Below, one piece after another: positions 1 through 64,000 of a stretch of 64,000 nt of DNA; the stretch's first letter is position 1; each line of letters starts with the position of its first letter. The DNA is from Anthoceros angustus. Its lineage: Eukaryota > Plantae > Anthocerotophyta. The notes under the pieces were generated by a model. That model made no database searches. It saw only the letters and a list, made by a program, of their open reading frames with translations, and had not been told where the DNA came from. The stretch is taken from NCBI GenBank assembly GCA_010909165.1, contig VJWM01000116.1, positions 372,001-436,000 of the forward strand, in the 5' to 3' direction. Both the position numbers and the translations under genes were made by a program.

Positions 1-3000
1 TGACTATTACAGGACCTGTACAGAGTGTCAGTATGACCTGTGCCTTAATTGCTGTAAAGAGATCCGGCTGGGAAGCTTGCATCCAGCCCTCCTCAACTCC
101 AAGGGATTGACTGAACAAGATGGAGGCCACTCAGAGGGATTGGCTGAAGTGGTAGCAGAGGAAGGGGACAGAGTGGGGAGCATTGTTCCTGAAGCTGATG
201 CTATAGAAGAGGTAGATCACGTCGGATCACCTTTAGTTGCTGTGTGGGACGTAGATCACGTTGTATTACCTTCAGGTGTTGTGGAGGAGGTAGGTCATGC
301 TGTATCACCTCTAGGTCCTGTGGAGGAGGTAGGTGCTGCATCACCTTCAGGTGCCGTGGAGGAGGTCGATCAGGTTGCATCACCTTCAGGTGCTGTTGGG
401 AGGTAGGTCACATTGTATCACCTTCAGGTGCTGGGGAGGAGGTAGGTCATGTAGCATCAAATTTGGGTGCTTTGAGGGAGGTCAGCCGGGTATCACCTTC
501 AGGTGCTGTGGGGAGGTGGATCATGTTGTATCACTGTCAGGTGCTGCAGAGGAGGTGGGTCTCTTTGTAGCACCTTCACGTGCTGCAGAGGAGGTGGATC
601 ACGATGCAAAACCTTCAGGAGCTGAGGAGGAGCCAGGTCACGTTGCATCACCTTCAGGTGCTGTGGAGGAGGTAGGTCACCTTGTATCACCTCCAGGTGC
701 TGTGGAGGAGGTAGGTCACCTTGTATCACCTCCAGGTGCTGTGGAGGTGGTAGGTCACGTTGTGGAGGAGGTGAAGCCTTCTGGAGGTGCTGTGGAGGAG
801 GTAGCTAACGTTGTTGACCTTGTAACTGATAAAGTGGATGCTAGCTGCTCGGAAGCTGTGGGAACAGGAGATGCTGAGCTGGAAGAGGATGCGTGCATGT
901 CATCTCTGGGGAGCAAGGAAGGTGCAAGCTCGTCAGCAGCTGTCGAGGATGAGGCTACTGTACCTTCAGCTATGGATGAGGATGCTGGTCTTTCAGTGTC
1001 AACTGAGGGAGATGGTAAGGACTCTTCAGCTACAGCTCACAAAGATGCTGACCCGTCAGATACCAAGACTGGAGATCAGAATGGTCCTTCCGCAATGGGT
1101 GACAGAAATGTCTGTATACCAAGCCTTGACCTGGCAGATGCTTCAGTGCAAGATGAAGAAAAGGCTCATCCCTCCTCTGCACCAGGTGAAGGGGCCTGCT
1201 ATTGGCAAATGATGGAGATAATGTCCGTCCCTCACTGACTGAGCAGGAGACTAGACATCAGAGTGGCCCTTCAGCAATGGATGGAGGAGGTGTCTGTAAA
1301 CCAAACCCAGACCACGAGGATGCTTCAGTGCAAGATGAAGAAATGGCTTATGCCTCTGCACCAGGTGAAGGTGATGGGGCCTCCTATTCCCTCATGATGG
1401 AGATGATGTGCGTCCCTCAGTGACTGAGCAGGGAAATGCTGGCCGCTCTGGAGTTTGGTGAACAAGATGTTGGTGCCTCTGTTGTGGCTGAGGGAGAGGT
1501 CAGCAGCCCTTCAGCTTTGGCTAAAGGGGATCCTGGTCCTTCAGCACCAGCTGACTGCTCTTCTGCTGATGAAGGCAAGGACGAAGGAAGGATTGACCGT
1601 ATGTCAGGTGCTGATGAAGGAGGAGGAGGCATTGATGACATGGATTTGAGCCTTCCGCCAGCTGGAGATGAGGAAGATGTTCCACAAGGAGTAGGAAGAA
1701 ATGAAGAGGAGCCAAATGACAGAGTCCCTCATTCTCAAGAGAGTCCATGGGAAGTTGGTAGAGATGGGACAATTGTCTGCCCTCCTAAGGATTGTGGTGG
1801 ATGTGGCAAACACAATCTATCCTTACGGTCACTCCAGGGTGGGGACACAGTCAAGGAACTTTGGACAAAGGTCGATCACATCGTTTCCGTGGCATCCGTG
1901 AGTCTTGCAGAGCATGAGTCAGGGTGCCAGTATTGTGACCAGAGCAGTGCATCAATGGCCAAGCAGTTGCGTGTGGCTGCTGATAGGCCCACAGGAGGTG
2001 ATAACTACTTGTTCACTGCCAGTGTGGACCATCTAAATGATGAGAGCTTGCTCCACTTCCAACAACATTGGCGTCAAGGTCAGCCAGTGATTGTGACGCA
2101 GGTAAATGAACTTGGCACTGGCCTCAGTTGGGAGCCTATGGTGATGTGGCGCTGTTCGCGAAAAGAGCAAAAACGAAGCATGATGACACGCTCTCGGTGA
2201 AGGCTATTAACTGTAAGTCTGGTTGTGAGGTTGAGATTATGATAAAAAATTCTTTCTTGACTATGAGAAACCCAGGGCGTTTCAGGATGGTAACCCTCCT
2301 GACATGTACAAGTTGAAGGACTGGCCTCCTGCAACCTCTTTCAATGAGCGTCTTCCTCGCCATCATGCAGAGTTTCTGCTTTGTCTGCCATTCAAGCACT
2401 ACACTCATCCAGAGTTGGGAATCTTGAATCTGGCTAGCAAAATGCCTGAAGGTGCCCTGAAACCTGATTTAGGTCCTAAGACATACATTGCATATGGAAT
2501 CCGTCAGGAGATGGGCCATGGGGACTCAGTCACCAAACTGCATTGTGATATGTCAGACGCAGTCAATGTGCTTATGCACTCCCAAGGCTCTCAGATTTCA
2601 GGAAAGTTACAGGGTACAGGCAGTGAAGTTTTACCGTCAGGAGGTGCTCTCTGGGATATTTTTCGATTTAGAGGATGTGCCAAAATTGAAGGACTATATT
2701 ATGGCACATTGGGTAGAGTTTTCCGAAGAGAATGTGAAGATGGGATATCACACCGGTCCATGACCAGATGGTCTATCTCAGCAATGAACACAAAAGGAGA
2801 CTAAAGGCTGAAATGGGCATCAAGCTTGGACCTTTGAACAGCGCGTTGGGGAGGCTGTATTTATACCTGCAGGCTGTCCTCATCAGGTCCGCAACCTCCA
2901 GTCATGCATAAAGGTAGCCATGGACTTCGTCTCACCTGAGAATGTGGATCACTGTGTCAAGCTTACGGAGGAGTTCAGACTGCTCCCCAGCGCCCATCCT

Positions 3001-3326
3001 GCCAAGGAGGACAAGCTTGAGGTTAAGAAGATGGTGTTCCATGCTGCAAAGATGGCAGTGGAATACTTGGAACCAGCCAGTCTGAGTGCAGGGGCTCAAG
3101 CGAATGTGGAGGAGCAAGTGCAGAAGCCGTCAAAGGCTTCGAAGTCGCCTTCCAAACCAAAGAAGGGGAAAGGTTCTAAGAGGAAAAAGAAGGGTTCCAG
3201 GAAGAAAACGGAAGTCTCCCCACAATCGTCCAAGAAAAAGGAGCGTCCGAAACCAAAGTGGATGAATCCCAACAGTCTTCTGAGGAAAGGGCACGTTCTT
3301 CTGAGGAAAGGGCAGAAGATGATTAA
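1..3326 (+). CDS. KDM3/JMJ25(IBM1)-family JmjC histone demethylase, copy A (5' part outside window; frameshifts probably sequencing indels)
   Basis: ORF pieces give [14 protein letters not shown] zinc finger end, [24 protein letters not shown]...[24 protein letters not shown] and [11 protein letters not shown]...[11 protein letters not shown]. Near-identical to 21173-24510. Confidence 0.9.
195..800 (+). repeat. 39-bp coding tandem repeat (~14 units, [13 protein letters not shown]) in JMJ copy A
   Basis: Recurring gtggaggaggtaggtcac...tcaccttcaggtgct. Confidence 0.9.
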
Positions 3327-3914
3327 GGGAGTCCTAGCTGATGTCAGGTATTGGATGCGTCTTCCTGGTCGGTTGGAAACGGAGCAGGCCAGTCTGTACC
3401 TTAGGAAAGATTCTTGGGGTGGTGATACGTGCTCAGCTCAGCTCTTGGATATCTTCCCGGACAGTGCAGTTTTGGTTGCCGCCTTGTAGCTTCAGGGCAA
3501 TCCTGAGTTGATTTTTCTGTTCCTTGCTGCATAGGTTGCAGTGGAGTGTGACGTACACCAGTGTCCAATACAAAGGGCATCGGCAGGATCTCTAGAATTA
3601 GGAACGATTGTGCAGGAAAGGTGTCGTGTTACATGGTAGTCCTATAACTTAGTAATTGTTTTTTTTTGTATCCCAGTGGCGGAGCCTGGTGATCTTTAAG
3701 GGCAGGGTGTGACGCCCGAACTCATCAGTGCATGGACTTACTATGTAAAGCTGTCATGGACGTGAGTTTGGTGATGTTTGTATGTTAAGTAACTATGTTA
3801 CATATACACTACTTATTGAGTAAGTATATTATATATACACTACTTATCTACTTATCGAGGAAGTATATTATGTATAGGTTACTTATCGTATCACCGATAC
3901 ACAAATATAAGTAC

Positions 3915-4310
3915 TAGGCCTCCAAGTAGCTAGAAGGAATATAAGCACAATCCAAGTAGCCGGAAGGAATATAAGAAATGGGCCTCAAGTAGCCGGAAGG
4001 AATATAAGCATTAGGCCTCAAGTAGTCAAGGTCGACTCGCACCAACACTAGGCCTTCCTTCCAAAGGACCTCGCAAGGGATGACTCACACTAGTACTAAG
4101 CCTTCTTTCCAAAGGACCTTGCAAAGGACGACTCGCACCAGCACTAGGCCTTCCTTTCAAAGGACGACTCGCACCAGCACTAGGCCTTGCTTCCAAAGGA
4201 CAACTCGCACCAGCACTAGGCCTTCCTTAAGGACGACTCACACCAGCACTAGGCCTTCGAGTAGTCTGCGGTCCTTCCAGAAGACGACTCATACACAGCA
4301 CCCCATCATC
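3915..4310. repeat. Two adjacent short tandem arrays (~30-bp ggcctccaagtagccggaaggaatataagc x3-4; ~35-bp ggacgactcgcaccagcactaggccttccttccaaa x6-7)
   Basis: Units visible directly; same arrays at ~25095-25490. Confidence 0.85.
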
Positions 4311-4335
4311 CTTTGGAACTCGTAGACAGTACCCC

Positions 4336-7300
4336 GCCATCCTATGAAAGGACAACTCGCAAACAACACCCGCAATGAGGTGTTACAGGCCTCCGCCAGC
4401 ATAACACTGCCACTCTTACTATAGCAAGAGTCAATAAGAGTACATGAGAATCTCTCAGAGGGAGCTCTCCATCTTCGCCTCAGCTAGGTGCATAGCTCCC
4501 CTCCTCATAGCCCTTCTCATAACATATACACACTCTAGGCACACTAGTCTTATCCTCAACAAGAGTATGACACAAGTGTAATGAATCTCGAGGGCTAGCC
4601 TCTTCCCTTAATTAGGGAAGCTTACTTCATCCCCAAGTTATTGCCTAAAGCAGTCTAGCTCCCTTAAGCCCTAACCTCACTACCATTAGCCACATATCTT
4701 ACTAAACTAGATCCAAGGCCTGCATGCCTCTGTTGCATGGTGTGGAGTGTGAACTTGTGTCCAGGGACACCATGAAGTCCACATTTTGTTATCAGAGATG
4801 TGACAAGGCTACTTAACACCGGTGTTGAAGAAGTTGCATCTCCCGGCTTGTCGTCGCTTTGTACACCATTTGTAACGCCTTGCAGTGAGCGATGGAAACC
4901 CTCCGCCAAGAAAGCAACAATACAAGAGGGGAGGCCAACCCCATTCTTGCAGCTGTATGATAAGCCTCATGAGGCCTTGACAAACCTAGAGAATCCTTGC
5001 TCATGGCTCTATGAGTCTCAATGGCAAGGCGGATGATGGCGCCAACCTGCAAAAGTACTTGTGGACCTTAGCCAAGCATTCCTTTGTCCCAACTGGAGGT
5101 TAAGGATAACATGTTCGCAGACACTGTCCTGGGTGGGATTGGTTACAACCACATCAACAACCGAAACTTGATCCCCCCGAGTCAAAAATAGATCAGCCCT
5201 AAACGAAACCCCGTTGAGCAGGGTGTAAGGTCGCTCCCTAAATGGAAGGAACCCGTCTTTCATAGCAATAGAGAATATAACAGCGTCTGTTCTGAAAGGG
5301 GTTTCTCCTGAAACCCCTTTTTGCACACGGACGCTTCCTACCCTCTTCGCACACGGAAATCAGACTGAATAAGCCTTTTGGTATTTCTCCCATATGTCAC
5401 CCAAAACATTTCAATTATTGTTGCGATACGATATATGTCACATTATGCATCGAATTACGAGGAAAACCATCCGAGACATTCACGATCGCCTTTTTCCTTC
5501 GACCGGCCACGTATTTGTGCACAAACTTGTGCACTCACATTTAAATCTCCAACATTGACAACGGTGTATGTTTCTAGCTAGTTTGGCGAATGTTGTCTTT
5601 CCGTCTCCTGGACGACGATGTCTCCTTCGCACCGCTATGGATCGTAAATAGCAAGAGGAAGATATGGCGTTTCTCCACCTTGGGATTCGCCAAAGCCAAA
5701 CGCTCTGGATGTTGGTTGTCCCAAGTAGGGTCGCTTTCTTCTTCGCACTTCTTTCCGTCTGGGTTCTTAGGGTTTTCGGACCTTTTTGCCATCTTTCTCC
5801 TTCTTCTTCGGGGCCCCGTGATTGACTCAAGTCTTGAAGGTCGATGGGTGCGCATGTTCCTTGAACCAAGTGTAGCGTTGCCCGGCTTAATCGATCTCCC
5901 CGCCATCCTATGAAAGGACAACTCGCAAACAACACCCCGCAACAGAGGTGTTACAGTTCTCCGCCACAGACAACACCTCTGCTGCTACTCTTTACTATAG
6001 CAAGAGTCAATAAGAGTACATGAGAATCTCTCAGAGGGAGCTCTCCATCTTCGCCTCAGCTAGGTGCATAGCTCCCCTCCTCATAGCCCTTCTCATAACA
6101 TATACACACTCTAGGCACACTAGTCTTATCCTCAACAAGAGTATGACACAAGTGTAATGAATCTCGAGGGCTAGCCTCTTCCCTTAGAAGCTTACTTCAT
6201 CCCCAAGTTATTGCCTAAAGCAGTCTAGCTCCCTTAAGCCCTAACCTCACTACCATTAGCCACATATCTTACTAAACTAGATCCAAGGCCTCCATGCCTC
6301 TGTTGCATGGTGTGGAGTGTGAACTTGTGTCCAGGGACACCATGAAGTCCACATTTTGTTATCAGAGATGTGACAAGGCTACTTAACACCGGTGTTGAAG
6401 AAGTTGCATCTCCCGCGCTGGCATCGCTTTTGTACACCACGTTGGCCACGCCCGCTGTGAGCGGGAAACCTCCCAGGAAAGAAAGCAACAATACAAGGAG
6501 GCCAACCCCATTCTTGCGGCTATGATAAGCCTTGGCGTAGGCCTTGACAAACCTAGAGAAATCCTTGCTCATGGCTCTATGAGTCTCAATGGCAAGGCGG
6601 ATGAAGGCGTGGCCAACCTGCAAGGAAAGTACTTGTGGACCTTAGCCGCGCATTCCTTTAAACCGGAGGGTTAAGGATAACATGTTCAGACACATCACGG
6701 TGGGATTGGTTACAACCACATCAACAAGAAACTTGATCCCCAGTCAAAAATAGATCGCCCCTAAACGAAACCCCGTTGAGCGGTGTAAGGTCGCTCCTAA
6801 ATGGAAGGAACCCGTCTTTCATAGCAATAGAGAATATAACAGTCGTCTCGAAGGGGTTTCTCCAAAACCCTTTACACACCTGCAGACGTTTCCGGACCCC
6901 CCGCACACGTGAAATCTGCATTGAATAAGCCTTTTGGTATTTCTCCTGACATGTCACGCAAACATTTCAATTATTGTTGCGATACGATATGTCACATTGT
7001 GCATCGAATTACGAGGAAAACCATCCGAGAGACATTCACGATCTTTCCTTCGGTGGCCGCGCTATTTGTGCACAAACTTGTGCGCGCACTCATCACATCA
7101 ACACATGACAACGGTCTATGTTTCTAGCTAGTTTGGCGAATGTTGTCTTTCCGTCCTCGGGGCGATGTCATCGTTCTCTTGGCCGTTGCGGATCGTAAAT
7201 AGCAAGAGGAAGATATGGCGTTTCTCCACCTTGGGATTCGCCAAAGCCAAAGCGTCTCCGGATGTTGGTTGTCCCAAGTAGTCTTTCGGTCTTAGCACTT

Positions 7301-7455
7301 CTTTCCGTCGGGTTCTTAGGGTTTTCGGACCTTTTTGCCATCTTTCTCCTTCTTCTTACGGGGCCCCAGATTGACTCAAGTCTTGAAGGTCGATGTGCGC
7401 ATGTTCCTTGAACCAAGTGTAGCGTTGCGGCCACAGGGCAGATCTCCCTGCGCCA
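4336..7455. repeat. Internal ~1.57-kb tandem duplication present only in unit A
   Basis: ccgccatcctatgaaaggacaactcgc occurs at ~4336 and ~5902. Unit B has a single copy (25524-27135). Confidence 0.85.
4664..5278 (-). mobile_element. CRE-clade non-LTR retrotransposon, C-terminal RLE endonuclease segment (unit A; duplicate at 6234-6837)
   Basis: FSIAMKDGFLPFRE...RADLFLTRGDQVSVVDVVVTNP...KVHKY...AIETH...RQRVSIALQ matches the (R/P)D...D..V..K.KY...ET.G..RQR RLE layout. Confidence 0.8.
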
Positions 7456-9990
7456 TCTCTTTGGCAAAACCGGATGTCCACGTTTGTGTGGTTTGGTGGT
7501 CAACTCTTCCTCGTCTCAGGAAACACTTCATGGCCTCGTAATTGCTCGATGAATATTGTGCCTCGTTTTGGTCAACAATACAGCCCGCCTTCCAAGAATG
7601 CAAGTATTCCACTCGCCCGAGCATCCATCTATAACCCATTCCCTCTTTTCCGTGAATAGGTCGTAAAGCGTGACCATCAACCCTATTGGCTTTTGGTAAG
7701 GAGAAACAACATGGCCATCGTTGGACACATTCAAAAGTTTCTTCACGACCGCTTATGTCGAATAAACGCAGCATTGCTCCAACCTCGACTGCCGCACTAT
7801 TGGACAATGCACTGCACTTCCTCATATCTTCAACATTGGGTGAACACCATACGTCATGTACTCGCAGCTCGTAAAGTCCCTCGTCCAAAACCAAGTTGTC
7901 TTTCTCCCGGACCATTGTATAAACCCCCTTTTCACACCATTTTCGCAGCATTTGGACATCCCGCATCCGGTCTCGTCCATGCATGAATATCACGCGAAAG
8001 TCTTGCATTCGGTGATTGTCATGAATCCATCCATTATCTTCTCCAAATCCTCACATGTCATCTCCTTATCCCATGTCTCCGATAAATTGCCCCTTGGTAA
8101 ATCGACGACCAACAGCTTGTATTCTCTTTTCCCCAAGTAGGCAGCCATTTCACGAATATCACCAGTTATTACCTGGTAACGGACCTTTGCTTGCTTTTCG
8201 AACATGGAAAATGTCTAGTTTCCGCAAATCTTCCACCTCTCTCCAATTTCTTGCCGCATTGATGTGCTCTTTGAAGCTATCGGGTATCATCTTCTCTTTG
8301 TACTCTTCACCGCTTCTGTCGCAGGATGGAGACGCTCATAGGTGCAACGAAGACGAGTGCGCAAACTAGTTTGCGACTTGCTAACTCGACAACAATCGTG
8401 TACTTACAATGTGATCAAACACCGTTGAAATTTCGCTATATCTTCGGTGTCGAGTGCCTCGTATTCTCGCTCAACTTCGCAAATGAATTGCACCTCGCCC
8501 GAGCAAAATGTCTCGGATGACATTCAACTTCTTGGCCTTCGTTATCCACGCTTTCATGCCGCCACGGTCAACTCGCCTTGAATCACTTTCTCCGCAGACA
8601 ACATAATCCTTTCACCGCTTCGAGGCATGCCCGAAAACTCTCCAATTGGTCGCATGCATTGGCTTTATAATCAAATTTGGATCCATGCGGCTCTGTCAAG
8701 CACGTTTTGATTTCCTCTTGCTGCCTTTCTTCCGTTACCTTGCTGGAAGCTCACCCCTCTCCCAAAGATCGAAAACTCGTCCACCCGTGTCCACACATGA
8801 GGCGGGACACTAGCAATGCATAGCACGGAGCTTTTCGTCGACAAGTCACGCATTTCTTCCCGATCGATGCGCCGATGACGCCTAGCATCCGATATAGATT
8901 GTACTTCCAATCCATTGTAATGCTAATACCCTCCTCACCGCAATTTTCATTTCATCGTGAATATAGGACTTGCTCAATGAAAGACATCTCTTCCGGAAAT
9001 CGCCTTGACATTGTGATCTGCGGGCCGACACCGCATCTTTAAGTTAAGCTCTATATATGAGCTTCCATATCCGGAAGTGTGAGTTCTCCGGTCTTCACAG
9101 ACAGCGGAACGCATAGAAGCTATGGTTCCCACCCAATACTCCCATGGTGTACGCTGCCTTTTCAACTTGTCTTTGTCAAAGACCTCCACGCGCACTCCTT
9201 GGATCGATCATACATAGTAGGAAGTACTCCCTCTTGCAGGTCCCTTTTAATTTCCGAGAAGATGTTTTCCCCATTCATCCACTCTTCTGATCCGAAAGGC
9301 CACGAGTAATGTAGTCCGCTTCTCAACTTGGTGATGGCAACCATATCTATATGGAATGCACCTCTTTTTGTGCTGACTCGAATTTGATGTAACGGGTCCT
9401 TATGTCGCGCTCGCCCACTGCTGTTGTCCAGCATACTTTGGTGATGACGCCCGTCACCGGTGTCTCAATGTCATTCCTCTTCCTCTTTTCCCGCCGGTTA
9501 CCTTTAGTCCTTGCGTGAAATCGGAACATCCGCCTACCTCCTTTGAGGTTGGTTGTACACGGCTCGCCCTTCATGCATTCTTTGACCCCACCGGCCCACT
9601 TTGTAGAAGCCGCTGGCATCCTCCAATGCATGGCGATTCTTGGGACATTAGACGAACGTTTTGAGCCCCTCGCTATGTATATCCTCTCGTTGTCATCGGC
9701 TTCAACTCGCTTGTCCGATGCACATCGTCGTCCTCAACATCTTCATTTGCGGTTTCATGCTCTTCATATTCTCCACTATCGCCATCCGTGATATCTATAC
9801 CGCGCAAGTACCTCTGCTTTCTTGTTCCATTGAATCCTCATCAATTGCCCTATTGTGGCCGGATGATGGTGCTTTGGTCGTGGTTGCGAATCGCCTTTTC
9901 CTTGCCTCTCCATCGCCTCCCGAGAGGATCGCTTTCACATGCTTGTCGCCATCTTCGCCATCATCAACCCTAGAACTATTTCCTTGAGAA
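7110..9990 (-). pseudogene. ParB-like domain + beta-class amino (N4C/N6A) DNA methyltransferase, copy A, frameshifted
   Basis: GGNHS motif ~9116-9133; YKLLVVDLPRG 8089-8121; SPYQKPIGLM..LYDLFTEKREWVIDGCSG ~7600-7710. Confidence 0.7.
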
Positions 9991-10699
9991 ACGCCAAGAT
10001 AGTCCCGAATGTCCGCAATAAAAAGACAACCACGACTCCATTAACTAGATACATCAACCGATACATTAACCAGACATCTACACCTGGGCTTAGATGACAC
10101 CAAGGCGCATAAGTACGCGTCGGGCACCATGCACCGGCTGACTGGCGCGTGACCGGCTCCAGCGAGTCGAGGTAAGCGCACTTGTGCGCTGCCCCGTGTC
10201 CCGCAGACCCCGCAGCGACGCGCGCCGCATCGCAAGGTGCGCGCCGCACGGTCTCGCGGGCGCGCACTGCGCCCGCAATGGGGTACCATGGAACGGCGCG
10301 ACGAGCGTCTCATGGTGCCGCGCTGCGCGGAATGTGGCCCATGGAGACCGCAGCGGGCGCCGCAGGGTGCCATGTGACCGCAGGCGCGCCTGGGCGCGCG
10401 ACGGGTGTTATGTTGCCCCTGGCGCGCACGGGGTTGATTGGGTCCCAAGGCGAGCGCGCGCCTGGGTCACCCGATGCATCATGCCATCGAAAAAAAACTT
10501 GGGAAGTTCAGATCATCCCGGTCCACATACCTTGTCACTTGTCATAGGCCCAAATCACGGTGTCTTGAGTATATTGCATCGCCTTGAATCCTTGTCCGAC
10601 TCAAAACCAAAGCGATAACGCTTAGAATTCTTCACAAAGAACTTCTCCTTCATTGTGCATATTAGAAGCTTCATTAATTACACCGGACTTCATACATCC

Positions 10700-11560
10700 A
10701 AGCCCATAGAATGTACCCAACTACAATCTTCGGCCCTCAACGATCCATATACCCGCTCACCCAGCGCCGAAAGCATGGGAGTGGTACAACAGGACGAGGG
10801 TCAGCTGAACTTAAATCCCATCGACGCTCCGATGTCTTTGTGATTCGGCCCGCCATGAACCCCGAACCGCCACATGTATCTCGGAATTTTAGGCCATCGG
10901 GTGCCGCAGCCATGAAGTTTAGATTTGATAGGATGTATCCGAGATCGACGCCACATGATTGCATCCCATGTGAGACAGATAATCGTAACCGGCCTTCGGA
11001 TTGCGTGTCGAAGACTTGATTTTTCTTATGATTAACCTTACCTAGTTGTCAGTGGTGGGTGCGCAGAGATCATGAATGCGTTTGAGGGAAGGTACCTACC
11101 AGAGGAGATATTGGCTCCACACAAGATAAGGAGGGTTTATAAACGAGGAAGCGACCTAAGCATCCGGATAATCGCTGATATCGGAGACATTTATTTTGGC
11201 ATACGGTTCTTCTTTGCAAGGGATAGCACTCTACAAGTCCGCATACGAGCTCATCAAGACAAAGTCGCTTTGAACTTCAACATCTACCACCATGCAAGAA
11301 GTTAATAGGGTTGAAGATATCGTGGAAGACCACCCATTTCCGAGAGAGAGTCGCAATGGAGGAAAATGTTGATTCGGATGAAAATCCCAAAAATAAGAGT
11401 GCGAGAACGACAAGCCGATGATGATAGACATCCGACGGCCAAAGACTAATCGCAACAAGAACCCGCAGAGGCAACGGAACCGGACTACTATTGGTGCTTT
11501 TGAAGGCATGTTTGATGATGATCCGACAAAATCACCTTCAAGGAGACTAAACACGTAGAG
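10700..11560 (+). pseudogene. Degraded copy of the plus-strand transposon ORF (see 30560-31409)
   Basis: Homologous to 30560-31409 (MNAFEGRYLPEEILAPH piece). Confidence 0.5.
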
Positions 11561-14048
11561 GATAGAAAGGTGATAGGGTGTTCTTCGTAGCTTTAGAGCA
11601 TAGGATAGATAGATGAGGTGTGTCTATGTGGACGTCCACGATATGTGTAACTTCTTATGTCGCCGGGCTTCCGCCACATCCCTGCACTCCAAAAGACATA
11701 TTTCCTCACCAAATGATATATTTACTGCTTTGCCTTGCGCACAAACAAATTGCGTAAACAATCGACATGCCAAAATTGGAAGAATTCAACAGCCCTTCAT
11801 CACACCGACGAATTAGTGTAAACGATCTGGTATTGGAAACTCCCTGTTGGATTGTGTCTTTGAGTGATTTTTTTGTTTTTTTTTGCTAAGTTTGGTGTCA
11901 AGAAGAGCTAGGTTGTCAGTAGGAAGGAATATTTATACTAAGAAGTGTTCTTGGCCTATGGGTTTGGGTTGTTTTTCTGGGTTAAATAATAATCGGTCCT
12001 TGGACTATGGACTTGGTACTCCTTGGCCTTTGGTCTCGGAATATCTAATAGAAAGTCTATATATGTGTTGGGAGGGGGGTCCTCATATTTGGCAGAGGTT
12101 GCTAAGTCCATAGCCTAGTGGTCGAACCAACCGGGCGGTAGTTGAACTGGTGAGTGGTCGTTGACTAGGGAGTGCGGGGACTATGTTTTGAAGACTGAGG
12201 CTAACCAGACGGTGGTCGGAAGGAGGAGCGGTCGCGAAGGGGAAGTGGTCGAAGGAGAAGTGGTCGCGAAGCCACCATGTAGGGGAATTTCGGGAAATAT
12301 AACCCTAAGGGAACTCGAAAGGCACCAGCGGCGGCATGGGTAGCTCCATACACCTCGGCAGTGGCACGAGCTCGGCATGAGGTCAGGAAGGGCAGTGCCT
12401 TGATGGCGGAGATCTCGCGAGGTCAGTGGAGGTAGGAACCTTGGGGATGACCAAGTTGGAGATTCTGACAGCTATCAAGAATTTGAGGCGTGGCGTGAGG
12501 TTTCGCAGGAGCATGGCGCCTGTGGTCATAGGAAATTGACCGCCAATGGCCCAATATGGACCATTGGAGGGTCAGAGCTGGAGAATTGGCGAGGGAGCTG
12601 GGACTTGGGTTCATGGAAAACGGTGGAGAGTTTGTGGGAGGATTTACTGCATCAAAGAATGAGGAAGGAGGGCCCATGGATTCAAAGAAGAGGACAAAGG
12701 GCCGACGACCAAATCGGAGGAGGGAGATAACATGGGTGGAGTAGTGGCACCCTAGAATAGAACTTTGGATAGGATGCCATCCTCGGACCTAAGGCCGTCC
12801 GAAATTGTAGGCGCCTCCGCTTAGACCTCGAAAGTGGCTATGACGCCCAAAGAATTGTATAAAGGGGCTTGCTGTGCCTCTCATCGATTCTCGTTGAGAT
12901 CCCCACGCCGTGTGGCTGGTTGGAGACGTCCGATTGACAGAGGCGGGGTGCGAGACGCCCTTGGGGTGGTCGAGAGCTTGCTCCGCAAAGGAGTGGAGGG
13001 TGAGTGAGCGCCTCACGACAAAGGAGGAGGAAATCGAGGGATTGGGGCGGGGTCGAGCTTGCTCATAACGCCTACTGTGACGCCCGAGAATTCTTCCTTC
13101 CCTTACCCTTCTTCCTGCTGGTTGTGTTCCGAAATTAAGAGTGTATGTGGTTGTGTGGTTGGAAGCCTGAGGGCGTATCGAGAGAGAGAGAGAATTGGAT
13201 GAAGCGAATCGTGGAGGAGAAGGAAGAGTGGCTGAGCACTGTACGCGATGCGAGGTGTGAGGCTGTGTGGAGAAGTTGGGAAGGGAAACTAACTGAGTGA
13301 ATAATAGTGGGGATTGCGTGGATCAGAGAGAGTCCAAAACGGTGCTGTTCGTGGAAGTGAGCACAAGAGGAAATATCATTGCTTCCGGAATTGTGTGAGG
13401 GCGGCCCCCTTTGTGTGTGTGTGAAGCCGAGAGGATCATGGAACTATGGTCCCTAGAAATCGGTGTGTGTGTGCACGAAATGTGGAGTGTAATAAAGTCC
13501 GACTTCAGCAATGACACGCCGCAGGGATCCGCTGCGCGTAAATAAGTCGCTAGGGTTCGACGTGGGACCCACCCTGAGTCAAGCAACTACCAGTGGTGGG
13601 GGCACCGCGGTAGTAGATCGTGAACGATTTGGGGGAATAAGATCTGGGTCAAGTGGTCTGGGGTAGCTCTGAGGTAGTAGTAGACGAATAGATAGGTAAG
13701 AGGAACAACAGCAGGAAAAGTCCCGACTTAGGTGAAGGTCAGGAGCGATAGAAGTTAGCGTCTCTTGGCACAAACCATTCCCTTGGGAGCGAATCCCAGG
13801 ACTACAACAACATTGAGGGTGAATGTGAACCTCACGGTGTCCCTAGACACAAAGTTACACTCCACAATTAGCCATGGACCCGAGTGCAAGGCGCCACCGC
13901 GGTGTAAATGACCGGACAGAAGTGGCCTGAGTCGATCGCTCAAACCGATGGATGAACACCTACAAAACTCAACAAAACCAACCCACTGCCGAAATAGGGT
14001 TGGGATTTTTCCAAAACCCTTTGATGAGAAACCCTTTCAAAACAGATT

Positions 14049-15014
14049 ATATGATGTCCCGGACGGCCAAAGGAAGCGACACGCCCACTCGCAGGAGAGC
14101 CAAGTGCGGCCTCGAGTCATCAAGAGGGGCCCCGCAATCGCAAGTTGAAAGAGAGCAAGCTAGAGGATGGACCAAGCCTAGGCGAAATGCATCGCGGAAA
14201 AAGTTGCTAGTGCGATCCGAATGCTTGAAGACCGGGTCGAGCTGGCCGAAACTTGCCCCCTTCCCCGAGCAAGAGTGGAGACGAGCCCGAATGGGCCTAG
14301 GGATGGAGGAATCCCAAGGGCCAATTGTTCTTGCCTATACTATCTCTCCAAGAGGGACGCCTGAAGCCCCCGGAGCCCAACCTCGGGAAGCGAAGAAAAA
14401 GACGACATGGCAACTCTCGCTTCGGAGGATAAAGAGTCCCTGGCTAATCTTAGCGAGGCTTGCATGGGAAAAGTCCCCTCGTCAACGCCCGCGATAAAAG
14501 CCTCCGTGATATGTGAATGCCGAATTAAGAAACGGAGGACAAGATGAGGCGTAGAGAGCCCAGCCTCCAAGAAAGCCGCTAGTGCGGAGGTCTCTGCAAA
14601 CCAAAGGCCCCAAAAAGTAACGGAAGGAACGGCCGTCATAAGGTCCCCTGGCCGCACACTCAAGGTGCATGGCGATGTCGCTAAAACCCGCATAAGCCGC
14701 TTGTCGAAATTCCTTAGGCTAGATAAGAAAACTGTGGAGGGGCAACCGCTCGGAGAAGGTACAAGAAAAATGTAAGAGAGGATCTCAAATGCCACTTGTG
14801 GGTCTCCTAGTTGAGAAAGATCATCGATGTGCGCCAAATCCTCAGCCAAAGCCGCGTCCACATAATTGTGGATGAAGGCAGGAGGCCCAATCGGGACATC
14901 ATGAACTCGAAGCCCCGGCGGAGAAGCAATATCCCCCTCCGGATACTGAAGAAAATCCACAACACTAAAGGGAGACCAAACCTTACACTTAATAATTTTG
15001 ACCTTAAGACCGAG
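14049..15014 (-). mobile_element. CRE element post-RT region and CCHC knuckle, unit A
   Basis: LGLKVKIIKCKVWSP...GLRVHDVPIG...SLRNFDKRL...LAAFL and the knuckle region; homologous to 34633-35620. Confidence 0.75.
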
Positions 15015-16189
15015 GCGCTGGTGGCGCTTATTCCTTGTTCACAATTTCATTGTTCTGTTGATTAGTTGATTGTTTCTTTTGTTTGAGTTTTAGTTCTAGA
15101 TTAATCTAGATATTTTAATCACAATTTATATACTTGTCATATTTTAGTCCCATGATGGTCATCCGTTCTTAATGAACCTAAGTAGTACATGAGGGTTAGT
15201 GATTATTTTAGCCAGGCAAATAAGATCATATGAGTAATTCCTATGGGTGAAACATTCTGAGTTTTTTTTGTAGTCTTTAATTTTTAAATTTGAATTATTT
15301 ATTTAAAATAAAAATGATAGGTAGTATGTACATACTCACATAACATATGAACATCACAAAACTCACTTGTAGTATGCATATACTTATATAACATATAAGC
15401 ATAGCAAAACTCACATGAATAAGAGGTTTACATAGTAAGTAAATGCACAATTGAGTTCGTCACATCCTACCCTCCTAGAGTCACATCCTACCCTCCTTCG
15501 GTCCATGATTAAAATCTGTCCTTGATGCATTCTATTTCTTTATCTTCTTCATTGGTTAGGCCTTATACTAACACGAATATGTAATTGAGTAAACTATAAT
15601 GTTGCACTTATAAATGTACAATTAAGGGCATCGAAGGAGCGGTTTTAAGGACAACGGTGAGAGTTGGAGAACAATCCGAATGGTATGTCGAACCTCTCAT
15701 TTTCCAATTCATGACATCATAGGTGTCATAAGTGACTTTAGACACGGTTGACTTGTTTTCACCTTTTGTTACCCCGTAGACTCAAGTCGTCTTATAGTAG
15801 ATGGGCTGTCCCCATCTCTACTTGCACAATAAAGTGAACTTTGTACCAAGTATAGGTAACCGCCTTCACAAAGCGGCAAACATTATTTTGTAATAATCCA
15901 ACGTTGGAATACCTAAATGTGTACCCTTAACGTCAATGTCCAATGGATACCTCCTATCCGAATCCGTTGTTTGTTAATTACGTTCTTTGTTTAGAGAATT
16001 TGTCGTGATTTGGACAATGATTGAAAACCTCTCATAACATTTGGTGGAACAAGGGTTAAAAATGAAGTTTCCACGGAAAATAAAGGACAAAGCAACAAAT
16101 TCTGGGAAAAAATTCTATCATGAAACAAGTTTACCGACATATATGTAGAAGCTACATCCACCCAAATCACAAAAAATATGAAGAAGCTA

Positions 16190-16790
16190 GGGTTTTTCCG
16201 AGCTTTTTCTCGCTGCCATAGGGAGATACTCCTCGGATCTCTCAAGTATTGCGGGGTGTTGTCATGGCGGAGAAGCCCAGTGGGTACGCCCTATCATTGC
16301 CGGGAGGTGTTCGCGCTTATTGGTCGTAGTATATATTGCCATCGACTCGGGCGCCAGCCCATCTTAGTCCTCACTGCTTTGGGATTGCTACGCTTAGGGG
16401 CTGAGTCCGTGGCTTTTGAGTGGAGGCGCTTCGAGACCCACCGAATGGGTGGTTTTCAAGACGATGTGGAGAATGCCTTCAACACCGCTCTCCAGCCATC
16501 TTTGACTAGCTCAAGAACGCAGCAGCCAATCTTATTCCTTTGTCTCGCTTTTTATGGGTGTTCTTCCAACCTCTATTATCGGCATGGCCCCCTGGAAGGG
16601 GTTTCGACTCGAGGGCACTAGGCAAGGTAACCCTTTGAGGGTGCCTCTTGCCATGGCGCATTTCGTGGCTTTGTCTTCAACCGCCTCATCGTTATGGGAA
16701 TGTTTATCCGTCTGACGATATATCCATATCCTCGCCTGAGACAAGGTTAAGGTAGCATTTGATTTCTTCGCAAAGCTCTCTCGCATGTAA
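16190..16790 (+). mobile_element. CRE reverse transcriptase core fragment, inverted relative to the rest of the element, unit A
   Basis: Homologous to 36830-37520; QDDVENAFNT and GTRQGNPLRG visible. Confidence 0.75.
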
Positions 16791-17092
16791 AGCTTTGACA
16801 AACGAGTAACTTCTTCTTCTTAGACTTCCATTGGAGCGGCGTAAGATCATACCTCATTGATGTACAAGGTGCTCAATTCATACTCATCCGGAGCATAAAC
16901 CTTGCCTGCACAAAACGTCCTACTGCTGGGCACAAAACGTCCCAATTAGAAAATGAAGGGGCTTTCCCAATTTATACATTGCAGGGAGAATGGGAGTTAA
17001 GCTCGGGCGTCCCAATAATAAGTGGTCTCCCATTTAGAGGGGTCCAGTGTATAGTGCTTTCTTGCTACTGTGAAGCTGGGCTTCAACAAGAA

Positions 17093-17935
17093 ATGGCTCT
17101 CATCGGCAAGCTGCCGCAGGTTGCAGCCCTGCAAATCCCTGTGCAGCTGAAATTGGCACACAATGCAAGCTTTCCCTTCATTTTCCTCCCAATACCATGC
17201 GTTTGGGCGGCACAAGCTGGCGAAAGCAGTAGTGACGAGATTCCGGGAATTTTCAGTGGTGGACGACTGGCGCTTGGTGTTGCCCCATCGGCTGTGGCAC
17301 GCCTCCACCTCCTCCCATTGATGACGATTTGCATGAAATCTGTCGCCCAACATCGTGCTTTTGCTTAGCTGCAGCTTACTGGGTACTCTCCTGAACTGCG
17401 ACGCCTTGCACACGTTGATTGAGGAAATGGGAGGTGAGATCTCGGAGAGCGGGCCTATGGAGGCTGTCGGAACATTGTGTCGTACGTGCTTCTGATCGAA
17501 CTTGTCGCAACCTAGCGTCTCCTTGTGGTTTCTGGTGCTGTAAGCACTGCAGAAGGATTCTATCTGAAAAGTTGGCCATGTAGGTGGAGGGAACTCCGGT
17601 TACGGTGGAGTAGGTAATGGCCTGTCGGAGAAGGGATGTTTCTTAATACTGTCGACATCATCCGCTGGGCTTGTCTGGAATCTCATCCTGCGTGCTGATG
17701 TGGTGCCAATTAGAGCTACTGCGTGGGAGCAACTCCGCGTCCTACGTGGTGTGAATCATCCATTTGATTCTCTTGGCTGTCTCTTCAGCAAATGAGTTTG
17801 AAAGCAAATCGTTGGAAGTTTGTGCCTCCTAACCTTGAAGGTTACCGAGGCCCCGTAGGCCAGCGGCAGGAAAGGGGCCCAGTTGAGGAATTCAAGGTAT
17901 TGGAGGCTGGACTCTGACGAAAGGTACTTGCAGGA
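17093..17935 (+). pseudogene. Deleted copy of YgfZ/GcvT-like gene, unit A
   Basis: Matches the first exon at 42830-43230, then jumps to sequence homologous to ~44255-44730. Large internal deletions. Confidence 0.85.
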
Positions 17936-18253
17936 CTCCGTTGAGCTTCGGTGCACATGCTGTCCAGCGGTTTGTCGGGTTTAGCCATCACCTACTCGCC
18001 TAAAGCAGAGCGCTTGGCTTTCAGACGTTCTGCTTGCAGGGCGGATTGCTCGACCCGCGTACTCGGCAGTGGAGGAGGCGATCCTGCCGATCACCTGGTG
18101 CGCGAGCTGGGATGGACGGAATGTCTCGGCTCGCTTGTTGTGGAAGCTGCGAATCTGAGGCAGGCATGGGTTGTGCGAGGCTACGGGGATGGAAGTGCAG
18201 CGGCATTTAGAGTCTAGGTGTGGTGACCTTGCCAGAGCTTGTTGGGCGGAACC

Positions 18254-19390
18254 ATGGACGGCATGGAGGCGCGGAACGTGAATGCTCTAGTGCTGCGCAG
18301 GGTTCAGAAGGAGGAGGAAGTGGTAGCCGCCGAGAGGGAGCTGCCGAGATTCGAATGGATTGAAGTAGCTGACAACGTACAGCGGAAGTATGAACTGGGG
18401 CCGCAAGGACAGCAGGATGGTGGGGTTGTGCTCAAGGACACCAGGCCTCCTGTGCAGAAGGTGGTGGACAGCTTTCTGGGCAGGTTTTTTCCTTTGAGAT
18501 ACCCCCACAGTGTGGTAGCAGGCTATCTGGCATATTCGCAGTATCGAGCGATGCAGCATTTTGCAAGCGCTCAGACCTACTCCTGCGCAGGCAACCATTG
18601 TGAGCTGGGTGTTGAAGGATGGGATGCAGCATATCGGGAAGCGATGGATTCGGAACCTACGCGGTGGCGGATATGCGCAGATGTGATGACGGATGTGGGA
18701 GCAGGGCTGGAAGACACGGCCTCCCGTTCTGCCCAGCATTTCTTGGGAGTGACGGGGGCTGGTAAATATGGCCAAGGGTATGGCTCTGGGGTCAGCTAGG
18801 GTCACAAGGCTGTAAGTCTATTCAGCGTTCGCGAAGGAGGGAACCTGAGTGATTTGTACGCCAAGGGGAGGCCATCTCAACGTTGTCCAACGTTCTAGGG
18901 CTAGGGTGGGCATCCGCCTCGCGTCCACAGTCTGTGCGTCTATCGAAGGCAATCTCAGGACACATGCAGTGTCGCACCCTGCCCAGGTGAGAAGCAGGGA
19001 GCGTCTTGTGCTGCCCATCCGTCTGAACCGTGATGCTGGGAACGGAGGGTAGGAGCTCCCCGGCATCGAGGTGTGGGCAAGCCGTCTAAGCTGTTGACCA
19101 GTCTCCTACTGGGGAGGATGCCGTGAGGGGCTGGCTGTTGGCAGCTTGCACAGTCAAAGTAGCAGGAGCTAGCTGAGGTCGATCGCCCGAACAATTGTCG
19201 GCTGACCTGAACAAGGCGTATTCTCAAGTGGAAACTCTGCTGCCAGCTTTCTTGTCTGGATTGAAGGATAAGGGATGGCACACCATCTCCGCCCAATTAA
19301 GCAGGTGGACAAGGCATACGCTGAAGTGGAATCTTTGATGCCGCCTTCTTGTCTGGATGGAAGGATAAGGGATGGCACACCATCTCTGCC
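18254..19390 (+). pseudogene. RUS2: Deleted copy of RUS2, unit A
   Basis: Matches 45581-46921 but lacks AVLSVLSTQSLLFAAG, KLLVAPLL...DF and ELKESF...LVL segments; the last deletion is at a TGTTG microhomology. Confidence 0.85.
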
Positions 19391-19597
19391 CAAATAAGCA
19401 GGTGGGCTGGGCTGGGCTGGGCTGGCTTGTCTGTCCACCTTCCATATGTGTGCGTATGTTATTGTAGATATGGCTATTATGGGGCCATGTGTCTCTATAT
19501 ATGTCTGTGGCTATGCTGCCTGTCTGACATGGAGTATCCCTGCTTTCTGTCAGCACGACGACGTTCTGTGAATTGAAGCTGCCCGGACCCTGTGAGA

Positions 19598-22500
19598 ATG
19601 CTCGATCCAATTTGTACTCCGTATGGTTTCATGAGCGACAGGCCTGCAGCCGGGGAACTTAAGGTGTACAGGCCGAAGAGGAAGCAGGAGCGCAGCAGTG
19701 GCGGGGCTGCGCTGACAGGTCAGGGATGCTGAAATTACGCCCAATGACCCCAAGGACATCCAGCCTGAGCAGGGAGATTGGACAGTTTGGCTGCCCTGGC
19801 CAAGCAGGAGCGGGGTCAGATTCCCCTAGCGAGGAGGAGCAGCAGCACAAGGTTCCTGTGGTGGAGCAGGAGAAGGCTCCCAGGTTCAAGCACCCTGGAA
19901 GCCCAAAAGTCCCGTGGCGCAGCGGCCGGATCAACCAGTCGGGTTGTGGAGGAGGTGAGGTTGAGCCTCCTCCTCCTCCCAAACCAGAGGTTGTGAAGGA
20001 GGAGGAGGTTGAAACAGAGGAGGAAGAGGAAGAGGTGGAGCCGGAGCCGGACCCGGCGTCGGACACCGTGAGTGAAGATGAGAAGCCTCGGCGGAAGCGC
20101 CAGCGCCGTGCACGCAAGCAGGTGAAGGGCAAGGCGGGAGGAGCGGAGAAGGGGAAGGCTCCTGCCAAGGGCAGAAGGAAGTCCAAAAAGGGAACTGGCG
20201 ATGAGGAGGAGGCGGAGGCTGGGGGCGATGATAGGTGTAAGAGATCTGACGGGAAGGCGTGGAGGTGCAGGCAGCCGCTGTTCAAGGAAGGGTGGTGCCA
20301 GTACCATTTCGAGTACTACGAGTGTAAGAAGTCCAAGTCCGCCCCGCCTCCTAGGAGAAAGAGACAGCCGAAGAAGGTTACTACTGCTCGGAGGGGCAAG
20401 GGTGCGCAGAATGAGGCAGCTGGGAGCAAGGATAGTGCTGATGAATCTCAGCACGAGCAGGAGGTTGTTGCTGAACCTGAGGTGAAGAAGGTGAGGAGAG
20501 GTGTGAAGAGGAAGGATAGGGTTGATGTCAAACTCCTCCCAATTGATGAGGGCACTGTGGGTTGTGAGATTTTGCTCTTGGATTGCCCACTTCAGCTTCT
20601 CCTTCAGAGCTGCGTTGTCTGGCTCCACTGTGCTGGAATTGGAGGTTCTTGACGGTGTACTAACGAGTTGGGCAATACGGCGAGTGAGTGGCACTGCGCC
20701 TCCTGCAAGTGTGATTACCTGAGGGGAAAGGAAAGAGGAGCATGTTAGAGATTCGTTGCAGAAGTCTCATCCAGGAGGTGTCACCAATGCTGGAGGTTGG
20801 GAATGTGGCATCGTGTGGAGCCTGTAGGGATACGCAGCGCCGCTATTGTGACCACTGTATAGCCAAGTGGTACCCACACTTGACGATGGAGGATGTTGCA
20901 GAGAGGTGTCCCTACTGTGCTGGCTACTGTAACTGCAAGACATGTCTGCGGAGGGCACGGCCGATAGCAGAGGTGGATGATGCAGGGAAGTCTGAGCACC
21001 TGCTCTATCTCCTGCGTAAGGTTCTGCCGTCTTTGAGTCAAATGAATGAGGAGCAGGCTGACGAGCTGAAGTTTGAGAGGGAGTTGCGGCGTGATCCAGA
21101 TTATCAAGTTGAGAAAACTCAGATATCAATCGGGGAGAGGATGTATTGTGACAAGTGCAAAACTTCAATAGTTGACTATTACAGGACCTGTACAGAGTGT
21201 CAGTATGACCTGTGCCTTAATTGCTGTAAAGAGATCCGGCTGGGAAGCTTGCATCCAGCCCTCCTCAACTCCAAGGATTGACTGAACAAGATGGAGGCCA
21301 CTCAGAGGGATTGGCTGAAGTGGTAGCAGAGGAAGGGGACAGAGTGGGGAGCATTGTTCCTGAAGCTGATGCTATAGAAGAGGTAGATCACGTCGGATCA
21401 CCTTTAGTTGCTGTGTGGGACGTAGATCACGTTGTATTACCTTCAGGTGTTGTGGAGGAGGTAGGTCATGCTGTATCACCTCTAGGTCCTGTGGAGGAGG
21501 TAGGTCAAGTTGCATCACCTTCAGGTGCCGTGGAGGAGGTCGATCAGGTTGCATCACCTTCAGGTGCTGTTGGGGAGGTAGGTCACATTGTATCACCTTC
21601 AGGTGCTGGGGAGGAGGTAGGTCATGTAGCATCAAATTTGGGTGCTTTGAGGGAGGTCAGCCGGGTATCACCTTCAGGTGCTGTGGGGGAGGTGGATCAT
21701 GTTGTATCACTGTCAGGTGCTGCAGAGGAGGTGGGTCTCTTTGTAGCACCTTCACGTGCTGCAGAGGAGGTGGATCACGATGCAAAACCTTCAGGAGCTG
21801 AGGAGGAGCCAGGTCACGTTGCATCACCTTCAGGTGCTGTGGAGGAGGTAGGTCACCTTGTATCACCTCCAGGTGCTGTGGAGGAGGTAGGTCACCTTGT
21901 ATCACCTCCAGGTGCTGTGGAGGTGGTAGGTCACGTTGTGGAGGAGGTGAAGCCTTCTGGAGGTGCTGTGGAGGAGGTAGCTAACGTTGTTGACCTTGTA
22001 ACTGATAAAGTGGATGCTAGCTGCTCGGAAGCTGTGGGAACAGGAGATGCTGAGCTGGAAGAGGATGCGTGCATGTCATCTCTGGGAGCAAGGAAGGTGC
22101 AAGCTCGTCAGCAGCTGTCGAGGATGAGGCTACTGTACCTTCAGCTATGGATGAGGATGCTGGTCTTTCAGTGTCAACTGAGGGAGATGGTAAGGACTCT
22201 TCAGCTACAGCTCACAAAGATGCTGACCCGTCAGATACCAAGACTGGAGATCAGAATGGTCCTTCCGCAATGGGTGACAGAAATGTCTGTATACCAAGCC
22301 TTGACCTGGCAGATGCTTCAGTGCAAGATGAAGAAAAGGCTCATCCCTCCTCTGCACCAGGTGAAGGGGGCCTGCTATTGGCAAATGATGGAGATAATGT
22401 CCGTCCCTCACTGACTGAGCAGGAGACTAGACATCAGAGTGGCCCTTCAGCAATGGATGGAGGAGGTGTCTGTAAACCAAACCCAGACCACGAGGATGCT

Positions 22501-24510
22501 TCAGTGCAAGATGAAGAAATGGCTTATGCCTCTGCACCAGGTGAAGGTGATGGGGGCCTCCTATTCCCTCATGATGGAGATGATGTGCGTCCCTCAGTGA
22601 CTGAGCAGGGAAATGCTGGCCGCTCTGGAGTTTCGGGTGAACAAGATGTTGGTGCCTCTGTTGTGGCTGAGGGAGAGGTCAGCAGCCCTTCAGCTTTGGC
22701 TAAAGGGGATCCTGGTCCTTCAGCACCAGCTGACTGCTCTTCTGCTGATGAAGGCAAGGACGAAGGAAGGATTGACCGTATGTCAGGTGCTGATGAAGGA
22801 GGAGGAGGCATTGATGACATGGATTTGAGCCTTCCGCCAGCTGGAGATGAGGAAGATGTTCCACAAGGAGTAGGAAGAAATGAAGAGGAGCCAAATGACA
22901 GAGTCCTCATTCTCAAGAGAGTCCATGGGAAGTTGGTAGAGATGGGACAATTGTCTGCCCTCCTAAGGATTGTGGTGGATGTGGCAAACACAATCTATCC
23001 TTACGGTCACTCCAGGGTGGGGACACAGTCAAGGAACTTTGGACAAAGGTCGATCACATCGCTTCCGTGGCATCCGTGAGTCTTGCAGAGCATGAGTCAG
23101 GTGCCAGTATTGTGACCAGAGCAGTGCATCAATGGCCAAGCAGTTGCGTGTGGCTGCTGATAGGCCCACAGGAGGTGATAACTACTTGTTCACTGCCAGT
23201 GTGGACCATCTAAATGATGAGAGCTTGCTCCACTTCCAACAACATTGGCGTCAAGGTCAGCCAGTGATTGTGACGCAGGTAAATGAACTTGGCACTGGCC
23301 TCAGTTGGGAGCCTATGGTGATGTGGCGCGCTGTTCGCGAAAAGAGCAAAAAAACGAAGCATGATGACACGCTCTCGGTGAAGGCTATTAACTGTAAGTC
23401 TGGTTGTGAGGTTGAGATTATGATAAAAAAATTCTTTCTTGACTATGAGAAACCCAGGGCGTTTCAGGATGGTAACCCTCCTGACATGTACAAGTTGAAG
23501 GACTGGCCTCCTGCAACCTCTTTCAATGAGCGTCTTCCTCGCCATCATGCAGAGTTTCTGCTTTGTCTGCCATTCAAGCACTACACTCATCCAGAGTTGG
23601 GAATCTTGAATCTGGCTAGCAAAATGCCTGAAGGTGCCCTGAACCTGATTTAGGTCCTAAGACATACATTGCATATGGAATCCGTCAGGAGATGGGCCAT
23701 GGGGACTCAGTCACCAAACTGCATTGTGATATGTCAGACGCAGTCAATGTGCTTATGCACTCCCAAGGCTCTCAGATTTCAGGAAAGTTACAGGGTACAG
23801 GCAGTGAAGTTTTACCGTCAGGAGGTGCTCTCTGGGATATTTTTCGACGAGAGGATGTGCCAAAATTGAAGGACTATATTATGGCACATTGGGTAGAGTT
23901 TTCCGAAGAGAAATGTGAAGATGGGATATCACACCCGGTCCATGACCAGATGGTCTATCTCAGCAATGAACACAAAAGGAGACTAAAGGCTGAAATGGGC
24001 ATCGAAGCTTGGACCTTTGAACAGCGCGTTGGGGAGGCTGTATTTATACCTGCAGGCTGTCCTCATCAGGTCCGCAACCTCCAGTCATGCATAAAGGTAG
24101 CCATGGACTCTGTCTCACCTGAGAATGTGGATCACTGTGTCAAGCTTACGGAGGAGTTCAGACTGCTCCCCAGCGCCCATCCTGCCAAGGAGGACAAGCT
24201 TGAGGTTAAGAAGATGGTGTTCCATGCTGCAAAGATGGCAGTGGAATACTTGGAACCAGCCAGTCTGAGTGCAGGGGCTCAAGCGAATGTGGAGGAGCAA
24301 GTGCAGAAGCCGTCAAAGGCTTCGAAGTCGCCTTCCAAACCAAAGAAGGGGAAAGGTTCTAAGAGGAAAAAGAAGGGTTCCAGGAAGAAAACGGAAGTCT
24401 CCCCACAATCGTCCAAGAAAAAAGGAGCGTCCGAAACCAAAGTGGATGAATCCCAACAGTCTTCTGAGGAAAGGGCACGTTCTTCTGAGGAAAGGGCAGA
24501 AGATGATTAA
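19598..24510 (+). CDS. Full-length KDM3/JMJ25(IBM1)-family JmjC demethylase, copy B (WRC, RING-like and C4 zinc fingers, acidic repeats, JmjC)
   Basis: [27 protein letters not shown]; CHQC...CGAC...[11 protein letters not shown]...[15 protein letters not shown]; [16 protein letters not shown]; JmjC LHCDMSD...CPHQVRN. Several indels and a foreign segment at ~20527-20730. Confidence 0.88.
21375..21975 (+). repeat. 39-bp coding tandem repeat (~14 units) in JMJ copy B
   Basis: [13 protein letters not shown]-type 13-aa units in ORF 21278-22414. Confidence 0.9.
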
Positions 24511-25849
24511 GGGAGTCCTAGCTGATGTCAGGTATTGGATGCGTCTTCCTGGTCGGTTGGAAACGGAGCAGGCCAGTCTGTACCTTAGGAAAGATTCTTG
24601 GGGTGGTGATACGTGCTCAGCTCAGCTCTTGGATATCTTCCCGGACAGTGCAGTTTTGGTTGCCGCCTTGTAGCTTCAGGGCAATCCTGAGTTGATTTTT
24701 CTGTTCCTTGCTGCATAGGTTGCAGTGGAGTGTGACGTACACCAGTGTCCAATACAAAGGGCATCGGCAGGATCTCTAGAATTAGGAACGATTGTGCAGG
24801 AAGGTGTCGTGTTACATGGTAGTCCTATAACTTAGTAATTGTTTTTTTTGTATCCCAGTGGCGGAGCCTGGTGATCTTTAAGGGCAGGGTGTGACGCCCG
24901 AACTCATCAGTGCATGGACTTACTATGTAAAGCTGTCATGGACGTGAGTTTGGTGATGTTTGTATGTTAAGTAACTATGTTACATATACACTACTTATTG
25001 AGTAAGTATATTATATATACACTACTTATCTACTTATCGAGGAAGTATATTATGTATAGGTTACTTATCGTATCACCGATACACAAATATAAGTACTAGG
25101 CCTCCAAGTAGCTAGAAGGAATATAAGCAATAGGCCTCCAAGTAGCCGGAAGGAATATAAGAAATGGGCCTCCAAGTAGCCAGAAGGAATATAAGCATTA
25201 GGCCTCCAAGTAGTCGGAAGGTCGACTCGCACCAACACTAGGCCTTCCTTCCAAAGGACCTCGCAAGGGATGACTCACACTAGTACTAAGCCTTCTTTCC
25301 AAAGGACCTTGCAAAGGACGACTCGCACCAGCACTAGGCCTTCCTTTCAAAGGACGACTCGCACCAGCACTAGGCCTTGCTTCCAAAGGACAACTCGCAC
25401 CAAAGACTAGGCCTTCCTTCCAAAGGACAACTCGCACCAAAGACTAGGCCTTCGAGTAGTCTGCGGTCCTTCCAGAAGACGACTCATACACAGCACCCCA
25501 TCATCCTTTGGAACTCAGATGTGACCGCCATCCTATGAAAGGACAACTCAAGAACAACACCCGCAATGTAGGTGTTACAGCCTCCGCCATGCATAACACT
25601 GCTGCTTTACTATAGCAAGAGTCAATAAGAGTACATGAGAATCTCGAGGGAGCTCCATCTTCGCCCGCCTAGGTGCATAGCCCTCCTCATAGCCCCTTCT
25701 CATAACATATACACACTCTAGGCACACTAGTCTTATCCTCAACAAGAGTATGACACAAGTGTAATGAATCTCGAGGCTAGCCTCTTCCTTAATTAGGAAG
25801 CTTACTTCATCCCCAAGTTATTGCCTAAAGCAGTCTAGCTCCCTTAAGC

Positions 25850-26479
25850 CCTAACCTCACTACCATTAGCCACATATCTTACTAAACTAGATCCAAGGCC
25901 TGCATGCCTCACAGATGGTGTGGAGTGTGAACTTGTGTCCAGGGACACCATGAAGTCCACATTTTGTTATCAGAGATGTGACAAGGCTACTTAACACCGG
26001 TGTTGAAGAAGTTGCATCTCCCGCGCTTGCTGTCGTTTTGTACACTACGTTGGCCAACGCCCTTTGCAGAGCGATGGAAACCCTCTGCCGGAAGAAAGCA
26101 ACAATACAAGAAAGGGGGAGGCCAACCCCATTCTTGCGGCTATGATAAGCCTTGGCGTAGGCCTTGACAAACCTAGAGAAATCCTTGCTCATGGCTCTAT
26201 GAGTCTCAATGGCAAGGCGGATGAAGGCGTGGCCAACCTGCAAGGAAAGTACTTGTGGACCTTAGCCGCTGCGCATTCCTTTGCCGTCCAACCTGGAGGG
26301 TTAAGGATAACATGTTCGCAGACACTGTCCTGGGTGGGATTGGTTACAACCACATCAACAACCGAAACTTGATCCCCCCGAGTCAAAAATAGATCAGCCC
26401 TAAACGAAACCCCGTTGAGCAGGGTGTAAGGTCGCTCCCTAAATGGAAGGAACCCGTCTTTCATAGCAATAGAGAATAT
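25850..26479 (-). mobile_element. CRE RLE endonuclease segment, unit B
   Basis: ORFs 26189-26572 and 25887-26243: RADLFLTRGDQVSVVDVVVTNP, AAAKVHKY, AIETHRAMS, RQRVSIALQRALANV. Confidence 0.82.
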
Positions 26480-26759
26480 AACAGCGTCTGTTCTGAAAGG
26501 GGTTTCTCCTGAAACCCCTTTTGGCACACGGACGTTTCCGGACCCCTTTCTGCACACGTCGGAAATCTGCATTGGAATAAGCCTTTTTGGTATTTCTCCC
26601 CTGACATGTCACCCGCAAACATTTCAATTATTGTTGCGATACACGATATGTCACATTATGCATCGGAATTACGAGGGAAAACCATCCAGAGACATTCACG
26701 ATCAGCTTTTTCCTTCAGACTGGCCACGCTATTTGTGCACAAACTTGTGCACTCACATT

Positions 26760-29700
26760 TAAAGCAGTCTCACTTGACAACGGTCTATGTTTCTAGCTAG
26801 TTTGGCGAATGTTGTCTTTCCGTCTCTGGACGACGATGTCATCGTTCTCTTCGGCCGTTGCGGATCGTAAATAGCAAGAGGAAGATATGGCGTTTCTCCA
26901 CCTTGGGATTCGCCAAAGCCAAACGCTCTGGATGTTGGTTGTCCCAAGTAGGGTCGCTTTCCGGTCTTTGCACTTCTTTCCGTCTGGGTTCTTAGGGTTT
27001 TCCGGACCTTTTTTGCCATCTTCTCCTTCTTCTTCCGGGGCCCCGTGATTGACTCAAGTCTTGAAGGTCGATGGGTGCGCATGTTCCTTGAACCAAGTGT
27101 AGCGTTGCGGCCACAGGCAGATCTCCTGCGCCATCTCTTTGGCAAAACCGGATGTCCACGTTTGTGTGGTTTGGTGGTCAACTCTTCCTCGTCGGAAACA
27201 CTTCATGGCCTGTAATACTGCTCGATGAATATTGTGCTCCTCTCTTGGTCAACAACAATACAGCCCGCCTTCCAAGAATGCCGCAAGTATTCCACTCCGC
27301 TTCCGAGCATCCATCTATAACCCATTCCCTCTTCGTGAATAGGTCGTATAGCGGGACCATCAACCCTATTGGCTTTTGGTAAGGAGAAACAACATGGCCA
27401 TCGTTGGACACATTCAAAAGTTTCTTCACGATCGCGCTTATGTCGAATAAACGCAGCATTGCTCCAATCTCTACCGCACTATTGGACAATGCACGCACTT
27501 CCTCATATCTTCAACAGTTGGGTGAACACCATACCCCACATGTCATGTACTCGCTTCTCGTAAAGTCCTCGTCCAAACCAAGTTGTCTTTCTCCCGGACC
27601 ATTGTATAAACCCCCTTTTCACACCATTTTCGCAGCATTTTGACATCCCGCATCCGGTCCGTCCATGCATGAATATCACGGAAAGTCTTGCATTCGGTGA
27701 TTGTCATGAATCCATCCATTATCTTCTCCAAATCCTCACATGTCATCTCCTTATCCCATGTCTCCGATAAATTGCCCCTTGGTAAATCGACGACCAACGA
27801 CTTGTATTCTCTTTTCCCCAAGTAGGCAGCCATTTCACGAATATCACCGCTTATTACCGTAACGGACCTTTTGCTTGCTTTTCGGAACATGGAAAATGTC
27901 TAGTTTTGCTGCAAATCTTCCACCCTCTTCCAATTTCTTGCCGCATTGATGTGCTCTTTGAAGCTATCGGGTATCATCTTCTCTTTGTACTCTTGACTGC
28001 TTGATTATGCCGCAGGATGGAGACGCTCATAGGTGCAACATGAAGACGAGTGCGCAAACTAGTTTGCGACTTGCTAACTCGAGCGGACAATACGCGCAAT
28101 GTGATCAAACACGGTTGAAATTTCGCTATATCTTACGGTGTTGAGTGCCTCGGATATTCTCGCTCAACTTCGCAAATGAATTGCACCTCGCCCGAGCAAA
28201 ATGCGGATGACATTCAACTTCTTGGCCTTCGTTATCCACGTTTTCATGCCACGGTCAACTCGCCTTGAATCACTTTCTCCGGTAGCAGACAACATAATCC
28301 TTTCACCGCTTCCGAGGCATGCCCGAAAACTCTCCAATTGGTCGCATGCATTGGCTTTATAATCAAATTTGGATCCCGCACCGGCTCGTATCCGCCCCCA
28401 CGCTTTGATTTCCCTCTTGCTGCCTTTCTTCGGTTACCTTGCTCGGGAAGCTCACCCTCTCCCAAAGATCGAAAACCTCGTCCACCCGTGTCCACACATG
28501 AGGCGGGACACTAGCAATGCATAGCACGGCAGTTTTCTGGTCGACAAGTCGCTGCATTTCTTCCCGATCTGATGCGTCGCCGATGACGCCTAGCATCCGA
28601 TATAGATTGTACTTCCAATCCATTGTAATGCTAATACCCTCCTCAGCCGCAATTTTCATTTCATCGTGAATATACCGGACTTGCTCAATGAAAGACATCC
28701 TCTTCCGGAAATCTGCCTTGACATTGTGATCTGTGGCCAGACACCGCATCTCTGCCTGGGTTAAGCCTGCATATATATGAGCTTCCATATACCGGAAGTG
28801 TGAGTTCTCCGGTCTTCACAGACAGCGTTGGAACGCATAGAAGCTGTGGTTCCCACCCAATACTCCCATGGTGTACTGCTGCCTTTTCAACTTGTCTTTG
28901 TCAAAGACCTCCACGCTTGCGCACTCCCTTGGATCGATCATACATAGCAGAGGAAGTACTCCCTCTTGCAGGTCCCTTTTTAATTTCCGGAGAAGATGTT
29001 TTCCCACGATTCATCCACTCTTGGATCCGAAAGGCCACGAGTAATGTAGTCCGCTTCTCAACTTGGTGATGGCAACCATATCTATCACGGAATGCACCTC
29101 TTTTTGTGCGCTGACTCTCGAATTTGATGTAACGGGTCCTTATGCTCTTGCGCTCGCTCTACTCTGTCGTTGTCTGACTTTGGTGATGGCCGTGTCGGGT
29201 GTCTCGTCAATGTCATTCCTCTTCCTCTTTTCCCGCTTTGGTTTACCTTTAGTCCTTGCGGTGGCTGGAACATCGCGTCTACCTCCTTTGAGGTTGGTTG
29301 TACACGGCTCGCTCCTTCACGATTCTTTGACCCTCATCCAAACTTTGTAGAAGCTGCTGGGCATCCTCAATGCATGGCGATTCTTGGGACATTAGACGAA
29401 CGTTTTGAGCCCCTCGCTATGTATATCCTCTCTGTTGTTGTCGGCTTCAACTCGCTTGTCCGATGCACATCGTCGTCCTCAACATCTTCATTTGCGGTTT
29501 CATGCTCTTCATATTCTCCACTATCGCCATCCGTGATATCTATACTGGTACCAAGTACCTCTCATTTCTTGTTCCATTGAATCCTCATGCCCTATTGATT
29601 GCGATGATGGTGCTTTGGTCGTGGTTGCGAATCGCCTTTTTCCTTGCCTCTCCATCGCTCTCCGGAGGATCGCTTTCACATGCTTGTTCGGCCATCTTCG

Positions 29701-29790
29701 TCATCATCAACCCTAGAACTATTTCCTTTTGGAGAAACGCCAGCATAGTCCCGAATGTCTGCAATAAAAAGACAACCACGACTCCATTAA
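26760..29790 (-). pseudogene. ParB-like + beta-class amino DNA methyltransferase fusion, copy B, frameshifted
   Basis: Acidic N-terminus; VLPLLCMIDP...VLGGNHSFYA...IYAGLTQAEMRCLATDHN; REYKSLVVDLPRG (DLPRG 27774-27788); SPYQKPIGLM; WVIDGCSG plus a frame-shifted GSGV.ILAAFLEG...IVVDQE. Confidence 0.75.
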
Positions 29791-30559
29791 CTAGATACAT
29801 CAACCAGATACATTAACCAGAGACATCTGGCTGGGCTTTAGATGACACCAAGGCGCATAAATCGTCTTTGGGGCACCTCATGCCGGTCTTGCTGCGTGGC
29901 TGAACTCAGGCCGTCGAGGTGGCGCACTTGTCGCGGCCCAGATGTCACGGTGTGCGCACGCGCAGAATCGTCTGTAAAAGTCAAGCAAGGCCGGCGTCTT
30001 GGCCACTTGTGCATAATGGGGTACCATGGAACGGGTGCGCGCGACGAGCGTCTCATGGTGCCCCATTCGCGCGCTGAAGTGCAGCGAGACCCATGGAGAC
30101 CGCCCGGTCGCGCACGGGCGCGCTTGCCATGTGACCCCTGTCGCGCCCAAGTCACGCGCCGGTGTTATGTTGCCCGGCGCGCAGGGGTTGATTGGGTCCC
30201 AAGGCGAGCACAAGCGCGCCACAAGTCACCCGTGACCGGACATGCTGCCATCAGAAAAAAACTTGGGAAGTTCAGATCATCCTGGTCCACATACCTTGTC
30301 ACTTGTCATAGCTGCGTCCAGTCCACTGCGCAGGTCTTGAGTATTGCATCGCCTTGGAATCAGCTTGTCCGCACTCAAAACCAGCAGGCGATAACAGTTA
30401 GAATTCTTCACAAAGAACTTCTCCTTCATTGTGCATATTAGAAGCTTCATTCTGAATTGCGACCGGACTTCATACATCCAAGCCCATAGAATGTACCCAA
30501 CTACAATCTTCTGCGTCCTCAACGCATCCATATACCCGTTCACCCAGAGCGCCGAAAGC

Positions 30560-31409
30560 ATGGGAGTGGTACAACAGGGACGAGGCTGAGCGGAACTTAA
30601 ATCCCATCGACGTTCCAGATGTCTTTGTGATTCCGGCTCCAGTTTCGCGAACCCTGGAACCGCGTCACATGTATCTCGGGAATTTTAGGCCATCGGGTGC
30701 CGCAGCCATGAAGTTGGCGAGATTTGATAGGGATGTATCCGAGATCAGACGTTGCCACATGATTGCAGTCCCATGTGAGACAGACGATCAGAACCGGCCT
30801 TTCTGGATTGCAGAAGTCGAAGACTTGGATTTCTTATGTGACGAACCTTACCTAGTTGTCCAGTGGTGGGTGCGCAGAGATCATAGCAATGCGTTTGAGG
30901 GAAGGTACCTACCAGAGGAGATATTGGCTCCACACAACAGTGATAAGGAGGGTTTGCGACAACGGAGGAAGCGACCTAAGCATCTGGATCGACTGTTGAT
31001 ATCGGAGACATTTATTTTGGCATACGGGTTCTTCTTTGCAAGGGATAGCACTCTACAAGTCCGTACACAGGAGCTCATCAAGACAAAGCTGTTTGAACTT
31101 CAACATCTACCAGCCATGCAAGAAGTTAATAGGGTTGAAGATATCAGGGAAGACCACCCATTTCCAGAGAGAGTCGCAATGGAGGAAAATGTTGATTCGG
31201 ATGAAAATCCCAAAAATAAGAGTGCAGTAGAACGACAAGCAGGCGCTGATGATGATAGACATCCGACTTCCAGTTCAGCACCAATCGCAACAAGAACCCG
31301 CGGCAGAGGCAACGGAACCGGGACGGCTATTGGTGCTTTTGAAGGCATGTTTGATGATGATCCGGCACAAAATCACCTTCGAAGGAGACGGAAACACCGT
31401 AGAGGATAG
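30560..31409 (+). CDS. Unknown transposon ORF remnant with an aromatic beta-barrel-like (BAH/Tudor-like) segment and an acidic/basic tail
   Basis: ORF 30627-31409: RPFWIAEVEDLDF...YLVVQWW...FEGRY. No clear start, so it is probably a C-terminal remnant. Confidence 0.5.
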
Positions 31410-31811
31410 AAAGGTGATAGGGTGTTCTTCGTAGCTTTAGAGCATAGGATAGATAGATGAGGTGTGTCTATGTGGACGTCCGCCGATATGTGTAACTTCT
31501 TATGTCGTCGGGGCTTCCGCCACATCCCCAGACCTCCAAAAAGACATATTTCCTCAGTCAAATGATATATTTCGCACTCGTTTTGCCTTGTGCGCGCACA
31601 AACAAATTGCAGAAACAACTGACATGCCAAAATTACGGAAGAATTCAGTCACAGGCCCTTCATCACACCGACGAATTAGTGTAAACGATCTGGTATTGGA
31701 AACTCCCTGTTGGATTGTGTCTTTGAGTGATTTTTTTGTTTTTTTTTGCTAAGTTTGGTGTCAAGAAGAGCTAGGTTGTCAGTAGGAAGGAATATTTATA
31801 CTAAGAAGTGT

Positions 31812-32490
31812 TCTTGGCCTTCGTTATCCACGCTTTCATGCCGCCACGGTCAACTCGCCTTGAATCACTTTCTCCAGCATACAATAATCCTTTCACCGCT
31901 TCCCCAGGCATGCCCGAAAACTCTCCAATTGGTCGCATGCATTGGCTTTATAATCAAATTTGGATCCCGCTCGGCTCATCCGCCCCCACGCTTTGATTTC
32001 CTCTTGCTGCCTTTCTTCGGTTACCTTGCTCGGAAGCTCACCCTCTCCCAAAGATCGAAAACCTCCACCCGGTGTCCACACATGAGGCGGGACACTAGCA
32101 ATGCATAGCACGGCAGTTTTCTGGTCGACAAGTCGCTGCATTTCTTCCCGATCTGATGCGTCGCCGATGACGCCTAGCATCCGATATAGATTGTACTTCC
32201 AATCCATTGTAATGCTAATACCCTCCTCAGCCGCAATTTTCATTTCATCGTGAATATACCGGACTTGCTCAATGAAAGACATCTTCTTCCGGAAATCTTG
32301 ACATTGTGATCCGTGGCCGACACCGCATCTCCGGGTTAAGCTGCATATATGAGCTTCCATATCGGAAGTGTGAGTTCTCCGGGTCTTCACAGGCGTTGGA
32401 ACGCAGAAGCGTGGTTCCCACCCAATACTCCCATGGTGTCGCTGCCTTTTCAACTTGTCTTTGTCAAAGACCTCCACGCTTGCGCACTCC
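31812..32490. repeat. ~680-bp copy of 28220-28930 (ParB-like segment) replacing ~80 bp, unit B only
   Basis: Junctions at CTTGGCCT and CACTCCTTGG/ACTCCTTGG microhomologies. Unit A has the uninterrupted sequence at ~11950-12030. Confidence 0.85.
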
Positions 32491-34632
32491 TTGGCCTTTG
32501 GTCTAATATCTAATAGAAAGTCTATATATGTGTTGGGAGGGGGGTCCTCATATTTGGCAGAGGTTGCTAAGTCCATAGCCTAGTGGTCGAACCAACCGGG
32601 CGGTAGTTGAACTGGTGAGTGGTCGTTGACTAGGGAGTGCGGGGACTATGTTTTGAAGACGGTAGGCGAACTAGACGGGTGGTCGTGGAAGGAGGAGCGG
32701 TCGCGGAAGGGGAAGTGGTCGCGGAAGGAGAAGTGGTCGCGGAAGCCAGCCAGCGGTAGGGGAATTTCGGGGAAATATAACCCTAAGGGAACTCGGAAAG
32801 GCACCAGGCGCGGCGGCAGCGGGGTAGCTCCAGACAATTCCTGGCAGGGCACGAGCTCGGCATGAGGCTGTGAAGGGCAGGCCTTGATGGCGGCGGAGAT
32901 CTCGCGAGGCTGTGGAGGTAGGAACCTTGGGGGACTGACCAAGTTGGAGATTCTGAGGCGAGCTATCAGCAATTTGAGGCGCCGTGGGCAGTGAGGTTTC
33001 TGCAGGAGCATGGCGCCTGTGGTCATAGCTGAAATTTCGACCGCCAATGGCCCAATATGGACCATTGAGGGTCGATGGAGAATTGGCGAGGGAGCTGGGA
33101 CTTGGGTTCATGGAAAAACGGTGGAGAGTTTGTGGGAGGATTTACCAGACCAGCAATGAGGAAGGAGGGCCCATGGATTCAGCAGCAGAGGACAAAGGGC
33201 CAGACGACCAAATCGGAGGAGGGTGCGGAGATAACATGGGCAGGGAGTAGTGGCACCCTAGGAATAGAACTTTGGATAGGATGCCATCCTGGACCTAAGG
33301 CCGTCCGAAATTGTAGGGCGCCTGCTCGCCACTGCTTAGGACCTCGAAAGTCCGGTCTATGACGCCAAAGAATTGTATAAAGGGGCTTGGTTGTGCCCCT
33401 CACATCGATAATCGTTGAGATCCCCACGCTGCGTGGCTGGTTGGAGACGTCCGATTGACAGAGGCGGGTGCGAGACGCCCTAGGGGTGGTCGAGAGCTTG
33501 CTCCGCAAAGGAGTGGAGGGGGTGAGTGAGCGCCTCACGACAAAGGAGGAGGAAATCGAGGGATTGGGGCGGCGGTCCGGAGCTTGCTCATAACGCCACC
33601 GTGACGCCCGAGAATTCTTCCTTCCTTACCCTTCTTCCCGCCGGTTGTGTTCCAAATTAAGAGTGTATGTGGTTGTGTGGTTGGAAGCCTGAGGGCGTAA
33701 CGAGAGAGAGAGGGAGAGAGAATTGGATGAAGCGAATCGTGGAGGAGAAGGAAGAGGATCGAGCAAGACGGCGCGAGGTGTGAGGTGTGAGAAGTTGGGA
33801 AGGGAAACTAACTGAGTGAATAATAGTGGGGATTGCGTGGATCAGAGAGAGTCCAAAACGGTGCTGTTCGTGGAAGTGAGCACAAGAGGAAATATCATTT
33901 CTTCAGGAATTGTGTGAGGGCGGCCCCCTTTGTGTGTGTGTGAAGCGGTCGAGAGGGATCAGTGGAACTATGGTCCCTAGAAATCGGTGTGTGTGTGTGT
34001 GCACGAAATGTGGAGTGCAGAATAAAGTCCGACAGGCGCGCAATGGTACCGCCTGTGGTGGATCCGCTGGCGCGCCGCGTAAATAAGTCGCTAGGGTTCG
34101 ACGTGGGACCCACCTCGGTAGTCGAAGCAACTACCCGGTAGTGGTAAGGGGCACCGCGGTAGTAGATCGGGAACGACGGTTGGGGAATAAGATCCGCGGT
34201 CGGGAAGTAAGGTCGGGGGTAGCTCGGAGGTAGTAGTAGACGAATAGATAGGTAAGAGGAACAACAGCAGGAAAAGTCCCGACTTAGGTGAAGGTCAGTA
34301 GCGATAGAAGTTAGCGTCTCTTGGCACAAATCATTCCCTTGGGAGCGAATCCCAGGACTACAACGACATTGAGGGTGAATGTGGACCTCACGGTGTCCCC
34401 AGACACAAAGTTACACTCCACAATTAGCCATGGACCCGAGTGCAAGGCGCCACCGCGGTGTAAATGACCGGACAGGAAGTGGTGTCGGAGCCGCGACTGC
34501 CCGAAACCGATGGATGAACACCTACAAAACTCAACAAAAACCAACCCAGCTTCGGTTTTCGACGAAATAGGGTTGGGATTTTTTCCAAAACCCCTTTTGA
34601 CAGGAGAAACCCCTTTCAAAACAGACGCTGTT

Positions 34633-35620
34633 ATATGATGTCCCGGACGGGCGTCATGCGTAGCGATACGCTGCCCACTCGCAGGACAGCGAGCCAAGTG
34701 CGTCTCGGAGTCATCGAAGAGGGGCCCCGCAACTGCAAGTTGAAAGAGAGCAAGCTAGAGGATGGACCAAGCCTAGGCGAAAATGCATCGCGGCGGAAAA
34801 AGTTGCTAGTGCGATCCGGAATGCTTGAAGACTGGGTCGAGCCAGAAGCCAGAAACTTGCCCCCTTCCCCGAGCAAGAGTGGAGACGAGCCCGAATGGGC
34901 CTAGGGATGGAGGAATCCCAAGGGCCAATTGTTCTTGCCTATACTATCTCTCCAAGAGGGACGCCTGGGCTGAGCCCAACCCTGAAGCGAAGAAAAAGAC
35001 GACATGGCAACTCTCGCTTCGGAGGATAAAGAGTCCCTGGCTAATCTTAGCGAGGCTTGCATGGGAAAAGTCCCCTCGTCAACGCCCGCGATAAAAGCCT
35101 CCAGGATATGTGAATGCCGAATTAAGAAACGGGAGGACAAGATGAGGGCAGAGAGAGCCCAGCTCCCTAAGAAAGCCGCTAGTGCGGAGGTCTCTGTGGC
35201 CAGCAAACCAGTGCCCCCAAAAGTAACGGGAAGGAACGCCTGCTGCTTCGCAAGGTCCCCGGTCGCACACTCGAAGGTGCATGGGCCGATGATGTCGCCT
35301 AAAACCTGCATAAGCCGCTTGTCGAAATTCCTTAGGCTAGATAAGAAAACCAGGGAGGGGGCAACCGTTCGGAGAAGGTACCGGCCGCAAGAATGAGAGG
35401 ATCTCAAATGCCACTTGTGGGTCTCCTAGTTGAGAAAGATCATCGATGCGCCAAATCTCGCCCAAAGCCGCGCCCACATAATTGTGGATGAAGGTGAGGC
35501 CCAATCGGACATCATGAACTCAAGCCCCATGAGAAGCAATATCCTCCTGACATCAAGAAAATCCACAACACTAAAGGGAGACCAAACCTTACACTTAATA
35601 ATTTTGACCTTAAGACCGAG
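34633..35620 (-). mobile_element. CRE post-RT region and CCHC knuckle, unit B
   Basis: QQAFLPVTFGGTGL...ALAAFLGSWAL; ACSLSTCSCGAPL...HLARCPASGQRIATHDA..RDII. Confidence 0.8.
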
Positions 35621-36829
35621 GCGCTGGTGGCGCTTATTCCTTGTTCACAATTTCATTGTTCTGTTGATTAGTTGATTGTTTCTTTTGTTTGAGTTTTAGT
35701 TCTAGATTAATCTAGATATTTTAATCACAATTTATATACTTGTCATATTTTAGTCCCATGATGGTCATCCGTTCTTAATGAACCTAAGTAGTACATGAGG
35801 GTTAGTGATTATTTTAGCCAGGCAAATAAGATCATATGAGTAATTCCTATGGGTGAAACATTCGAGTTTTTTGTAGTCTTTAATTTTTAAATTTGAATTA
35901 TTTATTTAAAATAAAAATGATAGGTAGTATGTACATACTCACATAACATATGAACATCACAAAACTCACTTGTAGTATGCATATACTTATATAACATATA
36001 AGCATAGCAAAACTCACATGAATAAGAGGTTTACATAGTAAGTAAATGCACAATTGAGTTCAGAGTCACATCCTACCCTCCTAGAGTCACATCCTACCCT
36101 CCTTCGGTCCATGATTAAAATCTGTCCTTGATGCATTCTATTTCTTTATCTTCTTCATTGGTTAGGCCTTATACTAACACGAATATGTACGAGTAATTGT
36201 AAACTATAATGTTGCACTTATAAATGTACAATTAAGGGCATCGACAGGAGCGGTTTTAAGGACAACGGTGAGAGTTGGAGAACAATCCGAATGGTATGTC
36301 GAACCTCTCATTTTCCAATTCATGACATCATAGGTGTCATAAGTGACTTTAGACACGAAGTTGACTTGCTTCACCTTTTTGTTACCCTGGTAGACTCCCC
36401 CAAGCTGTCTTATAGTAGATGGGCTGTCCCCATCTCTACTTGCACAATAAAGTGAACTTTGTACCAAGTATAGGTAACCAGCTTCACAAAGCGGCAAACA
36501 TTATTTTGTAATAATCCAACGTTGGAATACCTAAATGTGTACCCTTAACGTCAATGTCCAATGGATACCTCCTATCCGAATCCGTTGTTTGTTTACAGAA
36601 TTCGTCGTTCTTTGTTTAGAGAATTTGTCGTGGGCCGATTTGGACAGTCAGATTGAAAACCTCTCATAACATTTGGTGGAACAAGGGTTAAAAAATGAAG
36701 TTTCCACACGGAAAATAAAGGACAAAGCAACAAATTCTGGGAAAAAAAATTCTATCATGAAACAAGTTTACCGACATATATGTAGAAGCTACATCCACCC
36801 AAATCACAGCAAAAATATGAAGAAGCTAG

Positions 36830-37520
36830 GGTTTTTTCCGAGCTGTTTCTTCTGGCTGCCGCTGTGGCGAGGGGAGATACTCCTCCTCGGATCTCTCAAG
36901 TATTGGTGCGAGCAGGTTGCTGGCGATGGAGAAGCCCACCTCAGGGGTACGCCCTATCGCTGTCGGGGAGGTGTTCCTGCGGCTTATTGGTCGTAGTATA
37001 TATTGCCATCCAGCTCCGGAAGCAGTTTCAGGCCCATCTTAGTCCTCATCAGTTTGGGATTGCTACGCTAGGGGGCTCTGAGTCTGTGGCTTTTGGAGTG
37101 GAGGCGCTTCTCGAGACCCACCCTGAATGGGTTGCTCTTCAAGACGATGTGGAGAATGCCTTCAACACTGTCTCACGGTCGGCCATCTTTGACTAGCTCA
37201 AGAACGCAGGTGCGCAGTTGGCCAATCTTATTCCCTTTGTCTGCTCTTTTTATGGGTGTTCTTCCAACCTCTATTATCAGCATGGCCCCTCAGTGGAAGG
37301 GGTTTCTGTGCAGAGCTCGGCGAGGGCACTAGGCAAGGTAACCCTTTGAGGGGTGCTCTCTTTGCCATGGCGCATTTCAGGGCTTTGTCTTCAACTGCCT
37401 CATCGTTATGGGAATGTTTGTATCCGTCTGTGGCCGACGATATCCATATCCTCGGGCCTGGAGACAAGGTTAAGGTAGCATTTGATTTCTTCGCTTCAAA
37501 GCTCTCTCTGCATGTAAAGC
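36830..37520 (+). mobile_element. CRE reverse transcriptase core fragment (inverted), unit B
   Basis: SRLLAMEKPTSGVRPIAVGEVFLRL (across frameshifts), HQFGIATLGGSE, LQDDVENAFNTVSR, GTRQGNPLRGALF, SVADDIHILGP. Confidence 0.85.
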
Positions 37521-37819
37521 TTTGACAAACGAGTAACTTCTTCTTCTTAGACTTCCATTGGAGCGGCGTAAGATCATACCTCATTGATGTACAAGGTGCT
37601 CAATTCATACTCATCCGGAGCATAAACCTTGCCTGCACAAAACGTCCTACTGCTGGGCACAAAACGTCCCAATTAGAAAATGAAGGGGCTTTCCCATTTT
37701 ATACATTGCAGGGAGAATGGGAGTTAAGCTCGGGCGTCCCAATAATAAGTGGTCTCCCATTTAGAGGGGTCCAGTGTATAGTGCTTTCTTGCTACTGTGA
37801 AGCTGGGCTTCAACAAGAA

Positions 37820-38690
37820 ATGGCTCTCATCGGCAAGCTGCCGCAGGTTGCAGCCCTGCAAATCCCTGTGCAGCTGAAATTGGGCTTGCCAATGCAATGC
37901 AAGCTTTCCCCTTCATTTTCCTCCCAATACCATGCGTTTGGGCGGCACAAGCTGGCGAAAGCAGTAGTGGACGAGATTCCGGGAATTTTCAGTGGTGGAC
38001 GACTGGCGCTTGGTGTTGCCCCATCGGCTGTGGCACCGCCTCCACCTCCTCCCATTGATGACGATTTGCATGAAATCTGTCGCCCAACATCGTGCTTTTG
38101 CTTAGCTGCAGCAGCTTACTGGGTACTCTCCTGAACTGCGACGCCTTGCACACGTTGATTGAGGAAATGGGAGGTGAGATCTCGGAGAGCGGGCCTATGG
38201 AGGCTGTCGGGAACATTGTGTCGTACGTGCTTCCGATCGAACTTGTCGCAACCTAGCGTCTCCTTGTGGTTTCTGGTGCTGTAAGCACTGCAGAAGGATT
38301 CTATCTGAAAAGTTGGCCATGTAGGTGGAGGGAACTCCGGTTACGGTGGAGTAGGTAATGGCCTGTCGGAGAAGGGATGTTTCTTAATACTGTCGACATC
38401 ATCCGCTGGGCTTGTCTGGAATCTCATCCTGCGTGCTGATGTGGTGCCAATTAGAGCTACTGCGTGGGAGCAACTCCGCGTCCTACGTGGTGTGAATCAT
38501 CCATTTGATTCTCTTGGCTGTCTCTTCAGCAAATGAGTTTGAAAGCAAATCGTTGGAAGTTTGTGCCTCCTAACCTTGAAGGTTACCGAGGCCCCGGTAG
38601 GCCAGCGGCAGGAAAGGGGCCCAGTTGAGGAATTCAAGGTATTGGAGGCTGGACTCTGACGAAAGGTACTTGCAGGACTCCGTTGAGCTT
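37820..38690 (+). pseudogene. Deleted YgfZ/GcvT-like copy, unit B
   Basis: Same deletions as 17093-17935. Confidence 0.85.
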
Positions 38691-38996
38691 CGGTGCACAT
38701 GCTGTCCAGCGGTTTGTCGTGGTTTAGCCATCACCTACTCGCCTAAAGCAGAGCGCTTGGCTTTCAGACGTTCTGCTTGCAGGGCGGATTGCTCGACCCG
38801 CGTACTCGGCAGTGGAGGAGGCGATCCTGCCGATCACCTGGTGCGCGAGCTGGGATGGACGGAATGTCTCGGCTCGCTTGTTGTGGAAGCTGCGAATCTG
38901 AGGCAGGCATGGGTTGTGCGAGGCTACGGGGATGGAAGTGCAGCGGCATTTAGAGTCTAGGTGTGGTGACCTTGCCAGAGCTTGTTGGGCGGAACC

Positions 38997-40140
38997 ATGG
39001 ACGGCATGGAGGCGCGGAACGTGAATGCTCTAGTGCTGCGCAGGGTTCAGAAGGAGGAGGAAGTGGTAGCCGCCGAGAGGGAGCTGCCGAGATTCGAATG
39101 GATTGAAGTAGCTGACAACGTACAGCGGAAGTATGAACTCGGGGGCCGCAAGGACAGCAGGATGGTGGGGGTTGTGCTCAAGGACACCAGGCCTCCTGTG
39201 CAGAAGGTGGTGGACAGCTTTCTGGGCAGGTTTTTTCCTTTGAGATACCCCCACAGTGTGGTAGCAGGCTATCTGGCATATTCGCAGTATCGAGCGATGC
39301 AGCATTTTGCAAGCGCTCAGACCTACTCCTGCGCAGGCAACCATTGTGAGCTGGGTGTTGAAGGATGGGATGCAGCATATCGGGAAGCGATGGATTCGGA
39401 ACCTACGCGGTGGCGGATATGCGCAGATGTGATGACGGATGTGGGAGCAGGGCTGGAAGACACGGCCTCCCCGTTCTGCCCGCAGCATTTCTTGGGAGTG
39501 ACGGGGCTGGTAAATATGGCCAAGGGTATGGCTCTGGGGTCAGCTAGGGTCACAAGGCTGTAAGTCTATTCAGCGTTCGCGAAGGAGGGGAACCTGAGTG
39601 ATTTGTACGCCAAGGGGGAGGCCATCTCAACGTTGTCCAACGTTCTAGGGCTAGGGGTGGGCATCCGCCTCGCGTCCACAGTCTGTGCGTCTATCGAAGG
39701 CAATCTCAGGACACATGCAGTGTCGCACCCTGCCCAGGTGAGAAGCAGGGAGCGTCTTGTGCTGCCCATCCGTCTGAACCGTGATGCTGGGAACGTGAGG
39801 GTAGGAGCTCCCCGGCATCGAGGTGTGGGCAAGCCGTCTAAGCTGTTGACCAGTCTCCTACTGGGGAGGATGCCGTGAGGGGCTGGCTGTTGGCAGCTTG
39901 CACAGTCAAAGTAGCAGGAGCTAGCTGAGGTCGATCGCCCGAACAATTGTCGGCTGACCTGAACAAGGCGTATTCTCAAGTGGAAACTCTGCTGCCAGCT
40001 TTCTTGTCTGGATTGAAGGATAAGGGATGGCACACCATCTCCGCCCAATTAAGCAGGTGGACAAGGCATACGCTGAAGTGGAATCTTTGATGCCGCCTTC
40101 TTGTCTGGATGGAAGGATAAGGGATGGCACACCATCTCTG
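38997..40140 (+). pseudogene. RUS2: Deleted RUS2 copy, unit B
   Basis: Same deletions as 18254-19390. Confidence 0.85.
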
Positions 40141-40355
40141 CCCAAATAAGCAGGTGGGCTGGGCTGGGCTGGGCTGGCTTGTCTGTCCACCTTCCATATG
40201 TTTATGTGTGCGTATGTTATTGTAGATATGGCTATTATGGGGCCATGTGTCTCTATATATGTCTGTGGCTATGCTGCCTGTCTGACATGGAGTATCCCTG
40301 CTTTCTGTCAGCACGACGACGTTCTGTGAATTGAAGCTGCCCGGACCCTGTGAGA

Positions 40356-42230
40356 ATGCTCGATCCAATTTGTACTCCGTATGGTTTCATGAGCGACAGG
40401 CCTGCAGCCGGGGAACTTAAGGTGTACAGGCCGAAGAGGAAGCAGGAGCGCAGCAGTGGCGGGGCTGCGCTGGACAGGTCAGGGGATGCTGAAATTACGC
40501 CCAATGACCCCAAGGACATCCAGCCTGAGCAGGGGAGATTGGACAGTTTGGCTGCCCTGGCCAAGCAGGAGCGGGGCTCAGATTCCCTCAGCGAGGAGGA
40601 GCAGGAGCACAAGGCTCCTGTGGTGGAGCAGGACAAGCCTTCTCCCAGGATGTCCCGTGGCGCAGCAGCCGGATCAACCAGTCGGGTTGTGGAGGAGGTG
40701 AGGCCGGAGCCTCCTTCTCCCCCTAAACCAGAGGTTGTGAAGGAGGAGGAGTTGGAAACAGAGGAGGAGGAGGAAGAGGTGGAGCCGGACCCAGTCCCGT
40801 CGTCGGCCACTGTGAGTGAAGAGGAAGAGGTGGACCCGAATAAGAATCCTCGGCGGAAGCGCCAGCATCATGCACGCAAGCAGGTGAAGGGCAAGGCGGG
40901 AGGAGCGGAGAAGGGGCAGGCTCCTGCTAAGGGCAGAAGGAAGCCCAAAAAGGGGAGTGGCGATGAGGAGGACGGGGATGCTGAGGAGGATGGTAGGTGT
41001 AAGAGGTCCGACGGGAAATCGTGGAGGTGCAGCAAGCCGGTGTACATGAAAGGGTGGTGCCAGTACCATTTCGAATACTACGAGAGTAAGAAGTCCAAGT
41101 CCGCCCCGCCTGCGAAGAGGAAGAGACCGCCGGAGAACGTTACTACTGGCCGGAGGGACAAGGGTGCGCAGAATGAGGCAGATGGGAGCAAGGATAGTGC
41201 TGATGAATCTCAGCACGAGGAGGAGGTTGTTGCTGAACCTGAGGTGAAGAAGATGAGGGGAGATCTGAAGAAGGATAGGGTTGACGAAGACGAGCAGCAG
41301 GAGGGTGAGGGTCGTGCAGAGGCTGTGGCAGAACCGGAGCCGAAGAAGGGGAGACGTGGGCAGAAGAAGAAGGGTGCGCAGAATGAGGCAGCTGGGAGCA
41401 AGGATAGTGCTGATGAAGCTCAGCAGCAGGAGGAGGTTGTTGCTGAGCCTGAGGTGAAGAAGGTGAGGGGATATCTTAAGAAAAAGGATAGGGTTGATGA
41501 AGATGAGCAGCAGGAGGGTGAGGGTCGTGCAGATGCTGTGGCAGAACCGGAGCCGAAGAAGGGGAGAAGTGGGCAGACGAAGAAGGGTAGTGTGGATGAC
41601 GATCAGCAGCAGGAGGATGAGGGTCGTGTGCAGGCTTTGTCAGAACGGGTGGGTAAGGTGGATGAAGCTCGGCAGAAGGAGGATGAGGATCGTGTCAAGG
41701 CTGTAGCAGATCCGGAGGTGAAGCCTGTTGTGGGGCCGGAGGTGACAGCTTCCAAATCTGAGGCTCCGGAACTGCCGGAGGAGGACACGAGCGCCGAAAC
41801 TGATGATGGGGAGGAGCATGTTAGAGATTCGTTGGAGAGGTCTCCTCTCAAGAGCAGTCACCAATGCTAGAAGTTGGGGAATGGGGCTTCGTGTGGAGCC
41901 TGTAGGGATAGTCACCGCCCCTATTGTGACCACTGTATAGCGAAGTGGTACCCACACTGGACAATGGAGGATGTCGCAGGGAGGTGTCCCTACAGTGCTG
42001 GGTACTGTAATTGTAAGCGGAGGTGGATGATACAGGGAAGTCTGAGCACCTTCCCTATCTCGTGCGTAAGGTTCTGCCATCTCTGAGTCAGAACAATGAG
42101 GAGCAGGTTGACGAGCTGAAGTTTGAGAGGGACTTGCAGGGTGATCCAGCGAATGTGGAGGAGCAAATGCAGGAGCCATCGAAGGCTTCTTCCGATGGAA
42201 GGGCTGAAGAGGATCTAGCGTGTCCTGACT
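40356..42230 (+). pseudogene. Truncated JMJ paralog C (WRC domain retained, JmjC deleted)
   Basis: ORF to 41870 with WRC CKRSDGKSWRC ends at TAG, where copy B has TGG in CHQCW. At ~42147 the sequence jumps from a region homologous to ~21093 to one homologous to ~24280. Confidence 0.85.
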
Positions 42231-42829
42231 GATGTCAGGTATTGGATGCGTCTTTCTGGTCGGTTTGAAATGGAGCTGGCCAGCCACCTTAGGAAAGATT
42301 CTTGAGGTGGCGATACGTGCTCAGCTCTTGGATGTCTTCCCGTACAGTGCAGTTGTGGTTGCCGCCTTGTAGCTTCAGGGCAACCCTGAGTCGATATTCC
42401 TGTTCCATGCTGCATATGTTGCTGTGGAGGGTGACGTTCACCAGTGTCCGATACGATGGGGGAGTGGAAGGATCTCTAGAATTAGGGATGATTGTGCAGG
42501 AAAAGTGTAGTGTTACGTAGTAGTCTTATAACTTAGTCTTCGTTGTATTCTCACTGGCCGAGCCTGGTAATAGTCCAAGGGCAGGGTGGAGCGCCAGAAC
42601 TCACCTGTACATTTACCTATGTAAAGCTTTCATTGACGCTTGAGTTGTGTGATGTTCATATGTTTTGTGAGTGCAATGTACATTCTATCGTGTCACCCAT
42701 TTACGTACCAACATTTCTGGACTTCAACTGCTGCGGGACGTGCTCACTATCTGACCATCATATGGTCATCCCCGGCCTTACTACATCCATGTAGTGTTTT
42801 CTTGCTGCTGTGAAGCTGGGCTTCTAGTC

Positions 42830-45171
42830 ATGGCTCTCATCGGAAGGCCGCCGCAGGTTGCAGCCCTGCAGATCAATGTGCAGCTGAAATTGGGCTTGCC
42901 CATGCAATGCAAGCTTTCCCCTTCATTCTCTTCCCAATACCATATCTTCGGGCGGCAGAAGCGGGAGAGAGCAGTAATGGACAAGAGTCCGGGAATTTTC
43001 AGTGGTGGGCGACTGGCGCTTGTTGTTGCCTCATCGGCGGTGGCACCTCCTCCACCGCCTCCGATTGACGACGATTTGCATGTAAGTTGCCGCCCAACAT
43101 CGTGGGTCTGTTTACCTGCAGCGCAGCTTAATGGGTACTCTCCTGAACTGGGACGCCTTGCAGACGTTGATCGAGGAAATGGGCGCTGAGCTCTCGGAGA
43201 CTGGAGTTGTGGAAACTTTCGGGAACGATGTCGAAGCCATAGAGGCTGCCAGGAATGGTGTTGTGGTGAGGGTTTGTCTGCTGCTGTAGCGGCCAGTACG
43301 CCAAGCTAAGCTGCTAATGTGGGGTTTCCGCTTGTTACAGGTTGCCGAGCTCTCTCATTTTGGCAGGCTTCGCGGTAAGAGCCGTTGCGGCATTTGTTCG
43401 TTTAGTGCAACTGTGCCAAACATCGCAAGGCTCGGTGTGATGGTTTTTTTTTGCTGTAGTCACTGGAGACGACAGGATTAGATTCTTGCACAATCAGAGT
43501 ACAGCTGATTTCCAGTCTCTACGGGAAGGCCAGGTATTTCATTTGTCATGTTCTTGATATGACTGTTTGCGCTGGAGTTTCTGATGTGGTGCCAGTGGCT
43601 CATGCATGCAGTATTGATTTGAGTGTTGACGCAGGGTTGTGATACAGTGTTTGTGACATCTACTGCACGGACAATTGACCTAGCTACCGCTTGGATCATG
43701 GTATGATCTTCTGACCCCGCTATGAAGGCAGCCTGAATTGTGCGCTGCGGATAACGCTTTCCAGTTTTACAGTCACAAAATAATCTTTGCACAGGGTTAA
43801 ATTCTTGGCTGCAGAAGACGGCAGTGATATTGTTCGTATCACCGAACACTCGAGAAAGCCTCCTGAAGATGCTGAACAAGTATGCCCCTCTGTCTGGTGC
43901 TAATGTCAGTTTGTGTCGCATTTTCCTCCAGCAATGAGTTGAAGTCTCTACACGAAATGATGTCTTTCTTGGCCCTTAGGTACATATTTTTTGCAGACAA
44001 GGTTGAAGTGGAAGACATAACAAACAAAACATATTTCTTTTCAATCCATGGTCCCAAGAGCGATGAGGTATAGCGAACGCATCTGTGGCATTTTTATGAG
44101 CTTGCCCAGCTGAAGTACTACGTGAGCTGTTTCTAGCACCAAATGCCACTTTTCTGTTGTCTGAGAATAGTTCAAATTTCCATTGCAGCTTATGAAGCAA
44201 CTGAATCTTGGAGACATTGTGGGGGAGCCTTATGGCACCCACAAACATTATGCCGTACGTGCTTCCAATGTCCAACTTGTCGCCATCTTGCTTCTCTTCG
44301 TTTCTGGTGCTGTAAAAACTGCCATATATTTCCAGTCTGCAGCAGGATTCTGTCTGAAAAGTTGGCCATGTAGGTTGAGGGAACTCCAGTTACGGTAGGA
44401 GTAGGTAATGGCCTGTGGGAGAAGGGTTATTCCTTAATACTGTCGACATCAACCGCTGGGCTTGTCTGGAATCTCATCTTGCGTGCTGGTGCGGTGCCAA
44501 TTGGAGCTACTGCGTGGGAGCGGCTCCGCGTCTTGCATGGTTTTCATCATCCATTCAATCTGCCCTTGGCCGTCTCTGCTGCAAAAGAGGTCGTTTGAAA
44601 GCTAGTTTGTGCGTTGTAACCTTTGAATGCTGCCTGTCCTTCCCAGGTAGGCCAGCGGCAGGCAAGGAACTAGTCGAGGAATTCAACGTACTAGAGGCTG
44701 GACTCTGGAAAACCGTCTCACTGACGAAAGGTACTCGGCAGTCTCTGTTTCCATTCTCCTTCTAGCTAGTTGTCACCACTGACCACAACCTCATGTACCC
44801 GCAGGCTGTTATATCGGACAAGAAACTGTCACAAGGTTGATCACGTACGACGGCGTAAAACAGCAGCTGTGGGGGATCCAACTCGACGGCCCTGCTGAGC
44901 CAGGAAGCAGCATCACCATTGATGGGAAGAAGGTGAGAGGTCGAGCAGCCGACGCATGTTTGTCTTCCAGCAAAACAACGCTCTAATGGTTAAGAGTTTG
45001 TGTCATCAGGTGGGAACTCTCACAAGCTACACCTTGGGGAACGGATCAGAGCATTTTGGGCTATGCTACATCCGCAAGCAAGCTGGAGGTGCCGGGCTTC
45101 AAGTTGACATCGCTGGTGTGAACGGACTAGTTGTAGATGTCCCCTTCTTAACCCGATCTCTTCCATCTTAA
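42830..45171 (+). CDS. Plastid YgfZ/GcvT-like folate-binding (aminomethyltransferase-family) protein, multi-exon
   Basis: Transit peptide, PPPIDDDL, ETFGNDVEA, ELSHFGRLR, YIFFADKVEVEDIT, KELVEEFNVLEAGLW, GCYIGQETVTRLITYDG, HFGLCYIRKQ; GT-AG introns. Confidence 0.9.
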
Positions 45172-45580
45172 TCAAATGGTTACCTTTCTCGTAGGCATCT
45201 TATCCGATTCCAACATTCGCTGTGTGTGTCTCCAGTACTCCGTTGAGCTTCCGTGCACATGCTGTCCAGCGGTTTGTCGTGGTTAAGCGAATACCTACCC
45301 GCCGAAAGCAGAGTCGCAGACACTTGGCTTTGAGACGTTTCTGCTGCCAGGGCACATTGCTCGATCCGCGTTCTCGGCGGTGGGGGAGGCGATCCTGCGG
45401 GATCACCTGGTCCGCGGGCTGGGATGGAGTGTGGCGTGCCGACGGGCTGCCTCGGTACGCTTTGTTGGGGAAACTGTGAATCTGTGGCAGTCATGGATGG
45501 TGCGAGGCTACGGGGATGGAAGTGCAGCGGCATTTAGAGTCTAGGTGTGGTGACCTTGCCAGAGCTTGTTGGGCGGAACC

Positions 45581-46921
45581 ATGGACGGCATGAAGGCGCG
45601 GAACATGAATGCTCTGGTGCTGCGCAGGGTTCAGAAGGAGGAGGAAGTGGCAGCCGCCGAGAGGGAGCTGCCGAGATTCGAATGGATTGAAGTAGCTGAC
45701 AACGTGCAGCGGAAGTATGAAGTCGGAGGCCGCAAGGACAGCAGGCTGGTGGGGGTTGTGCTCAAGGACACCAGGCCTCCTGTGCAGAAGGTGGTGGACA
45801 GCTTTCTGGGCAGGTTTTTTCCTCTGGGATACCCTCACAGTGTGTCAGAAGGATATCTGGCGTATTCTCAGTATCGAGCGGTGCAGCATTTTGCAAGCGC
45901 AGTGCTGTCTGTCTTGTCTACGCAGTCTCTGCTGTTTGCAGCGGGTCTCAGACCTACTCCTGCGCAGGCGACCATTGTGAGCTGGGTGTTGAAGGATGGG
46001 ATGCAGCATATCGGGAAGCTCTTCTGCAGCAGCTTGGGGGCCAGGATGGACTCGGAACCTAAGCGGTGGCGGATATTCGCAGATGTGATGTACGATGTGG
46101 GAGCAGGGTTGGAAGTGATATCCCCGTTCTGTCCGCAGCATTTCCTGGGAGTGGCGGGGCTGGCAAATATGGCCAAGGGTATGGCTCTGGTGTCAGCTAG
46201 GGCCACAAGGCTGCCAGTCTATTCAGCGTTCGCGAAGGAGGGTAACCTGAGTGATTTGTACGCCAAGGGGGAGGCCATCTCAACTTTGTCCAACGTTCTA
46301 GGGCTAGGTGTGGGCATCCACCTGGCGTCCACAGTCTGTGCGTCTATCGAAGGCAAGCTGCTGGTGGCTCCTCTGCTCTCGGCTGTGCATCTCTATTCTG
46401 TGGCACAGGAAATGCGTGCAGCGCCCATCAACACTCTGAACGCACAACGAACGGCTCTACTGGTGGCTGACTTTCTCAGGACAGGTGTAGTGTCGCATCC
46501 TGCCCAGCTGAGAAACAGGGAGCGTCTGGTGCTGCCCATCCGTCTGAACCGTGATGCTGGGAACGTGAGGGTCGGAGCTCCCCTGCATCGAGCTGTGGGC
46601 AAGCCGTCCAAGCTGTTGGAGCTGAAGGAGAGTTTTCGCAAGGAGCGTTTTCTTCTCAACTTCAATGAAAAATGCACCGACCTTGTGTTGCACCAGTCTG
46701 CCACTGGGGAGGATGCCGTGAGGGGCTGGCTGTTGGCAGCTTGCACAGCCAGAGTAGCAGGATCTAGCTGTGGTCGATCGCCCGAGCAATTGTCTGCTGC
46801 CCTGGACAAGGCGTACTCTCAAGTGGAAACTCTGCTGCCGTCTTTCCTGTCTGGATTGAAGGACAAGGGATGGCACACCCATCTTTTCCTTGAGGGCTCG
46901 GGTATTCGAGCAGTCTGGTAG
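45581..46921 (+). CDS. RUS2: ROOT UVB SENSITIVE 2 (DUF647) protein, intron-free
   Basis: Intact ORF: MDSEPKRWRIFADV, ARATRLPVYSAFAKEGNLSDLYAKGEAISTL, ATGEDAVRGWL, KGWHTHLFLEG. Confidence 0.92.
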   Translation: MDGMKARNMNALVLRRVQKEEEVAAAERELPRFEWIEVADNVQRKYEVGGRKDSRLVGVVLKDTRPPVQKVVDSFLGRFFPLGYPHSVSEGYLAYSQYRAVQHFASAVLSVLSTQSLLFAAGLRPTPAQATIVSWVLKDGMQHIGKLFCSSLGARMDSEPKRWRIFADVMYDVGAGLEVISPFCPQHFLGVAGLANMAKGMALVSARATRLPVYSAFAKEGNLSDLYAKGEAISTLSNVLGLGVGIHLASTVCASIEGKLLVAPLLSAVHLYSVAQEMRAAPINTLNAQRTALLVADFLRTGVVSHPAQLRNRERLVLPIRLNRDAGNVRVGAPLHRAVGKPSKLLELKESFRKERFLLNFNEKCTDLVLHQSATGEDAVRGWLLAACTARVAGSSCGRSPEQLSAALDKAYSQVETLLPSFLSGLKDKGWHTHLFLEGSGIRAVW

Positions 46922-47799
46922 TATGTCTATATTCACTCATTTGCAGCCTCCACATACAAAGTATGTCGCACGCCGCACAATTTTGCCTCCTCGCCTTGTT
47001 TTGTTAATGTGCAATAGAGCTGGTTAAGTTTGCAATTTTGGCTAAGTGCCAATGGGCCATCTCCGTGTTAATGACCAACGATTCCTGGTTTCACCCTTAA
47101 ACCATCTTTCCTGTCGAACAACTTTTCTTGACGGTTCTTTGCACGGTAATCACTCTGTACAAATGGACTGCTTTAATATCGTTTAATGGACTGCTTTTAG
47201 AGCGGTTAATGGACTGCTTTTATAGCGCTTAAACGACCTTGCCTGTCAAGCTACTTTTTTTGACAGGAATGATTTTTGTCTCTAAAAATGAATGAGATCT
47301 CCTATTCAGTGTTGAGAATCTTGAGCTTCACCCGCTACTAAGCTCTGCCAACCAACAAATATATAAACAAAATTGTCTTTTGAATTCCACTGAGGACATC
47401 TCCGGGCTACTAGCACCAGGGGCCATCTCCCTAGGTGCCCCATCCAAGTCCCCCCCGCGGTGTCGCTCTGGCTCGGTCTCTTGGCATTGGAAATCGATTT
47501 ATCTGAATGGGAAAACTGTGGCCAAAAGTGATGGCAATGTGTCCCCCTTCTTCAGGGAATGTTTCAGTTCACGACTGCGCAAGCGGGCTATAGAGCATTG
47601 GCTTCGACGTCCAGAGCTTGAACTCAGTTACCACTTAAACCCTGCAAGGTATCATCTAGCTTTACTAAGGGTGATGAGCAAATCGTAGACTGGTACATCA
47701 GCCAGGGCAAACGAGGCACCTTGAACTCTCGATGCTAAAAATGCTCATCGTTCATCAGATTGGCGCCCTTAAGAATCCCCTGAAGTGTGAGCACGACAG

Positions 47800-49660
47800 T
47801 CTCACGTGGAAATGATGTTAAGGTAACTAGCTCCTGCAATAAAGTCATGCAGATTCAATACGTGTAATATAATGGCGCACTCTATTTCGGAAGAAACCAC
47901 CATACCATGAGAAAATACCTCGAGTAACTCGGGTGTGAAGGAAAAGTTCGACATGCGAGCCTGTTGCAGATTCAGGAGCAACGCCTGCAAATACTTAGTC
48001 CAATAATCTTGAAACTTCGCCTCCAGAGGACCTGACAACGGCATCTCTACATGACAAACCAACTTTGCCGCTTTCGCAAAGTGATAGGCTGAAAGATACC
48101 AACGGTCAGTATAAATCCTAAGCACCCTACACAAGAAGACCAAGAATGCAGGCTGAGAGGTTTACCAAGGCATATCAGAAGCTGTTCAGCCCATGGGTAG
48201 CTTGAAAGTACGAAGATAGAGGACACAGCGAAGAGATCCCGTGAACGTTTGTCCTGCAGCACTTAAAAGCTCAGACACTTGAAGGACAAACAGCACTCTG
48301 CATTTACAAAACTTGACCGTATACAAGTACAGTACATAGCAACTGAGTCCCACCCGTAATAAGTATCCAAGAAAATTCAGCTTCATGGATTCATCACGAC
48401 CATAGACAACGTAGAACACATAGTCTCTCACGCTCAGATTCACTGGAGCATGACCCAAGAAAAGCTTCGCCAAGAAAAACACATTTTCACAGAACTTCTG
48501 ATGATGCTCACCGATGACCTGCGGTACAAAGCATAATACATCAAAATAGCTCAAAATAACTTGCACAGCAGGATTTTAGCCAAAAAATTATTGTCAACTT
48601 GCCTCAAAGACGCCATACTGGTTTCTACCATCAGGGCCATCAGTGTGGACGAGACGTCCAGGTGGAGGGCACGAACGGCAATGATGCTGGCACCAAGAAA
48701 AAGCCTCAGCGACACAGGACCACCTGACAATCAGTGGACCAGCAGAAACGAAGTCTAACCTCAAGAGCCCCTTCGTATCTGTACTCCAAACATAACTGGC
48801 AGAAGAAAAGCTTGGGCATGAACGCCCGACGCTCAGGTGGGACGAGCGGAAACGACGCAGTTTCCATTGAAAGCTTCCCAATTTGGATAACACATATCGG
48901 CTCTGCAATTTGCTGAATCACACTCGCAACGGCAACAGCATCAGAAACTAGGTCAACTCCACTTGCCCTGGACATCACAAAATAAGCACCTGAAGCAACT
49001 AAGATTCGGACACATACAATCACATCACAGGCCACCAAGGTCCTCTCAAACATAACCATGTACCAGGATGCTAAGCCCATCAGATAATGTGTGTGATACT
49101 GATCATCACATATCAGCATTGCAGAATATCTATCATCCTTGGGCAGACACTTGCACAAAAAGCACAGCTCAAGAAACGAAGGCCACAAAAGACTCTCATA
49201 TAGCACTACCACATACCGCATCGTTGGAATCGGGGCAAGACGTAACATCGTTGTAGCTTTGGAGCCGATTGACCAGCTCCTCTGTCGTCCTGGATCTTTT
49301 CACCGGCAAAAACTCCTCCGGACCCTCCACCTCATCATGCAAGTTCACGAGCTCGATTTGGACCCTGGGTGCGCATGCAGCCTGGCCGGGTTCTGCAATC
49401 CGGTCTCTTAGCCCCTGGGCCGTCTGGCTGGCTCGACATTTCCTCTTCCCTGTAGGACGATTCGCCAGAAGATTGATTGTCCGTGGACATAAAAACCATG
49501 GAAGCTCGACTGGGCGGACTTCATGATTGTCAGCCCCACCGTCGCCATTGCAGGCGGCGGTCGAGCTCTCAGGGCCTCGAGACCTATTGCACAATACCGA
49601 TAGATACCTACGTATGTGCTTGGGCACAATGCAGATGTCCACCTTTGACGTAGTATTCAT
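47800..49660 (-). CDS. Uncharacterised multi-exon gene
   Basis: Several minus-strand coding-like blocks (49196-49660, 48706-49060, 48594-48800, 48330-48520, 47802-48130) with apparent GT/AG borders. No family recognised. Confidence 0.5.
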
Positions 49661-51179
49661 TTCTGATTGCTGCTAACAATATAGTACGGATATTTCGTTA
49701 CTAAATTAATTTTTATAAGTTCATATCCTACACACAGCTTGTGTCACCTTATCGGTATTCAACTCAATTGGATAGGTCGCATTGACATACATATATAGCA
49801 AAAGATACCTTGGATCTCGGTAGCCCAGTCACTATAAGTAAGAAATTAATTATTTTAAATATTATAAAAGTAAGAATATAAACTGTTGGAAGATGAAGCA
49901 AGTCAAATAGAGTTTGGAGCAAATGGCCATGGTCGGAAACCCAAATTAAAAATCATAAATATTGATAATATCAAAGTCATTAATTATTATTTATATCTTT
50001 ATTAGAATTCAATAATCAAATCATAGCTTTGTCCTTTCTTTCAAAGAAGACGTAGTCATGAGTATTAAAGTAGTTTAGCAACTATAGTTTCGATTCCCTA
50101 CTAGTTATTCTCGTGGATGCACTTCATCACCAAACAACCACGAGGAAGAATTTTTTTGTTTTGCTTTTCTTTTACCAAACTATCAAACAAGATCATATCT
50201 TTTTTCTTTTTTTTTTTTTTTGAAATAATAGAACTTTCTCATGACACGCCTGAGTTCGATTCTCCGTACCTCACCTCAATTAAAATTATACCGCACAAAA
50301 GATATTGTTGGATAAATAGTTTTACCCTCTTGTTCTGAAACCGTGTGAAGATGCTCGTGTTTGTGGACATGGGTATGGCCGGAACGGCTTTCGAAATTAG
50401 TGAAGGAACGTAGACCCAGGTTTCATTTTTTCAAACACATGACTCGATAGAAGCAAGCATGTTGTAGTTATCAAGTTGAGTGCATTGCAATTCAATTTTT
50501 ATTTAATTATTATTATAAAATAACAATATATAAAAAAGGGTGAAACTAGGCTTCGATGTTATGGGATGAGATTCGAGTAGGGTCCCCCCATCTCAAAGGG
50601 TGTGAAGGAGTCATTGGTGCCCCCGAGCCCGAGCGTGCACAATTTTGTTCTTGTTTTTCTTCAATATCTCGTTAAAATAACTACCTTGCTCAAACAACTA
50701 AGTCTTACTTCCGTTTTCTAGGTTCGGCCTTCAACCCATTAATCATATGGTTTGCTACCTATTTCCTAAAAGAAAATATTATGTGTACTCGGCCTTTTGT
50801 AAAATCTCTGTCCCATAATGGTCTTTCACGCGGGTGTTCCATAATGGTGGTTCCATCCTTAGCTACAGACACCATTCTTAGCTATAAAAATAAAGAGACA
50901 CCAATCTCACTGGACGTGAATAAAGAAGTTGTTATATGGTCTGCTGGTCGTGCTGGTCGAGGAAGTCGTATCGGCCAAGGAAATTGAAGGAACGCTAGGC
51001 CGTGACGTATCTTCGGCTCAGGTATCCTTCTTCGAGTCAGGTATCCTTCTTTGCTTGGAATGAAGAGTACCAGATTCAGAATTTGAGTTTGTTGGCATGT
51101 TCTGGGGCTAATTCAGCATCTTAAGAGGACCGGACCTATCCTTTGCTCGCAGCGAAGCAGCATAGAGGCAGCAGGAGCC

Positions 51180-52011
51180 ATGGGGAAGTCTTACAAGGAG
51201 ACGTTTACCCTAGGTCAGGATCCCGTAAATTCGTATGTGATCTGGCGTAGCTTGCTGTTTGATCTAACTAGCTAGCATGTGCAAACAGCGGAGAGGACCG
51301 AGGAGGCTCAGAGGGTGAAAGAAAAATACCCGGACAGGATTCCAGTATGTGCACAAGCTTGTGTCGCTTTCCCTCTAGCTTTCCCACTACCTCCCTGCTG
51401 AAAGCTTCTCTATACCCTTAGTTGTCGTTTGGTCATGCTGGCTGCTTTTCCATGATGAAGCTGTGCTTGTTGGTCGTCCGCTGTTGCATCTTACGGTTGT
51501 GTGGGATTGCAGGTCGTGGTTGAGAGGGCTCCGAGTGCCGGTGTTCCCGAATTGGAAAAGAAGAAGTAGGGTTCGCTGCTTTCGTCAATCTCAAAGCATT
51601 TGCATTTCTAACCCCCTCCATATCTCCAACCTTGTTCCTGTGTCGTCTTATGGTGTCGATGCTGGTGCCGCCTGGTTGTTGCGTGGCAGGTTTTTGGTTA
51701 CAGGCGACTTGACAGTGGGACAATTCGTGCATGAGGTTGGGCATCGAATCAAGCTCAAACCTGGAGAGGCTCTCTTTGTCTTTGTGAACGGGGTGCTTCC
51801 TGAAATAGGTAGTTCCTCACACTCACATGCTACACGCCGCCAGATTGCCTCACCCTCTCCTCTCTATCTTGCTCATCGTGATCATGTTTTGGATGTAGGT
51901 GCCATGATGGGCGATGTGCACGCAGCTCACCGTGACGTGGACGGATTCTTGTATCTCGTCTACAGTGGCGAGAAGGCGTTCGGGGCCTTGCTATCAGATA
52001 TCCGGTCCTGA
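51180..52011 (+). CDS. ATG8: Autophagy protein ATG8, divergent; 5 exons
   Basis: Spliced MGKSYKETFTLAERTEEAQRVKEKYPDRIPVVVERAP...EKKKFLV...LTVGQF...ALFVFVN...DGFLYLVYSGEKAFG-ALLSDIRS. Confidence 0.9.
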
Positions 52012-52322
52012 ACGCCTAGGCTCCTGGTAATTGTACATACGGCTACGATGTCAAGCGCACAGATTTGTACAGGGTGTGTGATAGTCTTAAATTCCCAGAC
52101 TGTGCTGGCGAGGATGGCTATGTGACCGTTTTCCGTAGCATTCTTCACCGATTCTTTCTTTGTGAATAATACGTTTTTTCGCTTCTCATTTATTTGACGT
52201 AAGGCTTAATCCATGCCAAGTGGCGGCCAGAGGGCCACGTCTGACCGCGTCCGATAACCGTGGTTGGATGTTTCGGAAACCGTTTTGATCGCTTGCTCAC
52301 TGCCAGAACTGGATCTGCAGCG

Positions 52323-52989
52323 ATGGCAATGGCAGCACTGTGCTCTGTGTGCCCCGCTGCTTGCGCGCTGAACAGGGCGGCCCCTTCTGCTTCTGCCTCT
52401 GCTTCTTCGTCCCTCGGGTATGGATTAGGGTTTCCAGGTTGCGGGACGGGGGCTGAATCCGCTGGAGCTGACTGGCGTGTGTTGTTTGTCTGCCTTGCGG
52501 CAGCTCCTTGCCTTCGCTCCCAGTCAGGCATGTAGCAGGAACGGCTGGAAGCGCAAGGCCCCTTCGCTTCTCCGTCAGGGCTGCCAAGGCTCCCCCGGGG
52601 GTGAGTGTGCTGTGCACCGTTTCTGCGTATCGAGACGCAGAAATCTGAATGCAAGGGAGAAAATGCTGGTCTTTGAAGGTTTCAGCAGCAATGCTGTTGG
52701 ATGATTGTAGGTGGAGCCCCCCAAGGAGCAGCCCAAGCTGCCGGTGTCGTTCTGGGGATTTACGGAGAATGCGGAGGTTTGGAATTCACGAGCTGCCATG
52801 ATCGGCATTTTCGGCATCGTTTTGGTTGAATTGGTAAGATCGAGCAAGTCATGATTTTACTGGTGATGGCAGTTGTGGATTGGGCCCTCGTGTTGTTCTG
52901 ACACTGCTTCTTGTTCGCAGTTTGCTCAGAAAGGGATTCTACAGCTGCTTGGTGTGGAGATCGGTAAAGGCCTTGATCTTCCACTGTGA
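52323..52989 (+). CDS. OHP1: One-helix protein 1 (HLIP/LHC-like), 4 exons (52323-52417, 52504-52600, 52711-52833, 52921-52989)
   Basis: In-frame splicing gives ...VRAAKAPPGVEPPKEQPK...GFTENAEVWNSRAAMIG...KGILQLLGVEIGKGLDLPL*. Confidence 0.93.
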
Positions 52990-53377
52990 GGGATATCTGC
53001 GAGGGACGCTGGATGTTCCTGGAGTTTAGAGATCAAGCTTGTCCTATAGGATAAGATTCACATACATAGCGTCATTCTTACTATGTGGTATGGTCTTCAA
53101 GAGCACTGGGGACTTCGCCCTCGTTAATGAGAATTTTTAGTTCGAGCAGCAGCACATATAGAAGGCGACAGCTAGTCCCAACATGGGCCCTGTTTGGTGC
53201 AGGTGATGGCAGAGCAGAATTCTCATCACTGGCCGGACAAAAATATGACCTCTGGCACAATCATGACAGACGTGGGCAAAAGGAGTCCGGCGAATCGTCC
53301 GCCTGGAAGAGAATAATCTATTGTGCAACAACGAGATCCTAGGTGGGTGGAAACCTTTCCAAAAGATGGATTCCCAC

Positions 53378-54556
53378 TCACTTCTTGCCACCCCCTGAGA
53401 CGTTGAACTTGAAGAAGATGATGTCCCCATCCTGCACGACATAGTTCTTGCCTTCCTGCTTGTACTTCCCAGCAGCCTTCACAGCTGACTCGGACCCAAG
53501 CTCTTGAAGGTCTTCAAACTTCATGACTTCGGCACAGATAAAGCCCTTCTCAAAATCAGTGTGAATGGCACCAGCTGCTTGTGGAGCTTTCGACTGCTTC
53601 CGAATCTGCCAACATTTGACCTCATCTGGGCCAGCTGTGAAGAAATAAATGAGGTTGATCGCAGAGAATCCAGTTTTTATGATCTTGGGCAAGGCGCTCT
53701 GCAGCTGATTGTCTTGCAGATACTTGGCAGCTTCCTCAGGTTCCATGTCTGCGAGCTTCTGCTCCAGAGCACCGCAGAAGGGAATGATGGTTTCACCTCC
53801 ATGTTCCTGCACCCAAGTGTGGATCTTGGCTAGCCACTTGTTCTTCTTCCTCTGATAGTCCTTCTCGGTCAGATTTATGAGATAGACAACAGGTTTCCCA
53901 GACAGCAACTGCAGAGTGTTCAAAATCTCAACCTCCACGGCCTTCCAGTCCCCGAACCGAACATCCTTTCCATCCTGAATCCACTGAAGCAGCCTCTGAC
54001 AGAAATCAAATTCAATCTTGCTCTGCTTGTCATTGCTCCGTTTCAAGATCTTCTCCAGGTCCTCTAACCTTCTCTGCACGAACTCGATGTCCTTCAGTCG
54101 CAGTTCCTGGTGGATCAGCTCCATATCTCTAATCGGATCCACCGTGTCCTCCACATGGACAATGTCCGGATCATCGAACGCTCTCAAAACATGAAAAATA
54201 CCATCCACAGCTCGTATGTGGGACAAAAAGCTGTTCCCCAATCCCTGCCCCTCATTGGCCCCCCGGACCAGCCCTGCTATGTCGTGCACCTCCAGAAAAG
54301 CGGACACCTCGCTCTTAGGCTTGAACAACTGGCACAGCCACTCGAATCGTTTGTCCGGAACATTCACACGAGCTTCATTGGGCTCGATGGTGCAGAAGGG
54401 GAAATTCTCTGCTGGGATGGACAGCTTGGTCAGAGTGTTGAACAACGTTGATTTGCCGACATTAGGCAAACCCACAATCCCTATCTTCAAGTGCGATGAA
54501 AAGCGGCCCAAAATTGGGCGCTCTTGAACGGGCTCCTTCGAGGCTTTGGGCGGCAT
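53378..54556 (-). CDS. OLA1: Obg-like ATPase OLA1/YchF, intron-free CDS
   Basis: MPPKASKE...[61 protein letters not shown]. Confidence 0.96.
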
Positions 54557-55609
54557 TTTCAACAACCTTAGATGTCCTGCAACCAGCATCTACCCACGTC
54601 ACCAAACAAGACATGCAACATGCAAACCTACAACATGCACACAAATTTCTTACTTCACGGAATCCCAACCAGAACCAAACCAAGTGCACGTCTGCGGGCA
54701 GCAGTCCAGTAGAGAGACAAACCTGGCTGTCTCCAGATTCAGCAGACTGTTTGCTCAAGCATCCTCATACCAGCAGCCGTCGAAGCCTTTAACCCTTAAT
54801 GACTTGCGAACTGGAGACCTAGATGTAGGAAGCCCTAGCCCAGTCTTCACTTAACCGTGGTTACAGTACCCACCCAACAATTGCGGGAAGTCGGATAGTG
54901 ACATTGATTCTGGAAGTTATCGGTACACGTATAAGTGCTTTAAATATTATAAAAAGGTACATGTGATTATATGAAGATATAGATTTTAAAATTATTAGAT
55001 AAATCTTTTAATATATCATTTTAGCTTTGCAGTATACAGACATAGGTATCTAGTATCATTCTTAAAGATTACTCCAGAACACGTTAATCTCATTTTAATA
55101 TTTTGTGTTTCATGGTAACACACAATGTCTTGTAAGTTACTTAACTTAAAACCTTTAATAAATTATTCTTGACTCTAAAATAATCTATGTATTTACGCTA
55201 CAAACCTAGAAGAGTGTTGCGATTAGGCTCTCTTCAGTATGTTGGGGTGGTCTCTCTTCAGTATCGTCTGAAAATTTTTTCTTCTTCTGAAAAGTTGAAT
55301 TCTAACTTATCTCAGGTAGGCATACTTTTCTACTTTTAGGTCTTCACAAAGTTGAAATTTTTTTCTGTATATCGAATCGACCTTTCTATATGCTACAATA
55401 TGACTATTAAGAGAACAGATTTTAATTCTTGGATTATAAATACTTGAAAAGAACTTGGAGATAGAACCCCTAGAGATTTACTTGGATGAGAAAGTTCAAA
55501 TCTCCCATAAGAAAGCAGCTAGATTTGCAACATTTTAAGGTGTAAAGGTGCAATAATATGTAATTACTTAAATAAAAATCCGTACTGAATTCATTCAGTC
55601 TGATTGCAA

Positions 55610-55960
55610 AACGCCTGTAACTTATCCTTGTTAGACCTCCAGTGAATTGGCAGCCTTTAACTTATCCTTCTTAGATTTTCATTGAACTGACAACCTATAA
55701 TTTTGTTCTTCGTAGACGTCCATTGACTGTAACTTATCCCTTTTAGAATTTGCTACAACTGGTGGCAACCTATAATTTTATCCTTCTTAGACTTCTATTG
55801 GCTGTAACTTATCCCTCTTAGACTTCGCTACAACTGGCATAAGATCATCGTTGACTTATAATAGATGTACACACAATTTGCTGGTAAATATGTATGTTGA
55901 GCTTGGGATTTAGAAAAACAAATAAGTTATCCTTCTTATACTTCCGTTGAACTAGTACAA
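55610..55960. repeat. Degenerate ~40-bp tandem repeat (taacttatccttcttagacttc...) x~7
   Basis: Recurring units visible directly. Confidence 0.75.
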
Positions 55961-56699
55961 GATCATGGTTGACTTACAACATGTAACTTTAAATGTTTGA
56001 GCTATATTTGGATTCTATTTCATATGTCCAAAATTGATTAATATTTTTTTATGTTACAAACCCTCAATATAAACTTAATATATGTATGCACCATGAGTGC
56101 ATGCATACATGAGACTTTGAAGTTACATTGTAAATATATTATAGGAGTTCTCCTGTTGGAAATCTCCTATTGCTCCTACAATGTGGAAGTTCTACCGGAA
56201 ATCTCCTATTGCTTCTACAATGTCCAAGCCGGGGATAATAATACAAGCAAGTAAAATATGGCGGAGGCTAGTCCCCCTTGGCATGGTGGCCTCCTAAGGG
56301 TTGTTCCCCCTTTTTCCCATCTTTTTTTTTTAAATAAAAGTTTTAAATCACAGCAAAATATCTCATAGATTGATTGTAAGAAGTTTATCAATTAAGTTAT
56401 ATATTTTATATTGATAATACTGATATAAAATAGTAATAATGAAAACACTCTGATCTTTGATTTTATTGTAATAAACTTAACTAACTTTAGTTTTTCTGTT
56501 AAGCTTGTTTGTTTTACCTTGGAGACGAACTATCTTATGATTCAATAAATAGACATGATATGATAAATTATATTATAATTAAATAAGAAAATTATAACGA
56601 TCAGAATTATAAAAATACATTTGACAAAGGACAAGAAGTTTTTGACCAAGAGAGATCATGTTGTAAATTAAGCTAATACAAGTTCTTGAATCTTGAACG

Positions 56700-56825
56700 G
56701 ACATTATGGATGAGACAAGTTTTTGGAGAAACACAATGGGTGAGACAAGTTTTGGGAGAAACACAATGGGTGAGACAAGTTTTGGGAGAAGACACAATGG
56801 ATGAGACAAATTTTTAAGGAGAAGA
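56700..56825. repeat. ~30-bp tandem repeat (tgagacaagtttt(g)ggagaaacacaatgg) x4
   Basis: Units visible directly. Confidence 0.85.
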
Positions 56826-57957
56826 CATACTGAGTGAGGGGAAGACATAATGCTGTAGACTAGACTGTAAGTACGAAAGTTTTGTAGAAGATCTAGGTTA
56901 TGAATACGAAAGTTTTCTAGAAGATCTAAATTATGAGCGCTAGCCCGTACCCACGAAATAGAAATGCATGAAAGTTATGGGCGCTGCGAGAAGGGCGCTG
57001 CGAGAAAAGTTTTGTAAAAGTTTGAAGATATATCAATTAATGAACACTGACGCTATGAGGTTCGAACTTGAGTCTTATGGTCTTTAGGGTTTTTAACCCA
57101 TGCTACTTAACGTTGCCCGGACCATCTGAAATTACTACTTGACAAGAAATATTATCTCAAGTTGTCACATGAAACGAAATATTAGCTATAGAAACCAGGC
57201 CAGTGGCCCACAAGAAGCATTTTGTCATTCCCTGACTTCTTCCTCGATGGTTATTACGAGAATCGATCTCGCGCGCTGAGTTGCCTAAAATCCTACTTTT
57301 AGATCAAACGCCGACATAATTTTGGTAAGGAAGATATCACATGATAGGATTAGAAGCTAAAGGTACAAAATTTTTATAATATTTTACTGAGTTAAGGATG
57401 TTAAATCTGGGCTAGTGGAAAGACCCATTATCGTATCTAGCTCAACATCGACATCTGCTACATCTAGGGGGCGGTAGCGAGCTTCACATAGGCATCTACG
57501 ATATCTATATTGTGGCTCATAGAATAAAGTTATGGTCATTAAAGAGTAGAATTTAGACTGTCCGCATACTAGCACATATGCTTGTCGTGCTGATGTTTCC
57601 CTCTAGTATTGCAGCTATTACATGCTTGTACCATGTCTCACAATACTACATATTTCTTACTGCAACGCCATTTGTCCTCCCTAGCCTCCAGCATTTGTCT
57701 CCAACAAAACATCCCCTACCTTGTGTCTCTACAAAGACTGAGTAAATCCAGCGCAATGCTAACCATCCGTAGGCATATATTTTCATATAGTGAGCCTGAT
57801 ATAACCAAACCATTATGTCACAATTTAGTTTATAATGGGAGTGAAAATACGGGTACAATTGTTCCCATATGGCATTTGCACTTGTCACACTCATGTACAA
57901 CTATGATATTTCTTGAAAGAAAATTTATCAATCATAAAGCAAGCGAAGCACAAGGCT

Positions 57958-58457
57958 AAAGCTAAGGTGTCCAGCTGGGTAGGCTCGCTCTTGTGATTAC
58001 GGAGATAACTTGTCGAGGTGTCTGGCTTATGGTCATAATCGACTTGAGATAGCAAAAGTTGATCGCCGGATCCCATGTGAAACCAACACATGTTCATGTT
58101 GGAGTGTAGTTTGCACTGTACAGTAGTATGAACAATCCGCAATGCTCAGGAAGGTTTTGGGAGAGATGTGATTGCCGTAGAAGTCTGTGTTGGGTACACA
58201 GTCCACCCACAACTGCTGCAATCGCCGTCTGGTGTAACCGAACCCTAATTCACATCACGAGCCTGACCACAGACCGTCTGGCAAATAGTTGTACAAGATA
58301 CCACCGAGTCACTGACCAGTGACCACCTCAGACCATCCACGATTCCACGAATTGCGGCAGTGTATGGAGTCGCATCTTACCTTGGCCGACCGAGAGCGTG
58401 GCCATCGCCAATGCCAACAGAGTGGCCATCTGCAGAACTGCAAAATGAAACTTCTTC
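57958..58457 (-). CDS. Small secreted PAN/Apple-domain protein (disrupted or error-containing), 2 exons
   Basis: Signal-peptide exon MKKFHFAVLQMATLLALAMATLSVGQ then gtaag. Exon 2 reads NTDFYGNHI...SIADCSYYC...TCVGFTWDPAINFCYLKS, which needs 2 indels and has an in-frame TGA. Confidence 0.5.
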
Positions 58458-60004
58458 ATGGCCATGGGCGATCGCGACAAAAAGAAAACAGAGAACCGCG
58501 TACGGGATTGGAAGGATATGTGGGCGCTGAGCAGAAGATGGCGAGCAGAGTTGGATGGCGACTGGCGTTTCCACAAAGCTCGTGTTTGCAAAGTTTACAC
58601 ATGATTCCACGATTCCTTTGGAATTGGATCTGCGACTTTAAGTTTTAAGTTTGAAGTTCCTTGCAAGCGTCGTGTTCAAGAGAGAAACTTTTACGCTTGT
58701 CGAGGCTGGTCCATCTCTGCAGCAGTGCAGATCCACTTGCGTCGGGAACGACTCTGATCCGACTTAGGCTTTAGAGACATTTTGGATACGACCTAGGCCC
58801 GCCAGCTTCGCGCCCTACTTCTTCTCTGTCTCTACGCGAGCGATGGGGCGGGTGGTGTCCCGAGACCGAGGCGTTAGGGTCCACTTCTACGAAGCTTACT
58901 CCATGCGGCTAGATCGCCTATCGATGTATCTCACCATGCTACTTTGATGCCTTACTATGTATTTGTAGTCTTCTTACGAAGATGTTTCCGTGCTCCCAAA
59001 GCATATGATCCATCTTGTCAAGGCTTGTGGCTAATTGATCTGCCGGCCAAAGAAGGCATGAATTGTCAGCAATCGACGGGAAAACGTCAGGAGCATTCCA
59101 CGAGCTGGAGAGCCAGAGCACAAGAGTGTTATTCAAGACTTGAAGCAACACTAACTCTGCAAGAACCAAGGACACACCTCGTTTTTAAGGAAACAGCAGG
59201 TGATGTTGGAAGGAGGGAGAGAAGTGTCAGAATGCACGGAATTGAAGATTTCTCTATACAAATGCTGCTTCTGCAGTCTTGGATAACTATCCCTTCACTC
59301 CCACTAGGCAAATGCTGCTTCCAACCACATCTTAAGCTAATTTGCTCTGGAGGCGAGGAGCTATCCCGATGAGACAATCGAGGGAAAACCATCCGCCGCA
59401 GCGCCACGATGTAAACCGCATCTTCCGCTCGCTTCACAAGGTGGCCTCCCTGAGAGTGCATCACATCTTGAATGCCGCGCAATTCTTCATGATCGAGACT
59501 ATACAAGGCTTCCGTGACCTCCAAGTCCCCCCCCCCGTGTTGCGCCGCCTGCGCACTCGTCAGCTGCTCTACCGCGATCTTCTGACTCATCATGTGCTTC
59601 CCCTTTACACTGGACAGTCAATAGATGCTGGCAGAGATCAGCATCGCCGGGAGGAGGCGGGCGACGCAGGACGCCATCTCCAGCACTGTCAAAAGGTTAA
59701 GCAACGTTGCTGCAACAAGGCTCAGCGTGGAAACCAACGTGCCGCCTGTTATTCCTCGTTCACCATGATTCTCCGTATTTCTTTGTCCAACATTCTTTAA
59801 CGGCTCCACCTCTGCAGGCGCCAATTCGCTTGCTTGCCATCGGTGTGGATGCTTCAATTTTTGGATTATCTACTTCACAAGACGGGATGTCGCCACCACC
59901 TAGAGGACACAAGAGCTTCCGTACTTGCCAGCAAGGGAGATCCGTCGAGTTGAGAAAACTCTTCAAACATCTGAAAACGAGATGTGCTGTTGGAATCTTA
60001 CTGA

Positions 60005-60340
60005 TCAGTCAGCTCGCAACCGGCCATCAGCACAAACGCCTTCAGTGCAGTTGAAAGTGTTGCAAACAATGTCACATCCGCCACAGTTGTTGTTATCCAC
60101 TGAAACATCGCTGCAAATGAAGGAAGTGTTGTTGTCGATGTTGCAGCAGGTGAGGTCGATGCCAGGACGAGGTAAACTGGCAGACAGATTCCTGCAAAAG
60201 GATGGCTGGACCTCACAGGAAGTCACAGGAACCGCTGGCGGGGGCGCAGGCGCCCGGCTGTGGCGGGGTAGCTTGCTGCACGCCGTGTCTGTGTTGATGA
60301 ACAAAAGAACGCAAACAAGCGAAGTCCAGGCTTGAGCCAT
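60005..60340 (-). CDS. STIG1-like secreted cysteine-rich protein
   Basis: Hydrophobic N-terminus, Pro-rich linker, TCC...CSDVSVDNNNCGGCDIVCNTFNCTEGVC. Confidence 0.7.
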   Translation of the reverse strand: MAQAWTSLVCVLLFINTDTACSKLPRHSRAPAPPPAVPVTSCEVQPSFCRNLSASLPRPGIDLTCCNIDNNTSFICSDVSVDNNNCGGCDIVCNTFNCTEGVCADGRLRAD

Positions 60341-60768
60341 CGTACCGATGAGGTGCTCGGCAGCAAACCAAGCCAATGTCGATGTTTTCGCTTCCATCAC
60401 CTAAATCAATACTAGCTTCATTTGAGAAACGTCTACCGGCCTAGGAATAAGAGCGGCACAAGTATTCTTGTTTCTTGAAATTCTACATCCAAACAAATAC
60501 TCGGATATACCGTTGACTGAATATCTCAGTGAAAGGAGCCGGATATTGAATGAATATCGACAACTGCATTGACCAAAAGTCTCCAAAGCACGAGATATGT
60601 ACAAAACAGACCACAGAGACTATTTACGACCCACGCCGGGACACCAAAATGGGGTAGCGAAACGTCTTCCGACGAAGACTTCACTGCGTGATTGGTATGA
60701 ACCAGCATTACCCCACAACTCCTACAGGACTCGAATTGGAACACGCATTTCTACCAGTACTCAAAGAC

Positions 60769-62024
<1,256 letters not shown>

Positions 62025-62914
62025 GACGAGAGGTTGTCGACCTTGGTGAGGAGGATGCACACTGCGGCGGCGCTAGGACAACAAGATAGGCTGATCGAGC
62101 AGCGGGAGTCGGAAGGACAAGGACGGGAGTTTCAAACCAAAAAGCAAGCGTGTTTTGGATCTGGATCCTGGGCGTCGCGTTTGAATGCCAAGCACCAGGA
62201 AACTAGAACCGGAACCGGCTACGAAACGCTTCTAATCGACTCAATCTTAAACGAACCAAACGTTTCTTTAATTTTTGAAGGTAGACCAGACCAGGCCGTT
62301 CCATGCATTTTCCTCGTAATTCAAGCTGTGCGCTGTTGTTTTAGAGAAAAAAAGGACGCTGGCGCGCTTTTTCCTTCATTCTATGCAAGATAAGTAAAAA
62401 GGTATTCCACATGAGCATCGATGACCCTATGGGATACCGTTCTTGTCACACCCCGCGGACATGGAATACCGTACCCCGGGGGATGGTTCAACAGGATAAT
62501 GCCGAAATAATTATTTTTTTTAAAGTTCAATATAAATATTTATATTTTCAAAATTTAAATATTTATGAAAAATGATTTAATCAAATTTCAATATTTATTA
62601 AAATACATAGGTATCTATATAGAACTAATGGATATGTATAGACCTCCCCTAAATAGGCCCTAATTTTCCACACAGACCCTAGTTCCCTTATTTTCGGCAT
62701 CTTAAACTCATAAATTTGTACATATTCAGCATTTTAAGTATAATAATTTCTGGATTTTCAACTTTTACTAATTTTAATTAATTAACGTCGAATCACTCCT
62801 CGGGTACGGTATTAATCTCTTCAGCGGCCGACTTGTGTGTGACATTATTTTTGGTGGTATTGGATGTGAAAATAGGCATCCTCCAAAGAATTGGTATTAA
62901 CATATTCATGCCAC

Positions 62915-63120
62915 ATCACCCCTGGACCAGCCGCATGCCGCACAGAAGTTTCCATCATATACAACTTGGCCACAAGTGTATGGAATACCGAAGTGGTCAC
63001 GGGGCAGCCTATCACACAACTTGGCCAAAGGTGTATGGAATACCAAAGTCATTGCCGGGCGGCCTATCATACAGCTTGGCGACATGTGTATGGAATACCG
63101 TAGTCGTCACCGGGAGGCTT
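62915..63120. repeat. ~50-bp repeat (ttggccacaagtgtatggaatacc...) x3
   Basis: Units visible directly. Confidence 0.75.
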
Positions 63121-63294
63121 GTATGTGACAACTTTTTCTTCACAAGTATTCTACACTTAGATGCCTGGACATTTTTAAGATTCCTTTGTCTTGTATGGGC
63201 CACATCATTGCATGATGGGCTATATGCAACCAAAAACTTCTCATCTCACAACTTGGGCTCTAGTGTTCAGATGTTGTCATCCAGGTTTTTTCTT

Positions 63295-63560
63295 GCTGTT
63301 TAGGGTTTTTCTTACACACATACACATGTTTATGTTCGCTTGCTGTTTAGGGTTTTTCTTACACACATACACATGGTTCTGTTCGCTTGCTATTTAGGGT
63401 TTTTCTTACACACATACACATGTTTCTGTTCCTGTTTGCCTGCCGTTTAGGGTTGTTCTTACACACATACACATGTTTCTGTTCCTGTTCGACTGCCGTT
63501 TAGGGTTGTTCTTACACACATACACATGTTTCTGTTCGCCTAGAACACACATGTACATGA
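63295..63560. repeat. ~45-55-bp tandem repeat (tttagggtt(t/g)ttcttacacacatacacatgtttctgttc) x5
   Basis: Units visible directly; each begins with TTTAGGG. Confidence 0.85.
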
Positions 63561-64000
63561 TTGTTAGACATGTCTGGCCTTGTGCAAAGGCCACGGATAT
63601 TCACTCCCATGCAATGAATACGGATGCAACGGCTCGCCATTAAGTCACGATACGCATTGTCCTCTGAGCCATCTACCATAGAGGCCTGGTCAAGAATTGC
63701 TGACAGACTGCTCAAGGATTGCACAAGGCCATTTCCCCAATGTCTGCTTAAGGCCTGCTGAAAGTTTGCTGAAGGCTTTTGAAGGTTTGCTCAAAGGTGA
63801 CGAAGGCTGCTGAAGGTGTGCTCAAGGTTGCTCAAGGTCTACACATGGATGTTGCAATGGCTTATGGGTCCCATACTTTGTGCCTCAGGTTGAGGTTCGC
63901 GAGGGTTAGCCAGATGGGTGCTTGCGAGAATGTGCAAGCGCCAATGTTTCCACAATCCTAAGAAAGAAAAACTTGTTTATCCCAAAAAGATTCTTGACAC

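Follow-up and report, generated by a model that had tools for sequence, protein, structure and literature searches.

The window analysed here is a 64,000-nucleotide stretch of Anthoceros angustus DNA, and its central feature is an 8.2 kb element bounded by short terminal inverted repeats (TIRs) and a duplicated tetranucleotide (target-site duplication, TSD). We refer to this element as copy 2, since a related copy (copy 1) lies upstream. Most of the open reading frames considered below run on the minus strand, where they form a methylase-like gene. The features are as follows.

5275–14052, no strand: copy 1, the same insertion in the other unit of a ~21-kb tandem block, with identical flanks
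26476–26479, no strand: left TSD, ATAT
26480–26511, plus strand: left TIR, 32 nt, beginning AACAGCG
26495–26522: subterminal 12-mer RAAAGGGGTTTY present twice as a small hairpin (26495–26506, plus strand; 26511–26522, minus strand)
27181–27510, minus strand: methyltransferase-like C-terminal piece, with the SPYQKP helix (27370–27381), motif I-like VIDGCSEAEWNT (27307 onward) and then ILGRRAVLL
27495–27542, minus strand: bridging fragment HVGYGVHPTVEDMRKC, flanked by an in-frame stop (27543–27545) and a frameshift (near 27493–27494)
27546–27899, minus strand: methyltransferase-like N-terminal piece, with VTVISGD, then SLVVDLPRG, then LVWTR (profile positions 5–105)
28366–28815, minus strand: upstream ORF of the same gene, ending in a second GD...PP block, VIGDAS...CIASVPPHVW (28498–28587)
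28819–29010, minus strand: ORF with the ParB-like string VLGGNHSFYAFQ (28843–28857), read directly in the sequence
30456–31406, plus strand: ORF of 317 aa, the longest in the element, transcribed divergently to the methylase-like gene
31811–32494, minus strand: internal duplicate of 28219–28932 (ParB-like and first GD...SVPP part), 93% identical
32495–34600, no strand: right-hand 2.1 kb without a usable reading frame, including an 18-nt tandem repeat (32679–32745)
34601–34632, minus strand: right TIR, with the subterminal 12-mer at 34606–34617 and 34587–34598
34633–34636, no strand: right TSD, ATAT

The ends of the element are well defined. The segments 26476–26511 and 34601–34636 form an inverted repeat of 36 nt including ATAT, which is 97% complementary and has a chance expectation of zero. 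Within it, the 32-nt TIRs differ by one mismatch and ATAT lies outside each end, exactly as the original prediction had described. The subterminal 12-mer matches eight times in the window against 0.68 expected, and six of these eight matches are at element ends; the small hairpin that it forms is a candidate protein-binding site. A paralogous empty site is also represented in the short reads, where contigs follow the left flank up to 26476 and continue with CATGACGTCC. Compared with the right flank that follows one ATAT, this string agrees at 8 of 10 positions, with a C/T transition at each of the other two. These paralogous-copy contigs join the left and right flanks with one tetranucleotide, which supports a true 4-bp target duplication. 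A 4-bp TSD of the form AWWT is a hallmark of Sola1 transposons (PMC3845634). The TIR is identical to the published insect Sola1 terminus at 17 of 26 positions, a value reached by none of 20,000 shuffles, and the element ends in AACAG...CTGTT, similar to the AACCG...CGGTT found in Ectocarpus Sola1-1. The TSD, the termini and the insect TIR together support the proposed assignment of the sequence to the Sola1 type of TIR DNA transposons.

The element holds no transposase, and this membership is read from its ends only. Motif and domain searches within the window found no DDD/E transposase in either copy. The catalytic-motif strings of the Ectocarpus Sola1 DDD transposase are absent from all frames of both copies, and 32480–34640 contains no usable ORF and no transposase remnant; the right-hand 2.1 kb has 26–37 stops per plus-strand frame. 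Copy 2 is thus non-autonomous; any movement would have required the transposase of a full-length relative, and no such autonomous relative was seen. The longest open frame, 30456–31406, is possibly BAH-like, as its ESM features score 0.88 and 10 of 10 named matches are BAH; it has no Pfam match and no homologue among 5.8 billion proteins.

Copy 1 had been put forward as a second copy of the element at 5279/6838–14048. Its left TIR is at 5279 and its right end is near 14048, and the flanks on both sides exactly equal those of copy 2. Position 6838 is a degraded TIR within a 1.57-kb local duplication of the left end of copy 1 (4332–5881 versus 5898–7428); copy 1 also carries a damaged right TIR and many small indels. 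Both copies belong to a tandem block of ~21 kb (1–20525 versus 21173–41284). As the identical flanks lie inside this block, copy 1 is the copy 2 insertion duplicated or mis-assembled together with its surroundings, not a separate transposition, and it provides no evidence of mobility. Between the two units, host-gene parts share 99.7% identity, with indels outnumbering substitutions (28 versus 15), and transposon parts share only 88–93%, with transitions about as frequent as transversions and one small indel per ~40 bases. The internal duplicate at 31811–32494 similarly consists of blocks of 97–100% identity with small indels between them. The assembly quality at this locus is suspect. Regarding copy number, the element interior is multi-copy in the DNA run that contains the sequence: the summed contig depth over 27478–29000 is 90–420, compared with 4–14 in the single-copy flank (one DNA run). 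No independent insertion with its own flanks was seen, and the sole second copy in the window has the same flanks.

The methylase-like gene is a chain of short ORFs, broken by the in-frame stop at 27543–27545, the frameshift near 27493–27494, and a stop or short intron near 28816. ORF 28819–29010 may be joined to the next ORF through a ~56-nt GT..AG intron. Exactly at the frame breaks of copy 2, the two copies differ by indels; at the bridging fragment, copy 1 has one extra base and the reading frame is kept. The minus-strand peptides occur in the order predicted for a beta-class enzyme: VVDLPRG (27774–27794), YQKP (27370–27381) and VIDGC (27307–27321). This is the permuted arrangement of motif IV, target-recognition region, QKP helix and motif I, and the X-joined protein is collinear with a profile of 32 sequences. 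The motifs themselves deviate from the canonical forms. At the site of motif IV, (D/S)PP(Y/F/W), both copies and the high-depth contigs align DLPR, and SVPPH occurs in the upstream block. For motif I, D-P-F-x-G-S-G-T-T, copy 1 has DGCSGEWNT and copy 2 has DGCSEAEWNT, which keep only the D, one G and the T. In a high-depth short-read contig one G is missing at 27775, directly after the DLPR codons, so the motif IV frame is not common to most family members in that DNA run. The predicted motif strings and their order therefore stand, whereas an intact open gene with canonical motifs does not: the stop, the frameshift, DLPR and DGCSGEW all speak against it. Because the gene is interrupted and its catalytic and SAM-binding motifs are non-canonical, no active methylase is expected from copy 2, and the suggestion that the element could write 4mC or 6mA fails for this copy. 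No RNA was seen on the locus in one RNA run.

To place the gene, we used a custom beta-class methyltransferase profile built from 32 sequences of the yhdJ clade. ORF 7531–7752 (minus strand) of copy 1 scores 17.5 bits, while the maximum among 10,000 shuffles is 7.9 and none reaches the observed value; the match is a 42-residue QKP/motif I block that is strong only in copy 1, the indel-rich copy. The equivalent C-terminal ORF of copy 2 scores 1.5 bits owing to two small indels. The X-joined copy 2 protein gives a collinear alignment of 6.8 bits, which 1 of 3000 shuffles reaches, and hhalign returns P = 0.003 over 175 columns for the methylase-like protein. When the entire window was scanned in all six frames with a sliding segment, the six best segments all fell in the copy 1 gene (13–17 bits) and the next four in the copy 2 gene, against a background maximum of 2.6 bits. 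The upstream ORF 28366–28815 is the top region of the window against a phage ParB-methylase profile, with 4–5 bits at the GD/motif IV block.

Standard resources do not recover this signal. Among the element ORFs of at least 60 aa, none was reported for the Pfam N6_N4_Mtase family (PF01555) even at E values up to 10, and Pfam, PHROGs, NCBIfam, PDB sequences and tblastn against phages gave no methylase or ParB match for any ORF. An exhaustive phmmer search of 1.84 billion proteins likewise gave no methylase or ParB match, and no true relative of the N-terminal piece 27546–27899. The ESM features of this piece are methyltransferase-like (0.84), a weak lead. Its single-sequence AF2 model has a beta-alpha-beta-alpha-alpha-beta-beta arrangement with a pLDDT of 59, and the fold search with this low-confidence model found no methylase. 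For ORF 28819–29010, neither Pfam (ParB_N, PF02195) nor the ParB part of the phage ParB-methylase profile gives a match; the string VLGGNHSFYAF is present, and the ParB resemblance is at the motif level only. The idea of a bacterial-type methylase gene is borne out in part, by the custom profile, where the gene ranks first in the window, and not by the standard libraries or phmmer. A beta-class-like amino-methyltransferase remnant with the order IV, QKP, I is statistically detectable.

The closest described design is Sola1-1_Ec32 of the brown alga Ectocarpus (Genome Biol 2025, PMC12477816), which shares with the Anthoceros element the Sola1 type, a 4-bp TSD, AAC.G termini and an accessory gene that joins a ParB-like part, at motif level in the Anthoceros copy, to a methylase-like domain of the N4C/N6A type. 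However, Sola1-1_Ec32 is a 21.5 kb autonomous element with 282-bp TIRs and an intact accessory protein of 1104 aa (PMC12477816), whereas the Anthoceros element spans 8.2 kb in a plant host, with 32-nt TIRs, no transposase and a broken accessory gene with non-canonical motifs. Physcomitrella Sola1 (Repbase Sola1-1_PPa; Bao et al. 2009) is a land-plant Sola1 with the AWWT 4-bp TSD hallmark, and in BLAST the Ectocarpus transposase matches its transposase best (PMC12477816). Insect Sola1 MITEs (Sola1_NA, Bombyx, Rhodnius; PMC3845634) are also non-autonomous derivatives with AWWT/AWDT TSDs, and the TIR core CGTyTrTTyTGAAAGkGGT is common to both; these MITEs are 200–700 bp without a coding remnant (PMC3845634), while the Anthoceros element retains an 8 kb interior. 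Fusions of ParB_N and N6_N4_Mtase in phages and plasmids (e.g. the 418-aa protein of Streptococcus phage Javan124) have the same suggested order of ParB-like part, GD/motif IV, QKP and motif I, and the distance between the ParB motif and the first GD block is similar. They show no significant sequence similarity to the plant gene, which is much longer, carries two GD...P-P-like blocks separated by about 640 nt, and has neither DPPY nor FxGSG. Finally, Marchantia DN4MT1 and bdelloid N4CMT are also prokaryote-type amino-methyltransferases in eukaryotic genomes; however, both are host genes that are intact and expressed, and their 4mC activity has been demonstrated.

In our judgement the locus is probably one old insertion of the Sola1 superfamily, non-autonomous and with a decayed beta-class-like methylase accessory gene, whose surroundings were duplicated or falsely duplicated. 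A Sola1 transposon would have inserted long ago at 26476–34636 into another dispersed repeat of the plant genome, the non-autonomous copy being mobilized by the transposase of a full-length relative. Its minus strand would keep the accessory gene of the family, with a beta-class (N6_N4-type) methyltransferase-like 3′ part and a 5′ part bearing the ParB-like string. By analogy with the Ectocarpus system (PMC12477816), intact members may use the ParB-like domain to bind the DNA of the element itself, while their methylase-like domain may mark or simply bind that DNA, helping in self-recognition or protection. Later, a duplication spanning ~21 kb of host DNA would have copied the whole locus, or the assembler would have duplicated it falsely.

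The assembler could also have broken the gene. If poorly polished long reads in repeats account for part of the stop, frameshift and motif anomalies, the real genome may hold an intact and possibly active gene. The indel excess between the near-identical host-gene parts, the dense indels and the near-equal transitions and transversions in the transposon parts, the fragmented identity of the internal duplicate and the indels right at the frame breaks of copy 2 all fit this reading. We nevertheless consider it unlikely: the in-frame stop at 27543–27545 is a substitution rather than an indel, neither unit has a transposase, and the one RNA run gave no transcript. Moreover, the DLPR and SVPPH codons recur in high-depth short-read contigs, which means that assembly noise does not explain the non-canonical motifs. 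We give equally little weight to the opposite reading, that a non-autonomous Sola1-type element carries unrelated or captured ORFs whose resemblance to methylase and ParB is due to chance. In its favour, the ORFs were selected by eye out of 64 kb, they lack the canonical catalytic and SAM-binding residues, and the curated libraries, the exhaustive sequence search and the structure search were all negative. However, the unbiased six-frame scan of the entire window places this gene in all ten top positions, the QKP/motif I block lies well above the shuffle maximum, the alignment of the N- and C-terminal halves follows the proper permuted order, and Sola1 elements with exactly such a gene have been published (PMC12477816).

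Two further explanations concern the origin of the element. Methylases of this type occur mainly in prokaryotes, which might point to contamination by bacterial DNA, to a chimeric contig or to an island recently acquired by horizontal transfer instead of a resident plant transposon. Such an origin is very improbable, because the GC content of the element is like that of its surroundings, both flanks consist of plant repeats and plant-type genes (WRC+JmjC, RUS), a paralogous empty site exists, the gene has a short GT..AG intron-like gap, and no sequence-level similarity to phage or bacterial sequences is found. A DIRS-like retroelement is more improbable still. DIRS1 elements do combine inverted terminal repeats with an inactive methyltransferase domain (PMC4738411), but that domain belongs to a different, PCIF1-like methylase group, no ORF here gives a reverse transcriptase, RNase H or tyrosine recombinase signal, and a 4-bp target duplication is present.

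Returning to the decayed Sola1 insertion, a more far-reaching version seems doubtful to us: that the accessory protein of this plant lineage is a non-canonical or dead methylase throughout the family, with DLPR or SVPPH where DPPY would stand and DGCSGEW where DPFxGSG would stand, acting as a DNA-binding self-recognition module alongside a BAH-like chromatin reader on the other strand, or else that it is an enzyme whose active site works by a novel chemistry and from which domesticated plant N4C methylases may have arisen. The Sola1 design with a ParB-methylase gene and the idea of self-DNA marking were already published for Ectocarpus in 2025, and that paper cites earlier algal reports (PMC12477816).

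The insertion at 26476-34636 is a real Sola1-type element. The terminal inverted repeats (TIRs) proposed for it are confirmed: the 36-nt segments 26476-26511 and 34601-34636, each made up of a 32-nt TIR (26480-26511 and 34601-34632, with one mismatch between them) and its adjoining ATAT, show 97% complementarity. In the window, a 30-nt probe taken from the TIR has three matches, where chance predicts none, and the 12-mer RAAAGGGGTTTY occurs twice per element end, six of its eight matches in the window (0.68 expected) lying at element ends. Metagenome contigs scanned for the TIR gave no match. Because ATAT is palindromic, on its own it is indistinguishable from an extension of the TIR. The left flank of the element is part of a dispersed repeat, and contigs of X1, a public DNA sequencing run, that represent other copies of this repeat match the window up to 26476 and then continue with CATGACGTCC. 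Read from the matching position, the right flank beyond one ATAT is TATGATGTCC; the two sequences agree at 8 of 10 positions, and both differences are C/T transitions. The X1 repeat contigs thus join the flanks as uninserted copies, with one tetranucleotide where the element locus has two. This paralogous empty site bears out the predicted ATAT duplication of 4 bp, and a 2-bp duplication (TA or AT) was dropped because it does not fit. The dispersed repeat in which the element is nested (26081-26461 and 34637-35425) reaches an X1 depth of ~770. Its minus-strand ORFs run on across the insertion site, with no domain recognized in them, and RNA-run contigs at 25954-26207 show short partial matches only (24-65 nt).

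The 4-bp AWWT target duplication is a described hallmark of Sola1 in the statement of Bao et al. (2009) as quoted in the insect Sola1 MITE paper (PMC3845634). The curated Sola1-1 element of Ectocarpus has a 4-bp duplication and the termini AACCG...CGGTT (PMC12477816), whereas the termini here are AACAG...CTGTT. Over its first 26 positions, the TIR shares 17 with the published insect Sola1 MITE TIR, a likeness reached by none of 20,000 shuffles. The proposed Sola1 assignment therefore holds, by the duplication, the AACAG termini and the TIR likeness to insect MITEs. A DIRS-like element was also considered and dropped, since no ORF shows an RT or YR domain.

When the window is compared with itself, 1-20525 aligns with 21173-41284 as a tandem block of ~21 kb, whose first unit contains the counterpart of the element at 5275-14052 (copy 1; the element itself is copy 2). 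The original prediction had counted this counterpart as a second copy. Its left and right flanks are exactly identical to those of copy 2, so that copy 1 is the same insertion copied with its surroundings and gives no evidence of transposition. The two left ends proposed for it, 5279 and 6838, arise because the left end occurs twice in the first unit, through a local duplication of 1.57 kb (4332-5881 against 5898-7428). Between the two units, the host-gene parts have 99.7% identity and differ by 28 indels and 15 substitutions. The transposon parts are 88-93% identical, with transitions about as frequent as transversions and a small indel every ~40 bases. Similarly, small indels break up an internal duplicate in the element (28219-28932 against 31811-32494) into blocks of 97-100% identity. 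These differences look less like divergence than like the traces of repeats poorly polished in a long-read assembly, and even the tandem block is possibly an artefact of assembly; the unit comparison suggests false duplication, poorly polished repeats or both. Frameshifts in this stretch are therefore to be read cautiously. The right part of the repeated block recurs at 42187-46356 as a third copy, which is partial and older (82-89%). The window has three ORFs with matches to the UVB_sens_prot (RUS) family, probably among them the ORF at 45554-46918, which as a RUS member would suggest a tandem gene array of older date.

X1 contigs cover 27478-29000 at a summed depth of 90-420 and the single-copy flank at 4-14, so at least this part of the interior is multi-copy. 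No independent insertion with its own flanks was seen. The segments 29002-29382 and 26716-27477 have almost no X1 contig cover, with neighbouring parts at 90-420; abundant relatives thus seem to lack, or to differ in, these segments, including the QKP/motif I region. The element copy is non-autonomous. A domain search found no transposase in any element ORF of at least 60 aa, the catalytic-core strings of the Ectocarpus Sola1 transposase are absent from both copies, and the right-hand 2.1 kb contains 26-37 stops per plus-strand frame.

The accessory gene read as a DNA amino-methyltransferase lies on the minus strand (N-terminal piece, 27546-27899; C-terminal piece, 27181-27510). The peptides quoted for it are present there in the claimed order, on what is a chain of short ORFs broken at the following positions.

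27543-27545, minus strand, in-frame stop
near 27493-27494, minus strand, frameshift
near 28816, minus strand, stop or ~56-nt GT..AG intron

The aligned motif IV is DLPR and not (D/S)PP(Y/F/W), and the aligned motif I is DGCSGEW or DGCSEAEW and not DPFxGSG. A frame-shifted LGSGVE was dropped as motif I, since the in-frame DGCSGEW aligns better. The DLPR codons also occur in a 170-nt X1 contig of depth 186, so they are usual among the abundant X1 copies and no mutation private to this element. This contig has an A>G change at 27790 and one G fewer in the GGGG run at 27775, which breaks the frame right after DLPR; most family members in X1 are thus out of frame at the supposed motif IV. One RNA run gave no cover of the element. 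The suggestion that the element could write 4mC or 6mA fails for this copy, which as assembled encodes no working enzyme, given its broken frame and its DLPR and DGCSGEW/DGCSEAEW motifs.

A custom profile was built from 32 non-redundant beta-class methylases of viral contigs, with E. coli YhdJ as seed. Against it, the copy 2 protein (X at each break) scores 6.8 bits, a value reached by 1 of 3000 shuffles, and the hhalign P value over 175 columns is 0.003. The copy 2 protein aligns collinearly: the GD / DPPY block of the profile pairs with VTVISGD...SLVVDLPRG, the W.K strand with LVWTR, and HP.QKP / motif I with SPYQKPIGLM...WVID. As a control for bias, 3168 overlapping 240-aa windows from the six-frame translation of the whole 64 kb were scored with the same profile. 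The six best windows belong to the gene of copy 1 (13-17 bits) and the next four to that of copy 2, against a background maximum of 2.6. The copy 1 signal comes from one 74-aa ORF at 7531-7752, in which the block SPYQKPIGLMVTLYDLFTEKREWVIDGCSGEWNT reaches 17.5 bits, with no more than 7.9 from 10,000 shuffles; in copy 2, two small indels destroy most of this score. The scores, shuffles and unbiased scan together support the presence of a beta-class methylase-like domain.

Standard libraries gave no such match. The Pfam check proposed for the methylase reading returned no methyltransferase from the element ORFs, with nothing for all 81 stop-to-stop ORFs of at least 60 aa or, at E values up to 10, for selected pieces. 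PHROGs and NCBIfam gave noise only on the element ORFs, and neither PDB sequence searches nor tblastn against phages found anything for the gene. When the N-terminal piece was searched exhaustively with phmmer in 1.84 billion proteins, the six matches were all bacterial Ig-repeat surface proteins and were rejected as spurious. In the ESM Atlas, the N-terminal piece is weakly methylase-like and the C-terminal piece patatin-like, which is uninformative. AF2, run on the N-terminal piece as a single sequence, gives the plausible order beta-alpha-beta-alpha-alpha-beta-beta at low confidence (pLDDT 59), and a Foldseek search of the PDB with this model found no methylase and nothing below E 0.06. The methylase reading is thus upheld as far as a beta-class-like domain detected by the custom profile, but not as a standard-library match or a working enzyme; the accessory gene is broken and non-canonical, yet statistically detectable.

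A second profile, from phage ParB-methylase fusions, has its best scores in the whole window at 28000-29199 and in the internal duplicate, at only 4-5 bits. The match is to the GD / motif IV block of the profile and not to its ParB domain, and it falls on VIGDAS...CIASVPPHVW. Judged from its motifs, the gene seems to hold two GD...P-P blocks ~640 nt apart, listed here with the longest open frame of the element.

28498-28587, minus strand, GD...P-P block 1 (VIGDAS...SVPPHVW), a typical beta-class methylase start
27774-27857, minus strand, GD...P-P block 2 (VISGD...DLPRG), a typical beta-class methylase start
30456-31406, plus strand, longest open frame of the element (317 aa), divergent from the methylase-like gene

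The two blocks may reflect a double domain, tandem or degenerate, or else a rearrangement within the gene. A ParB-like string, VLGGNHSFYAF, is visible at 28843-28857; no profile supports ParB, and a word-indexed search of 5.8 billion proteins with the ParB-like ORF found nothing. The 317-aa frame shows BAH-like features in the ESM language model (0.88), and it gave no profile match and nothing in the same kind of search of 5.8 billion proteins. It may be a chromatin-reader part of the second gene of the family.

In Ectocarpus, a 21.5-kb Sola1 element encodes a 1104-aa protein, ParB-like with an N4C/N6A methylase, opposite the transposase (PMC12477816). Sola1 has been listed for Physcomitrella since 2009. 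The present element is a further member of this already described kind, Sola1 with a methylase. A DNA methylase of prokaryote type carried by a transposon could mark the transposon's DNA or shield it, an idea raised for algal elements. The family in a plant genome widens the known range, and a plant host would offer a system with good genetics for asking whether these proteins write 4mC/6mA or merely bind DNA. This copy adds little to that question, being dead, without a transposase and in a stretch of unreliable-looking assembly. Its main uses are as a clean example of the family ends and target duplication, and as a warning on a non-independent second copy.

Elsewhere in the window, 39-nt (13-codon) tandem repeat arrays at 104-848 and 21275-22024 lie within long plus-strand ORFs, upstream of WRC/JmjC-type gene parts in each unit. 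On the minus strand, 53378-54589 is an uninterrupted, apparently intronless ORF of 403 aa for a YchF/OLA1-type GTPase.
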